NCBI GenBank assembly: GCA_002269645.1
Contig: NIVC01000750.1
Span: 124,001-188,000 of the forward strand
DNA: 64,000 bases
DNA from: Macrostomum lignano
Lineage: Eukaryota
Direction: 5' to 3'
The notes beneath the pieces were generated by a model that searched no databases, was not told the origin of the DNA, and worked only from the letters and a program-made list of their open reading frames with translations. Below, one piece after another: positions 1-64,000 of the stretch (positions are counted from its first letter, which is position 1; the number at the start of each line of letters is the position of its first letter). The position numbers and the translations under genes were made by a program.

Positions 1-64
1 TGTTGAAACCACAGCACAGATTTGCTACGCATGCATTGCACTCGCCCCAAACATTCATATATTC

Positions 65-655
65 GTAGAATCTCACCTGAGACTGTCATCTACAGGATTT
101 ACATGTAATCTCAACTGAGACTGTCATCTACAGGGACGGAATCTCACCTTAGATTGTCATCTACAGGGACAATCTCACTTGGGACTGTCATCTACATGGA
201 CAATCTCACTTGGGACTGTCATCTACAGGGATAGAATCTCAACTGAGACTGTTATCTACAGGTTGTACATGTAATCTCAACTGAGACTGTCATCTACAGG
301 GACGGAATCTCACCTTAGATTGTCATCTACAGGGACAATCTCACTTGGGACTGTCATCTACAGGGAAAATCTCACTTGGGACTGTCATCTACAGGGATAG
401 AATCTCAACTGAGACTGTCATCTACAGGGATAGAATCTCACTTGAGACTGTTATCTACAGAGATAGAATCTCACATAAGACTGTTATCTACAGAGATAGA
501 ATCTCACATAAGACTGTTATCTACAGAGATAGAATCTCACATAAGACTGTCATCTACAGGGACAGAATCTCACCTGAGACTGTCATCTACAGAGATAGAA
601 TCTCACCAGAGGCTATCATGTACAGGTATAGAATCTCACCTGAGACTATTGTCTA
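65..655. repeat. 33-bp minisatellite (gaatctcacNNNagactgtNatctacagNgata)
   Basis: Direct tandem copies. Confidence 0.95.
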
Positions 656-744
656 GTTCTCAGTAATCAAACCCAGGTACTTGACGATTAAACAGGCGTA
701 CTAACCGCAACCGACTCTGCTTAACTTTCGCCCGCCCCGCTCAC

Positions 745-1446
745 CAGTCTGGATGCAGTCGAACGGAATCGTGAACTGGCCAATAAAGTCGTCACCGATT
801 GCGTCATCGTCCAGCACCACGAGCCGCAGCAGGGCCAGCTCAGGCAGACTCACCCGGAACTCAAAGCACTCATCGAATACCGGATTATAGCCGTTGCCAT
901 GCACCGTTTTCGTCCGCTCTTCAGAACAGTCAGCGGGCAGGCCGAACACTTCCACAACAACGCAGGGGTCGGTGACGTCGCCCTTAGCAACGGAGCCGCG
1001 CGGCTTTGGCAGCTGCGAGCCGCTGATGACGCGAATATGGAGGCTGTGCGGCGCCAAGTCCGAGCCGCCTCCGCCGCGCTGGGCGAGGAAGGCGAAAGTC
1101 TGGCGCATGGCGCCCGGCTTCAGCACGAAGCCGCAGGAGCCGTTCTTAGAAAACTGGCCCCGGTTTAAATCGGTCATGAGGCCGGGAGTCTGATGGTTGA
1201 GGCAGACCAGCTGACAGCCGCAGCTCCACATGTCCTGAGGGTTGTAGTTGCTGGAGTCCACCCGGATGGCGTTGGGCTGCACTTGCACTAGGCAGCGCCG
1301 GCTGTACTCCACCAGGCCGTCCATGTCCGACTGGGCCAGACGGAATGCGGCCGACTCGCTGATTGACCAAACCTGCTGATGGAGCAGCTGGTGCTGCTGC
1401 TGGTGATGAGGCTGACGACGGGAGGCCGCCTGCGCCGAGTCGGATT
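745..1446 (-). CDS. PLCL: PLC-like gene, Y-box and C2 domain exon; gene continues beyond the left edge
   Basis: RVDSSNYNPQDMWSCGCQLVCLNHQT, NGSCGFVLKP and C2 motifs; GTGAGC donor after 745. Confidence 0.95.
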
Positions 1447-1494
1447 CTGGGAATGAGGACAGGAGTAATTTTTGTTGGATTTTCCGAGCTCTGC

Positions 1495-1870
1495 AATTTG
1501 GATTTTCTTGGGGTTCCCCCGGGTTGGATTTCCTTTTGGCCTCCCGAGGTGGATTTCTTTGGGGTTCCCTGAGGTGAATTTCCTTGAGGTTTCCCGAGGT
1601 GGATTTCCTTGGGGGTTTCCCGAGGTGGATTTCCTTGAGGTTTCCCGAGGTGGATTTCCTTGGGGGTTTCCCGAGGTGGATTTCCTTGAGGTTTCCCGAG
1701 GTGGATTTCCTTGGGGGTTTCCCGAGGTGGATTTCCTTGAGGTTTCCCGAGGTGGATTTCCTTGGGGGTTTCCCGAAGTGGATTTCCTTGGGGTTTCGTA
1801 GGCGGACTTTATTGAGATTTTCCTACGTGGATTTTCTTGGGGTTTCACCCGGGGGTGGATTTCCATGGGG
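1495..1870. repeat. 25/26-bp alternating minisatellite (gaggtggatttcctt...tttccc)
   Basis: Tandem copies with a 51-bp higher-order unit. Confidence 0.9.
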
Positions 1871-2027
1871 TTTTAGAGATTTCTTAGAAAATTATGAAAT
1901 TTCCTGAGGATTTTCCAAGATTTATTAATGACTTTTGGGATTTTCCAAGACTTCCATGGAATTGAAAAGGACTTTTCCCAGGATCTAGTTGAGAAAAAAA
2001 TTCTTTTTTCAGAACTTTTCAACTCAC

Positions 2028-2545
2028 TATAAAAATGGAAGCAGCAGTCGTCCAAATCCGCGAACCGCTCGGAGCCCAGAGCTGCCAGATCCGACAGCTC
2101 CTGGCTCAGCTTGATCCGCCTGCCGCACTGCTGCTGCTGAGGCGGCGGCTGCTGCTGCTGCTGCTGCTGCAGGGACTGCTGGGACTGATTTCCAGCCTTT
2201 TTAAACGCCTTGGGACTTCGATCGCGCTGAATATCCACATTGTCGTCCTCTTCGCTGACGTAGCCGAAGGCGACTGCGCTTTGCTGCACGGTGGCCACCT
2301 GCCGTTCGCAGCCAGCCGAAGCGCCACCTTCTGGCGGAGGCGGCAGCTTCTTGCACTTCACCAGGATGCGTCGGCGAAGTCGAGACGGCGTCAACAGCCG
2401 AGGATCCGACAGCAGTTGAACGTCCGACTCGCTGGCAGAGCCGGGGTCCAGCAGCCAGTCGCCAAGGGTGGAACGAATGAGCTGCACCATGCGGCACTGC
2501 TGGGCCAGGCTGCAGTGGTTCTCGATGCTCAGGATTAGCGGCATG
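2028..2545 (-). CDS. PLCL: PLC-like gene, X-box end and Q-rich X-Y linker (PLILSIENHCS...ILVKCKKL...LSQELSDL)
   Basis: ORF 1873-2586; cgcAG acceptor and GTGAGT donor. Confidence 0.92.
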
Positions 2546-2586
2546 CTGCGGGAGGGTTGAGGTGGCGCGTGCCAGACTCGTTCCAT

Positions 2587-2990
2587 CTTGAGGATCTTGA
2601 GGAATTCCCCTTCTCGGGGATTCCCATCTTGAGGGATTTCCCCTCCATAGAGATTCTTGATCTTGAAGGATTTCCCATCGTGAAGGATTTCCCATTCAGA
2701 TGGATTTGCATCCTGGGGGATTTCCCATCTTAAAAGATTTCAAATCTTTAGGGATTTCCCATCTTAAAAGATTTCAAATCTTTAGGGATTTCCCATCTTG
2801 AGGGATTTCACATCCTGAGGGATTTCCCATCTTGAGGGATTTCCCATCTTGAGAGATTTCCACTCTAGATGGATTTTCCATCGTAAATGATTTCCCATTT
2901 GAGGATCGTCAGGAATTCCCCATTTTGAGGATTTCTTTAACTTAAGGATTTCATATTTTAAGGGATTGCCCATCCTAAGGGATTGCACTA
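2587..2990. repeat. Degenerate ~18-bp repeat (ttcccatcttgagggat)
   Basis: Tandem, degenerate. Confidence 0.8.
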
Positions 2991-3499
2991 TTTTGAGTTC
3001 CGTTTTCCTATGGAATTTTTACATTTTACATAATTGTTACATGAGGGATTTCCCCATCATAAGAGAAACAGACTATTTTCTGGGATTCTGGGATATTTTT
3101 TCATCATGAGAGATTTACCAATGTGTTTTACGAATACTTCTTATTAGAGCAATAAAAAAATAATTTTAAAATATTGGCAATAGATTTTTCGGCATCTCTC
3201 AAGGCACCCTGCCGCTAATTACCCCGTAGCGCATGCAGGAGCTCGTCTCTTCATCTACCTTAACGACAGGACTTCAATTAAATTAATTAGACCCAGTTAG
3301 TGTCCTGTCAGCAGGTGCAATTAACATAATTATAATTTTTCAGGATAAAATCCTGAGAAATCAAATCGGCTTAAAGAAAGATAATTAATTAGCTTCATCA
3401 AATGTATTCAGTTTCATTTGTGCTGATTGCAGTTCTCAGAATTTGTTCGATTTCGAAGATAAAAAGCTTAAGTCGTTCCTAGAGACTTCCTAGCTGTTT

Positions 3500-4100
3500 C
3501 TAAAATCCCAAATTCTGGTCCCATCCCTACAGAAATCCCACACCCTGACCTCAACTCCGTGAGACATCCCACACCCTGACCACACCCCAATAGAAAATCT
3601 AATATTTGATCCCATCTCAATAAAAATCCCACACTCTGATCCCTTAACCAATAGAAATCCTACAACCCAATCCCATACCCAATAGAAATCCCACACCCCG
3701 ATCCCATACCCTATAGAAATCCCACACCCCGATCCCACCTCCAATAGAAATCCCACACTCTGATTCCACCTCCAATAGAAATCCCACACTCTGATTCCAC
3801 CTCCAATAGAAATCCCACACTCTGACCCCATACCCAATAGAAATCCCACACTCTGATCCCACCTCCATTAGAAATCGCACACTCTGATCCCACCTCCAAT
3901 AGAATTCCCACACTCTGATCCCATACCCAATAGAATTCCCACACTCTGATCCCATACCCAATAGAAATCCCACACCCGATCCCATACCCAATAGGAATCC
4001 CACACTTTGATCCCATCCAAAAATCCCACACTTTGATCACATCCAAAAGATCCCACACCTTGATCCCATCCAAAAATCCCACACTTTGATCCCATACCCC
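3500..4100. repeat. ~31-bp minisatellite (cccacactctgatcccaYNYccaatagaaat)
   Basis: Tandem copies. Confidence 0.9.
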
Positions 4101-4111
4101 AGAGCACTCAC

Positions 4112-4232
4112 TCGGTCTTGTAGAAGGCGAACTGCCTCACGGTATCCAGGACATCCCGCAGGCCAATCTTGCTGGTGAGAGTGTGGCCGTGGTATATGAT
4201 CGGCTGATCATTGGGGCCGTTCCACACTTCGA
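4112..4232 (-). CDS. PLCL: PLC-like gene, X-box exon (LEVWNGPNDQPIIYHGHTLTSKI...)
   Basis: PIIYHGHTLTSKI motif with the second catalytic His. Confidence 0.93.
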
Positions 4233-4338
4233 CTGGAATCAAATCATTAATGAGGCTGATTGTAAATCTAACAAAATTAAGTTTTAGATTTAATATACTG
4301 ACTAGAAACACAAGCAAGATAACAATCTACCAACTCAC

Positions 4339-4424
4339 GCTCAATGTAACGAACTTGCGACTTCAACGCTTTCTCGTAGCCTTCAACGCTGGACTTCCCT
4401 TTTAATTGGTCCTCAAGCAGGTAG
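4339..4424 (-). CDS. PLCL: PLC-like gene, X-box exon (YLLEDQLKGKSSVEGYEKALKSQVRYIE)
   Basis: YLLEDQL motif; tgcAG acceptor and GTGAGT donor. Confidence 0.92.
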
Positions 4425-4514
4425 CTGCATTTCAAGGTTAGGATAAAATCTCGTTTGGTGGGCAAAAAACTCCCCCCCCCGGCTAAAGTGAAACCAATCA
4501 GGATTTCTACAAAC

Positions 4515-4632
4515 GTGTTATGCGACGAGTTAATAAAGTAGTGCGCCAGCGGCTGTTCCATGTCCTGGCACACTGCCAGGTGCTCAGGGTCGAAAATATC
4601 GCAGAATTCCGATTGAAGAAAGGCGGTGAATC
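4515..4632 (-). CDS. PLCL: PLC-like gene, X-box start exon (QDMEQPLAHYFINSSHNT)
   Basis: Canonical X-box motif with the first catalytic His. Confidence 0.93.
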
Positions 4633-4689
4633 CTGGATCAGGGTTTTGGAGGGATATCAAAATTTATAGTTCGGAATTCGGGAAATTCA

Positions 4690-5180
4690 TGAAATTCGGG
4701 ATTTAATATTTGGTATTTGGGATATGAGATTTGAGATTTGGGATTTGAGATTCGAGATTAGAGATTTAGGATTTGGGATTCGGGATTCGGGATTTGGGAT
4801 TTGGGATTTGGGATTCGAGATTTGGGGTTCAGGATTTGGGATTCGGGATTTGAGATTTGGGATTTGAGATTCGGGATTTGGGGTTCAGGATTTGGGATTC
4901 GGGATTTGAGATTTGGGATTTGAGATTCGGGATTTGAGATTCGGGATTTGGGATTCGGGATTCGAGATTCGGGATTTGGGATTCGGGATTTGGGATTCGG
5001 GATTTAGGGTTCAGGACTTGGGATTCGGGATTTGAGATTTGGGATTTGAGATTCGGGATTTGGGATTCGGGATTTGGGATTCGGGATTTGAGATTCGGGA
5101 TTTGAGATTCGGGATTTGGGATTCGGGATTTGAGATTCGGGATTTGGAATCCTGGCTTTGGAATTTAGGATTCGGGGCTT
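4690..5180. repeat. GGGATTT/GAGATTC heptamer repeat
   Basis: Tandem. Confidence 0.9.
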
Positions 5181-5320
5181 ATTATTTGAGGTTTTCAACG
5201 CCACTTACGTACATGGTATTGGAAATGTCACATACTGTACAGGATTAAGTGCTAGGACAAACCATCAGGGATCTTTTACATGTACTGGTTTACTCAAAAT
5301 CCCATTAAACGCAGACCCAC

Positions 5321-5414
5321 CGTCAATGCCTAGCTGCCCTTTAGCCCGACCCTCTGTAGACGGCTCGAACTGGTTAATAATTTCCGAGCACTTCTCTTTG
5401 CTAACTTTCGAATT
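5321..5414 (-). CDS. PLCL: PLC-like gene, EF-hand exon (KCSEIINQFEPSTEGRAKGQLGID)
   Basis: Manual translation; typical PLC EF4 sequence; splice phase fits. Confidence 0.9.
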
Positions 5415-5488
5415 CTGAAATAAAGACACGAGCTCGAGTTAAGAACTGTCGATCATACAAAGATCAATAAAAGTTATGAGCACCGTAC

Positions 5489-5555
5489 CCCCTGTTCGGC
5501 TTCGAGAAACATGAGCAGATCTTCTGTAGACAAATAGTCTCCATCTGATGAGTAT
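5489..5555 (-). CDS. PLCL: PLC-like gene, EF-hand exon (YSSDGDYLSTEDLLMFLEAEQG)
   Basis: Manual translation; FLEAEQG motif; splice phase fits. Confidence 0.9.
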
Positions 5556-5709
5556 CTGCGCATTGGTGAAATCAGTCAAGTTAAGGTGCGACTCAGAAGG
5601 CAATGCAATCAATGCGGTTAGTAAACAATTCTGTATCACTTTCTGTACTTTCTGATTCTGTATCAGTATCTGTATCACTTTGGTCAGAACAATCTTTACT
5701 GAAGTATCT

Positions 5710-6080
5710 GATCTGAATCTGGGGTGTCCAGATCTGGGGTGTCCAGATCTGGGGTGTCAGGGATCTGGGGTGTCCGAGGGATCTGTGTGTCTGAGGGATC
5801 TGGTATGTCTGAGGGATCTGGGGTGTCCGAAGAATCTGTGTGTCTGAGGGATCTGTGTGTCTGAGGGATCTGGGATGTCCGAGGGATCTGTGTGTCTGAG
5901 AGATCTGGGGTGTCCGAGGGATCTGGGGTGTCCGAGGGATCTGGAGTGTCCGAGGGATCTGGGGTGTCCGAGGGATATGGGGTGTCCGAGGGATCTGGGG
6001 TGTCCGAGGGATCTGGGGTGTCCGAGGGATCTGGGGTGTCCGAGGGATCTGGGGTGTCCGAGGGATCTGGGGTGTCAGAG
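5710..6080. repeat. 18-bp minisatellite (gagggatctggggtgtcc)
   Basis: Tandem. Confidence 0.93.
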
Positions 6081-6524
6081 ATCCAAACAGGTCCATTAGA
6101 CAGGCCACTCCAAACTCACAAATAGTACAAGCCCCAGGACAGCGCCCATTTCCCTCCAAGTTCTTGCCGGGGGAAATCAGGCGGGCAGGCGAGAGCCCAA
6201 AGAAGAAAAAAACTGGAGCATCTTCTTCAAGACGGCAGGACATGCTCAGGCATGCAATAACCGTGTCGCTGAACTGGAAAAATGACTGATTTGGACTGGG
6301 GGGAGAGGGCGTGCTGCTCGCGAGCCTCTGTCTCTCCCTTCGCCACTCCTTTCTGCTGCTCCACGTTTTCTTCAGAAATTTAAGGCGCAGGATTTTTCTA
6401 GGAAAGCAATTAGTTATCATACACTGAGGGCTGGACTGATTTGGAATAAATGCGGAGGAGTAGTCGCTAACTGGAGATTGATGAAGGCTAATTGGTTAAA
6501 TTTGAAACAAGAGCAGAGAGATTA

Positions 6525-6895
6525 GATGCGATGAGACAGGATGAGATAAGACAGGATGAGACAGGATGAGACAGGATGAGACAGGATGAGACAGGATGAG
6601 ATGAGACAGTGGGACAGGATGAGATGAGACAGTGGGACAGGATGAGATAAGACAGGATGAGACAGGATGAGACAGGATGAGACAGGATGAGACAGGATGA
6701 GATGAGACAGTGGGACAGGATGAGATGAGACAGGATGGGACAGGATGAGATGAGACAAGAGGAGATGAGACAGGATGAGACAGGATGAGATTAGACAAGA
6801 GGAGATGAGACAGGATGAGACAGGATGAGATTAGACAAGAGGAGATGAGACAGGATGAGATTAGACAAGAGGAGATGAGACAGGATGAGACAGGG
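6525..6895. repeat. 10-bp repeat (gacaggatga)
   Basis: Tandem. Confidence 0.93.
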
Positions 6896-7068
6896 TTTAG
6901 CTTCAATCTGACTCCCCAGTCCCGATTTTGGCTATCTAAAAATTTGCAAAAAGTACGAAAATCGAACGGAAATAATTAAGAATTTAAGTGGAACTCGAGC
7001 CAACCGAAAGTCAATTCTCCAAGACCCATTTCGCCCCAGAGATCTGGCACGCCTGACATTTGACTTAC

Positions 7069-7181
7069 CTGACAAGCAGGAAGTAAACCTCCGGCCGCGT
7101 TGAAATCTCCTTAAACAGGTTAACAAACTCTGAGCTACTCAAACGACCGCGGGAAGAGATTGCGTTAGCGATGTCCACCTC
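7069..7181 (-). CDS. PLCL: PLC-like gene, EF-hand exon (SSEFVNLFKEISTRPEVYFLLVR)
   Basis: Manual translation; TRPEVYFLLV is characteristic of PLCL; GTAAGT donor. Confidence 0.9.
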
Positions 7182-7244
7182 CTGGATTTGTGGCGAATAG
7201 GAAGAAATTTTTATGGTGGGCTGAATAGGATAAAAATCACCAGT

Positions 7245-7890
7245 GACTAGGCTGAATGCAATGGGATCTTATTGGGATAAAATTCCCCTAGAACTAGGCT
7301 GAATGCAATGGGATCTTATTGGGATAAAAATCACCAGTGACTAGGCTGAATTCAATGGGATCTTATTGGGATAAAATTTCCCTGGAACTAGGCTGAATGC
7401 GATGGGATCTTATTGGGATAAAATTCCCATGGAATATGATGAATGCAATGGGATCTTATTGGGATAAAATTCCCATGGAATATGATGAATGCAATGGGAT
7501 CTTATTGAGATAAAATTCCCCTGGAACTAGGCTGAATGCAATGGGATCTTATTGGGATAAAATTCCCCTGGAACTAGGCTGAATGCAATGGGATCTTATT
7601 GGGATAAAATTCCCCTGGAACTAGGCTGAATGCAATGGGATCTTATTGGGATAAAATTCCCCTGGAACTAGGCTGAATGCAATGGGATCTTATTGGGATA
7701 AAATTCCCCTGGAACTAGGCTGAATGCAATGGGATCTTATTGGGATAAAATTCCCATGGAATATGCTGAATGCAATGGGATCTTATTGAGATAAAATTCC
7801 CCTGGAAATAGGCTGAATGCAATGGAATTTTATTGGGATAAAATTCCCCTGGGACTAGAATAATGCAATGGGATCTTATTGAGATAAAAA
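7245..7890. repeat. 46/47-bp minisatellite (tgaatgcaatgggatcttattgggataaaattcccctggaactaggc)
   Basis: About 14 copies. Confidence 0.95.
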
Positions 7891-7941
7891 TCCCAAGGAA
7901 AAGGAAGCAATGATGCAAAAGCAAAGAACCGTTACCCTCAC

Positions 7942-8071
7942 CTTCAACTTCTTTTTAATCCTGGAGGTGTTGACGCCGCTGTTGAGTTTCTTCATCAGCT
8001 GGATGACGTCCTGCTCATCGAGAAATCCGTCTTCGTCTAGTGAAGCGGCTGAGAACACTTCTTCAAGCCAT
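7942..8071 (-). CDS. PLCL: PLC-like gene, EF-hand exon (WLEEVFSAASLDEDGFLDEQDVIQLMKKLN...KKKLK)
   Basis: Part of ORF 7876-8229; splice sites and phase consistent. Confidence 0.88.
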
Positions 8072-8192
8072 CTAGCAATGTTATTTATTGGTAAACTAAT
8101 TTTTATGTCTACTGTCAATATGACTACCATATTTGGTAAGTGATGAGTGCATCTTGACTGCATCTTGGCAAATACGGACAAAGTTGACTCAC

Positions 8193-8232
8193 CTGTCGCG
8201 CATGAGTTGCCGTTTCTCAATTGTATCACTTG
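8193..8232 (-). CDS. PLCL: PLC-like gene, 40-nt PH/EF linker exon (SDTIEKRQLMRD)
   Basis: ttttAG acceptor, GTGAGT donor, phases 1 and 2 fit the neighbouring exons. Confidence 0.75.
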
Positions 8233-8309
8233 CTAAAATAAAAGTACAAATAAACCGGTTAGCAAGTTTTAGTGACCGATTTGCTGCGTATTCTAATTTA
8301 TTAATGACT

Positions 8310-8374
8310 AACTGACAAACAAACAGACACTAGGATGGACACTGACAGGCACTAAAACACAGACAGACAGACAC

Positions 8375-8453
<79 letters not shown>

Positions 8454-8464
8454 CACATACACTA

Positions 8465-8553
<89 letters not shown>

Positions 8554-8610
8554 CCCACACAGACACTAAGACAGACAGACAGACAGACACCTACACAGAC
8601 ACTAAGACAA

Positions 8611-8641
<31 letters not shown>

Positions 8642-8878
8642 CCCACACAGACACTAAGACAAACAGACAGACAGACACCCACACAGACACTAAGACAAAC
8701 AGACAGACAGACACCCACACAGACACTAAGACAAACAGACAGACAGACACCCACACAGACACTAAGACAGACAGACACCCACACAGACAGACAGACAGAC
8801 AGACAGACACTAAGACAGACAGACACCCACACAGACAGACAGACACCCACACAGACAGACAGACAGACAGACACCCAC

Positions 8879-8909
<31 letters not shown>

Positions 8910-8990
8910 CCCACACAGACACTAAGACAAACAGACAGACAGACAGACACCTACACAGACACTAAGACAAACAGACAGACAGACACCTAC

Positions 8991-9021
<31 letters not shown>

Positions 9022-9262
9022 CCCACACAGACACTAAGACAAACAGACAGACAGACACCCACACAGACACTAAGACAAACAGACAGACAGACACCCACAC
9101 AGACACTAAGACAAACAGACAGACAGACACCCACACAGACACTAAGACAGACAGACACCCACACAGACAGACAGACAGACAGACAGACACTAAGACAGAC
9201 AGACACCCACACAGACAGACAGACAGACACCCACACAGACAGACAGACAGACAGACACCCAC

Positions 9263-9293
<31 letters not shown>

Positions 9294-9382
9294 CCCACAC
9301 AGACACTAAGACAAACAGACAGACAGACACCCACACAGACAGACAGACACCCACACAGACAGACAGACAGACAGACACCCAC

Positions 9383-9413
<31 letters not shown>

Positions 9414-9474
9414 CCCACACAGACACTAAGACAAACAGACAGACAGACACCCACACAGACAGACAGACACCCAC

Positions 9475-9505
<31 letters not shown>

Positions 9506-9554
9506 CTAAGACAGACAGACACCCACACAGACAGACAGACAGACAGACACCCAC

Positions 9555-9585
<31 letters not shown>

Positions 9586-9590
9586 CCCAC

Positions 9591-9621
<31 letters not shown>

Positions 9622-9640
9622 CCCACACAAACAGACACAG
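8310..9640. repeat. Compound (GACA)n microsatellite with cccacaca/actaa interruptions
   Basis: Direct. Confidence 0.97.
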
Positions 9641-9658
9641 TAAAACGCGGTCACGCAC

Positions 9659-9874
9659 ACAGCTGCCCAGGCCGGCCATTGATGAGGCAGGTGAGGCCGG
9701 TGACCCACACGTTAGCGTCGTCAAGGGACACGGCGACAAGGTCCATGGACAGGAAGTCCTCGCCGTAGATGACGGTGAAAGCGCAGTCTGCAGGGTAGGC
9801 GGCGGCAACTTCGCTGTCCTTCAGGATGGCCGACGTGCGGCCGCGGCGAACCTCCTTGAGCTGGTCGATTGGCA
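9659..9874 (-). CDS. PLCL: PLC-like gene, PH domain C-half exon ([14 protein letters not shown]...[13 protein letters not shown])
   Basis: ORF 9651-9896; ttccAG acceptor; donor position approximate. Confidence 0.88.
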
Positions 9875-10274
9875 CTGGAAAGGAGGGAAAGAACACAAAA
9901 GGTGAGATCTATATATTCATATATTAGAAATCAAAAGTACATTCCATACACCTCTAACACACCCAACATTTTGTTTTAATTAACTCCATTTATTACTCTT
10001 TGCAATAATATATGAATCTATAAAATAATAAGCAAATATTAGCGAAAAATCAGCGAAGAGCAATGATTTATTACTTTCTACACGCTAATACACCAAGGGT
10101 AGAGTAAAAATGAATTATAGACTTCTTCAGACGGAGTGAGAGACTTAAGCGGGGCTCGTGAGCTAGGGGAGGCCATAGAAAGACAAACATTAAACTGGGA
10201 AGCGAGTGGACGGAGTCAAGGACACCCTGAACTAAAGTCTGGAAGTGCCAACTGTTTCCCATGACCTCTTCGAG

Positions 10275-10618
10275 TTTCGAGCTTGTGAATATTCGAGCTG
10301 GTGAATTTTAAGCTTGTGAAGATTCGAGCTTGTGAAGATTCGAGCTTGTGAAGATTCGAGCTTGTGAAGATTCGAGCTTGTGAAAATTCGAGCTTGTGAA
10401 GATTCGAGCTTGTGAATATTCGAGCTTGTGAATATTCGAGCTTGTGAATATTCGAGCTCGTGGATATTTGAGCTTGTGAAGATTCGAGCTGGTGAATTTT
10501 AAGCTTGTGAAGATTCGAGCTTGTGAATATTCGAGCTTGTGAAGATTCGAGCTTGTGAAGATTTGAGCTCGTGGATATTTGAGCTTGTGAAGATTCGAGC
10601 TCGTGGATATTCGAGCTT
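10275..10618. repeat. 16-bp repeat (ttcgagcttgtgaaNa)
   Basis: Tandem; same motif as inside the MITE at 54058-54392. Confidence 0.93.
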
Positions 10619-11094
10619 ATAAAATGCTTCCATCGGTATCCAAGGATTTTTAACTTATATCAAGTTTATGCCACATGCACATAAGACAAATTTGCGCTCC
10701 AGATTTTATTTTAGAGATGTCCTTGACCGAGTGCAAGCCAGTGCTAGCTCAGCCTCTCTACACGCTGAGCACTTCCGCGTGAGTGAGCTCAAATTGCCTA
10801 CATCTTTTAGAGCCTCTTACCCTCTCTCCCGCCTGTCTCTCAGCTCTCTCGTGTCGGCGAGAGCATTCCAGCGCTACTTGATTTTAGTTTCTGCTTACAT
10901 ACTTGGGGCCGGCGGCCAGCACTGGCTTGCATTGTATCGAATTAATTTCTCATGGCTGCTGCCCACATAAATTGAAGTTGGCCAGACTGATAGAGCGCTG
11001 TGTACTTTAAAATGAACAATCAGCATGCTTCACTGCGTGACGGGAGACAAAATTCTCAATATGAGTAATGTAGATGTTGTGATTGACAATATTC

Positions 11095-11640
11095 CCGATA
11101 CTGTAAGCCCGAATTCCCATACTGTAAGCCCAGATCCCCATATTATAAGCCCAGATCCCATACTATAAGCCCGAATTCCCATACTGTAAGCCCAGATCCC
11201 CATACTATAAGCCCAGATCCCATACTATAAGCCTGAATTCCCATACTATAAGCCCAGATCCCATACTATAAGCCCAGATCCCCATACTATAAGCCCAGAT
11301 CCCATACTATAAGCCTGAATTCCCATACTGTAAGCCTAGATCCCATACTGTAAGCCCGAATCCCCATACTCTAAGACCAGATCCCCATACTGTAAGCCCA
11401 GATCCCTATACTGTGAGCCCAGATCCCATACTGTAAGCCGGAATCCCCATACTATAAGCCCGAATCCCCATACTGTAAGCCCGGATCCCCATACTGTAAG
11501 CCCAGATCCCATACTGTAAGCCCGAATCCCCATACTGTAAGCCCAGATCCCCATACTGTAAGCCCAGATCCCCATACTGTAAGCTCAGATCCCTATACTT
11601 TAAGCCAGCCCAGGTCCCCATACTGTAAGCCCAGATCCCA
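11095..11640. repeat. ~22-bp minisatellite (ccccatactgtaagcccagat)
   Basis: Tandem. Confidence 0.93.
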
Positions 11641-12124
11641 CGACCTCTCCCGTACTCCTTCAGCCTTGCAGAAGCAGTGGCAGCCCATAATAACAGAGGC
11701 AATTCATTTGGCACTTGATTACGCCTCATCAATCCCGCCTTATTCCAATTCCAGCCCAGCATCCGCTCCAGGCATTCATAAATCATTGTGTCATTATCCA
11801 TTTCCTGAGTAGATTTCTCACACTAGCGATATCAGATGTATTCTCGCTGTGGAAGATGTAGATGTCCATAATTACTCGTAGGCGTTACGCGGGAGTTGCA
11901 GTGCAGAATCCTCCTTGTGTCAGTAGATCCCGCAGCAGTAGACAGATTATCGGATCAGCAGTTGACAACTTTTCTTACTTTGCTCTCGAGGGTTTATTTG
12001 CTCACTGGGGAGGCTTTTGGGAGGATCAATGCTCTAATTTATTGCCCTTACATTTCTCACACTCTTATTACATCAGACATCCTATATACTAAAAATCTCA
12101 GTCTAAATCTATCAATAGATCTAC

Positions 12125-12660
12125 TTCTGGATGTCCCTTTAGATGTCCTTTAGATGCTCTATAGACCTCCCTATTAATAATCCTTCAGATGTTCTTATAA
12201 GTCTCCCTCTAGATGTCCCTCTAGATGTTCCCCTAGATCTTCCCCTAGATTTCCCTCTAGATCTTCCCATATATCCCTCAAGATGTCCCTCTAGATCGCC
12301 CCTAGATCTCCATCTAAACTACACTCTAGATGTCTTTTAGATGTCTCTCTAGCGTCCCTCTAGATCACCCTGTAGATGTTCCTCTACAGTAGATGACCCT
12401 CTAGATGTCCCTCTAGATCACTCTCTAGATGCCCCTCTAGATGCCCTTCTAGATGTCCTTCTAGATGTCCCTCTAGATCGCCCCTAGATCTCCATCTAAA
12501 CTACACTCTAGATGTCTTTTGATGTCTCTCTAGCGTCCCTCTAGATCACCCTGTAGATTTTCCTCTACAGTAGATGACCCTCTAGATGTCCCTCTAGATC
12601 ACCCTCTAGATGCCCCTCTAGATGCCCTTCTAGATGTCCTTCTAGATGTCCCTCTAGCTC
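12125..12660. repeat. 13-bp degenerate repeat (gatgtccctctag) with a ~190-bp internal duplication
   Basis: Tandem. Confidence 0.88.
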
Positions 12661-13089
12661 TCTCCCTGGACAATTCAAATACGATACAATAGCAAATTAT
12701 AACATTTTTTACTTTATTTCCCGAATATTGAAACTGTCAAAAGAAGTGGCCATCTTTAGTCACAATGAAATCTAAAAGTACTAAAAATTCTTTTGAGCTG
12801 GCTTTCTGTGGAGCTTCCAGAGACACAAAAGCAAAGTTAAGAAGAGACTTGGCCCGATGGGGCGCGGGCTATTCTCATGCGAGCGCCAAGGTTGAATAAA
12901 TACTCACGGTCTCCTTCTTCCCTGCGTGCCGGTGTTAACACTAAACTGATAATACAATATCAAGCTCAGCCTCTCTTTGAATTTCTATGCACACATTGAG
13001 TCTCTGCTTTCATATGCGCGACCGAGGTAGAAATTTTTTCTTGTAGGAAGCTGGTATAGTGCAAAGCAATACAATGATGAGAGCGATAG

Positions 13090-13440
13090 AGTGGATTGCT
13101 AATCTAGCATATAACGGAAGGCAATAGAATGGATTGCTAATCTAGCATATCAAGGATGAGAGGGAATAGAATGGATTGCTAATCTAGCATATCACGGATG
13201 AGAGGGAATAGAATGAATCGCTAATCTAGCATATCACGGATGATAGGGAATAGAATGGATTGCTAATCTAGCATATCAAGGATGAGAGAGAACAGAATAG
13301 ATTGCTAATCTAGCATATCAAGGATGAGAGAGAACAGAATAGATTGCTAATCTAGCATATCAAGGATGAGAGAGAACAGAATAGATTGCTAATCTAGCAT
13401 ATCAAGGATGAGAGAGAACAGAATAGATTGCTAATCTAGC
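13090..13440. repeat. 42-bp minisatellite with an internal tgcta-atc-tagca palindrome
   Basis: About 8 copies. Confidence 0.92.
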
Positions 13441-13919
13441 GGCCGCTAGCCTATCACGGATGGGAGGAGCATTGCACAATTCTTAGTATATAGCATAAAG
13501 GATCTACCGTGCGTAAAATGTAGCACCAGAAATCAAGGCCCAGCTTCATCAAAGGAAGGCGAATCTAATTTCCGAAATGGCAAACAAGTACAGTCCCTTG
13601 CTAGCAGAGACTGCAGCTGGAGGCCGTGACCCGAGCTAGAATAGTAATTGCAGCTGTAAAGGGCTAGATTAGTGGCTGGGGACAGGATCAATGGATAGGC
13701 AAAGGTTTTTTCGATCGCAGCAACCCATCTAGTCCCTGCCAAACACTCAATCTATTTTATCTTGTCCTTGTAGTTCATGCAGAACGGACAGAGAATGGAA
13801 ACTACGTTTAACAATCACAGAATAACAGGAAGGCGCACTGGACTGATTGCAGCGTGTTGCTGCCTATCCATGCGTCTGTCTGCTGGACTGTGCCCAAATA
13901 TTTTATAAGGCGCTTGTAG

Positions 13920-14305
13920 GAGTGGGTGTGCGAAGTGGGGTGGGTGTGCGGAGTGGGGTGGGTGTGTGGAGTGGGGTGGGTGTTCGGAGAGGGGTGAGGG
14001 TGCAGAGTGGGTGGGTGTTCGGAGTGGGGTGGGTGTGCGGAGTGGGTGGGTGTTCGGAGTGGGGTGGGTGTGCGGAGTGGGGTAGGTGTTCAGAGTGGGA
14101 TGGGTGTGCGGAGTGGGGTGGGTGTTCGGAGAGGGGTGAGTGTGCGGAGTGGGGTGGGTGTGCGGAGTGGGGTGGGTGTGCGGAGTGGGATGGGTGTGCG
14201 CAGTGGGGTGGGTGTTCAGAGTGGGATGGGTGTTCGCAGTGGGGTGGGTGTTCGGAGAGGGGTGAGTGTGCAGAGTGGGATGGGTGTGCAGAGTGGGGCG
14301 GGTGT
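13920..14305. repeat. G-rich 18-bp minisatellite (ggagtggggtgggtgtgc)
   Basis: Tandem. Confidence 0.92.
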
Positions 14306-14362
14306 GAGATACTAGATGCTGCATTTAATGTACCCAAAAATGATTTAATTAAAAGAACTCAC

Positions 14363-14512
14363 ATTTCGCTTTCTGTCTCTTCTTAGAAGACGGATGCCAC
14401 CGAATTTCCATGGTCTCAGTGTCCAAAAAGAAGAAGCGTTTAAAGTGTCGACCGCTAGACCGAATCTTCAGCAATTCGGTGCCGTCGCGCATGTAGTTGA
14501 CGCAATCGGGCG
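14363..14512 (-). CDS. PLCL: PLC-like gene, PH domain exon (PDCVNYMRDGTELLKIRSSGRHFKRFFFLDTETMEIRWHPSSKKRQKAK)
   Basis: Manual translation; typical PLC PH N-half; cAG acceptor and GTGAGT donor. Confidence 0.9.
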
Positions 14513-14714
14513 CTGGTTAATGGCATTAAGGAAAAGGGGCAGCACAGTAAAATACTCGTATTCTTTCGCAAAAAAGGCGACACACAGCGTCTTTTATGAC
14601 CCGCGGTATACCGGCTAGTTTATGGTTTATAAGATTCTGGACACAGTTGTTAGCAATTAGGTAAAGCAAAATAAATGTACGAAGACAGGGTGCTGTGTCA
14701 CATGCCCGGACGAA

Positions 14715-15105
14715 GGACTACAATGAAGGGATAGTGATAAAAGGATCGTGATGAAGGGATCATGATCAAGGGATTGTGATCAAGGGATAGTGAGTGACGA
14801 AGGGATAGTGATGAAGGGATAGTGATGAAGGGATAGTGATGAAGGGATAGTGATGAAGGGATAGTGATGAAGGGATAGTGATGAAGGGACCGTGATGAAG
14901 GGATTGTGATGAAGGGATAATGATGAATGAAGGGATTGTGATGAAGGGAGAGTGATGAAGGGATTGTGATGAAGACTTTATGATAAAGGGATTGTGATGA
15001 AGGGATAGTGTTGAGGGGATAGTGATGAAGGGATTGTGATGAAGGGATTGTGATGAAGGAAGAGTGATGAAGGGATTGTGATGAAGAATTAGTGATGAAG
15101 GGATA
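14715..15105. repeat. 14-bp repeat (gtgatgaagggata)
   Basis: Tandem. Confidence 0.92.
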
Positions 15106-15586
15106 AGGCGCGGCGCTAATGCCTGAAGCAATATCTGGTCGATAATGCCCACATAAACCCCAATACAACATGCGCACATATAACTACTAAAAACTCGGTT
15201 CAGCCTGTCAGACAAGAATGATAATCAAAGTCTTTCGGGATAGCCGCTGTCACAATATCCGCGAGTGGGAGGCGGCTAGCGTTTGATATATGCATTAACA
15301 TCGTGAGCCAACCGCCGTATCGCTATACTGCCTACATTATAATATCACAATACATTATCGATTAGCGGCAGAGCCTTCAAGCTGCAAATCTTCCGTCTCG
15401 GACGCGGCCCCCGCTATCCGCACTAAAAAATCATCATTTTTGTCCCCGGGCCAGCCAAGTCTATTTATTTAGCTGTCTGCCCTTCTATCCATCAATGTTT
15501 TAAAGTACTTTTGTGGGGATGAGCGAACTCGACTGCGTTATGTCAAGTTAACTCAGGACCATTTTTATGAGTAAAAAGTTTTTTCA

Positions 15587-16065
15587 GTGAGTGAGTGAGT
15601 TAGTGAATGAATGAGTAAATGAGTGAGTGAGTGAGTGAGTGAGTGAATGAATGAGTGAGTGAGTAAGTGAATGAATGAGTGAGTGAATGTGAGAATGAGT
15701 GAGTAAATGAGTAAGTGAATGAGTGAATGAGTGAGTGAATGAGTGAGTCAGTGAGTGAGTGAGTGAGTGAGTGAGTGAGTGAGTGAGTGAGTGAGTGAGT
15801 GAGTGAATGAGTGAGTAAATGAGTAAGTGAATGAGTGAATGAGTGAGTAAATGAGTAAGTGAATGAGTGAATGAGTGAGTAAAGGAGTGAGTCAGTAAGT
15901 GAGTGAGTGAATGAATGAGTGAGTGAATGTGTGAATAAACTAGTGAGTAAGTGAGTGAATGAGTGAGTGAGTGAGTAAGTGAGTGAGTGAATGAGTGAGT
16001 AAATGAGTAAGTGAATGAGTGAATGAGTGAGTGAATGAGTGAGTCAGTGAGAATATGTAAATGAG
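15587..16065. repeat. (GAGT/GAAT)n microsatellite abutting the mariner
   Basis: Direct. Confidence 0.95.
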
Positions 16066-16067
16066 TA

Positions 16068-17378
16068 CGAGGGTCACTCAGAAAGTTCTTAGCTTGAACA
16101 CGAAAACAGCAACAAATGAACTAAAAAACGACTACAAGTGCTCAAAATACTCTCCACCGGCATTGATACAGGCTTGCATCCTGTGAAACCAGCTGTCGAA
16201 GCACTGCCGCCAATCCTCATCCCGGAGCTCCTCGATGATGTTTTTAAACTCATTCACAGCTTCTTCCGGTGAAGAAAAGACCTGGCCCTTCAGAATCTCC
16301 TTGCACTTCGGAAACAGAAAAAAGTCGCACGGTGCCAGGTCTGGACTGTAAGCAGGGTGAGTCATCAGCTGGACCCCACAGTCAGCCAGAAACTCCAGAG
16401 TTTGAGCCGCCGTGTGCGCGCTGGCGTTGTCGTGGTGCAGAAGCACCCCACGCATTCCGCACCTTGGGCGCCTCTGGCTCACAGCAGAAAAGACCTTGGG
16501 CAGGCAAACCGTTGTGTACCAGTCAGCGGTGACTGTCTGGCGATCTTCAAGTGAAACGGAAGCCACATGCCCAGTGCGCATGAAGAAACAGGCCACCATC
16601 TGCTTGCCGACACTCCGGCTGCGTCGAAACTTGGTGGGGCTGTCCTCGTCTCCAAAGGTCCACATGGCTGACTGGCGCTTGCTTTCGGGGTCGTATTGAT
16701 AAATCCAGGTCACATCGCCCGTGAGGATGTCCCAGATACGCCGGCTGGTCCCGGATTCGAATTTCTGCAGCATGAATCGGCACCAAGCCACCCTGGTGTC
16801 CTTCTGCACGTCCGACAGCTGATGGGGGATCCACCGGGAAGCCAGCTTCCGCACTCCAAGGTGTTCGTGCATAATGGCGTGCACACTCCCCGATCCAATA
16901 CCGATCTCCTGCTGGATCTGCTGGTAGGTCACTCGCCGGTCAGCGGCAATCATGCTGGACACAGCGCAGATATTTTCTGGAGTCACTGCGTCACAGGGTC
17001 TCCCGGATCGATGTTCATCTTCGAGGCTTTCTCGACCTCGGCGAAACTCAGCGAACCAGTTTTTGACGGTTGCGTATGAAGGACATACATGGGTGAAAAC
17101 GTTCTGTAAAGTTTGATACGATTCGGCCGGCGACTTGCCTTGCTTGAAGTGCAGGTACATCATTGCTCTGAAGTCGCGATTTTCCAGCTTCATTGTTGAA
17201 TTGAAGATCTCAGGGGGGTGAACTGACTTTAACTCGCTGCAGTGGACTCAAAAGTGGCTGCTTCTGTTTGAAATTTTTGCTGCGATACTTTTAAAAGTTG
17301 GTCTTTACCATAGACAAATTTCATGCTTCTACGTCTCGTGGATCCTACTCAGGCTAAATACTTTCTGAGTGACCCTCG
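16068..17378 (-). mobile_element. Full-length mariner (Tc1/mariner DD34D) DNA transposon in a PLCL intron
   Basis: TIR CGAGGGTCACTCAGAAAGT perfect for 19 bp (30 bp with 3 mismatches); TA at 16066-16067 and 17379-17380. Confidence 0.96.
16132..17193 (-). CDS. Mariner transposase, 353 aa, uninterrupted
   Basis: WIPHQL, TGD, HDNASAH and YSPDLAPCDFFLF motifs; 34 residues between the 2nd and 3rd Asp. Confidence 0.97.
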   Translation of the reverse strand: MKLENRDFRAMMYLHFKQGKSPAESYQTLQNVFTHVCPSYATVKNWFAEFRRGRESLEDEHRSGRPCDAVTPENICAVSSMIAADRRVTYQQIQQEIGIGSGSVHAIMHEHLGVRKLASRWIPHQLSDVQKDTRVAWCRFMLQKFESGTSRRIWDILTGDVTWIYQYDPESKRQSAMWTFGDEDSPTKFRRSRSVGKQMVACFFMRTGHVASVSLEDRQTVTADWYTTVCLPKVFSAVSQRRPRCGMRGVLLHHDNASAHTAAQTLEFLADCGVQLMTHPAYSPDLAPCDFFLFPKCKEILKGQVFSSPEEAVNEFKNIIEELRDEDWRQCFDSWFHRMQACINAGGEYFEHL

Positions 17379-17934
17379 TAATGGCGCAAGTAAAATGTAA
17401 GCTGTTAATTACACAAAAGTTTCCAAAAGCTGAACTCCAGCGAACAGATAAAAACGGGAATTTATTGAACTTTAGAGCCCACTTTGCTCGGTGGAGATCT
17501 TATCTTAAAAATTTTCCTGAGAAAATCGCTCCAAAACGAGTTCGAGTTTCAAAAAGCTGTCACGCCCAAAACCCCCTCATCCACTTCTACCCCGTGTCCC
17601 AGACTCCTTCCTCATCTCGCCAAGATGGGGATTTCCGCGCCAACGAACTTCCCGGTTGGCTGAGTCAATAAAACGCGCGCATATAAAAGTGCGGACGCCG
17701 CGGGAAGAAAGGCGAAGGCTAAAAATGGGAGGAAAAAAACGAAAGACTCTCCCGACCGGGCTGATCTTATCTACGGTTGCCATGCCATCCTTCCTGATAT
17801 CTTTTCAGGGTCATCCATTCCGCAGAGTTTTTCTTTCAAGTCTTGAGTTCTTTTTTTCTTCAAAAAATTGACTTTGCTCAATTCCGTTAGCTTTGAGTCT
17901 CCCCTGTCAGGCCAAAAAACGATCGCTTATACTC

Positions 17935-18370
17935 GCAGCTGTCTACCCAGCAAGACTACTCAGATGACCTAATCTAGAAGAGCAGTTGTCTATCCAGCAA
18001 GACTACTCAGATGACTTAATCTAGAAGAGTAGCTGTCTACCCAGCAAGACTACTCAGATGACCTAATCTAGAAGAGCAGTTGTCTACCCAGCAAGACTAC
18101 TCAGATGATCTAATCTATAAGAGCAGCTGTCTACCCAGCAAGACTACTCAGATGCCTGATCTAGATGAGTAGCTGTCTACCCAGCAAGACTACTCAGATG
18201 CCTGATCTAGATGAGTAGCTGTCTACCCAGCAAGACTACTCAGATGACCTAATCTATAAGAGCAGCTGTCTACCCAGCAAGACTACTCAGATGACCTAAT
18301 CTATAAGAGTAGCTGTCTACCCAGCAAGACTACTCAGATGACCTAATCTAGAAGAGTAGCTGTCTACCCG
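17935..18370. repeat. 47-bp minisatellite (agctgtctacccagcaagactactcagatgacctaatctagaagagt)
   Basis: About 9 copies. Confidence 0.95.
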
Positions 18371-18427
18371 ATAATAATCTACTCAAATAAGCAGAGAAAA
18401 CTGGTCAAATATCGAAGCTCTACTCAC

Positions 18428-18699
18428 CATCGATAACGCGAATTCCCTTGTCAAAGGACGATGAAAGAAATGACACAGATTTTTTCTGTGTTGGCGTTGG
18501 AGATGAGACACTGCTGCCTCCGCTACCAGGGTCTTGACACTGCGACTTCAACAGGCCTTGAAGTTTGCCTGTACGAGCTTGAGCTATTGGAGTTGATGAT
18601 GATGTTGAAGCTGATGGAGTACCTAAAGCATCTGCCATGTCATTGCCATTGCCATTTGCATCCATCATTTGTGAACTTGAGTAGTCAATTTGTTTAGCT
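18428..18699 (-). CDS. PLCL: PLC-like gene, N-terminal exon with KKSVSF (RVxF-type) motif
   Basis: ORF 18420-18668; GTGAGT donor after 18428 (phase 1) joins exon 14512 as RVID-APDCVNYM; KKSVSF matches PRIP/PLCL KKTVSF. Confidence 0.8.
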
Positions 18700-20279
18700 C
18701 TGATACTTTATAGCCCAAGAATTTTAGGATAGACAATTAGGAATCCATAATCAGGTCAAGCAAGATACAATCTATTTTGATTACTTTGCTGACAAAATTT
18801 TCCAAGTAGACTGAAAAGGGGTTTGAAGTATCATGACAATGATACTTTTCATATTTTTTCATATTTGTATATATAGATTCTCATAGTAAATATCATTATA
18901 AAAATTTTGTCAAAAATTTAAGATAATTTGATACCTTAAAATTATTTAAATCCATACTTAGATTAAACTCAATCTATAGAAGCCTATTATTTGTTTTACA
19001 AATTTATTATATTATTTAATTCTAATGTATAATAAGCAATAAGATATATATATATAGTAATATTAAAATATATCTTTAAATTAGCATTCTTTCAAAGACC
19101 TGGGTGTATGGGTTATAAAATGTTAATTTTTTAAGACATTTAAATACTAATATTTGTTTGAAAAATTAAGTTTGAGATCATATGATAATAGGCAAAAAAT
19201 TAGCATACAGCAAATAGGCAAATCAGAAAACTAATGTATTGCATATAAAACAATTCAATTTCAATATAATATAATATTGCTTATAACTTTTAATAGTGTA
19301 TTGTAAATATTTAAAAAATATGTTCACTTTTAATATATAGACCCTAAAAAATACTTACTAAATAAAGTACTTAAAAAAGGCCTATAATAATATGGCAAGC
19401 TATTCTATGAATCTAAAAAATAAAATAAGTACATGATAATGATAATAAATAAATATATTTCTTTCTTTTTAAGAAACTGTTTATAGTTCTTTATTATTAA
19501 TTTATTTATAGGGCCTATACAAATACATATTCTTTTATTTTCTCCTAATAAATATCTTTTACCTTGGCACTATTTTTAAATCAAGATTAGATCAATAAAA
19601 TCAAAATATTTATTGAATACAGGATTCAGAGCATCAAAGATCTGGTGCAATACTTAATCTAATAGTATTATTAAATGTTTATAAATTTAATCAAGAAAAA
19701 TAGGCACTTAATAACAAAAAATCTAAAAGTGCTTTAGGTTGTCAAAATCTTATTCCTATACAAGGCAAATAATATGAAACTTATTGAATTTTCTGTAGTT
19801 TTTATACTTTTTTACTAATAATACATCATAGGACTAAGCATGTCAAAGTCTCACTTCGCTTACTTTTATGTATTGAATATAGAACAAAAAAATACATTTC
19901 TTACTTTTTGCGACACGAATGAGGAAAATATTGCCAATATAATACTGCATTCTTCTAATATTATATATCTACCCAGCAGCTTACGCTTCTAATTAATATT
20001 TTTTAAAAAGATAAGTCCACGACCACATGATGTTTTTGTTACAATTCAATTCATTAGAAGAAAACTTGAATTCTTGCTATCTTGAAGTCTAAAATCAAGA
20101 AAAAGATATTGCCTGGCCTTTCAAGGAACTTTTAAGCTTGCCAGTAGCTTCTAAAGCTGTCAGCTGACGCCGGCGGCGGGAAAAGTGAGAAGTGAGCTTA
20201 TTCGTAGAATATATAGCTTTAGATTTTACCGCGCAAACTATAAATAAAGAAACAATTTTTTTTTAATTTATTTACTTAC

Positions 20280-20303
20280 ACTTGTTTCATGTCACACACA
20301 AAC
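20280..20303 (-). CDS. PLCL: PLC-like gene, probable first coding micro-exon (ATG at 20290, MKQV)
   Basis: ttttcttacAG acceptor and GTAAGT donor; phase 2 joins the acceptor at 18699 in frame (MKQV-AKQIDYSSSQMMD). Confidence 0.55.
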
Positions 20304-20399
20304 CTGTAAGAAAACTACTAAAAAATTATCTGCAAAGCTTTGGTTTGTGATAGTTCTAATAATAATAAATCAGTATTAACTTTTATCAATTGAATAATT

Positions 20400-20500
20400 C
20401 CTTTCAAGCGACTCGAACTGAGAACTGAACTTGGTACTTCTCTCAACGTGTGCATGATCAACGATCTTAAGATGCATGGTTTAGTTGTATTTCATTCTAT
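20400..20500. promoter_or_regulatory. Candidate compact bidirectional promoter (PLCL / LMO7-like)
   Basis: Two TCAGTT Inr-like motifs on minus (~20415-20430), TCATTC on plus (~20491); divergent genes either side. Confidence 0.4.
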
Positions 20501-20636
20501 TTCTCGAACTATGTTTTGATAAATAGAGAAAGAAGGACTGCTGAAACCTATTTTTATTAGGCGAAAGCTTTTGCATGTTTGGTTAACAAACAGCAAAAGT
20601 TATTCTCTAAAGGTAAAAAATTCTTAATCTGATATA

Positions 20637-20893
20637 ATGAGGCCAGCAAATGTTGCTAGCCCTGAAAACTGTGCCCAGACTGGTAGAATTGATCCCAATC
20701 AAGTAAGTGACGATTGGGAACCACCGCGTTCGGCCAGAGATCACCAGTTGGAGACTGCATATCACCAAGCCTTATGGGATGCTTTGACCTGGATTAAAGC
20801 ATGTACTGGCAAGAAGCAACCCCAGGAACAACAAAGACCATTTCAAATCGGCGAATTTCGCAGAGAACTTAGCGATGGCGTACAACTTTGCGA
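20637..20893 (+). CDS. LMO7: LMO7/LIMCH1-like gene, exon 1 (CH domain start: ALTWIKACTGK...FRRELSDGVQLCE)
   Basis: CH motif DGxxLCEL; GTAAGT donor. Confidence 0.85.
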
Positions 20894-21030
20894 GTAAGTT
20901 GCATCAAATTTGCTCATTTATATTTAAATATTTTCCCCACGTGGATATAATTACATGACACGTTTTAAAGTATTCTGCAGATCGAGGTAAGCACCGTAAT
21001 TATATGCATCCCCTTCCGCCCTTTCTTCAG

Positions 21031-21103
21031 GCTACTAAACGCTTTAAAGCCAGGAAGTATAAAACGGATTAACCGGCTTAAGATTAGCCTAGCCGCAGGA
21101 CTG
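21031..21103 (+). CDS. LMO7: LMO7-like CH exon (LLNALKPGSIKRINRLKISLAAGL)
   Basis: LLNALKPG..KRINRL is typical of the LMO7/LIMCH1 CH domain; clean splice sites. Confidence 0.9.
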
Positions 21104-21569
21104 GTAAGAATTATTTTGAGGCGCAGTTTGCATCGATTTTTTGTGCCTTTACGTTCGTACCAAGAATTTGGAAAATCAAACTAATTTTTATGCAGTAGGC
21201 TTCGAGCTGGTGATTGACCAACTTCAATAACTGTTTGAATATCTTAGTCTAAGATGAGATAAAAGAGAATGGAGGGAGAGGAATAAGAGCAGAGAAGCTC
21301 CCAGAGTTCATTTTACTCGTATATATTAACGAGACACACTTGGCTGGTTAGAAATTTTTTGTAGACAGAGAAAGTTTATAATGGCTGAAAGGAGGTGAGC
21401 AGGTGCGTCAGAAAGATCCAACATACATTTATAGCTTGAGCGTGTTGCGAAGCGAAGGGCGTATCAAATTAAGTGTCTAATGAGCGCTTGAGCCGGCTGC
21501 GTCTTGCATGGCTAAATTTTAACATCGAATTTGAATCGGCATGAGTTCATTTCACAATCTCTTGCAGTG

Positions 21570-22435
21570 TGAGGCAGAGGGAGAGGCAGAGGGATAGACA
21601 GAGGGAGAGGCAGAGGGAGAGGCAGAGGGAGAGGCAGAGGGAGAGGCAGAGGGAGAGGCAGAGAGAGAGAGGCAGAGAGAGAGGCAGAGAGAGAGAGGCA
21701 GAGAGAGAGAGACAGAGGGAGAGGCAGAGGGAGAGGCAGAGGGATGGGCAGAGGGAGGGGCAGAGAGAGAGGCAGAGGGAGAGGCAGAGGGAGAGGCAGA
21801 GGGAGAGGCAGAGGGATAGGCAGAGGGATAGACAGAGGGAGAGGCAGAGGGAGAGGCAGAGGGATAGGCAGAGGGAGAGGCAGAGGGAGAGGCAGAGAGA
21901 GAGAAGCAGAGGGAGAGGCAGAGAGAGAGAGAGAGGCAGAGGGAGAGGCAGAGAGAGAGAGAGAGAGAGAGGCAGAGGGAGAGGCAGAGAGAGAGACAGA
22001 GGGAGGGGTAGAGAGAGAGGCAGAGGGATAGACAGAGGGAGAGGCAGAGGGATAGACAGAGGGAGGGGTAGAGAGAGAGGCAGAGGGATAGACAGAGGGA
22101 GAGGCAGAGGGATAGACAGAGGGAGAGGCAGAGGGAGAGGCAGAGGGAGAGGCAGAGGGAGAGGCAGAGGGAGAGGCAGAGGGATGGGCAGAGGGAGAGG
22201 CAGAGGCAGAGGCAGAGGGAGAGGCAGAGGGAGAGACAGAGGGAGAGGCAGAGGGATAGACAGAGGGAGAGGCAGAGGGAGAGGCAGAGGGAGAGGCAGA
22301 GGGAGAGGCAGAGGGAGAGGCAGAGGGATGGGCAGAGGGAGAGGCAGAGGCAGAGGCAGAGGGAGAGGCAGAGGGAGAGACAGAGGGAGAGGCAGAGGGA
22401 TGGGCAGAGAGAGAGGCAGAGGCAGAGGGATAGGC
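21570..22435. repeat. Polypurine 12-bp repeat (gagggagaggca)
   Basis: Tandem; source of the RG/LCLS pseudo-ORFs. Confidence 0.95.
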
Positions 22436-23104
22436 ATCTGCTGAAGCAGAGACTGAGTGATGTATAAAGGACTAGGATTAGGTAATAATGAGATTGCATG
22501 CGGGCTATTACACAATATACTTGCCCAAACACAGCACCCACTAAGCCAAGGAGAAAAATTCTCTCTTTAACAAAACATGCACCAGCCTGGCTGAATCCGC
22601 AATTCAAAGCAAAGCAGAGACAATTAGAATAAAAGAAGACTTTCCAGAGGTCTGTCTGTCTGTGAGAGCGGTTTATTGCTCAAAGTTGGCCAGAAAAAGA
22701 CAGTGAGAAGAGAAAACTAGATCGTACAGCCTAAGCACGGCTTCAGCAGCCGAAGAATTTAGATAACAGTTTTTGAGCACTCCGCTGTCCGTACGGAGAA
22801 CTTTCTCTGCATGAAATCTGTTGCTTGTAAAAAATATTATTATCTATACTTCTAGGTTTAATCTCAGCTGTGACCTACAGTGCATTGGCTTAAAATAAAA
22901 TACTGCATTTTTCTGTATGCATTCAGCTACCAAACCAGATCATTCTAACGCTTAGAAGTGCACAAGGCATGGAAAATTAGAGAAAAATTCTAGAAAATTT
23001 CAAACATTTCTTTAATCATAAAAATGTTTTACAACGAAGTCAGTGGTATTTTTCATGTGCTATGATGTACGGTACATTATAGCTTTAGAGTAGCATGAAA
23101 GTGC

Positions 23105-23280
23105 TGTGAGGGGAGATGAGGGGGCAGATGAGAGGGGAGATGAGAGGGGAGATGAGAGGGGAGATGAGAGGGGAGATGAGAGAGCAGATGAGAGGGGGGA
23201 TGATAAAGGAGATGAGAGGGGAGATGAGAGAGGGGATGAGAGGGGAGATGGAGAGGGGAGATGAGATGAGAGGGGAGATG
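23105..23280. repeat. 12-bp purine repeat (gatgagagggga)
   Basis: Tandem. Confidence 0.9.
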
Positions 23281-23483
23281 TGGCGGCATTGAGAAAAGGT
23301 TGATTCTTTATTCATTTTAAATTTAAAATAAAAAACTCCATTCGATTTGTCTGGACTAAAGAAACAGAAATATTCTCTGAACTCTACTAAAAGTAGAAGC
23401 ACACGAATTTTATTAAGTTTCAGTCTAACTCAAAGAAAGCGATGCATTTACATGGAAATAAAAAAGCTTGGCAAACATTGCAG

Positions 23484-23593
23484 GACAATTTGACAGTTTT
23501 CATCAGTGCATGTCAAAGCACGTTTGGCCAATCAAGACTGTCAATTTTTGAAATTGCGGATGTTGTTGAAGATATTTCTGAGAGATTTCTACC
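23484..23593 (+). CDS. LMO7: LMO7-like CH exon (DNLTVFISACQSTFGQSRLSIFEIADVVED)
   Basis: DNxxxFxxAC...LF..DL CH pattern; phase fits. Confidence 0.88.
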
Positions 23594-23639
23594 GTAAGTA
23601 TTGTTTGCAATCAATGATTGGTTGTTAGGCATCTAATGA

Positions 23640-24010
23640 TTCTCTCAGACACCTGTCTGAAGCATCTACTACTTCTCTCAGACACCTGTCTGAAGCATCT
23701 ACTTCTCTCAGACACCTGTCTGAAGCATCTACTACTTCTCTCAGACACCTGTCTGAAGCATCTACTACTTCTCTCAGACACCTGTCTGAAGCATCTACTA
23801 CTTCTCTCAGACACCTGTCTGAAGCATCTAATTCTCTCAAGACACCTGTCTGAAGCATCTACTACTTCTCTCAGACACCTGTCTGAAGCATCTAATTCTC
23901 TCAAGACACATGTCTGAAGCATCTAATTCTCTCACAGACACCTGTCTGAAGCATCTAATTCTCTCAAGACACCTGTCTGAAGCATCTAATTCTCTTCAGA
24001 CACACCTGCC
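23640..24010. repeat. ~30-33-bp minisatellite with a tcagaca-cc-tgtctga palindrome
   Basis: Tandem. Confidence 0.92.
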
Positions 24011-24110
24011 TGAAGACAAACCAATCTGTGCTTACTAGCTTTGAATAGCAATTCCATCTATTCCACCCTAGCAACCTATGCGACAAGTATCAAATTGCTT
24101 TTTATTCCAG

Positions 24111-24150
24111 AGAAGAAGCAGCCCGAGAAGACGAACGCAGGTGCAAAAAG
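24111..24150 (+). CDS. LMO7: LMO7-like 40-nt exon (EEAAREDERRCKK)
   Basis: ttccAG acceptor and GTAAGA donor; phase 2 to 0; like LMO7 EETDRRVKN. Confidence 0.8.
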
Positions 24151-24897
24151 GTAAGACAATTGACCCCCTATAAACATTTTTTACTATCATTTTATTTACG
24201 CCTCCAATGCTGCTTTTCTAACACCACGTGGGTAGGGCGTTCTTCTGCACAGGAAATGCTATGAAAGAGAAAACAAACTTGCTGAATTAGGAAAGTATAG
24301 ACAGAGCACACATGGCAGGCTTATATTGTTGAATCGACCATTATTATGTGCAGGGAGGGTTGTCAGCCCTGAGAAATAACAACCCACCACACCCTTCTTA
24401 CCTTCTCTCTTCTCTCTCTATCTCTCTCGTCTCGCCCACAATGCCAAAGCATTTCGGAGTCTATGACTCGATTCCTAAAAAACTATTCGAGTACAGCATA
24501 AGCTGGCATGAGCACTTATAATACATTTAGTAGCCCCTATAACCAACCCAGAGCAAGACTCCTGAGCAAGGTTAGCTGTAGCCAATCCAACTTATGTGTA
24601 TACTTACTGAGGAAATAGACAGCAGGGGGGGAGGCCGCGGACACAGGGCAGAGCTACACAGTCGGTCAGAGGTGTATAAGCATACTCAGACCAAAGCGCA
24701 GGCATATTCAAGTGAGTCTCTCTCTGGCTAGCTGCGAGTGTCAACTGAGCTTCAAAGTTCATTCCTGGCCCAGGACTTGGACTCCATATAGCTCTCTCTC
24801 TCTCTCTCTCTCTCTGAATGTGTCAATCTTGACTAGCAAACTTGGTTTTAATTATCGATTGACGTTTAACTGAAAAGAAAGTTAATCATTCTCTCAG

Positions 24898-25215
24898 ATT
24901 CTTGACTGCCTAGTGAGGCTTTACCGACTGCAGCAGCAGCAGCAGCAGCAGCAACTGCCTCAGCTATCATTAGAAGCGCTGCAAGTTGTCCTTGGAGAAT
25001 CCGCCGCAGCAGTCACCAGTCCCGTTGATTCTACCGGTCGCCGACAGTCGCTAAGACCGAACAGTTCTGTAGAACCGGCAATTTCAGCAGTCAGCGCTGC
25101 CGAGGCTGCAGACATGGCCAGGAGGCAAGCTGAGAGTAGCAAACAGCAGCAGCAGCAACAAAGGCGTTCCGTCAACAGCTTTGATGATGATGACGATGAT
25201 GCTGGATGGTTGGAG
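24898..25215 (+). CDS. LMO7: LMO7-like exon (CH end ILDCLVRLYRL...LPQLSLEAL; polyQ)
   Basis: ORF 24913-25224; ctctcAG acceptor and GTGAGT donor. Confidence 0.8.
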
Positions 25216-25274
25216 GTGAGTTAATGAAGCTTCTCAGTCTGAGTAAACTCAGTCGCCGAGGAAACCAGTCTCTG

Positions 25275-25618
25275 GGTAACCTAGTCCCTAAGTAACCTAG
25301 TCCCTGAGTAATCTAGTCCTTGGATACCCTAGTCTCTGAGTAACCTAGTCCCTGAGTAACCTAGTCCCTGAGTAACCTAGTCCCTGAGTAACCTAGTCCC
25401 TGAGTAACCTAGTCCCTGAGTAACCTAGTCCCTGAGTAACCTAGTCCCTGAGTAACCTAGTCCCTGAGTAACCTAGTCCCTGAGTAACCTAGTCCCTGAG
25501 TAACCTAGTCCCTGAGTAACCTAGTCCCTGAGTAACCTAGTCCCTGAGTAACCTAGAATCTGGATACCCTTGTCCCTGAGTAACTTAGTCTCTGAGTAAC
25601 CAGTCCCTGAGTAACCAG
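25275..25618. repeat. 16-bp minisatellite (taacctagtccctgag)
   Basis: Tandem, near-perfect. Confidence 0.96.
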
Positions 25619-25671
25619 TTTCTAAAACGCTGGGCCCTGGGTAGCAATACGCAGCCCATGTAGCAAGACAG

Positions 25672-25946
25672 TCCATGCGGTTCAGCATCGCCACTAGCTA
25701 CTTCAAGTCTCCCACTTGCCGAACCCTCCTACAGTCTCTGAGCAACTGGAAGGAGAAGCGTCGAAGGTCGCTGCACAACTCGCTGCCCCGTCTCAACCTT
25801 GTCGAGGAGCTTCGTCGGGCTGATGAAGAAGCCGAGACTGAAGCGGCCACCACCGAGGCCAAAGAAAAAAATCGACCGCTGGCTCAGCGAATGCAGCAAA
25901 GGTGGGAGCAAAGTTTTAATTCTAAGAATAACTCACACCTGTACAG
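25672..25946 (+). CDS. LMO7: LMO7-like exon with DUF4757-like LSNWKEKRRRS motif
   Basis: ORF 25675-26070; boundaries chosen by phase (alternative donor after 25901 is possible). Confidence 0.65.
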
Positions 25947-26049
25947 GTACAAGAGTTCCAAAGAAATTTGCTCCAATTCATCCTGGACCGTCTCATATTT
26001 TATTGAATGTCTCTCTTTAGCCTGCCTAACATCTGAAGCGACTGTCTGT

Positions 26050-26908
26050 CTCCAGCCTGATTCGTCTTAACTCATCTGTGAGTGATTTGTCTCCATCCTG
26101 ATTCGTCTTAACTCATCTGTGAGTGATTTGTCTCCATCCTGATTCGTCTTAACTCATCTGTGAGTGATTTGTCTCCATCCTGATTCGTCTCAACTCATCT
26201 GTGAGTGATTTGTATCCATCCTGACTCGTCTCAACTCATCTGTGAGTGATTTGTCTCCATCCCGATCCGTCACAACTCATCTGTGAGTGATTTGTCTCCA
26301 TCCCGATCCGTCACAACTCATCTGTGAGTGATTTGTCTCCATCCCGATCCGTCACAACTCATCTGTGAGTGATTTGTCTCCATCCCGATCCGTCACAACT
26401 CATCTGTGAGTGATTTGTCTCCATCCTGATTCGTCTTAACTCATCTGTGAGTGATTTGTATCCATCCTGACTCGTCTCAACTCATCTGTGAGTGATCTCT
26501 CTCCATCCCGATCCGTCACAACTCATCTGTGAGTGATTTGTCTCCATCCTGACTCGTCTCAACTCATCTGTGAGTGATTTGTCTCCATCCTGACTCGTCT
26601 CAACTCATCTGTGAGTGATCTCTCTCCATCCCGATCCGTCACAACTCATCTGTGAGTGATTTGTCTCCATCCTGACTCGTCTCAACTCATCTGTGAGTGA
26701 TCTCTCTCCATCCCGATCCGTCACAACTCATCTGTGAGTGATTTGTCTCCATCCTGATTCGTCTTAACTCATCTGTGAGTGATTTGTCTCCATCCTGATT
26801 CGTCTTAACTCATCTGTGAGTGATTTGTCTCCATCCTGACTCGTCTCAACTCATCTGTGAGTGATCTCTCTCCATCCCGATCCGTCACCACTCATCTGTG
26901 AGTGATCT
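26050..26908. repeat. 41-bp minisatellite (aactcatctgtgagtgatttgtctccatcctgattcgtctt)
   Basis: About 21 copies. Confidence 0.97.
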
Positions 26909-26920
26909 CTCAAACCGCAG

Positions 26921-27260
26921 AGCCAAGAGCGTTAACGGTGTTGAATCCGAGTCAGAAGACGAGATTTTCGAGCCGCAACTTGAAGCAAAATCTGCTTCTA
27001 CTTTAAGATTCGAAACAGACAACAGACAGGAAGACTCAAGACTCGATAAAGAGCAAGACAGTATCAAGGACTGCGGCTCTAGTCGACTAGCATCAAAGGC
27101 TAATGCCCAAGACGATTTGAAAAGTTACAACGGAAAATCTTCGCCATTAAATGACAAGCAAAGCCAACCAAAGCGATCAGATGAAGCATCGAGCAGACTT
27201 CAAGCTGGAGGTGCGAGGCTCCAGTTTTCAAAGAAGCCGCCAGCACCGCAACCGCCAACG

Positions 27261-27292
<32 letters not shown>

Positions 27293-27782
27293 ACGGAAGC
27301 AGCATCAGCCACCTCCACCGCCGCCACCACCGCCGCTAAAGCCAAAACCGCAAGCAGCAACGACTCCGGTGACTTCGGCTCCAGCGGTGGACACTGCAGC
27401 AACTCTGTCAGCTCGCGAGCGCCTGTTTCTAAGCAACGGAGACGGTCAACAACAGCATCGAAGTCGGCTTCAGCAGCGACAGCAGCAGCCTTTAGTGAGA
27501 AGTCGCAGCACAGATGCTTTGGACGCCACGCCATCGGATGATGTAGTTGCAGATCAAGCAGACGACAGCAGAGTGTCCTACTACGGCGGTGCTCGCAGAA
27601 CCAGCCCGGAGCCAAGACAGCAGCGGCATGTTCGGCAAATTAAATCTGAGTTCGAGCCTCTGGCTACCAGCAACTTCAGTTCAGCTACGAGAGTTGTGCA
27701 GCAGATGCAGCCAGTCGCCAGTCAGCAGTCAGTGCCAGATCCGATGCCAGGGAATCAGTCTGCAACACCTAGGGCTGTCAAG
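26921..27782 (+). CDS. LMO7: LMO7-like large low-complexity (Q/P-rich) exon
   Basis: ORF 26898-27884; cgcAG acceptor and GTAATT donor. Confidence 0.8.
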
Positions 27783-29394
27783 GTAATTTTTGCATCATAT
27801 TTTATTTTACTTATTTCAAAGCACATTCATTTGAGAGGAGCTGTAAGGCAATTTAGTGTATTACAGGTAGAAGTGCGCATGTAATTAGGTTTGCACGGAA
27901 CTGGTTAATTAATAATTAACAGTACCAAGCTTACCTTTAAAAAACAAGACTATGCATGCCCAGATGTAATAAAAAGTTTTTAATTATTGAAGCTATGGAA
28001 ATAAAAAGCTCCTTTGAAATCGAAGGCCTTTTATTATAGCTATAAATTGTACTTTTGCCAAATAAACAAATTGGCTCCTAATTAATATAGTAACTACTTT
28101 AAGGTTGCGCGTGTACTACTCACGCAGACTTTATTTCCTCATATATTAATTCATTTTACCATTTGATGTTGGTCCATCAGTTCACAGGCGCCAATGAAGA
28201 GGTAAAGAAAATGATTTTTTAAACCTGCTTTTTATCTTATAAATCAAACGGTTGATTGGTTGCTTTGATTAAATGCGCTACTTTTAATCACGTGTCAGTT
28301 TAGATTGGTGATAGGTATTTACACAAGGACTTACATGAGTAATCTACACGGGAATTATCAATACAATTACGATAATAAATCATTCTAAAAATGTATTTTA
28401 AACACAAAAACAAAAAATGTAATTCAGTAGCTAGACATACAGTAGCCAAATAAAATTTGTACATCGAAGTATTGAAAAAAGTTTCATTTAGACGTAGCTA
28501 TTGAATAAATTTGGATTTAAAAGACTCCCGTTAAAATAATTGAGACCATGCAATAAACAATAACATACTCATAAGTCAGTGTAGGTGGTTGATCACTGCA
28601 TCATTCAGTTTAGTAATCACTGAAATTTTTGCTGGTAATATTATACCACAAAATCACCAATCAAAACATAAAAATTTCTGTGCCGTACCTTCATGATGAA
28701 TACTCCGAATATCTATTTATATCTATTTTTGTTATAATCTCTTGCAACGTGTATATTCACTTATCAAGTACACTCTTTGTTTTTTATAACAAATACATTA
28801 TTATGCTTAGCTAGCAATACGAGCGTACTATATTGATAGATTTAATTTTATTGAAAAAATCTGTAACTAATGCTGATGGGAAATATTTTCTGAGGAGAAA
28901 TAGTAGTACATAAAGTATCTGCCTTGATAAATGATTAAACTTCACACTATTTTGGCGTCGGTGATTTAACGCGATAATTTAAATAATTAACGAGCCTGTC
29001 CGTTGGATTAACGGGCCTCTTTGTGTTATATTTGGTCTTAAAAATTAAAACTTCAGTATTTAAACATCTGCAGAATAATTAACAAGTTTCGTCGTTATAA
29101 TAATTACGAGTATTCAAATCTATTTATCGGATAGGTTGTGAATTAATTAGTGCTTCGCAATTAATAAAAAGAGATATACATTAATTTGAAGCTGGGTGTG
29201 AAATAAATAATAGATTGCATTACTAAACAATATTATATTAAGTATTTGAGTTCCTTACCGCACTTCATTCATGTATAGATACACATAGATGTAGTCGACA
29301 ACTAGTAGGCATCAGTGCAATATTGATTTCTGACACAAAACCTTTCTTGTACAAATTTTTAATTGTTTTTATAAACGCATTTCAAATATCGCAG

Positions 29395-29505
29395 CACGTA
29401 CCACTGCGAGCTGTCAACAATCCTCTGATGTTCAGCGCTGAACAAACTGATTTGATGCGCAAGTCCTTGTCAGCAAAAGACTCGGCTGAGTCTGATGCTT
29501 TTCGG
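29395..29505 (+). CDS. LMO7: LMO7-like exon (HVPLRAVNNPLMFSAEQTDLMRKSLS...)
   Basis: Phase 0-0; gcAG acceptor and GTGAGT donor. Confidence 0.7.
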
Positions 29506-29690
29506 GTGAGTTTGTTGGCATGAATAGAGTGACTTGGTGCTGGTTGCAGGGAGTGACTAGATTCACTGATGCTGGTTGCAGGGAGTGACGAGACTCATTG
29601 ATGCTGGTTGCAGGGAGTGACTAGATTCACTGATTCTGGTTGCAGGGAGTGACTAGATTCACTTATGCATGCTAAACCTCTTCTCTACAG

Positions 29691-29756
29691 AGTATATCAA
29701 ATGGGGTTGACCTCCCCGGAGCAAGAGACCTGCAGCAACCATATCTGCCGCCCCAG

Positions 29757-29802
<46 letters not shown>

Positions 29803-29905
29803 TGCAGCAATCTTTTCTTCAACCGTCTAATGTCGGTTTAATGAAGATTCTACAGAATCGAGCGCTATTGGAGCAGCATCAGGAGCAGAGGCACAATAGA
29901 CATCT
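29691..29905 (+). CDS. LMO7: LMO7-like polyQ exon
   Basis: ctctacAG acceptor, GTGAGT donor, open frame. Confidence 0.7.
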
Positions 29906-30235
29906 GTGAGTCTCCGAGCTTTGCTCATTCAATTGTAATGACTGTTAAAAATACGCCACTTTATTCGCTTAACCACTTCTGGACAGCTGTGTGCATCTTC
30001 GAATGAAAATAAAAAATAAGCTGTGGCAGCTCGAAGCTTGCAAAAATACGAGTCGAAAATATAATTTGCAAAACGTGGGAAAACAGAACAATGAATATTA
30101 CAATGACAATACGAAAAAAGTAAATATGCTCGTACATTGGATATAAATAGAAGATCAAGTTGACGCGATGAGTTTTGTAGCTGGGTTAGAGTGAATAAAA
30201 TGCAATGAGGCATACAAGCAGACAGACAGACACTA

Positions 30236-30290
<55 letters not shown>

Positions 30291-30558
30291 GAGGCAGGCA
30301 GGCAGGCAGGCAGACAGACAGAGAGGCAGGCAGGCAGACGAAGGCAGATGCTATGCAGACTTACACGGTGGAGCTGTGCAACACCCAAAGCTTGCAGTTG
30401 AGCGTAAAACCAATTTGCAACTCTCATAGTCAGGCCACTCTAAATAGATGCGAATTCCAGCTATCGAATTACTCAACCACGAGCAAATACTGATGAACAT
30501 CCGGTCGATCCATCCTGGCAGCCGGGTCCATGCAATGCTACATGCACACAGTTTTAAG

Positions 30559-30972
30559 AGAAATGGACGATGAGCTTGTGTCTTCCGCTGGATTTCCCAC
30601 TTGCACGTGTCGTTGCACCTGCGCGCACTACTCCGAGCAGGCATCGAGCGCCAATTCGGATAGGCCAGCAAACGATCAATCAGAGTCATTTGACGCTTTG
30701 ATTGCCGATATGCGCAATTTCGTGCACGAACTGACTAAACTCGATGCCGACCTGCATTGCAGCCGGCGTCAGCAGTTGAAGCAGCGCAGCCGGTCGGCCG
30801 AGAGACGCGGCAACGACGCGTTCAACGACTACGATGACGACGTCGGCAACAACAACAAAGACAGGAACAAAGAGCCTCGAGAAGTTGCAACTCGCCGAGC
30901 TGCTGCACTGGACGGTTCGCAGACTTTATCCCATCAGAAGCAGCAATATTTGCCGCAGCAACAGACTACAAG
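30559..30972 (+). CDS. LMO7: LMO7-like exon (ESFDALIADMRNFVHELTKL...)
   Basis: ORF 30530-30976; acceptor chosen by phase, uncertain. Confidence 0.6.
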
Positions 30973-31308
30973 GTAGGTTTGAAGACATTACTTAGTTTAA
31001 GTTTTGAGATTAAAATCTTCATCAAATGCTCTGTTAATAAGCTTGAATCCAAGAATTTTATAATATCAGCTCTTATTGAAAGTTTGTGAGATGCGTCTAA
31101 ACAGCGATTTAATTTGGTGACCAGGAAATGACGTTTTAATCGCGAATTCTGAAGGCCCTATTGACTTTTCAGTGCTTTTCATCAACAACTTGGCTGATTT
31201 GCGATTGTAGTATGTTTAGTAGTACGTTTAAGAATATACTGAGTGTTTCTGCAAAACATCATTCGCATCTTTTGTTTATTTGCAATGTTTCTACCATCTC
31301 TCTACCAG

Positions 31309-31490
31309 ACATTCGGCCGAATGGGATCCAAAATTTGGTGGTCCCGCGCACTTGCGAGCGGTGCAGCAGCAGCAGCACCCACTGTCGCATCAGGTTGTGG
31401 TCAAGGATTCACGGATGAGGGTGGCTGCAGCGCCTACGGCAACCATGACTGTGGGCAGGCAACCGCGCCAGCTGCAGAACCATCCCCCGA

Positions 31491-31523
<33 letters not shown>

Positions 31524-31712
31524 TTCCTGCAGGCAGAGGCACAGCTGCCGCTCGTGGTCCGTTGCCGCCGCCGCCTTTGCCACCGAGAGGCGCACCGGAT
31601 CCGGTGGTCGGCAGTCGGACAAACGGAAGCTGGAACAATGGGGTCGGCAGCCGCGGTCAGCAGCAGCAAGTGAGCAGCCGGCAGTTGTGCTCCCACTGTC
31701 GTCAAGAGTTGG
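31309..31712 (+). CDS. LMO7: LMO7-like exon ending in the LIM start (VSSRQLCSHCRQELG)
   Basis: ORF 31280-31774; GTAAGA donor, phase 1. Confidence 0.85.
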
Positions 31713-31804
31713 GTAAGAATCAGTTTTTGATATTTGTTGAAATTGATGGAGATTTGAATGTAGCTATTGCCTAAATCGGTTTTAAAATTCATACAAAATA
31801 ACTT

Positions 31805-31965
31805 GTACCAATCAGAGACCTTTGTACCAATCAGAGACCTTTGTACCAATCAGAGACCTTTGTACCAATAAGAGACCTTTGTGCCAATCAGAGACCTTTG
31901 TACCAATCAGAGACCTTTGTACCAATCAGAGACCTTTGTACCAATCAGAGACCTTTGTACCAATC
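31805..31965. repeat. 19-bp minisatellite (gtaccaatcagagaccttt)
   Basis: About 8-9 copies. Confidence 0.95.
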
Positions 31966-32127
31966 TGTGCAAAGCTCAAATTTGTTCTGCTATCTTATAT
32001 TTATAGCTGTTGACCTTAAACCATGCACGTACCGCGTGATCACTGTTAAAATGCTATCAAGATGCCATTGGACAAATTGTAAAAATACCACACTTTTCCG
32101 CCTCTGGGATTTCTACCAACTACACAG

Positions 32128-32324
32128 GCTCGGGAGCAGCGATGGCCATCGAGACGCTGCAGCTGTTCTATCACGTGAAATGCTTTCGCTGCAGCGTCTG
32201 CAACACCCCGCTTGGCAACGGCAGCTCCGGTGCGGACGTTCGAGTCAGACGCGATCAGCTGCACTGCCCCAGCTGCTTCAGCTCAGACGAAGGTATCTCC
32301 TGCATCAATCTTGGTCCCGTGTGA
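32128..32324 (+). CDS. LMO7: LMO7-like C-terminal LIM exon (GAAMAIETLQLFYHVKCFRCSVC...ADVRVRRDQLHCPSCF)
   Basis: Closely follows the LMO7/LIMCH1 LIM pattern; 3' end uncertain (stop at 32324 or donor after 32291). Confidence 0.9.
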
Positions 32325-34451
32325 TAACCGACCTTTAGTGCCTAACCAACATTGTTTGAGTTCCTAACACTAATCTGTGGCTCTGGTTGTGCACGCTTTC
32401 CTTTTTACTCACTTGGCAATAACTTTAAATATGAAGGTCTATCTGTATACTAACACTTTATTAACACTGGTGCTGCGCATGCGTATTAAAACTGTAGTTT
32501 CAATACTGTTTAACCATTTCCTGCGATTCGGTTCACTGTGTCTTGAGCTCCACAAGCCTGCATGCAGAATTAGGGTTTAACATGTGCAATACAATCAAGA
32601 AGAGTTTTGTGTAACTGTATCTCAGAGCATTAATTCAATAGACGTTGATTTGCATGGGTGAAAGACACGCCGAATTAGAATTAGTGCTGATTCACCAACA
32701 TAAGCAATATTCGTACGATAAATTTAAATTAAGAGACACAAAATGCGCTTTTTTCTTACTTACGCATTCATTCTCGGTTGTGGTTTTGGTGTTGTTTATC
32801 TTTGAAGACAGCAGGTAAGTGTCAAAGTTTCATTGCTGGTTTTTCCTCTCTGATTTCCTTTTAACTTCTTTTTTGTTTGAGTCAGTACCCTACTTCTGTG
32901 CGAGTATATCAGGCACAAGGCACAAAAAAGGATTAAATGTACATTCGCTAGTCAGGTTTAGCTTAAATGTACACTCCTGCCATTCTTCAGGCGCAATGAA
33001 GATTAAATGTACATTCGCTAGTCAGGATAGCTTAAATGTACAGTGGGAGAAGTGCACACTCGCTAGTCGCATTGATTGGAAGTAATTTTCAGCTTTAATA
33101 GAAATATTTGCAACTAACAAACAATTTATCTAACACTGCACATATACGCTGCACTTAATCACGTCTTTCTCTTACATATAACCAGCTCCTGCTTTTTTCA
33201 CGCTTCTCCTAACCATTTTAGTTCCGCGAAGAACTTTACCTGGGCCGAGCTGACATGCTTCAAGCTGACAAGCTGGCGTTAAAGTTTGACGCGACCGTCA
33301 AGACCTCAAATTGTTCGTTGTAGATTAACATTAACTTTTTGACATGAAATTAACCGCTGATTTCACACAATAAATACAGTAACACGCCTCACACCATGTT
33401 AGCAATTTTGCACTGTTCTCTGTTTTCCGCAACATTGCGCGCACCGTTTAACTTGGTCAACTGAAACAGAAGGTCTGCACTGGCGAGATGGGTAGCTTTT
33501 CAGATCGGAATTTTGAATCGCAAATGAAGCAAGCAAGTGTTTATGGTTGTATTCATTTGTTAAAATCAAATATGGATTTTGTACAAAGATTTGCTTTCTG
33601 AATGAGGTTTCTTTTGCGATTTAGAAGTCCGGAAGGAGTGTAAAAAATGTTTAGCAGAACCAAACGCAATACCTTTTTTGTTTTGCGTTGAGAAATTAAA
33701 ACCGCCATTTTCTGTAATGCATATTCTTTCGATAAAGCCTGAATCCTAAAATTTCCAAAAAAAAATCGGTTTCCTGTCCATCTACCTAAGTAGTCCTTGG
33801 TGAGATACGCGAGTGAAGCGCAGTCCCGATCTCTACTTCAGACGTCCATGATGCCAATGTATTGGGGTTCTCCAGCTATTTTAATGAAACTCATTGTCCA
33901 ACCCGGCATAGAGCACTGTATTTGTACAGAACTGCTTTATTCGTCTCATTTTTTCTTCAGGACAAAAATTCAGCTGCGTTTGACAGTCTGATTTGGAGCT
34001 CGAGGCAAACCGAATCGAGGGCAGGACAAGCCACCGCGATCTGCTCACTGCCTTCGCTTCAATGCTTTAATCGGATTTTCTTTCCAATAAAAAATTGCTC
34101 GAATTGTAATACTTGCCAGCAGTAGACAAGTACGAGTGTGTTCTGTGCAAAGAGTTGTTATAACGGCATTTTAGGTTCACACTATACAACACGGATAACT
34201 TCCTGCGAATCATATTCATATTAAACTTTCTTCAATACATCATCAGACAGTTTATCATTGAATGGCGTTCGTTGTTTCATGCTCATTAACTCTACTACTT
34301 ATCAATAGTAGCAAGCGTAAATATACAGGCAAATACACGCCACGCAGAGAGTCGGGGACTGCGAATTTTAAGTTTAGATCAGGCGCCTGACTGACTCACT
34401 GACTGCCTATTGACTCTTATAAACAATACGTGGCTTAGCGCACGGACATGC

Positions 34452-34825
34452 TGTCCCCTTCTGTCCCTTTCTGCCCCCCTCTGTCCAATTCTGTCCCCCT
34501 CTGTCCCCCTCTGTCCAATTCTGTCCCCTTCTGTCCCATTCTGTTCCCTTCTGTCCCCTTCTGTCCCCTTCTGTTCTCTTCTGTCCCCTTCTGTCCCCTT
34601 CTGTCCCCTTCTGTTCTCTTCTGTCCCCTTCTGTCCCCTTCTGTTCCCTTCTGTCCCCTTCTGTCCTCTTGTGTCCCCTTCTGTCTCCTGTACCCTTCCA
34701 TCCTCTTGTGCCCCCTCCCTGTCCCCTCTGTGCCCTCTCCTCTGTCCCTCTTTCCCCTCCTGTCTCATCCCCTCTGTCCTCTCCTGTCCCCTCCCCTCAG
34801 TCCCTAGCTTCCCTCTGTCCCCCCT
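34452..34825. repeat. 10-bp pyrimidine-rich repeat (ctgtcccctt)
   Basis: Tandem. Confidence 0.92.
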
Positions 34826-35214
34826 ACAGCTAGTGGATAACTAACCTGAATTCACACGTTCTTTGAATCCATTCGCTCGTTAAGCTTCTGGAACAATCCT
34901 TGTAGTTTTTTCGCCAAAAAATGTCAAAAAGTGGTATGAGATTCTGTGAATGTCATGGAAAAATTCAGCGCTCTAAGAAATCAATCTGCTCGTTAAACTG
35001 GAAAATAATTTCCTCTAAGAATCTTGAAAAGAAGAAAATGTGTCGAACCGTATGATTATAATTTTTTCGATTCTTTTTTACTTTTTACACTTGGCAGAAC
35101 AAATGGCAGGCGTATTGCTTTGAGCAGCATTTCACTTTATGGTCAGTGATTCGTGGTGTAAAATTCGAGTCTGTGATTCATTCCATGAAAATCTAAATTG
35201 GTTGATAGTGAATA

Positions 35215-36605
35215 ATTTGAGTTCTTGTCAGCCATCTGAGCAATTCTTCATTTGAGATCTTGTCAGCCATCTGAGCAATTCTTTATTTGAGATCTTGTCA
35301 GCCATCTGAGCAATTCTTTATTTGAGATCTTGTCAGCCATCTGAGCAATTCTTTATTTGAGTTCTTGTCAGCCATCTGAGCAATTCTTTATTTGAGATCT
35401 TGTCAGCCATCTGAGCAATTCTTTATTTGAGATCTTGTCAGCCATCTGAGCAATTCTTTATTTGAGATCTTGTCAGCCATCTGAGCAATTCTTTATTTGA
35501 GATCTTGTCAGCCATCTGAGCAATTCTTCATTTGAGTTCTTGTCAGCCATCTGAGCAATTCTTCATTTGAGATCTTGTCAGCCATCTGAGCAATTCATCA
35601 TTTGAGTTCTTGTCAGCCATCTGAGCAATTCATCATTTGAGTTCTTGTCAGCCATCTGAGCAATTCATCATTTGAATTCTTTTCAGCCATCTGAGAAATT
35701 CTTCATTTGAGTTCTTGTCAGCCATCTGAGCAATTCTTCATTTGAGTTCTTGTCAGCCATCTGAGCAATTCTTCATTTGAGATCTTGTCAGCCATCTGAG
35801 CAATTCATCATTTGAGTTCTTGTCAGCCATCTGAGCAATTGTTCATTTGAGTTCTTGTCAGCCATCTGAGAAATTCTTCATTTGAGATCTTGTCAGCCAT
35901 CTGAGCAATTCTTCATTTGAGATCTTGTCAGCCATCTGAGCAATTCATCATTTGAGTTCTTGTCAGTCATCTGAGCAATTCATCATTTGAATTCTTTTCA
36001 GCCATCTGAGAAATTCTTCATTTGAGTTCTTGTCAGCCATCTGAGCAATTCTTCATTTGAGTTCTTGTCAGCCATCTGAGAAATTCTTCATTTGAGTTCT
36101 TGTCAGCCATCTGAGCAATTCTTCATTTGAGTTCTTGTCAGCCATCTGAGCAATTCTTCATTTGAGATCTTGTCAGCCATCTGAGCAATTCATCATTTGA
36201 GTTCTTGTCAGCCATCTGAGCAATTGTTCATTTGAGTTCTTGTCAGCCATCTGAGAAATTCTTCATTTGAGATCTTGTCAGCCATCTGAGCAATTCATCA
36301 TTTGAGTTCTTGTCAGCCATCTGAGCAATTGTTCATTTGAGTTCTTGTCAGCCATCTGAGCAATTGTTCATTTGAGATCTTGTCAGCCATCTGAGCAATT
36401 CATCATTTGAGTTCTTGTCAGCCATCTGAGCAATTGTTCATTTGAGTTCTTGTCAGCCATCTGAGCAATTGTTCATTTGAGTTCTTGTCAGCCATCTGAG
36501 CAATTGTTCATTTGAGTTCTTGTCAGCCATCTGAGCAATTGTTCATTTGAGTTCTTGTCAGCCATCTGAGCAATTGTTCATTTGAGTTCTTGTCAGCCAT
36601 CTGAG
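35215..36605. repeat. 35-bp minisatellite (atttgagttcttgtcagccatctgagcaattcttc)
   Basis: About 40 copies. Confidence 0.98.
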
Positions 36606-37184
36606 TCATCATCTCTGAGTACTTGGCCATCTGACCGCTTCCTCCTAGAAGCAATCGTGAATGTTTTAAACATTTTAGTTGCAGCCGTCAAGTTTTAATC
36701 CCGCATTTACGGTCGTCATTTTTTCTTCAAAAGCACTTTTAAGAATCCACTTAACCCAAAGGCAGAAGTCAGTCTCGAATATCGAATATCTATTTGGCAT
36801 CCCCCCAGCAACAGATGCCGCGGACCAGATGGCCATCTTACTTGAGTAAACCTTAAGTTCGCATTCGCGTCTCGGGTTTCAGTCGCCTCGCTACTCAACT
36901 ATTCGATCAAATTCTGCTCGGCTAATCTCTCAAGACTGAGTTCGGATTGTTGACCGCATGTTATATTAGATTTCTCCGCTCTGGAAATGCATGTTTTTGA
37001 ATTGAAAATTGTTTGCTAAATTTAGAGAGCAAAGTAAACTTGCCATCTGTCACCGGAACTGAAAACTGTGTCTCAAAACGTTTTCTTTAATAAATCCAAC
37101 TAGGTTTTCTTCTTTAATCTAGAATCCAACCAGGAGATTAATCCTTTCCGAACTGATGATACTCATGTACAACATGAAGCTGGC

Positions 37185-37755
37185 ACTCCTGTCTAACAGG
37201 GGACACTCCTGTCTAACAGGGGACACTCCTGTCTAACAGGGGACACTCCTGTCTAACAGGGGACACTCCTGTCTAACAGGGGACACTCCTGTCTAACAGG
37301 GGACACTCCTGTCTAACAGGGGACACTCCTGTCTAACAGGGGACACTCCTGTCTAACAGGGGACACTCCTTTCTAACAGGGGACACTCCTGTCTAACAGG
37401 GGACACTCCTGTCTAACAGGTGACACTCCTGTCTAACAGGGGACACTCCTGTCTAACAGGTGGCACTCCTGTCTAACAGGGGACACTCCTGTCTAACAGG
37501 GGGCACTCCTGTCTAACAGGTGAAACTATCTTGTCTAACAGGTGACACTCCTGTCTAACAGGTGACACTCCTGTCTAACAGGGGACACTCCTGTCTAACA
37601 GGTGACACTCCTGTCTAACAGGTGACACTCCTGTCTAACAGGGGACACTCCTGTCTAACAGGGGACACTCCTGTCTAACAGGGGACACTCCTGTCTAACA
37701 GGGGACACTCCTGTCTAACAGGCGACACTCCTGTCTAACAGGTGGCACTCCTGTC
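37185..37755. repeat. 20-bp minisatellite (acactcctgtctaacagggg)
   Basis: About 28 copies. Confidence 0.98.
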
Positions 37756-38092
37756 TATCATGTACCTGGCCCCCATCTACCACGTGGAATTCATATCTAA
37801 CAGATGACACCCAGCTGTCTAACATGCGGCCAAGTTGTCTAACAGGTAAGAGCCATGTCTCCTCCGTAAAACAGACAAACAGCTCACAGCATGAGAAGTG
37901 TGTCTCTAACGCTTCGCTAGCATCCTTCGCATAGATATCGATTTGCGCCAATCCAGAAGACATCTCCTCGCAACACCCACTTGGCCCCTCATTGGCTGCC
38001 CGCAATGAGCATTTAAACTCGAATTTTTCTTGCTCATTCAAATCTCGCGCCAGGAAAATCAGATAGAAAACAACTCAAGCCAGTCCGTCATC

Positions 38093-38455
38093 ATGACTCA
38101 ACCAAGTGGAACGGTGCCAGTGGCCCTGCTGCTACTTCTAGCTCTGGCTATTCAACTCTCGGCTGAGAGTGTCTCAGCCGCTCCTTCTGGTCGAGGCTCG
38201 AACCAACGGCTCGTGGCCGCTCCGGCTGACTGGGCCGCCGCTGCCGCCGCCGCCGCCGCAGCCGCAGCGGACGTCGCAGCGGAAGAGGCCGCCGAGGCCA
38301 ACGACAGCTCCGACCTGACGGAGCCCGGCGACAAGCGAGGCATGTTCCGCTATGGAAAACGACAGATGTTCCGGTTCGGAAAGCGAGCCCTGCTCGGAAA
38401 GCGAGCTTACATGTTCCGCTATGGAAAACGGCAGATTGAAAGCCCCCAATACTGA
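38093..38455 (+). CDS. Neuropeptide precursor (GMFRYa, QMFRFa, AYMFRYa, ALLa)
   Basis: Hydrophobic signal-like N-terminus, acidic spacer, four G-KR amidation/cleavage sites. Confidence 0.93.
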   Translation: MTQPSGTVPVALLLLLALAIQLSAESVSAAPSGRGSNQRLVAAPADWAAAAAAAAAAAADVAAEEAAEANDSSDLTEPGDKRGMFRYGKRQMFRFGKRALLGKRAYMFRYGKRQIESPQY

Positions 38456-38870
38456 CAATTCTAGCTGTGTGAATTAAAACAATTCCAAATGCACGGGCTT
38501 AAACTAAATACAAGTTTCATTCTCTTGTCGTAAGAGAAATGCAGGTCCTGGTTGCTTGAAAAGGCTTCAGATTGTTTTTTCACTCATTTTGTCCGCAAAT
38601 TCACGCCAAGCTTTAATTTAGCTGTTGTTATTTGCTAGTTACTAGCAAGTTACGCCCTCGAAGCCTCTCTAACCGGCCCCCGGGTCCTTTGAGACTTCAC
38701 AGCTGCAATACGGCTCTCTCAAGGTTTGCGTCTCTGCTTAGCTCTTTTCTCTCTTCTCTCTTCTCTCTTCCCTCTCTCCTCTGCTCTACGAGCGAGTTCT
38801 TAGTGTCTGGGTTTCGGCGTTGTAAAGCAGAAAAATTTTCGGCGCATTTCTGAAACGTTCTAACCTCTAA

Positions 38871-39150
38871 GGCGTCGGACTCACGACTGAAAGGTCGGGG
38901 GTTCGATTCTCGACACAATCGGAACAATTGTCCTTCAGCAAGACATTTAACTCTGCATTGCTTCAGTTCACCCAGCTGTAAAATGGGCGCCATGGCATTA
39001 GCTGGGGTAATTGAGGGTTTGTGTGACAACCTCCCCTGTCCTTGGACTAAACAGCCGTACGCAGCCTTCAGATGCGCCGCGCAATAACTGCGGCTGAGCT
39101 GTCGGTTGCACATCTGCCATTAGGGCAGGTGTAATCAGTTAATTAATTAA
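38871..39150 (+). mobile_element. 5'-truncated tRNA-derived CORE-type SINE
   Basis: B-box GGTTCGATTC at 38900-38909; CORE-like tccttcagcaagacatttaac...cttcagtt...ctgtaaaatggg at ~38928-38987; AT-rich tail. Confidence 0.75.
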
Positions 39151-39196
39151 TCTGAAGCGCATTTCGAACTAACCTCTTCATGAAAAACTCCTGAAA

Positions 39197-40908
39197 AGGG
39201 CGCCAGCTACAGAGAGGCGCCAGCAACAGAGGGGCGCCAGCTGCAGAAGGGACGCCAGCAACAGAGGGGCGCCAGCTGCAGAAGGGACGCCAGCTACAGA
39301 AGGGCGCCAGCTACAGAGGGGCGCCAGCTACAGAGGGGGCGCCAGCTACAGAGTCAGCGCCAGCTACAGAGGGGGCGCCAGCTGCAGAGGGGGCGCCAGC
39401 TACAGAGTCAGCGCCAGCTACAGAGTCAGCGCCAGCTACAGAGGGGGCGCCAGCTACAGAGTCAGCGCCAGCTACAGAGGGGGCGCCAGCTACAGAGTCA
39501 GCGCCAGCTACAGAAGGGGCGCCAGCTACAGAGTCAGCGCCAGCTACAGAGGGGGCGCCAGCTACAGAAGGGCGCCAGCTACAGAGTGGGCGCCAGCTAC
39601 AGAGGGGGCGCCAGCTACAGAGTCAGCGTCAGCTACAGAGGGGCGCCAGCTACAGAGGGGGCGCCAGCTACAGAGGGGGCGCCAGCTACAGAGGGGGCGC
39701 CAGCTACAGAGTCAGCGTCAGCTACAGAGGGGCGCCAGCTACAGACGGGGCGCCAGCTACAGAGGGGGCGCCAGCTACAGAGGGGGCGCCAGCTACAGAG
39801 GGGGCGCCAGCTACAGAGTCAGCGTCAGCTACAGAGGGGCGCCAGCTACAGAGGGGGCGCCAGCTACAGAGGGGGCGCCAGCTACAGAGGGGGCGCCAGC
39901 TACAGAGGGGGCGCCAGCTACAGAGGGGACGTTAGCTACGGAGGGGGCGCCAGCTACAGAGGGGGCGCCAGCTACAGAGTCAGCGCCAGCTACAGAGGGG
40001 GCGCCAGCTACAGAGTCAGCGCCAGCTACAGAGGGGGCGCCAGCTACAGAGTCAGCGCCAGCTACAGAGGGGGCGCCAGCTACAGAGTCAGCGCCAGCTA
40101 CAGAGGGGCGCCAGCTACAGAGGGGCGCCAGCTACAGAGGGGACGCCAGCTACAGAGGGGCGCCAGCTACAGAGGGGGCGCCAGCTACAGAGGGGGCGCC
40201 AGCTACAGAGGGGACGCCAGCTACGGAGGGGGCGCCAGCTACAGAGGGGGTGCCAGCTACAGAGGGGGCGCCAGCTGCAGAGGGGGCGCCAGCTACAGAG
40301 TCAGCGCCAGCTACAGAGGGGGCGCCAGCTACAGAGGGGGCGCCAGCTGCAGAGTCAGCGCCAGCTACAGAGGGGCGCCAGCTACAGAGGGGGCGCCAGC
40401 TACAGAGGGGGCGCCAGCTACAGAGGGGACGCCAGCTACGGAGGGGGCGCCAGCTACAGAGGGGGTGCCAGCTACAGAGGGGGCGCCAGCTGCAGAGGGG
40501 GCGCCAGCTACAGAGTCAGCGCCAGCTACAGAGGGGGCGCCAGCTACAGAGGGGGCGCCAGCTGCAGAGGGGGCGCCAGCTACAGAGTCAGCGCCAGCTA
40601 CAGAGGGGGCGCCAGCTACAGAAGGGCGCCAGCTACAGAGTGGGCGCCAGCTACAGAGGGGGCGCCAGCTACGGAGGGGGCGCCAGCTACAGAGTGGGCG
40701 CCAGCTACAGAGGGGGCGCCAGCTACGGAGGGGACGCCAGCTACAGAGGGGGCGCCAGCTACGGAGGGGACGCCAGCTACAGAGGGGGCGCCAGCTACAG
40801 AGTGGGCGCCAGCTACAGAGGGGGCGCCAGCTACAGAGGGGGCGCCAGCTACAGAAGGGCGCCAGCTACAGAGGGGGCGCCAGCTACGGAGGGGGCGCCA
40901 GCTGCAGA
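39197..40908. repeat. 18-bp GC-rich minisatellite (ggcgccagctacagaggg)
   Basis: Roughly 95 copies with 1-nt indels. Confidence 0.98.
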
Positions 40909-41604
40909 CGATTCAGCAGCAGTTAAAAAACTGTTGCTAATAAAACTTGTTTGCTTTCATTCCTATCAATTTAGTCAGTTGATGCTCGAAAAAACCTCGA
41001 AAACATTTTAGAATTTTGAAGCATATTTTGAAATGAGAAGAGCAGACGGGGCAACTCAATTTGAGACAGTAGAAATCTTTAACGTATTAGTAATTTAAAA
41101 GCTGACAAACTGTCGGAACTCAATTTGGACAATTTGTTGGAGAAAAACAATATTTTTTCTAAGCAACTTGTCATTTTTCAGTCGCTGTATACAAAGTCTG
41201 AGCGTTATTATAATTTTTTATTTAGTTTTGTTTGTTTACAGTCAACTTTATTATCGAGTGCATTGTTGTTATACTTCTATTCGTGTCCTTATCCGAGGGC
41301 TTCTGGATCAAAGACGCAGACCGGCAGAAGTCATTTGCTCACAAAACCAATAAAGTGGGCCGGTTTATTGACTATAAAACTTATCATCATACTAACTCGT
41401 AATTTATTGCCGATTTTGAACTGATGTGGATAACAGAGTATCGCTGATAACAGACTTAAGTCCTCATGAAGACAACTTAGTCCGCTGAGTCGCTAGCCTA
41501 TCCTTCGGAATAAGTTAGGAAGATTTTATTTCTGCACTACTCTTAGTAAGAGAACTGATTTTTTTAATAATTCTGTCAGATGTCGGCGAAATTTCCTGAT
41601 GCTA

Positions 41605-41893
<289 letters not shown>

Positions 41894-42399
41894 AACTGCG
41901 CGCTGTGTTCCACCAAATAGCCGTAGCCCTCGCGGGCACACAGCGGGCAAGCTACAGCAAGTGCTTCTCCTGCCCTGGGCGCAGGCAATTCAGACGAGCA
42001 ACAGGGCAATCACGGCATGGGAGCGAGGCAGTCCCGTGCACAAGCGACGAGGTTGTGTTTGTGTTTCACTGTCCAACAATTAGTCTTTGACCGCGAAGCC
42101 CCGGACCCAGGGACTCCTACATCGCTGGTTTGGAAAGCATGCATGGACGGCCGCTGCCTCATCCAAAAACATCGTGCCAGCACGGGATCAAGACTGAACT
42201 CACGGTTTACACCAAGCTGGACACTCTCTACAGACGCTAGAATCGTTTCAAAAAACAGTTAGTAGCTTATTCTTTTTCATACATTTGCTAAGAAAATCGA
42301 AAATTGCCACCATATTTGTTAACGAGGTACCTTTTTGTACAAGTGGCCAATACTGTGGTCAAATGGGTCACTTGAGCAACCTCTGTATCCAAGTAGGTC

Positions 42400-42730
42400 A
42401 ATGCCAATGGGTCAGCTGACCACCTCTGGATTCAGGCGAAGTCAAGGGGGTCAGCTGACCACTTATGGATCCAGTTAGGGCTAAGGGGGTCAGCTGACCA
42501 CTTATGGATCCAGTTAGGGCTAAGGGGGTCAGCTGGTCACCTCTGGATCCAGCTAGGGTCAAGGGGGGTCAGCTGACCACCTCTGGATCCAGTTAGGGCT
42601 AAGGGGGTCAGCTGACTACTTGATCCAGCTAGGGTCAAGGTGGGTCAGCTGACCACCTCTGGATCCAGTTTGGGACAAGGGAGTCAGCTGACCACCTCTG
42701 GATCCAGTTAGGGCCAAGGAGGTCAGCTTG
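42400..42730. repeat. ~38-bp degenerate repeat (ggggtcagctgaccacctctggatccagttaggg)
   Basis: Tandem. Confidence 0.85.
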
Positions 42731-43534
42731 ACCTTTTCTTTGCGTCCGGATATTTAGTCACAATCGTGTAATCAATGAGCTAGAGCATATTTCCAGAAAC
42801 AGTGTAAATCAGATATCCAGTCCAGATAATCATTGTCAGAGGTCCCCGCCCCACTTTAACAAAACCATCGGAGTCCCTCCCGCCGTCTGTCCAGACGCGC
42901 AATTTTCAGCAGTCACTTTCAATTTGGCTCGGGTGGATCCTCTGCCGCTCTCTGTTATGAATGGGCCGCCGGCGCAACATACACATCGGCGGGCCGTGAT
43001 TGTCCCAACCCCCGCACGTGGTCCGCATACACAGCCTCTTTTTGAAATGGATTCCCCGTGTTGTCTACCCCTTAGACCCCACTCTCCGACTCTCTCTCTC
43101 TCTCTCTTTCTGTCTTTCAAAAGCAAATAGGTCTAATTAAATAGCCATTAAGGCTAGGCGCCACACAGCCTTCTCCCATATGACTGTTTGGGCACCTTTT
43201 CTCAGCCAGTCACAGAATCCTCTCTCTAATGCAACCATGTTACCATATATATACCAAAATCTGGTATGAGCCTTTTTATAATGACATTTTGAAAACTATT
43301 TATATGCATATTATAATATATTCTCTTAATTGATTTTTCCAAGCATCGTTTCAGCCTTGCAAACATTTTTTGGATCACGAATAACTAACCAAATTCTATA
43401 TACTCGTACAAGGAGCTTTAGTAATCCATGAATAGCAGTTCCGCCTTGCCAAATTACCAAATTACTTTGTCGTATATACACTGTAGGAGCTTTATTGCTC
43501 AACTATGGCATTCAGCGTCAACATCTAAACAATC

Positions 43535-44000
43535 CCCCCGTAAGCCTCGACATCTCAGCAATTCTCCCCGGTAAGCCTCGACATCTCAGCAATTCTCCCC
43601 GGTAAGCCTTGACATCTCAGCAATTCCCCCCAGTAAGCCTTGACATCTCAGCGATTCTCCCCGGTAAGCCTTGACATCTCAGCAATTCTCCCCAGTAAGC
43701 CTTGACATCTCAGCAATTCTCTCCGGTAAGCCTTGACATCTCAGCGATTCTCCCCGGTAAGCCTTGACATCTCAGCAATTCCCCCGGTAAGCCTCGACAT
43801 CTCAGCAATTCTCCCCGGTAAGCCTTGACATCTCAGCAATTCCCTCCAGTAAGCCTTGACATCTCAGCAATTCCCCCCAGTAAGCCTTGACATCTCAGCG
43901 ATTCTCCCCGGTAAGCCTTGACATCTCAGCAATTCCCCCGGTAAGCCTTGACATCTCAACATTTCCCTCCGGTAAGCCTCGTCATCTCAGCAATTCCCTC
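43535..44000. repeat. ~30-bp minisatellite (ccggtaagccttgacatctcagcaattctc)
   Basis: Tandem; same family as 52875-53280. Confidence 0.93.
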
Positions 44001-44609
44001 ATGACATAAGGCATTGCCGCCTTGCCAAACTCTATAAATAGGAGCTTTAGTACTCCATGAACAGCATACCAGTTAGTCTGCCTGAATATTAAACCTTTTC
44101 ACAAAGCTTTCAACGTTCGAAGCTGGGCCGGTATAGGATGCGAAGAGGGTATTAACGGCAAGACCTACCGCGATGGGTGCAGTTGGCTTACCATATTGTC
44201 TGTTCAGCTCCCCTCCCCTGACAAAGTGGGGGATGGGGAAATATTGAAACCTAGGGGTAAGGGACGCTATTGAACCAGTTGCGTGGCTAAAATGTAACGT
44301 GCTGTTTTAAAAATTGTTTATACAATATAACCTAAATCATTGGTCTTGAAAAAATGATTTAATTTGTTTGTTTTAACGGTAGCCTCCTGTATTGCAGCTA
44401 ATGCTAAGAAATATTCCCAAGTGGCTCAGGGTACCTTCACTTACATGTAAGTGGTCTTCCTTCACTTCCAATCACTTAGCATTGGCTTGTGCCAATGAAT
44501 GTGTTTCAATTATTGTTTGATGCAAAATGATCAGCCATGAGCAATGATGTCCATAATCTCTACATGTGTAAGTATGTTCCTATGTACATGCTTTGTCATA
44601 GATGTGCAT

Positions 44610-45260
44610 GTGTCTGGGTATGTCTCTAGGTTTATCTCTGTGTATGTTTCTAATACATGTGTGTCTCTGGGTCTGTCTCTAATATGTCTCTGGGTATGTC
44701 TCTGGGTATGTCTCTGGGTATGTCTCTGGGTACGTATTTGTCTCTGGGTGGGTCTCTAGATATGACTCGGGGTATTTGTCTCTGGGTGTGTCTCTAGATA
44801 TGACTCGGGGTATTTGTCTCTGGGTGTGTCTCTAGATATGTCTCTGGGTATTTGTCTCTGGGTGTGTCTCTAGATTTGTCTCTGGGTATTTGTCTCTGGG
44901 TGTGTCTCTAGATATGTCTCTGGGTATTTGTCTCTGGGTGTGTCTCTAGATATGTCTCTGGGTATTTGTCTCTGGGTGTGTCTCTAGATATGTCTCTGGG
45001 TATTTGTCTCTGGGTGTGTCTCTAGATATGTCTCTGGGTATTTGTCTCTGGGTGTGTCTCTAGATATGTCTCTGGGTATTTGTCTCTGGGTGTGTCTCTA
45101 GATATGACTCGGGGTATTTCTTTGGGTATTTGTCTCTGGATGTGTCTCTCAATGTCTCTGGATATGTCTCTGGGTATGTCCCTGGTATGTCTCTAATATG
45201 TCTCTGGGTATGTCCCTGGTATGTCTCTAATATGTCTCTGGGTGTGTCTCTGGGTATGTC
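44610..45260. repeat. tgtctctgggt(a/g)-based compound repeat
   Basis: Tandem. Confidence 0.9.
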
Positions 45261-45639
45261 TTTGCTTTTCGCACCAGTTTTCGTTCATTCAACGAGAGAG
45301 GTGGCAGCGCAACTCTCCTAGAAAAAGTGGCAGTCTCTACCGGCCGAGAGCTCCAGGAAAAATGAAATTAAACAAAATTGGCCAAATTTATCAACCCGAT
45401 AAGCCAGCCGGGGCTGTGAAACGCTTGAACACTCGCTGATTAGTTGGCTGCCAGTCAGGCCGATGCCATGGACTGCTACAGTTAGAATATTGGCTAGGAT
45501 TCTTTTCTCAAACAGCATTCTCAAATTGACTTGAAAAGGAAATTTACCAATATGTAGAGTACCTAATTGGGTGATACTGCTGGGGTGAACTTTCTGGGAA
45601 AATCCTGTCGGGCCTTCATCATCAGAATGTATTTCAGCA

Positions 45640-46120
45640 GACAGAGAGGGAGGGAGGGTGAGAGGTAGACAGAGAGGTGGAGGGAAGCGCAGAGGTAGAG
45701 AGAGGTAAAGAGAGGTAGAGGGAAAGGTGATGAGGCAAAGAGAGGTAAAGAGAGGTAGGTAGAGGGAAGGGAGGAGAGGTAGAGAGAGGCAAAGAGAGGT
45801 AGAGGGAAGGGAGGAGAGGTAGAGAGAGGCAAAGAGAGGTAGAGGGAAGGGATTAGAGGTAGAGAGAGGTAAAGAGAGGTAGAGGGAAGGGAGGAGAGGT
45901 AGAGAGAGGCAAAGAGAGGTAGAGGGAAGGGAGGAGAGGTAGAGAGAGGCAAAGAGAGGTAGAGGGAAGGGAGGAGAGGTAGAGAGAGGTAGAGGGAAGG
46001 GAGGAGAGGTAGAGAGAGATATATAGAGAGGCAAAGAGAGGTAGAGGGAAGGGAGGAGAGATAGAGAGAGGTAGAGGGAAGGGAGGAGAGGTAGAGAGAG
46101 GTATATAGAGAGAGGTAGCA
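45640..46120. repeat. Polypurine repeat (agagaggtagagggaagggagg)
   Basis: Tandem. Confidence 0.9.
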
Positions 46121-46629
46121 GGGAAACTTAAGGCTTGGAGAGCCGCGCCAGTTCCAATTCTGTCGAACGCAGTGACAGTTAGCCCGCACCTCTGTTAAAT
46201 TTGTTTAGCATTGGCAATAAGTGTTCGCCCATCGGGCCATGCTGCTGAAACCCCCAAAACGGTGCTGCACGGCTCCATGTCTCCCCAGAGACTGCGGCCT
46301 CGTGGTTATCGAATAAAACATAGCTCTAAAGAGTTAGTATAGTAATTAACTTTTGAGAACACGGGCCACTGGGGCTGCTATAGCGAGGAGTTTTCTTATC
46401 TCACACTGTTATAGCAGTTCGAGTCCCCGGTTCCCCTGGGGCTGGGGGGGGGGGTTACTCGGAGTGGACGAGGTGCGATCCGGCAAGTGATTTTCATCAA
46501 CAGGAGGAGGGACCCACTGAGGCAAATAATAATTGGTTTCGCAGCAGAAGTCAGGTGCTCCCCAGTGGCCGATCGGTGGGGTCTCGTTGATCGACATCGA
46601 CTTTTACTGTCGCCGGTATAGACGACTGA

Positions 46630-47675
46630 TACTAAGTGGACATTTTAAGCGGAAAATGGAAATTCGGGTGCCAAAGTGGACATTTCGGTGCCAAAGTGGA
46701 CATCTCGGTAGCCAAAGTGGACATTTTAAGCGGAAAATGGAAATTCGGGTGCCAAAGTGGACATTTCGGTGCCAAAGTGGACATCTCGGTAGCCAAAGTG
46801 GACATTTTAAGCGGAAAATGGAAATTCGGGTGCCAAAGTGGACATTTCGGTGCCAAAGTGGACATCTCGGTAGCCAAAGTGGACATTTCGGTAGCCAAAG
46901 TGAACATTTCGGTGCCAAAGTGGACATCTCCGTAGCCAAAGTGGACATCTGGTACCAAAGTGGACATTTCGGTGCCAAAGTGGACATCTCCGTAGCCAAA
47001 GTGGACATCTGGTACCAAAGTGGACATTTCGGTGCCAAAGTGGACATTTGGTAGCCAAAGTGGACATTTCGGTGCCAAAGTGGACATTTAGTAGCCAAAG
47101 TGGACATCTGGTACCAAAGTGGACATTTCGGTAGCCAAAGTGGACATTTCGGTAGCCGAAGTGGACATTTCGGTAGCCAAAGTGGACATTTCGGTGCCAA
47201 AGTGGACATTTCGGTAGCCAAAGTGGACATCTGGTACCAAAGTGGACATTTCGGTAGCCAAAGTGGACATCTGGTACCAAAGTGGACATTTCGGTAGCCA
47301 AAGTGGACATTTCGATGCCAAAGTGAACATTTCGGTAGCCAAAGTGGACATTTCGGTAGCCAAAGTGGACATTTCGGTGCCAAAGGGGACATTTCGGTAG
47401 CCAAAGTGGACATCTGGTACCAAAGTGGACATTTCGGTAGCCAAAGTGGACATCTCGGTACCAAAGTGGACATTTCGGTAGCCAAAGTGGACATTTCGAT
47501 GCCAAAGTGAACATTTCGGTAGCCAAAGTGGACATTTCGGTAGCCAAAGTGGACATTTCGGTGCCAAAGGGGACATTTCGGTAGCCAAAGTGGACATCTG
47601 GTACCAAAGTGGACATTTCGGTAGCCAAAGTGGACATCTCGGTGCCAAAGTGGACATTTCGGTTGCTAAAGTGGA
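46630..47675. repeat. 20/21-bp minisatellite (ccaaagtggacatttcggt[a]g)
   Basis: Tandem, with a 3x higher-order block at the start. Confidence 0.96.
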
Positions 47676-48709
47676 GTTTGAGCGAAAAAGCGGATATTTC
47701 TTCTAGTAGCCAAAAGTAGACATTTTACGCCCTGCAGGTTTTGATGTCCACCATACGGGGAATCAGCAGAAAAAGGCAAATGAATTTTAATGCCCGTATA
47801 TGTATATAACGTACAGTTCAAATAAGCACTCTACACAATAAGTAGTTTCAAGTCAAATTAAAACATTTTATTTTTATATATTCGTGTTACCAAATGTAAA
47901 TTTATACACAAAACATTTATTATAACGGCAAACAACAAATCGAAAACGGAAAGCAGACGTACAGATGCAACAAATTTATAAATAGTTTGGAAGGAACGGC
48001 ATATTTATCGTCACGATAATTAAATATAATGGAACAAACTGGAGAAGGGGACAGCATGTCGATCGGTTTAATTTCTAGTTGAGTTAATGCAAAAAAATAA
48101 ATAATAAAAACGCGAAATGTTAAAGAAATCTTCAAAAGTCATGGGAAATATGTTTTAATTGGTTTAAAAAGCTGGAACCAACTGTTACTTTAAATTTTGG
48201 TTAAACTGAACTTCTTTTGTGTGTCATTTTATTCTTCTTTTGTTTTGTTAAACTGAACACTTAAAATAAGTTATTATCTTCTATTTGCTTATATTGGTGA
48301 TTGATGAAGATTTTACTTATACTTAGCTACGATATAAATATATTAAATCTATTTGTTAGTTTTTATTTATCTTTCTGATTTAATCAATCAAATTAGAAAT
48401 AATTTTAAATTTCAAACATTTTACAGATTAAAACTTCTAACCGAGCAAAGCGGCTCATAAACTTTTGTCTTAAACTGTATAACACTACTATAAACTATAG
48501 TTTTTTGCCATGCTTGTGTTATAAATCTGCAAAATTGTACAAATTTGAATAAAATTATTTAAAAATTAATTCTATCGCGTCACGTTTCTGAAGATGTTTA
48601 TACGTGGGAGCAAGGATGAAGATGGTTGGATATAATATTTTTTAATTAAAATTTTCACGTTAGTTAGGGATTAAAAATTCAATAAGCAGTCATTTATTCG
48701 AAAATTGTC

Positions 48710-48876
48710 TCAACAGGTTTGCGGCGGTTCAAGTCTTCGGCGTCGTCCGCCGCTACTGGAAGAAGAAGAATTAGCGGCGGAAGTCGCAGGAGCAGTTGAG
48801 GTCGCTGCTGTTGCTGATGACGGAGGCGGCTCTTTGAAGGACAGGAGGCCGGACACTGCTGCCAAAGCCGCGAACT
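48710..48876 (-). CDS. msx: Msx exon 3 (FAALAAVSGLLSFKEPP...PQTC*)
   Basis: cttAG acceptor, phase fits, low-complexity S/A/T tail with stop. Confidence 0.7.
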
Positions 48877-48999
48877 CTAAGCAGGGCAGTTGAGTAGAAA
48901 AAATTGGGAACTTTGACTTCTAGTCGAGTTCATTATTTTCTCTGAAGGCTAAAGCCTATAGACAGCGCTCCCACCCAGACACAGCGGCCCCTCCCCCGG

Positions 49000-49200
49000 G
49001 GTTAGCGCCCCTCCATCAAGGGACAGTGCTATCCCCACCCAGGGACAGCGCCCCACACCCAGGGACAGCACCCCCACCCAGGGACAGTGCCCCCCACCCA
49101 GGGACAGCACCCCCACCCAGGAACAGTGTCCCCCACTCAGGGACAGCGCCCCCCCCCACCCAGAGACAGTGCCCCCCACCCAGGGACAGCGCCCCTCCCT
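49000..49200. repeat. ~20-bp C-rich repeat (cccagggacagcgccccac)
   Basis: Tandem, in Msx intron 2. Confidence 0.88.
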
Positions 49201-49290
49201 GCCCCTATACTGTCTCATTTATTCTCAACCTACCTGTCTATCTCTCAACCTTCATTCTATTTTTAGAAAGCAACGCATGATGTCACTCAC

Positions 49291-49440
49291 CGAAATCCTG
49301 CTGACTCAGAAAGTGTTTCGATAAGCGCAGCTTCTCAAACTCGGCCTCTTGCAGTCGTTTCTCCTTGGCTCGCCGATTTTGAAACCAAATTTTTACCTGA
49401 GTCTCAGTTAGACTAAGCCTTGATGAGAATTCCGCGCGCT
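49291..49440 (-). CDS. msx: Msx exon 2 ([38 protein letters not shown])
   Basis: Msx homeodomain C-half plus the EAE.EKL extension; phase-1 junction restores SIA-ERAEF. Confidence 0.96.
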
Positions 49441-49646
49441 CTGAGTAGGGGGGGGGCAGTGTTTTGTTGGGGAACATATAGACTCAGCAATAGACTCAGC
49501 AGTAGACTCAGCAATAGACCCAGCAATAGACTCAGCAATAGACTCAGCAATAGACTCAGCAATAGATTCCACAATAGACTCAGCAATAGACTCAACCATA
49601 AGGTTTCTATGAGAGACTCATTTTGAGAACCGACTCAATAGTCGAT

Positions 49647-49903
49647 AGGTAGGTAGGTAGGTAGGTAGGTAGGTAGGTAGGTAGGTAGGTAGGTAGGTAG
49701 GTAGGTAGGTAGGTAGGTAGGTAGGTAGGTAGGTAGGTAAGTAGGTAGGTAGGTAGGTAGGTAGGTAGGTAGGTAGGTAGGTAGGTAGGTAGGTAGGTAG
49801 GTAGGTAGGTAGGTAGGTAGGTAGGTAGGTAGGTAGGTAGGTAGGTAGGTAGGTAGGTAGGTAGGTAGGTAGGTAGGTAGGTAGGTAGGTAGGTAGGTAG
49901 GTA
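49647..49903. repeat. (GGTA)n microsatellite
   Basis: Near-perfect. Confidence 0.98.
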
Positions 49904-50571
49904 GTAGGGTGAGATTTTAATGGAAGCGGCTTAAAAGTAGGTTGAGATTTTGAGGGGGGAGACTCTAAGGTAGAGGGTGTGATTTCCAGAGGAGAGCCTC
50001 AAACAATCAATTTTATAAACCTCATTGACAGTTGGCTGCAGAGTTGCTTCAAAACTGACAGCGGCAAGTCCTCTAGGAGCAATTTTGTTGACAGAAAAAG
50101 CGCCGATGCATGAGTAAAAGCCCCGCAGTCCAAACCCTCTATGGCGCACCACCCCTACCAAAGTGGCTGACGATTAATTAATTTTCACTTTTCAAGCCCG
50201 ACCCGCCCTCCTGTCAGAAGTTTGCGTCACTCGCCGAGGTATTTATTTGAAGCCGAAAGTCTAATAATTAAATACCGATCGGTGCACCTTTCCTCTTGCG
50301 AGCATGGGAGCTCAGGGAATCATTAATCTGCGAGTACTGAGCTGTTTAAAATTCTGTTTTATATAAGTTGCGAACCCGGTTGACTAAGCTTCATTTATAC
50401 AAACCAGGAAATATTTCCATTGATTTCTAATTTCTCTACAAGTTCTGTAGGGCTTCTGTTTAAATCAATCACAGATTAATATGGGGTCCATGCAGAAATT
50501 TGCATATTTGTCTGCAAAATCAATTAAATATTTGCAGCTGAGTGACTCGGGCGTGCACGATGGATTTGAAT

Positions 50572-50598
50572 GCCTGCCTCTCTGTCTGTCTGCCTGCT

Positions 50599-50651
<53 letters not shown>

Positions 50652-50694
50652 GCCTGTCTGTCTGCTTGTTTGTCTGTCTGTCTGTCTGCCTGCT

Positions 50695-50761
<67 letters not shown>

Positions 50762-50772
50762 GTGTCTGTGTG

Positions 50773-50849
<77 letters not shown>

Positions 50850-50862
50850 GGCTGTCTGTCTG

Positions 50863-50911
<49 letters not shown>

Positions 50912-50988
50912 GCCTGTCTGTCTGTCTGCCTGTCTGTCTGTCTGCCTGTCTGTCTGTCTGCCTGTCTGTCTGTCTGCCTGTCTGTCTA

Positions 50989-51022
<34 letters not shown>

Positions 51023-51062
51023 GGTCTGTTTGCCTGTCTGTCTGCCTGTCTGTCTGTCTGTC
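50572..51062. repeat. (TGTC)n microsatellite
   Basis: Direct. Confidence 0.97.
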
Positions 51063-51301
51063 CGTGTCGGTCTGGCTATTCCAAACTTATGAAAATTATA
51101 TTTACAAACATAATACTAACAAGTTAGGAAAATTACCCCCTCCAGAACAGCCAAAAATGCATATTAAAAAGTGGTTAAGCTTCGATTAAATTGCTGAACT
51201 AGTAGTGCATTGCAGCATCAAAAAAGATCCCATCGAAGACCATAATCCTTAGAAAAATGAATAAAAGTGAATAATTTCCAACGCCATGCCGGGCAGCTCA
51301 C

Positions 51302-51689
51302 CTGCAATAGACAGGTACCGCTTGGACACAAACTTGGACTCAAGCTCCATCAGCTGTTGAGTTGTGAATGGAGTTCTGGGCTTCCTATTGGCTTTGTGCT
51401 TTCGCAGCGGGCACCGCTGCTGGGTGTTGCTGCAGCCGCCGCCGCCGCCACCGCCGCCGCCAAAGGCACTGAGCATGGAAGCCAAACTTGGCCTTTGCTG
51501 TGTCGTCTGCTGCATCAACTGCATCCAAGAGGCAGAAGTGGAAATCTGCTGCTGCTGCTGCACCGCAGGCGAAGAAGCCGGTGCCGATGCAAGCAGGTCA
51601 TCGATGCCAAACGACGTGAACCGTTTTCCACTGCTGTCCATCGCTTGATTGCCTTCTTCAACTGTTCTGTGCAGGCTCATGGAGTACAC
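51302..51689 (-). CDS. msx: Msx homeobox gene, exon 1 (eh1-like FGIDDLL; [21 protein letters not shown]...YLSIA)
   Basis: [15 protein letters not shown] is Msx-diagnostic; GTGAGC donor; start could be 51689 or 51641. Confidence 0.95.
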
Positions 51690-52874
51690 CTGAGCAGAGA
51701 GAAGCTCCTCTTTAATAAGAAGACTCTGGGCTGCTTCGTATTGGGGTGGGGGGAATTTATTGGCTGGGCGGCCTGTCGTGGAAAAGGAATCAAGGCGCTA
51801 CTTCCGCAATTTATATTCCAAAACTGACTCACGCCGTAGCGCGGGGGCTGTTGAGCTCGTCAAAAATCTTTTGAGCAGTATATTTTTTCTATAACTCAAC
51901 TCTGACTTCAATAACGCGGGCTGCTATTGTAACTTAATGGTTTAATTTGTGCTTTTCTTTATCTAGTCTTGACGGGGACCTTGACGAATTGGCAGAGGTT
52001 ATTAAAATGCCGCCAATTTACCTGACACCCTATTGTTGCGGCTGCGAAAGTAGAGATTATCTCGATATTAAAATATGAACGATGGAGGCCGCAGAAATTT
52101 TTATTGGCGGACTGCTTTCCGGACTTGGCGGGCCTCGGGGCTGAGAGGAAATTAGCAATTTTCTGGGAGACGGGTCACCACTTTATTCAGCTTCCTGCAT
52201 GGAGCCGAGATCAACAAAAAATCTTAGCCCATTGGCCCGCTATCTGACCGGGGGAGCGGTGAGCGTCATCTCATTGGCTGGTAAGCCGGGGGCCAGCCTC
52301 CGGTTCAGGGACGTCTAAAAATAGCACACAGCTGGACTAGAAAGTCAATATTTTTTCTTAGAAATGATCTAGAGAACATCCATTAGACTAAATTCGGAGA
52401 AATTTGCGAAATCTATCGGGCTATGCAGTTTGAAATAGAATTTATGAGACGCTGGTGACAATAGGTATATAGAGAACTCTCCAAAGCCAAGTCACTTTTA
52501 CAACAGCTTCAAATAGTTATCAAAGACGTGACGCAACCCAGAATGCAACTGCCTCGAGGCTTCACAATGACAATACAATACCGTTGAAAGCTACGCTCGT
52601 ATTATTAAACTGTAGGCTGTGATGTTTGCTTGTCTGAATCAATTTTACGAGTGTTTGCGTGTAAATTAACAAAAAATGGACTAGAAGAACATATGCTGCC
52701 TTCATTTGACTGCCAGCCATTTAGAATAAGGTTAGGGGTTTACATGTACAAATAGAAGTATTGCATGGCGCCATAGTTATATAGACTAGCCATCAGAGCC
52801 CCCCGTTGGGGAGACAACAAAGGATGGAATAATTTTTTTGAATAAACTACATGTAGCTTCTGACCGCTCAGTCT

Positions 52875-53280
52875 TAACATCCCAGCAATTCCCTCAGTGA
52901 GACTTGACATCTCAGCCATTCCCCTCGTAAGCATTGACATCCCAGCAATTCCCTCAGTGAGCCTTGACATCTCAGCAATTCCCCTCGTAAGCATTGACAT
53001 CTCAGCAATTCCCTCCGTAAGCCTTGACATCTCAGCAATTCCCTCCGTAAGCCTTGACATCTCAGCCATTCCCCTCGTAAGCATTGACATCTCAGCAATT
53101 CCCTCCGTAAGCCTTGACATCTCAGCAATTCCCTCCGTAAGCCTTGACATCTCAGCCATTCCCCTCGTAAGCATTGACATCTCAGCAATTCCCTCCGTAA
53201 GCCTTGACATCTCAGCAATTCCCTCAGTAAGCCTTGACATCTCAGCCAATCCCCTCATAAGCCTTGACATCTCAGCAATC
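52875..53280. repeat. 30-bp minisatellite (gtaagccttgacatctcagcaattccctcc)
   Basis: Tandem. Confidence 0.95.
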
Positions 53281-54057
53281 TTTAATCGTTAATGTTTATA
53301 CCACATGATGCTTTTTAATTTTTTGAATATGTTAAAGTTTGGTTAAGAGGAAGCTGCAGTAGCGAGTACAAGAGGAACCACATTTATAGAGGGGCTCTCG
53401 TGGGGGCGCCATCTCGTGGGGGCGCCAGAAAAGTGGGAAATCTGCGCCATATTTTTCCCAGCCGCGGCCCCCCCAGGCCAGTTGCTATTGCTACACACCA
53501 GATCTTTTGTTTACAGTCTCCTTGACTCAGTTAATGCTCCTTAATGCTGCCCCCAATGAACAGGAAAGAAGGCCTGCAGGGCTGATGAAGGGGTAGGGAG
53601 AGAGTCTGGAAAGACGCTATAGGGCTTCTACGTTCGATAGGTAGGCTGGGGGGCGGCACACCGTTATGCTAATTGCTAACGGAACTGTCTCGCTTTTTAT
53701 TCTGGCTTTTTATTGCCAGAGTGAGTCGACTTATTCGTATATGATGCGTGCGTCTTTTGCTTTATAGCTCGTACAGTTGATAGAAGAATAGAATAGACGC
53801 CAGTGATTGTGCTCAATGGGTAAATTGTGCTGAGCCCTATGTGCTGTGCTCATGCAAGCTTAGCCTAAAATACGAGCTAAGTCACGTCACCATGTAGGGA
53901 TTTGAGCACAGGCCGGGAGGCATGGAATGTGACACTCCCTCAAAAATGGGGCCCATGCAGGCCAGTACGTTTAAAAGAACAGCTTCACATGAGGTGGACG
54001 GAGAAATCTTGCCATCTGTAGGTACAAATTTTCTGCATGTCCATGTCGTCCACTCTT

Positions 54058-54392
54058 GGGGTTGCTTTCCCAAGCTCGAAATTTCACAACCTCGAAAAGC
54101 ACTTCCTTTCACAAACCCGAAACTTCACAAGCTCGAAATTTCACAACCTCGAAACCAGTTACTTTCATAAGCTCGAAATTTCACAACCTCGAAAACCATT
54201 TTAGCAGCCACTTTCACAAACTCGAAACTTCATAAGCTCGAAATTTCATATCCTCGAAAATTTTAGCAGGCGACTTCACAAGCTGCTAAAAACAGTTTTC
54301 GAGGTTGTGAAATTTCGAGCTTGTGAAGTTTCGGGTTTGTGAAAGGAAGTGCTTTTCGAGGTTGTGAAATTTCGAGCTTGTGAAGCGACCCC
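54058..54392. mobile_element. MITE with ~95-bp terminal inverted repeats and a 7-8 bp target duplication
   Basis: ~54058-54152 is the reverse complement of ~54297-54392; CACTCTT(G) flanks both sides. Confidence 0.85.
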
Positions 54393-55246
54393 CACTCTTG
54401 TGACGCAGAAAAGTTATTTTACTTCAATAGTTCTTACTGACACAAAGTACTCGTATCTATAGAGATACCTGGTAATAATGAGAAATATGAGAAAGAGAGA
54501 AATGAGAGTGAGAGATGAAAAAGTTGAGAAATAGAGAGATGAGAAAGAAAAAGATAAGAAATATTCCAACTATTGCTGATTACTGTTATAATAGAATCGC
54601 GCGAGGTGTTCCAGCATTTGTCACATCACATATTATGCGCACAACAACTAATGGCAAAGCGAGGCGGAGGGTCACACGGGCACACAAAGCAGCGATTCTA
54701 CGTTGGGAGTGCCTTCGCATTTTGAGTGTCCTCTAATTAGCTGTTGAGAATAAAATACAGCTTTATACTAAATTTTGTCTAGTCTAGAAAAATGGAATTT
54801 AAGATCTAAATCTTATCAAACTTACAGATAACTTAGACAAGATGAGCAATAAATAATGTACTTAAGACGCGCTGCATGCGCTGCTAACCGCAATGAGCTT
54901 GAGAAAGCCAGGCAGTATTAGAAAAGGAAAATGAGATCTGGATTGGACAGCTAAATTCAGTTGATTTTTGTATACTTTTTCTAAAACTTAAGCCAGGGAC
55001 CACTGAAATTTCCTCCCATTCACCTGTACCCGGTTAGCCTTAAAGTTTTAAAGAAAACGTCACGTATAATCAGTTAGAGGAGAGCTCCGTTTCCAGTCCA
55101 GACGTCTAGCCTGAATAGTCCATGGCCCAGAACTCAACGTCCACCGCATCGGTGTAGGAAACTGGGCCAGTGCGTTCACACAATAGAATTTTGTAATTAT
55201 TTAATTAATATTCTAATTATAAGCACAGATGCTACGAGCGTACAAT

Positions 55247-56411
55247 CAGGCGCGTCGCCACCGAGGGTGGGACAGGGGGAAATGCCCCCCTCCAGTAAAA
55301 ACTATGGGGGACATGCCACCCCCACCTTGTGATACATCGTGGTAATCAAATAACTTTTCTTCAGGGCGCCAGAATATAGCGCCTTCGGCGTCAAAATGAG
55401 TGCCTTCGGCGCTAAAATGAGTGCCTTCGGCGCTAAAATGAGTGCCTTCGGCGCTAAAATGAGTGCCTGCGGCGCTAAAATGAGTGCCTTCGGCGCCAAA
55501 ATGAGTGCCTTCGGCGCCAAAATGAGTGCCTTCGGCGCTAAAATGAGTGCCTGCGGCGCTAAAATGAGTGCCTGCGGCGCTAAAATGAGTGCCTGCGGCG
55601 CTAAAATGAGTGCCTTCGGCGCTAAAATGAGTGCCTGCGGCGCTAAAATGAGTGCCTTCGGCGCTAAAATGAGTGCCTGCGGCGCTAAAATGAGTGCCTT
55701 CGGCGCTAAAATGAGTGCCTGCGGCGCTAAAATGAGTGCCTTCGGCGCTAAAATGAGTGCCTTCGGCGCTAAAATGAGTGCCTTCGGCGCCAAAATGAGT
55801 GCCTGCGGCGCCAAAATGAGTGCCTTCGGCGCCAAAATGAGTGCCTTCGGCGCCAAAATGAGTGCCTGCGGCGCCAAAATGAGTGCCTTCGGCGCTAAAA
55901 TGAGTGCCTGCGGCGCTAAAATGAGTGCCTTCGGCGCTAAAATGAGTGCCTGCGGCGCTAAAATGAGTGCCTTCGGCGCCAAAATGATTGCCTGTGGCGC
56001 TAAAATGAGTGCCTTCGGCGCCAAAATGAGTGCCTGCGGCGCCAAAATGAGTGCCTTCGGCGCTAAAATGAGTGCCTGCGGCGCCAAAATGAGTGCCTTC
56101 GGCGCTAAAATGATTGCCTGCGGCGCTAAAATGAGTGCCTTCGGCGCTAAAATGATTGCCTGCGGCGCCAAAATGAGTGCCTTCGGCGCTAAAATGAGTG
56201 CCTGCGGCGCTAAAATGAGTGCCTTCGGCGCTAAAATGATTGCCTGCGGCGCTAAAATGAGTGCCTTCGGCGCCAAAATGAGTGCCTGCGGCGCTAAAAT
56301 GAGCGCTGACAACACCGATTCTCAAAATAATGGAAATGTAGAAGTTTAGTCATGTACATGTTGAATTCTTGGTTTTGTACCCCCCCACCATCAAATCCAT
56401 GGCGACGCCCT
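55247..56411. mobile_element. Probable non-autonomous DNA element carrying a 21-bp array
   Basis: Ends cagg(c)gcgtcgcca and tggcgacgcccta are imperfect inverted repeats; no clean TSD. Confidence 0.45.
55383..56305. repeat. 21-bp minisatellite (ggcgcYaaaatgagtgcctKc)
   Basis: About 43 copies. Confidence 0.98.
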
Positions 56412-56977
56412 AGCTATAATCCAATATACTAAAAATGGTCTGTCGGTATGTGTGTGTGTGTATGTGTGTGTGTGTGTGATCGATTTTAGCAAAAACGGCT
56501 CAACCGATTTTCTTCGAACTTGCACTGTTCGATCAGAAATTTTCCCGTGACAGTACATGCATCGTGGCTAAGAAATTGCTTGATGCTAAAGGGATTAAAT
56601 ATTCGAAAAACATGCTTTTTTGCAAAGGTCAAGCAGCTCTTTCGACTTGAAATGCATCGTAAGAATGCTAGCAGAAAAACTGACTGGTTGAATTCTGATT
56701 CTGAAATAGATTGCATCACAATACACTTTATTTATCGTCTGTGTACTGGCTGAATTTGACACTCAATTGAATTGCGTCACAGCTTTGAGTGTGAAAGCAT
56801 AGCGCAGTACTGAATTTATATTACGTAACCATATTGTAAACTTTCATAGACACTGGTACTGACTTGCCTAAGAAATTGATTATGTCATAACTGCTTCGTG
56901 AGACTTTTTACTCTACCTGACTTGGTGTGAGTGTTGAATTATATAAGTGGTACAACATCACTGATAACTTCGATGAG

Positions 56978-57040
56978 AGCTAGCCTAGAGCTGAACAGAC
57001 CAGACTGCTAATGCAGCGACCTAGGTTCGAATCTAAGTAG
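56978..57040 (+). pseudogene. Degenerate tRNA-like sequence (Ser-GCT-like loop) or SINE head
   Basis: A-box-like TAGCCTAGAG, loop CTGCTAA, B-box GGTTCGAATC; stems pair poorly. Confidence 0.4.
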
Positions 57041-57109
57041 TTTAAAAGTAGTAGTGTAAAATTTTTTATTAAAAGGTTTTATTAAAGGACTAAATAAAAA
57101 CACTTAAAT

Positions 57110-59490
57110 TACTGCACTCGATAAGCCAAGGATTATTGCTATTAATAAACCAAGGACTACTGCACTCGATAAACCAAGGACTATTGCTCTTGGCAAACCA
57201 AAGATTACTGCACTTGATTAATCAAGGATTATTGCTATTAATAAACCAAGGATTACGGCACTTGGAAAACCAAGGATTACTGCACTCGATAAACCAAGGA
57301 CTATTGCTCTTGGCAAACCAAGGATTACTGCACTCAAGAAGCCAAGAATTATTGCACTTAGAAAACCAAGGATTAATGCACTCGATAAACCAAGGACTAT
57401 TGCTCTTGGCAAACCAAGGATTACTGCACTCAAGAAGCCAAGGATTATTGCTATTAATAAACCAAGGATTACTGCACTTGGAAAACCAAGGATTACTGCA
57501 CTCGATAAACCAAGGACTATTGCACTTGATAAACCAAGGAATATTGCACTTGATAGGCCAAGGATTACTGCACTTGATAAACCAAGGATTATTGCACTTG
57601 ATAGGCCAAAGATTACTGCGCTTGATAAACCAAGGAATATTGCACTTGATAGGCCAAGGATTATTGCACTTGATAAGCCAAGGATTACTGCGCTTGATAA
57701 ACCAAGGATTATTGCACTTGATAAACAAAGGATTATTGCACTTGATAAACAAAGGATTATTGCACTTGATAAACAAAGGATTATTGCACTTGATAAACCA
57801 AGGATTATTGCACTTGATAAGCCAAGGATTATTGCACTTGATAAGCCATGGATTATTGCACTTGATAGTAAAGAATGTTGCACTTGATAAGCCAAGGATT
57901 AATGCACTGGATTATTCAAGGATTATTGATATTAATAAACCAAGGACTACTCCACTCGATAAACCAAGGATTATTGCTCTTAATAAACCAAGGATTACTG
58001 CACTTGGAAAACTAAGGATTACTGCACTCGATAAACCAAAGACTATTGCACTTGATAAACCAAGGATTATTGCACTTGATAGGCCAAGGATTACTGCACT
58101 TGATAAACCAAGGATTATTGCACTTGATAGGCCAAAAATTACTGCGCTTGATAAACCAAGGATTATTGCACTTGATAAACCAAGGATTATTGCACTTGAT
58201 AAGCCAAGGATTATTGCACTTGATAAACCAATGATTATTGCAGTTGATAAGCCAAGGATTATTGCATCTGATAAACCAAAGATTATTGCACTTGATAAAC
58301 CAAGGATTATTGCACTTGATAAACAAAGGATTATTGCACTTGATAGGCCAAAGATTACTGCGCTTGATAAACCAAGAATTATTGCACTTGATAAACCAAG
58401 GATTATTGCACTTGATAAGCCAAGGATTATTGCACTTGATAAACCAAGGATTATTGCAGTTGATAAGCCAAGGATTATTGCATCTGATAAACCAAGGATT
58501 ATTGCACTTGATAAACCAAGGATTATTGCACTTGATAAACCAAGGATTATTGCACTTGATAAACCAAGGATTATTGCTCTTGGCAAACCAAGGATTACTG
58601 CACTCGATAAGCCAAGGATTATTGCTCTTAATAAACCAAGGATTACTGCACTTGGAAAACTAAGGATTACTGCACTCGATAAACTAAGGATTATTGCTCT
58701 TGGCAAACCAAGGATTATTGCACTTGATAGGCCAAGGATTACTGCACTTGATAAACCAAGGATTATTGCACTTGATAAACCAAGGATTATTGCACTTGAT
58801 AAGCCAAGGATTATTGCACTTGATAGGCCAAGGATTACTGCGCTTGATAAACCAAGGATTATTGCACTTGATAAACCAAGGATTATTGCAGTTGATAAGC
58901 CAAGGATTATTGCACTTGATAAACCAAGGATTATTACACTTGATAAACCAAGGATTATTGCACTTGATAAACCAAGGATTATTGCACTTGATAGGCCAAG
59001 GATTACTGCACTTGATAAACCAAGGATTATTGCACTTGATAGGCCAAAGATTACTGCGCTTGATAAACCAAGGATTATTGCAGTTGATAAGCCAAGGATT
59101 ATTGCACTTGATAAACCAAGGATTATTTCACTTGATAAACCAAGGATTATTGCACTTGATAAACAAATATTGCACTTGATAAACCAAGGATTATTGCACC
59201 TGATAAGCCAAGGATTACTGCGCTAGATAAACCAAGGATTATTGCACTTAATAAACCAAGGATTATTGCACTTAATAAACCAAGGATTATTGCACTTGAT
59301 AAACCAAGGATTATTGCACTTGATAAACAAAGGATTATTGCACTTGATAAACCAAGGATTATTGCACTTTATAAGCCAAAGATTACTGCACTTGATAAAC
59401 CAAGGATTATTGCACTTGATAAACCAAGGATTATTGCACTTGATTAATCAAGGATTATTGCTATTAATAAACCAAGGATTATTGCACTAG
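57110..59490. repeat. 24-bp minisatellite (gataaaccaaggattattgcactt)
   Basis: About 99 copies; source of the DKPRIIAL/LLHLINQG pseudo-ORFs. Confidence 0.98.
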
Positions 59491-59624
59491 CTGAGAAGCT
59501 GATTACTGCGCTGTCTAAAAAAGAGATTATTGCGCTCGCTGAGACGTGGATTGTTGCACAACCTGAGAAAGCGATTATTGCATTAGCGGAAGTAACATTT
59601 GCACTAGCTACTTGCTGTCTCGTG

Positions 59625-60110
59625 GATGCTTGCTCTCGAGGGGGGATACTTGCTATTTGGGAGAGGGGGTACTGGCTACATGCATGGGATTCTTTCTATC
59701 CAGGGATGCTTGCTATTCAGGGATTCTTGCTATCTGCAGGATGCTTGCTATTTAGGGATTCTTGCTATCTGCAGGATGCTTGCTATCTGGGTGGATGCTT
59801 CTATAATATCTGGGGGGTGCTTGCTATCTGCAGAATGCTTCTATAATATCTGGGGGTGCTTGCTATCTGCAGAATGCTTGCTATCTGGGTGGATGCTTCT
59901 ATAATATCTGGGGGTGCTTGCTATCTGCAGAATGCTTGCTATCTGGGTGGATGCTTCTATAATATCTGGGGGTGCTTGCTATCTGCAGAATGCTTGCTAT
60001 CTGGGTGGATGCTTCTATAATATCTGGGGGTGCTTGCTAATCTGCAGATGCTTGCTATCTGTGGTGATTCTTGCTATGAGCATTAGAGGATGCTTGCTAT
60101 CTGCGATTGT
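59625..60110. repeat. gatgcttgctatctg-based compound repeat
   Basis: Tandem, degenerate. Confidence 0.85.
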
Positions 60111-60856
60111 TCACTTTTGGAGGGGTTGCTTGCTGTCTTGGGAATATTTTCTATTTAGGGAAACGATATTTTGTTGACTGTTTGTTAATTTTAGAGAAAA
60201 AGTGATTTTTTAATTTTGCAAACATCTTAGTCCGTGACAATTTTACACGAATAAGGTGATTTTTAAAATGTGAAGAAGGAATTAGTGTTTAAGAAAATGT
60301 GTTTTTTTATTGTTTTCCATGAACTATTTTTGCTCCTTTCTTATTGGGCGCCCCGAAGGGGGGCCGCACTAGATTGCTAGTGATGATAACTAAATGGGGC
60401 CAACCGGTACAGTATGTGCGTGCATACTACTGTCAGTTCAGTAGAAAGATAACAGAAGAATTTTAATATTGCGCAGTAAAGACAAAAATGCTCAATAAAT
60501 TCATCGAGCCTATGATCAGAATCTCTTGCAGGTGGGTTTCTATCGCCATTTTAACTGCCGTTTTTTAAATACCCCGTATATTCTTTCTGTCTACTGAACT
60601 GGAAACTAGAAAACTAGAAAGTAAAAAACAATAGATGGGCCACTCCATTGTCGCTTTTGATTACGAGACTACTATGAGCGTCTATTTAGAGTTTTTTCTT
60701 ATAAATTTGCGCATCAAAATAAATAAGTACATGTATATAGTTTTTGTCTGTGGCTCAAACCACAGGATCAACTTTGTTTGAGACTCGCTCAGAATTTTAC
60801 GCTAGTTATTCTGTAAAGCAATTTAACCTACATTTATAGATGAAATCCGACAGAAA

Positions 60857-61162
60857 ATGAGTCTGAATTTGTCTGGCGACTACGAGGATCCCAACGGCGA
60901 TCGGCGACTGCCGACAACTGGCCAGCTTCGCATCCAGCTGTCCATGCTGGGCGACCATGTCTGGGCGTCGGACACCTCCTACGACGATTTGTTCACCGAA
61001 GACGCCTGGAAACAGAGGCTTTTCCGTCGGTACAGACAGGCTGCTGGCCTGAGCCCCCTGAACTGCGTTCGGCACTACTCTTACCTGGCGCACTTGCAGC
61101 GGCTGCAGCGAAAGATGGAGGAATCTTTGAAGCCCCATCGAAGCTTGGAGGCTCGGGTTAAG
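60857..61162 (+). CDS. Small protein with Hsp70-lid-like C-terminus, coding exon 1
   Basis: ORF 60857-61231; GTGAAC donor after VK (phase 0). Confidence 0.75.
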
Positions 61163-61304
61163 GTGAACGGAATGGAGCGATTTACAAGGGCAGCAGGTGT
61201 TCGCTTGGCTGTCTCTTCTGACTCAGAGTGATTTCCGAGTGTGACATCGGTGATTCTAGAGTGGGACATATATTGTTTAGGTGAATTTTAGTCTGACACA
61301 TAAA

Positions 61305-61630
61305 GCTCTAGAGTCTGACTCATGTAGCTCTAGAGTCTGACTCACGTAGCTCTAGACTCTGACACATGTAGCTCTAGACTCTGACACATGTAGCTCTAGA
61401 CTCTGACACATGTAGCTCTAGACTCTGACACATGTAGCTCTAGAGTCTGACACATGTAGCTCTAGAGTCTGACACATGTAGCTCTAGACTCTGACACATG
61501 TAGCTCTAGAGTCTGACACATGTAGCTCTAGACTCTGACACATGTAGCTCTAGAGTCTGACACATGTAGCTCTAGATTCTGACACATGTCGCTCTAGACT
61601 CTGACACATGTAGCTCTAGAGTCTGACACG
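61305..61630. repeat. 22-bp minisatellite (ctgacacatgtagctctagact)
   Basis: Tandem, inside the intron of the lid-like gene. Confidence 0.95.
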
Positions 61631-61686
61631 GGTGGTTTCGAAGTCTGACGCGGGCAGCTAGACAACAAGTACACGCGCACCAACAG

Positions 61687-61902
61687 GGTATGAAAGAAGC
61701 TGTTCAAGAGGCCCCGAAGTCCGCATTCGACTCCATCCAAGAGCCAAAACGCCGGCAGCTGGCCGAAAAGTGCAATGCCACTCTTCGATGGTTGGCTGAG
61801 AAAGAGAGAAATCCTGCCAGCCCGGATGAGTACCGCCGCATGGAGAATGATCTCAACTCGGCTTTTCAGGAGGCGTTCAAGCGGCGATTCACTCTCGCGT
61901 GA
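61687..61902 (+). CDS. Small protein with Hsp70-lid-like C-terminus, coding exon 2
   Basis: caacAG acceptor; KRRQLAEKCNATLRWL resembles Hsp70 [15 protein letters not shown]. Confidence 0.8.
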   Translation, partial: GMKEAVQEAPKSAFDSIQEPKRRQLAEKCNATLRWLAEKERNPASPDEYRRMENDLNSAFQEAFKRRFTLA

Positions 61903-62039
61903 TCTGTCGCCAATGCCAAACTGCTGGACTGCACGGCCGGGGCAGCACTGATCTGGTCTAGTGAGCCTTGGCGGACCTGATTGGGCCTGACTAACAGGAT
62001 TTAAAATCTCTGTCTTTTCGATCCTCTACTTCTCTGCCT

Positions 62040-63075
62040 CCATCTCTTCTCACTCTCTCCCTTCATCTCTTCTCACTCTCTTCCTTCATCCTTTCTTAAA
62101 CTCTCCCTTCATCTCTTCTCACTCTCTTCCTTCATCCCTTCTTAAACTCTCCCTTCATCTCGTCTCACTCTCTTCCTTCATCCCTTCTTAAACTCTCCCT
62201 TCATCTCTTCTCACTCTCTTCCTTCATCCCTTCTTAAACTCTCCCTTCATCTCTTCTCACTCTCTTCCTTCATCTCTTCTCACTCTCTTCCTTCATCCCT
62301 TCTTAAACTCTCCCTTCATCTCGTCTCACTCCCCTCCTTCATCCCTTCTTAACCTCTCCCTTCATCTCTTCTCAATCTCTTCCTTCATCTCTTCTCACTC
62401 TCTTCCTTCATCCCTTCTTAAACTCTCCCTTCATCTCTTCTCACTCTCTTCCTTCATCCCTTCTTAAACTCTCCCTTCATCTCGTCTCACTCTCTTCCTT
62501 CATCCCTTCTTAAACTCTCCCTTCATCTCTTCTCACTCTCTTCCTTCATCTCTTCTCACTCTCTTCCTTCATCCCTTCTTAAACTCTCCCTTCATCTCGT
62601 CTCACTCCCCTCCTTCATCCCTTCTTAACCTCTCCCTTCATCTCTTCTCAATCTCTTCCTTCATCTCTTCTCACTCTCTTCCTTCATCCCTTCTTAAACT
62701 CTCCCTTCATCTCGTCTCACTCTCTTCCTTCATCTCTTCTCACTCTCTTCCTTCATCCCTTCTTAACCTCTCCCTTCATCTCTTCTCACTCTCTTCCTTC
62801 ATCTCTTCTCACTCTCTTCCTTCATCCCTTCTTAACCTCTTCCTTCATCTCGTCTCACTCTCTTCCTTCATCCCTTCTTAAACTCTCCCTTCATCTCTTC
62901 ACGTTCTGTCTCTCACATCTCTTCTTACTCTCTCCCTTCATCTCTTCTGAATCTCTCTCTCTCTTCGTATCTTCTCACTCTCTCCCTGCATTTATTCTCA
63001 TTCTCATTCTCTACCTCCAACTCTTCTCACTCTCTCCCTTCATCGCTTCTCACTCTCTGTCTCCATCTCTTCTCA
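62040..63075. repeat. Polypyrimidine 23-bp two-subunit higher-order repeat
   Basis: cttcatctcttctcactctcttc alternating with cttcatcccttcttaaactctcc. Confidence 0.93.
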
Positions 63076-63384
63076 TCATCTGTATTTCGTTTTGCGAGTG
63101 AACCCACTTTAAGTTTAGCCCAACTAAAGCCCTACTCCTATATAGATATAGCAGTCTTGTCTCGCTGCTTTATTCTTGTAACCTCGGAAACTTGTCAATA
63201 CTCTCAGTTGTTAACATTATTACAAGAAAAAATTCAGCTATACGTGTTGGAACTTTATTGACTTTTTCTGACAATGCACTTAATAAACACGCAGTTTTGA
63301 TTATCAGGAGGTACCAGAATTTCGAAGGAACAACAAATGTTTATAATTTTTCTTCAAACTTAATTCTTTCAACACCCTCAACAC

Positions 63385-64000
63385 CCGCCACACCCTTCCC
63401 AACCGCCACACCCTCCCCAACCGCCACACCCTCCCCAACCACAACACCATCCTCAAAAGCCACACCCTTCCCCAACCGTCACACACTCCCCAACCCCCAC
63501 ACCCTAACCAACCGCCACACCCTCCCCAACCGCCACACCCTCCCGAACAGCCACACCCTCCCCAACCGCGACACCCTCCCCAACTGCCACACCCTCCCGA
63601 ACAGCCACACCCTCCCCAACCGCGACACCCTCCCCAACCGCCACACACTCCCCAACCCCCACACCCTAACCAACCGCCACACCCTCCCCAACTGCCACAC
63701 CCTCCCGAACAGCCACACCCTCCCCAACCGCGACACCCTCCCCAACTGCCACACCCTCCCGAACAGCCACACCCTCCCCAACCGCGACACCCTCCCCAAC
63801 CGCCACACACTCCCCAACCCCCACACCCTAACCAACCGCCACACCCTCCCGAACAGCCACACCCTCCCCAACCGCGACCCACTCCCCAACTGCCACACCC
63901 TCCCGAACAGCCACACCCTCCCCTAACCGCGACACCCTCCCCAACCGCCACACACTCCCCAACCCCCACACCCTCCCCAACTGCCACACCCTCCCCAACT
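63385..64000. repeat. C-rich 18-bp minisatellite (cacaccctccccaaccgc), runs off the window
   Basis: Tandem. Confidence 0.93.

What the first reader, a model, noticed from the sequence alone, without database searches (positions are those of the whole stretch)
1274..4520. PLCL/PRIP-type enzyme keeps both catalytic histidines but has lost the PIP2 headgroup-binding Arg and Tyr
Seen: spliced X/Y boxes read SSHNTYL, RYIELEVWNG, PIIYHGHT, ILSIENHCS, ILVKCKKL, VWSISE and CLVQVQPNAIRVDSSNY. Established: in PLC-delta1, H311 and H356 are catalytic; N312/E341/D343/E390 bind Ca2+; K438, K440, S522, R549 and Y551 (LSRIYP) bind the inositol and its 4,5-phosphates. Vertebrate PRIP/PLCL1-2 are inactive chiefly through loss of the H356 equivalent while keeping SRVYP-like sequence. 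Here the pattern is reversed: both His, N312, E341, E390 and K438/K440/S522 equivalents are kept, D343 becomes E, and R549/Y551 both become Q (1291-1274). Inference: either an independent route to a pseudo-enzyme, or an enzyme with shifted specificity (poor on PIP2, possibly active on PI or another headgroup).
Basis: partly seen in the sequence, partly recalled or inferred. Interest (0 to 1): 0.72.

Follow-up and report, generated by a model that had tools for sequence, protein, structure and literature searches.

The report
Flatworm PLC-like gene, altered substrate pocket
This is the flatworm (Macrostomum) copy of the "inactive phospholipase C-like" gene PLCL/PRIP; it keeps the chemical catalytic residues but has lost two residues that hold the PIP2 headgroup, a change shared with parasitic flatworms, where the site has decayed further, so it is probably a signalling scaffold, not a normal PIP2-cleaving enzyme.

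Summary
On the minus strand, 11 exons with GT-AG borders (14512 to 745) give an uninterrupted 778-aa protein with PH, EF-hand-like, PI-PLC-X, PI-PLC-Y and C2 domains. The last exons lie beyond the window start. HMMER aligns CLVQVQP to CLSRIYP of rat PLC-delta1 without gaps, so R549 is Q (codon 1285-1283) and Y551 is Q (1279-1277). D343 is E. H311, N312, E341, H356, E390, K438, K440 and S522 are kept. The best relatives are invertebrate "inactive PLC-like protein 2" proteins. The source is almost certainly Macrostomum lignano.

The new finding is that this pattern is not private to this gene. Every trematode PLCL orthologue recovered also has D343E and lacks R549 (Q in schistosomes) and Y551. 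The trematodes have additionally lost N312 (K) and H356 (R). Mollusc, echinoderm and cnidarian PLCLs keep all residues. Mites, ticks, a leech, amphioxus and vertebrates each lost different ones.

The best reading is a PRIP-like non-catalytic or very weak protein at an early stage of a flatworm-specific decay of the active site. A PI-preferring residual enzyme is not excluded. Interest is moderate to low: a new variant of a known pseudo-enzyme family.

The parts
14363..14512 (-). Exon with the N-terminal half of the PH domain (…DCVNYMRDGTELLKIRSSGRHFKRFFFLDTETMEIRWHPSSKKRQKAK). An upstream ATG exon was not identified.
   Evidence: tblastn with Liolophura and Asterias PLCL; AG/GT borders; aligns to the PLC-delta1 PH domain 1mai, E 9.6e-10
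9661..9874 (-). Exon with the C-terminal half of the PH domain
7942..8095 (-). EF-hand region exon (…IARWLEEVFSAASLDEDGFLDEQDVIQLMKKLN…)
   Evidence: the choice of acceptor is supported by the alignment to PLC-gamma 'IERWLRKQF'
7069..7181 (-). EF-hand region exon (…RLSSSEFVNLFKEISTRPEVYFLLV)
5489..5555 (-). EF-hand-like exon (YSSDGDYLSTEDLLMFLEAEQG)
5321..5414 (-). EF-hand-like exon (NSKVSKEKCSEIINQFEPSTEGRAKGQLGIDG)
4515..4632 (-). X-box exon 1. Holds H311 (codon 4522-4520) and N312 (4519-4517), both kept.
4339..4424 (-). X-box exon 2. Holds E341 (4342-4340), kept.
4112..4232 (-). X-box exon 3. D343 is replaced by E (4230-4228). H356 is kept (4191-4189).
2028..2545 (-). End of the X box plus the Gln-rich X-Y linker. 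E390 (2523-2521), K438 (2358-2356) and K440 (2352-2350) are kept.
745..1446 (-). Y box and most of the C2 domain. S522 is kept (1366-1364). S548 is V (1288-1286), R549 is Q (1285-1283, CAA) and Y551 is Q (1279-1277, CAG). The gene continues beyond the window start.

Best explanation
The locus is the Macrostomum lignano orthologue of PLCL/PRIP, the 'phospholipase C-related but catalytically inactive protein'. It is an intact, spliced, selectively maintained gene with the PLC-delta-type architecture (PH, EF-hand, X/Y TIM barrel, C2).

In the flatworm lineage the substrate pocket was remodelled. The arginine that clamps the 4-phosphate (R549) and the tyrosine that stacks on the inositol ring (Y551) were replaced, and the Ca2+ ligand D343 became E.

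The most likely consequence (inferred) is that the protein no longer hydrolyses PI(4,5)P2 at a useful rate. It would then act as mammalian PRIP does: a PH-domain-driven inositol-phosphate/phosphoinositide-binding scaffold or buffer. Macrostomum would represent an early stage of this decay. Trematodes represent a later stage, in which N312 and H356 are gone as well.
For: Shown:
- Intact 11-exon reading frame with canonical splice sites.
- Pfam EF-hand_like, PI-PLC-X (4e-52), PI-PLC-Y (4e-30) and C2; PH domain matches 1mai.
- Ungapped alignment of LVQVQP on LSRIYP of PLC-delta1.
- Closest relatives are PLCL-type proteins, and the protein falls outside the eta and delta-4 groups.
- Trematode PLCLs all read H-K-E-E-R-E at H311/N312/E341/D343/H356/E390, have Q, E or K at R549 and have C, I, L, V or R at Y551. 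This covers Schistosoma spp., Heterobilharzia, Fasciola, Paragonimus, Opisthorchis, Echinostoma and Calicophoron; the Dicrocoelium and Trichobilharzia models are incomplete in the X box but agree where they align. Names come, residues.
- They share with the window RYIE[LI]EV in place of RC[VLI]ELDCW, a hydrophobic residue at S548, and AIGDDFIGQ..PFDC in C2.
- Canonical residues persist in molluscs, echinoderms, hemichordate and cnidarians, so the ancestral PLCL had a complete site.
- The clade lost active-site residues repeatedly: arthropods E341K; mites R549Q; ticks R549H/Y551S; leech; amphioxus; vertebrate H356T/N.

Established knowledge:
- R549 with K438, K440 and S522 binds the 4- and 5-phosphates, and Y551 packs on the inositol ring (PMC12195575).
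- PRIP has PLC-delta1 domain organisation, binds Ins(1,4,5)P3 and lacks PLC activity (PMC5390332).

From my own memory, not retrieved here: the mutagenesis papers of Wang et al. 1996 and Ellis et al. 1998 in J Biol Chem report that R549 is needed for PIP2 hydrolysis but not PI hydrolysis, and that alanine replacement of most active-site residues reduced activity by orders of magnitude.
Against: - Both catalytic histidines, N312, E341, E390, K438, K440 and S522 are all retained, and D343E is conservative. Nothing in the chemistry of catalysis is visibly broken.
- If the R549/Y551 loss dates to the common ancestor of Macrostomum and trematodes, long retention of those residues in Macrostomum hints at continued use. 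This is weakened because PLCL2, reported to lack PLC activity, retains them too.
- The gene tree does not recover a flatworm clade (12 of 200 bootstraps). Shared ancestry of the substitutions therefore rests on shared derived motifs plus the species tree, and convergence is not excluded.
- No planarian, polyclad, catenulid or cestode orthologue was sampled.
- There is no expression, biochemical or structural evidence.
Confidence: 0.55

Rival explanations
1. It is still an enzyme, with shifted substrate preference. It would be a Ca2+-dependent PI-PLC that has lost the 4-phosphate clamp and so works poorly on PI(4,5)P2, but still cleaves PI, or another inositol or non-inositol headgroup, at a low rate.
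For: - H311, H356 and the Ca2+ ligands are all present (D343E is conservative), as are K438, K440 and S522.
- 43 of 49 positions that are near-invariant in canonical PLCs are kept.
- Hydrophobic-ridge positions stay hydrophobic (L320 = L, L529 = F, W555 = I; read from the alignment).
- Two diverged M. lignano copies keep the same Y-box peptide.
- From memory, not retrieved: PLC-delta1 R549 mutants lose PIP2 hydrolysis but keep PI hydrolysis.
Against: - Y551, which packs against the inositol ring of any phosphoinositide substrate (PMC12195575), is also gone and is replaced by a polar Gln. PI binding should therefore suffer too.
- The same lineage-specific changes in trematodes were followed by loss of N312 and H356, as expected if catalysis was already dispensable.
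- Retention of the remaining residues does not discriminate, because inactive PLCL2 retains them as well.
Confidence: 0.3
2. It is a fully competent PIP2-specific PLC in which other residues compensate for R549 and Y551.
For: Only the general retention of the catalytic machinery. No compensating basic or aromatic residue was identified.
Against: - R549 and Y551 are kept in 240 of the first 267 delta/eta/PLCL sequences tabulated.
- Almost all named exceptions lie in the PLCL clade, whose vertebrate members lack PLC activity (PMC5390332).
- Neighbouring positions in the window (RRCLVQVQPNAIR) offer no new basic or aromatic side chain compared with canonical KRFLSRIYPNGMR.
Confidence: 0.07
3. It is an artefact or a decaying pseudogene: an assembly error, or a dead gene copy in a repeat-rich polyploid genome.
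For: The genome is very repeat-rich, with a minisatellite in nearly every intron. The public M. lignano protein models for this gene are frame-shifted.
Against: - 778 codons run without a stop across 11 exons with canonical splice sites.
- Domain E-values are strong.
- The Q-V-Q peptide is reproduced in independent models, one with synonymous differences.
- At least three base changes are needed.
Confidence: 0.03

Closest known systems
Vertebrate PRIP-1/PRIP-2 (PLCL1, PLCL2), phospholipase C-related catalytically inactive proteins
   Same: - Same clade by best hits and tree.
- Same PH, EF-hand, X, Y, C2 architecture.
- An incomplete PLC active site.
- Probably the same kind of non-catalytic inositol-phosphate or phosphoinositide-binding role (inferred).
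   Different: - Vertebrate proteins lose H356 (T in PLCL2; N or K in PLCL1, with E390 also lost) and keep [SA]R[IV]YP.
- The window protein keeps H356 and E390 and loses R549 and Y551, with D343E.
- Vertebrate partner-binding regions (PP1, GABARAP) were not examined.
Trematode PLCL orthologues (for example Schistosoma mansoni A0A3Q0KTJ3, Paragonimus westermani KAA3678538.1 'inactive phospholipase C-like protein 2')
   Same: - D343E.
- The RYIE[LI]EV motif.
- A hydrophobic residue at S548.
- R549 lost (Q in schistosomes, as in the window).
- Y551 lost.
- C2 motif AIGDDFIGQ..PFDC.
   Different: - Trematodes have also lost N312 (K), H356 (R), S522 and the ENHCS motif (ECFAS/DCYAS).
- They keep only 32-33 of 49 near-invariant core positions, against 43 of 49 here.
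- They are much longer proteins (1000-1700 aa).
Canonical invertebrate PLCL proteins (molluscs, echinoderms, cnidarians), annotated 'inactive PLC-like protein 2'
   Same: These are the closest sequences overall: 47-51% identity over the 568-aa catalytic fragment, and about 54-58% over well-aligned columns. They have the same domain order.
   Different: They keep every active-site residue (HNEDHEKK / SSRY). By sequence they look like active enzymes despite their annotation.
PLC-delta1 (rat, PDB 1djx/1qas)
   Same: Same fold-defining domains. The alignment runs through the X, Y and C2 regions at E 1.8e-103. The catalytic His pair and the Ca2+ ligands are conserved.
   Different: R549Q, Y551Q, S548V and D343E. 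The protein belongs to the PLCL clade, not the delta clade.
Chelicerate PLCLs (mites Dinothrombium, Leptotrombidium and Oppia; ticks Ornithodoros and Ixodes)
   Same: Independent loss of R549 (Q or H) and Y551 (A, V, L, I or S), with both histidines kept.
   Different: They also carry E341K, which is arthropod-wide, and keep D343.

Membership tests
PLCL / PRIP clade of PLC-delta-like proteins | Domain order PH, EF-hand, PI-PLC X, PI-PLC Y, C2 | tested here: met
   Pfam EF-hand_like, PI-PLC-X, PI-PLC-Y and C2. PH domain aligned to 1mai at E 9.6e-10. The end of C2 and the C-terminal tail lie outside the window.
PLCL / PRIP clade of PLC-delta-like proteins | Closest relatives and tree position are with PLCL, not with the delta, eta or zeta isozymes | tested here: met
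   The top hits are PLCL-type, at E 1e-169 to 1e-131. The eta and delta-4 hits come lower, at 1e-121 and weaker. In NJ trees the window protein lies outside the eta and delta-4 groups, each with 100% bootstrap. The order of branches inside the PLCL clade is unresolved.
PLCL / PRIP clade of PLC-delta-like proteins | Substitution of the second catalytic histidine (H356), as in characterised vertebrate PRIP | tested here: not met
   H356 is His (codon 4191-4189). This feature defines the vertebrate members only. Mollusc, echinoderm and cnidarian PLCLs also keep it.
PLCL / PRIP clade of PLC-delta-like proteins | No phospholipase C activity | not testable with these tools
   Needs an enzyme assay.
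PLCL / PRIP clade of PLC-delta-like proteins | PH domain that binds Ins(1,4,5)P3 | tested here: inconclusive
   In the alignment to 1mai, the equivalents of K30 (K), K32 (R), R40 (R), S55 (S) and K57 (K) are kept or conservatively replaced. W36 is R and R56 is S. The list of ligand residues is from memory. Binding itself was not tested.
Catalytically active PI(4,5)P2-specific PI-PLC (EC 3.1.4.11) | Catalytic histidine pair H311/H356 | tested here: met
   Both are His.
Catalytically active PI(4,5)P2-specific PI-PLC (EC 3.1.4.11) | Ca2+ ligands N312, E341, D343, E390 | tested here: inconclusive
   N, E and E are kept. D343 is Glu, which is conservative but of unknown effect.
Catalytically active PI(4,5)P2-specific PI-PLC (EC 3.1.4.11) | 4- and 5-phosphate ligands K438, K440, S522, R549 | tested here: not met
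   K, K and S are kept. R549 is Gln.
Catalytically active PI(4,5)P2-specific PI-PLC (EC 3.1.4.11) | Aromatic residue Y551 packing on the inositol ring | tested here: not met
   It is Gln. Y or F is present in 240 of the first 267 sequences tabulated.

The most novel reading that the evidence does not exclude
Macrostomum PLCL is a working Ca2+-dependent phospholipase C that has traded PIP2 preference for PI or another headgroup. More broadly, the ancestral metazoan 'inactive PLC-like' protein was an active enzyme and still is in molluscs, echinoderms and cnidarians. On that view catalytic death in the PRIP family happened independently at least five times by different routes: vertebrates, arthropods, flatworms, leech and amphioxus.
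Probability: 0.2. Interest if true: 0.6.

Novelty: new variant of a known kind. Interest (0 to 1): 0.36.

Why it matters
PRIP/PLCL is a textbook pseudo-enzyme, but it is known only from vertebrates, where the second catalytic histidine is missing.

These data suggest that the family began with a complete active site, which is still intact in molluscs, echinoderms and cnidarians. The site then appears to have been dismantled several times by different routes.

The flatworm route starts at the substrate-binding residues, not the catalytic ones. Macrostomum, a laboratory flatworm reported to be amenable to RNAi and transgenesis, preserves an intermediate state. That offers a natural series for studying how an enzyme turns into a scaffold: canonical PLCL, then Macrostomum, then trematodes.

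The data also indicate that the database label 'inactive' on invertebrate PLCLs is carried over from vertebrates and is not supported by their sequences.

For the window itself, the practical result is a corrected gene model. The public M. lignano protein models of this gene are frame-shifted.

Tried and rejected
I used the contiguous exon 11 instead. For the same reason I did not submit the spliced protein for structure prediction, so there is no 3D model. Exon 11 alone is half a TIM barrel and would not give a meaningful fold.
- The look-up of encoding contigs found no contig for the M. lignano model P0004. No DNA of the second gene copy was available, so no dN/dS could be calculated.
It was replaced by a numpy version.
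- The NJ tree did not recover Macrostomum plus trematodes as a clade (12 of 200 bootstraps). The trematodes are long-branched and attach to the nematode and arthropods. I therefore treat common origin of the substitutions as an inference from shared motifs, not as shown.
- The count of retained near-invariant core positions was meant to separate live from dead enzymes. It does not, because inactive PLCL2 scores as high as the window protein.
- The profile search for more flatworm orthologues returned mostly short fragments. It gave one further neodermatan-like sequence (P0427: R549K, Y551T), whose organism could not be identified from its SRA run.
- Literature searches found nothing usable on M. 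lignano phospholipase C, PLCL evolution in invertebrates, or R549/Y551 mutagenesis. The mutagenesis statements therefore rest on memory.
- Pseudogene and sequencing-error readings were rejected, for the reasons given under rival explanations.
Full report
**What is there**

The window is eukaryotic DNA with short exons separated by introns full of minisatellites. On the minus strand, eleven exons read in one frame with no stop:
- 14512-14363
- 9874-9661
- 8095-7942
- 7181-7069
- 5555-5489
- 5414-5321
- 4632-4515
- 4424-4339
- 4232-4112
- 2545-2028
- 1446-745

Each exon is bounded by AG and GT, and together they give 778 residues. The first exon starts in phase 1, so at least one upstream coding exon with the ATG exists. 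I did not find it. The last exon ends at a GT donor inside the C2 domain, and only repeat-filled intron follows down to position 1. The 3' end of the gene therefore lies outside the window.

Pfam finds EF-hand_like (1.4e-12), PI-PLC-X (4.2e-52), PI-PLC-Y (4.4e-30) and C2 (1.5e-15) in the C-terminal 568 residues. The N-terminal part aligns with the PH domain of PLC-delta1 (1mai, 9.6e-10).

**Source organism**

Two UniRef proteins of Macrostomum lignano (P0004, P0074) match exon by exon. In P0004, 412 of 573 residues lie in exact blocks of 8 or more residues shared with my model. The remainder of both models is the same DNA read in wrong frames. They are frame-shifted gene models from an older assembly. 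The window is therefore M. lignano or something nearly identical.

**Check of the observation**

In the Y box the alignment is ungapped from S522 through DSSNY, with 'clvqvqpnairvdssny' over 'clsriypagwrtdssny'.

Counting along the chain confirms the following:
- S522 is S.
- S548 is V.
- R549 is Q (CAA, 1285-1283).
- Y551 is Q (CAG, 1279-1277).
- In the X box H311, N312, E341, H356, E390, K438 and K440 are kept.
- D343 is E (GAA, 4230-4228).

I repeated the mapping with HMMs of the X and Y boxes over all retrieved PLC sequences and got the same residues.

The two positions are close to invariant. In the first 267 sequences tabulated, 240 have R with Y or F. R to Q plus Y to Q needs at least three base changes. 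P0004 encodes the same CLVQVQPNAIRVDSSNY. P0074 carries the same stretch out of frame as AAWCRCSPTPSG, where the window gives AA*CKCSPTPSG. This implies CTA>CTG and CAA>CAG, both synonymous in the true frame. That last point is an inference from protein strings, not from DNA.

**Which family**

The best database hits are invertebrate proteins annotated 'inactive phospholipase C-like protein 2' or unnamed PLCs from molluscs, annelids and echinoderms. They have 47-51% identity and E-values of 1e-169 to 1e-155. Vertebrate PLCL2 and PLCL1 follow, and the eta and delta-4 hits come lower, at 1e-121 and weaker.

In neighbour-joining trees the window protein sits among the PLCL sequences. It lies outside the eta and delta-4 groups, which each have 100% bootstrap. 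It has a long branch (0.40-0.43), and the order of branches inside the PLCL clade is not resolved.

**The comparative picture, which changes the story**

I searched 1.84 billion representative proteins with exon 11. I then named the unusual hits and searched again from one of them. Residues are listed in the order H311 N312 E341 D343 H356 E390 K438 K440 / S522 S548 R549 Y551:

| Group | Residues |
|---|---|
| Canonical PLC-delta and PLC-eta | HNEDHEKK / SSRY |
| PLCLs of molluscs, echinoderms, a hemichordate and cnidarians (Nematostella, Acropora) | same as canonical (S or T at S548) |
| Vertebrate PLCL2 | HNEDTEKK with [SA]R[VI][YF] |
| Vertebrate PLCL1 | also loses E390 |
| Window | HNEEHEKK / SVQQ |

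Every trematode PLCL with a complete X box reads H-K-E-E-R-E/D at the first six positions. This covers Schistosoma spp., Heterobilharzia, Fasciola, Paragonimus, Opisthorchis, Echinostoma and Calicophoron. The Dicrocoelium and Trichobilharzia models are incomplete there but agree where they align. At the Y-box positions the trematodes have:
- a hydrophobic residue at 548;
- Q (schistosomes), E or K at 549;
- C, I, L, V or R at 551.

The trematodes and the window also share RYIE[LI]EV where other PLCLs have RC[VLI]ELDCW. In C2 they share VVLDD.AIGDDFIGQ.T.PFDC. An unidentified neodermatan-like fragment (P0427) reads LVKVTP.

The flatworm orthologues I could find therefore all carry D343E and lack R549 and Y551. 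The parasites have in addition lost N312, H356, S522 and the ENHCS motif.

Active-site decay also happened separately elsewhere in the clade:
- E341K in arthropods;
- R549Q with Y551 to A, V, L or I in mites;
- R549H/Y551S in ticks;
- several losses in the leech Helobdella and in amphioxus;
- Y551T in Toxocara;
- H311Y/E341A in the Paralvinella model.

**Interpretation**

*Established.* R549, together with K438, K440 and S522, binds the 4- and 5-phosphates. Y551 packs on the inositol ring. These contacts explain the preference for PI(4,5)P2 (PMC12195575). PRIP has PLC-delta1 domain organisation, binds Ins(1,4,5)P3, lacks PLC activity and binds PP1/PP2A (PMC5390332).

*From memory, not retrieved.* R549 mutants of PLC-delta1 lose PIP2 hydrolysis but keep PI hydrolysis (Wang et al. 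1996). Alanine replacement of most active-site residues reduced activity by orders of magnitude (Ellis et al. 1998).

*Inference.* The Macrostomum protein very probably does not cleave PIP2 efficiently. I favour a PRIP-like non-catalytic role (0.55) for three reasons:
- The ring-stacking residue is gone as well.
- The same changes in trematodes were followed by loss of catalytic residues.
- The clade as a whole tolerates active-site loss repeatedly.

A residual PI-preferring activity is the main rival (0.3), because nothing in the chemical machinery is broken.

I tried to separate the two by counting how many positions that are near-invariant in canonical PLCs are kept. The counts, out of 49, were:
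- window: 43
- PLCL2: 45-46
- PLCL1: 38-42
- trematodes: 32-33

Inactive PLCL2 scores as high as the window, so the measure does not discriminate.

**Limits**

- The gene tree does not group Macrostomum with the trematodes (12 of 200 bootstraps). The trematodes are long-branched. A single origin of the flatworm substitutions is therefore inferred from shared derived motifs and the species phylogeny, not demonstrated.
- No planarian, polyclad, catenulid or cestode sequence was recovered.
- The spliced protein was not accepted by the representative-search tool, and I did not try to pass it to the structure tool. There is no 3D model.
- No transcript evidence was available.

**Novelty and verdict**

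I found no paper on flatworm PLCL or on active-site variation in invertebrate PLCLs. The locus is a member of a known family with a distinct pattern of active-site substitutions that appears to be undescribed. I class it as a new variant of a known kind.

Its functional alternatives remain open, with the pseudo-enzyme reading favoured. The claim loses some of its singularity because the pattern is lineage-wide and has parallels in chelicerates. It gains context as one stage of a repeated enzyme-to-scaffold transition. Interest is moderate to low (0.36).

Noticed in passing
window 16132-17193 (-): An intact 353-aa mariner/Mos1-type transposase ORF (Pfam HTH_48 5.7e-12, HTH_32, Transposase_1, DDE_3). 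It lies just upstream of the first identified PLCL exon, on the same strand. It is possibly a recently active element.
   Followed up: partly
window 38030-38455 (+): An ORF with a signal-peptide-like start (MTQPSGTVPVALLLLLALAIQLSAESVSA). Its C-terminal run is GDKR-GMFRYG-KR-QMFRFG-KR-ALLG-KR-AYMFRYG-KR. This is the layout of an amidated FMRFamide-like/RYamide neuropeptide precursor. There is no Pfam hit.
   Followed up: partly
window 51249-51689 (-): An ORF ending in [31 protein letters not shown], which is the first half of a homeodomain (Pfam PF00046 positions 1-27, E 1.8e-5) cut by an intron. From memory, the sequence looks Msx-like.
   Followed up: partly
window 66-15000, introns of the PLCL gene: Nearly every intron carries its own minisatellite array (periods 10 to 47 bases, 9 to 46 copies). 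Examples are 3503-4099, 4708-5176, 5717-6080, 7228-7894 and 8359-9637. Most long ORFs listed in the window are translations of such arrays.
   Followed up: partly
UniRef M. lignano proteins A0A1I8F7Y7 (P0004) and P0074, compared with window 745-9874: Both public protein models of this gene are mosaics of correct and frame-shifted segments. They lack the SSHNT and ENHCS exons or read them out of frame. They would mislead any automated active-site survey.
   Followed up: yes
PLCL orthologues in other phyla (P0081, P0330, P0352, P0394-P0398, P0133, P0171, P0136, P0124, P0131, P0002): There is repeated, independent loss of different active-site residues across the PLCL clade: mites TQV[AVL]PD, ticks THVSP, arthropod-wide E341K, leech, amphioxus, Toxocara, and the Paralvinella model. 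Mollusc, echinoderm and cnidarian proteins annotated 'inactive' keep every catalytic and substrate-binding residue.
   Followed up: partly
L003 (Logan SRR26958231 contig), protein P0427: An unidentified organism encodes a PLCL fragment 68-73% identical to trematode orthologues, with LVKVTP (R549K, Y551T). It may be a further neodermatan lineage. The organism could not be determined from the run accession.
   Followed up: partly
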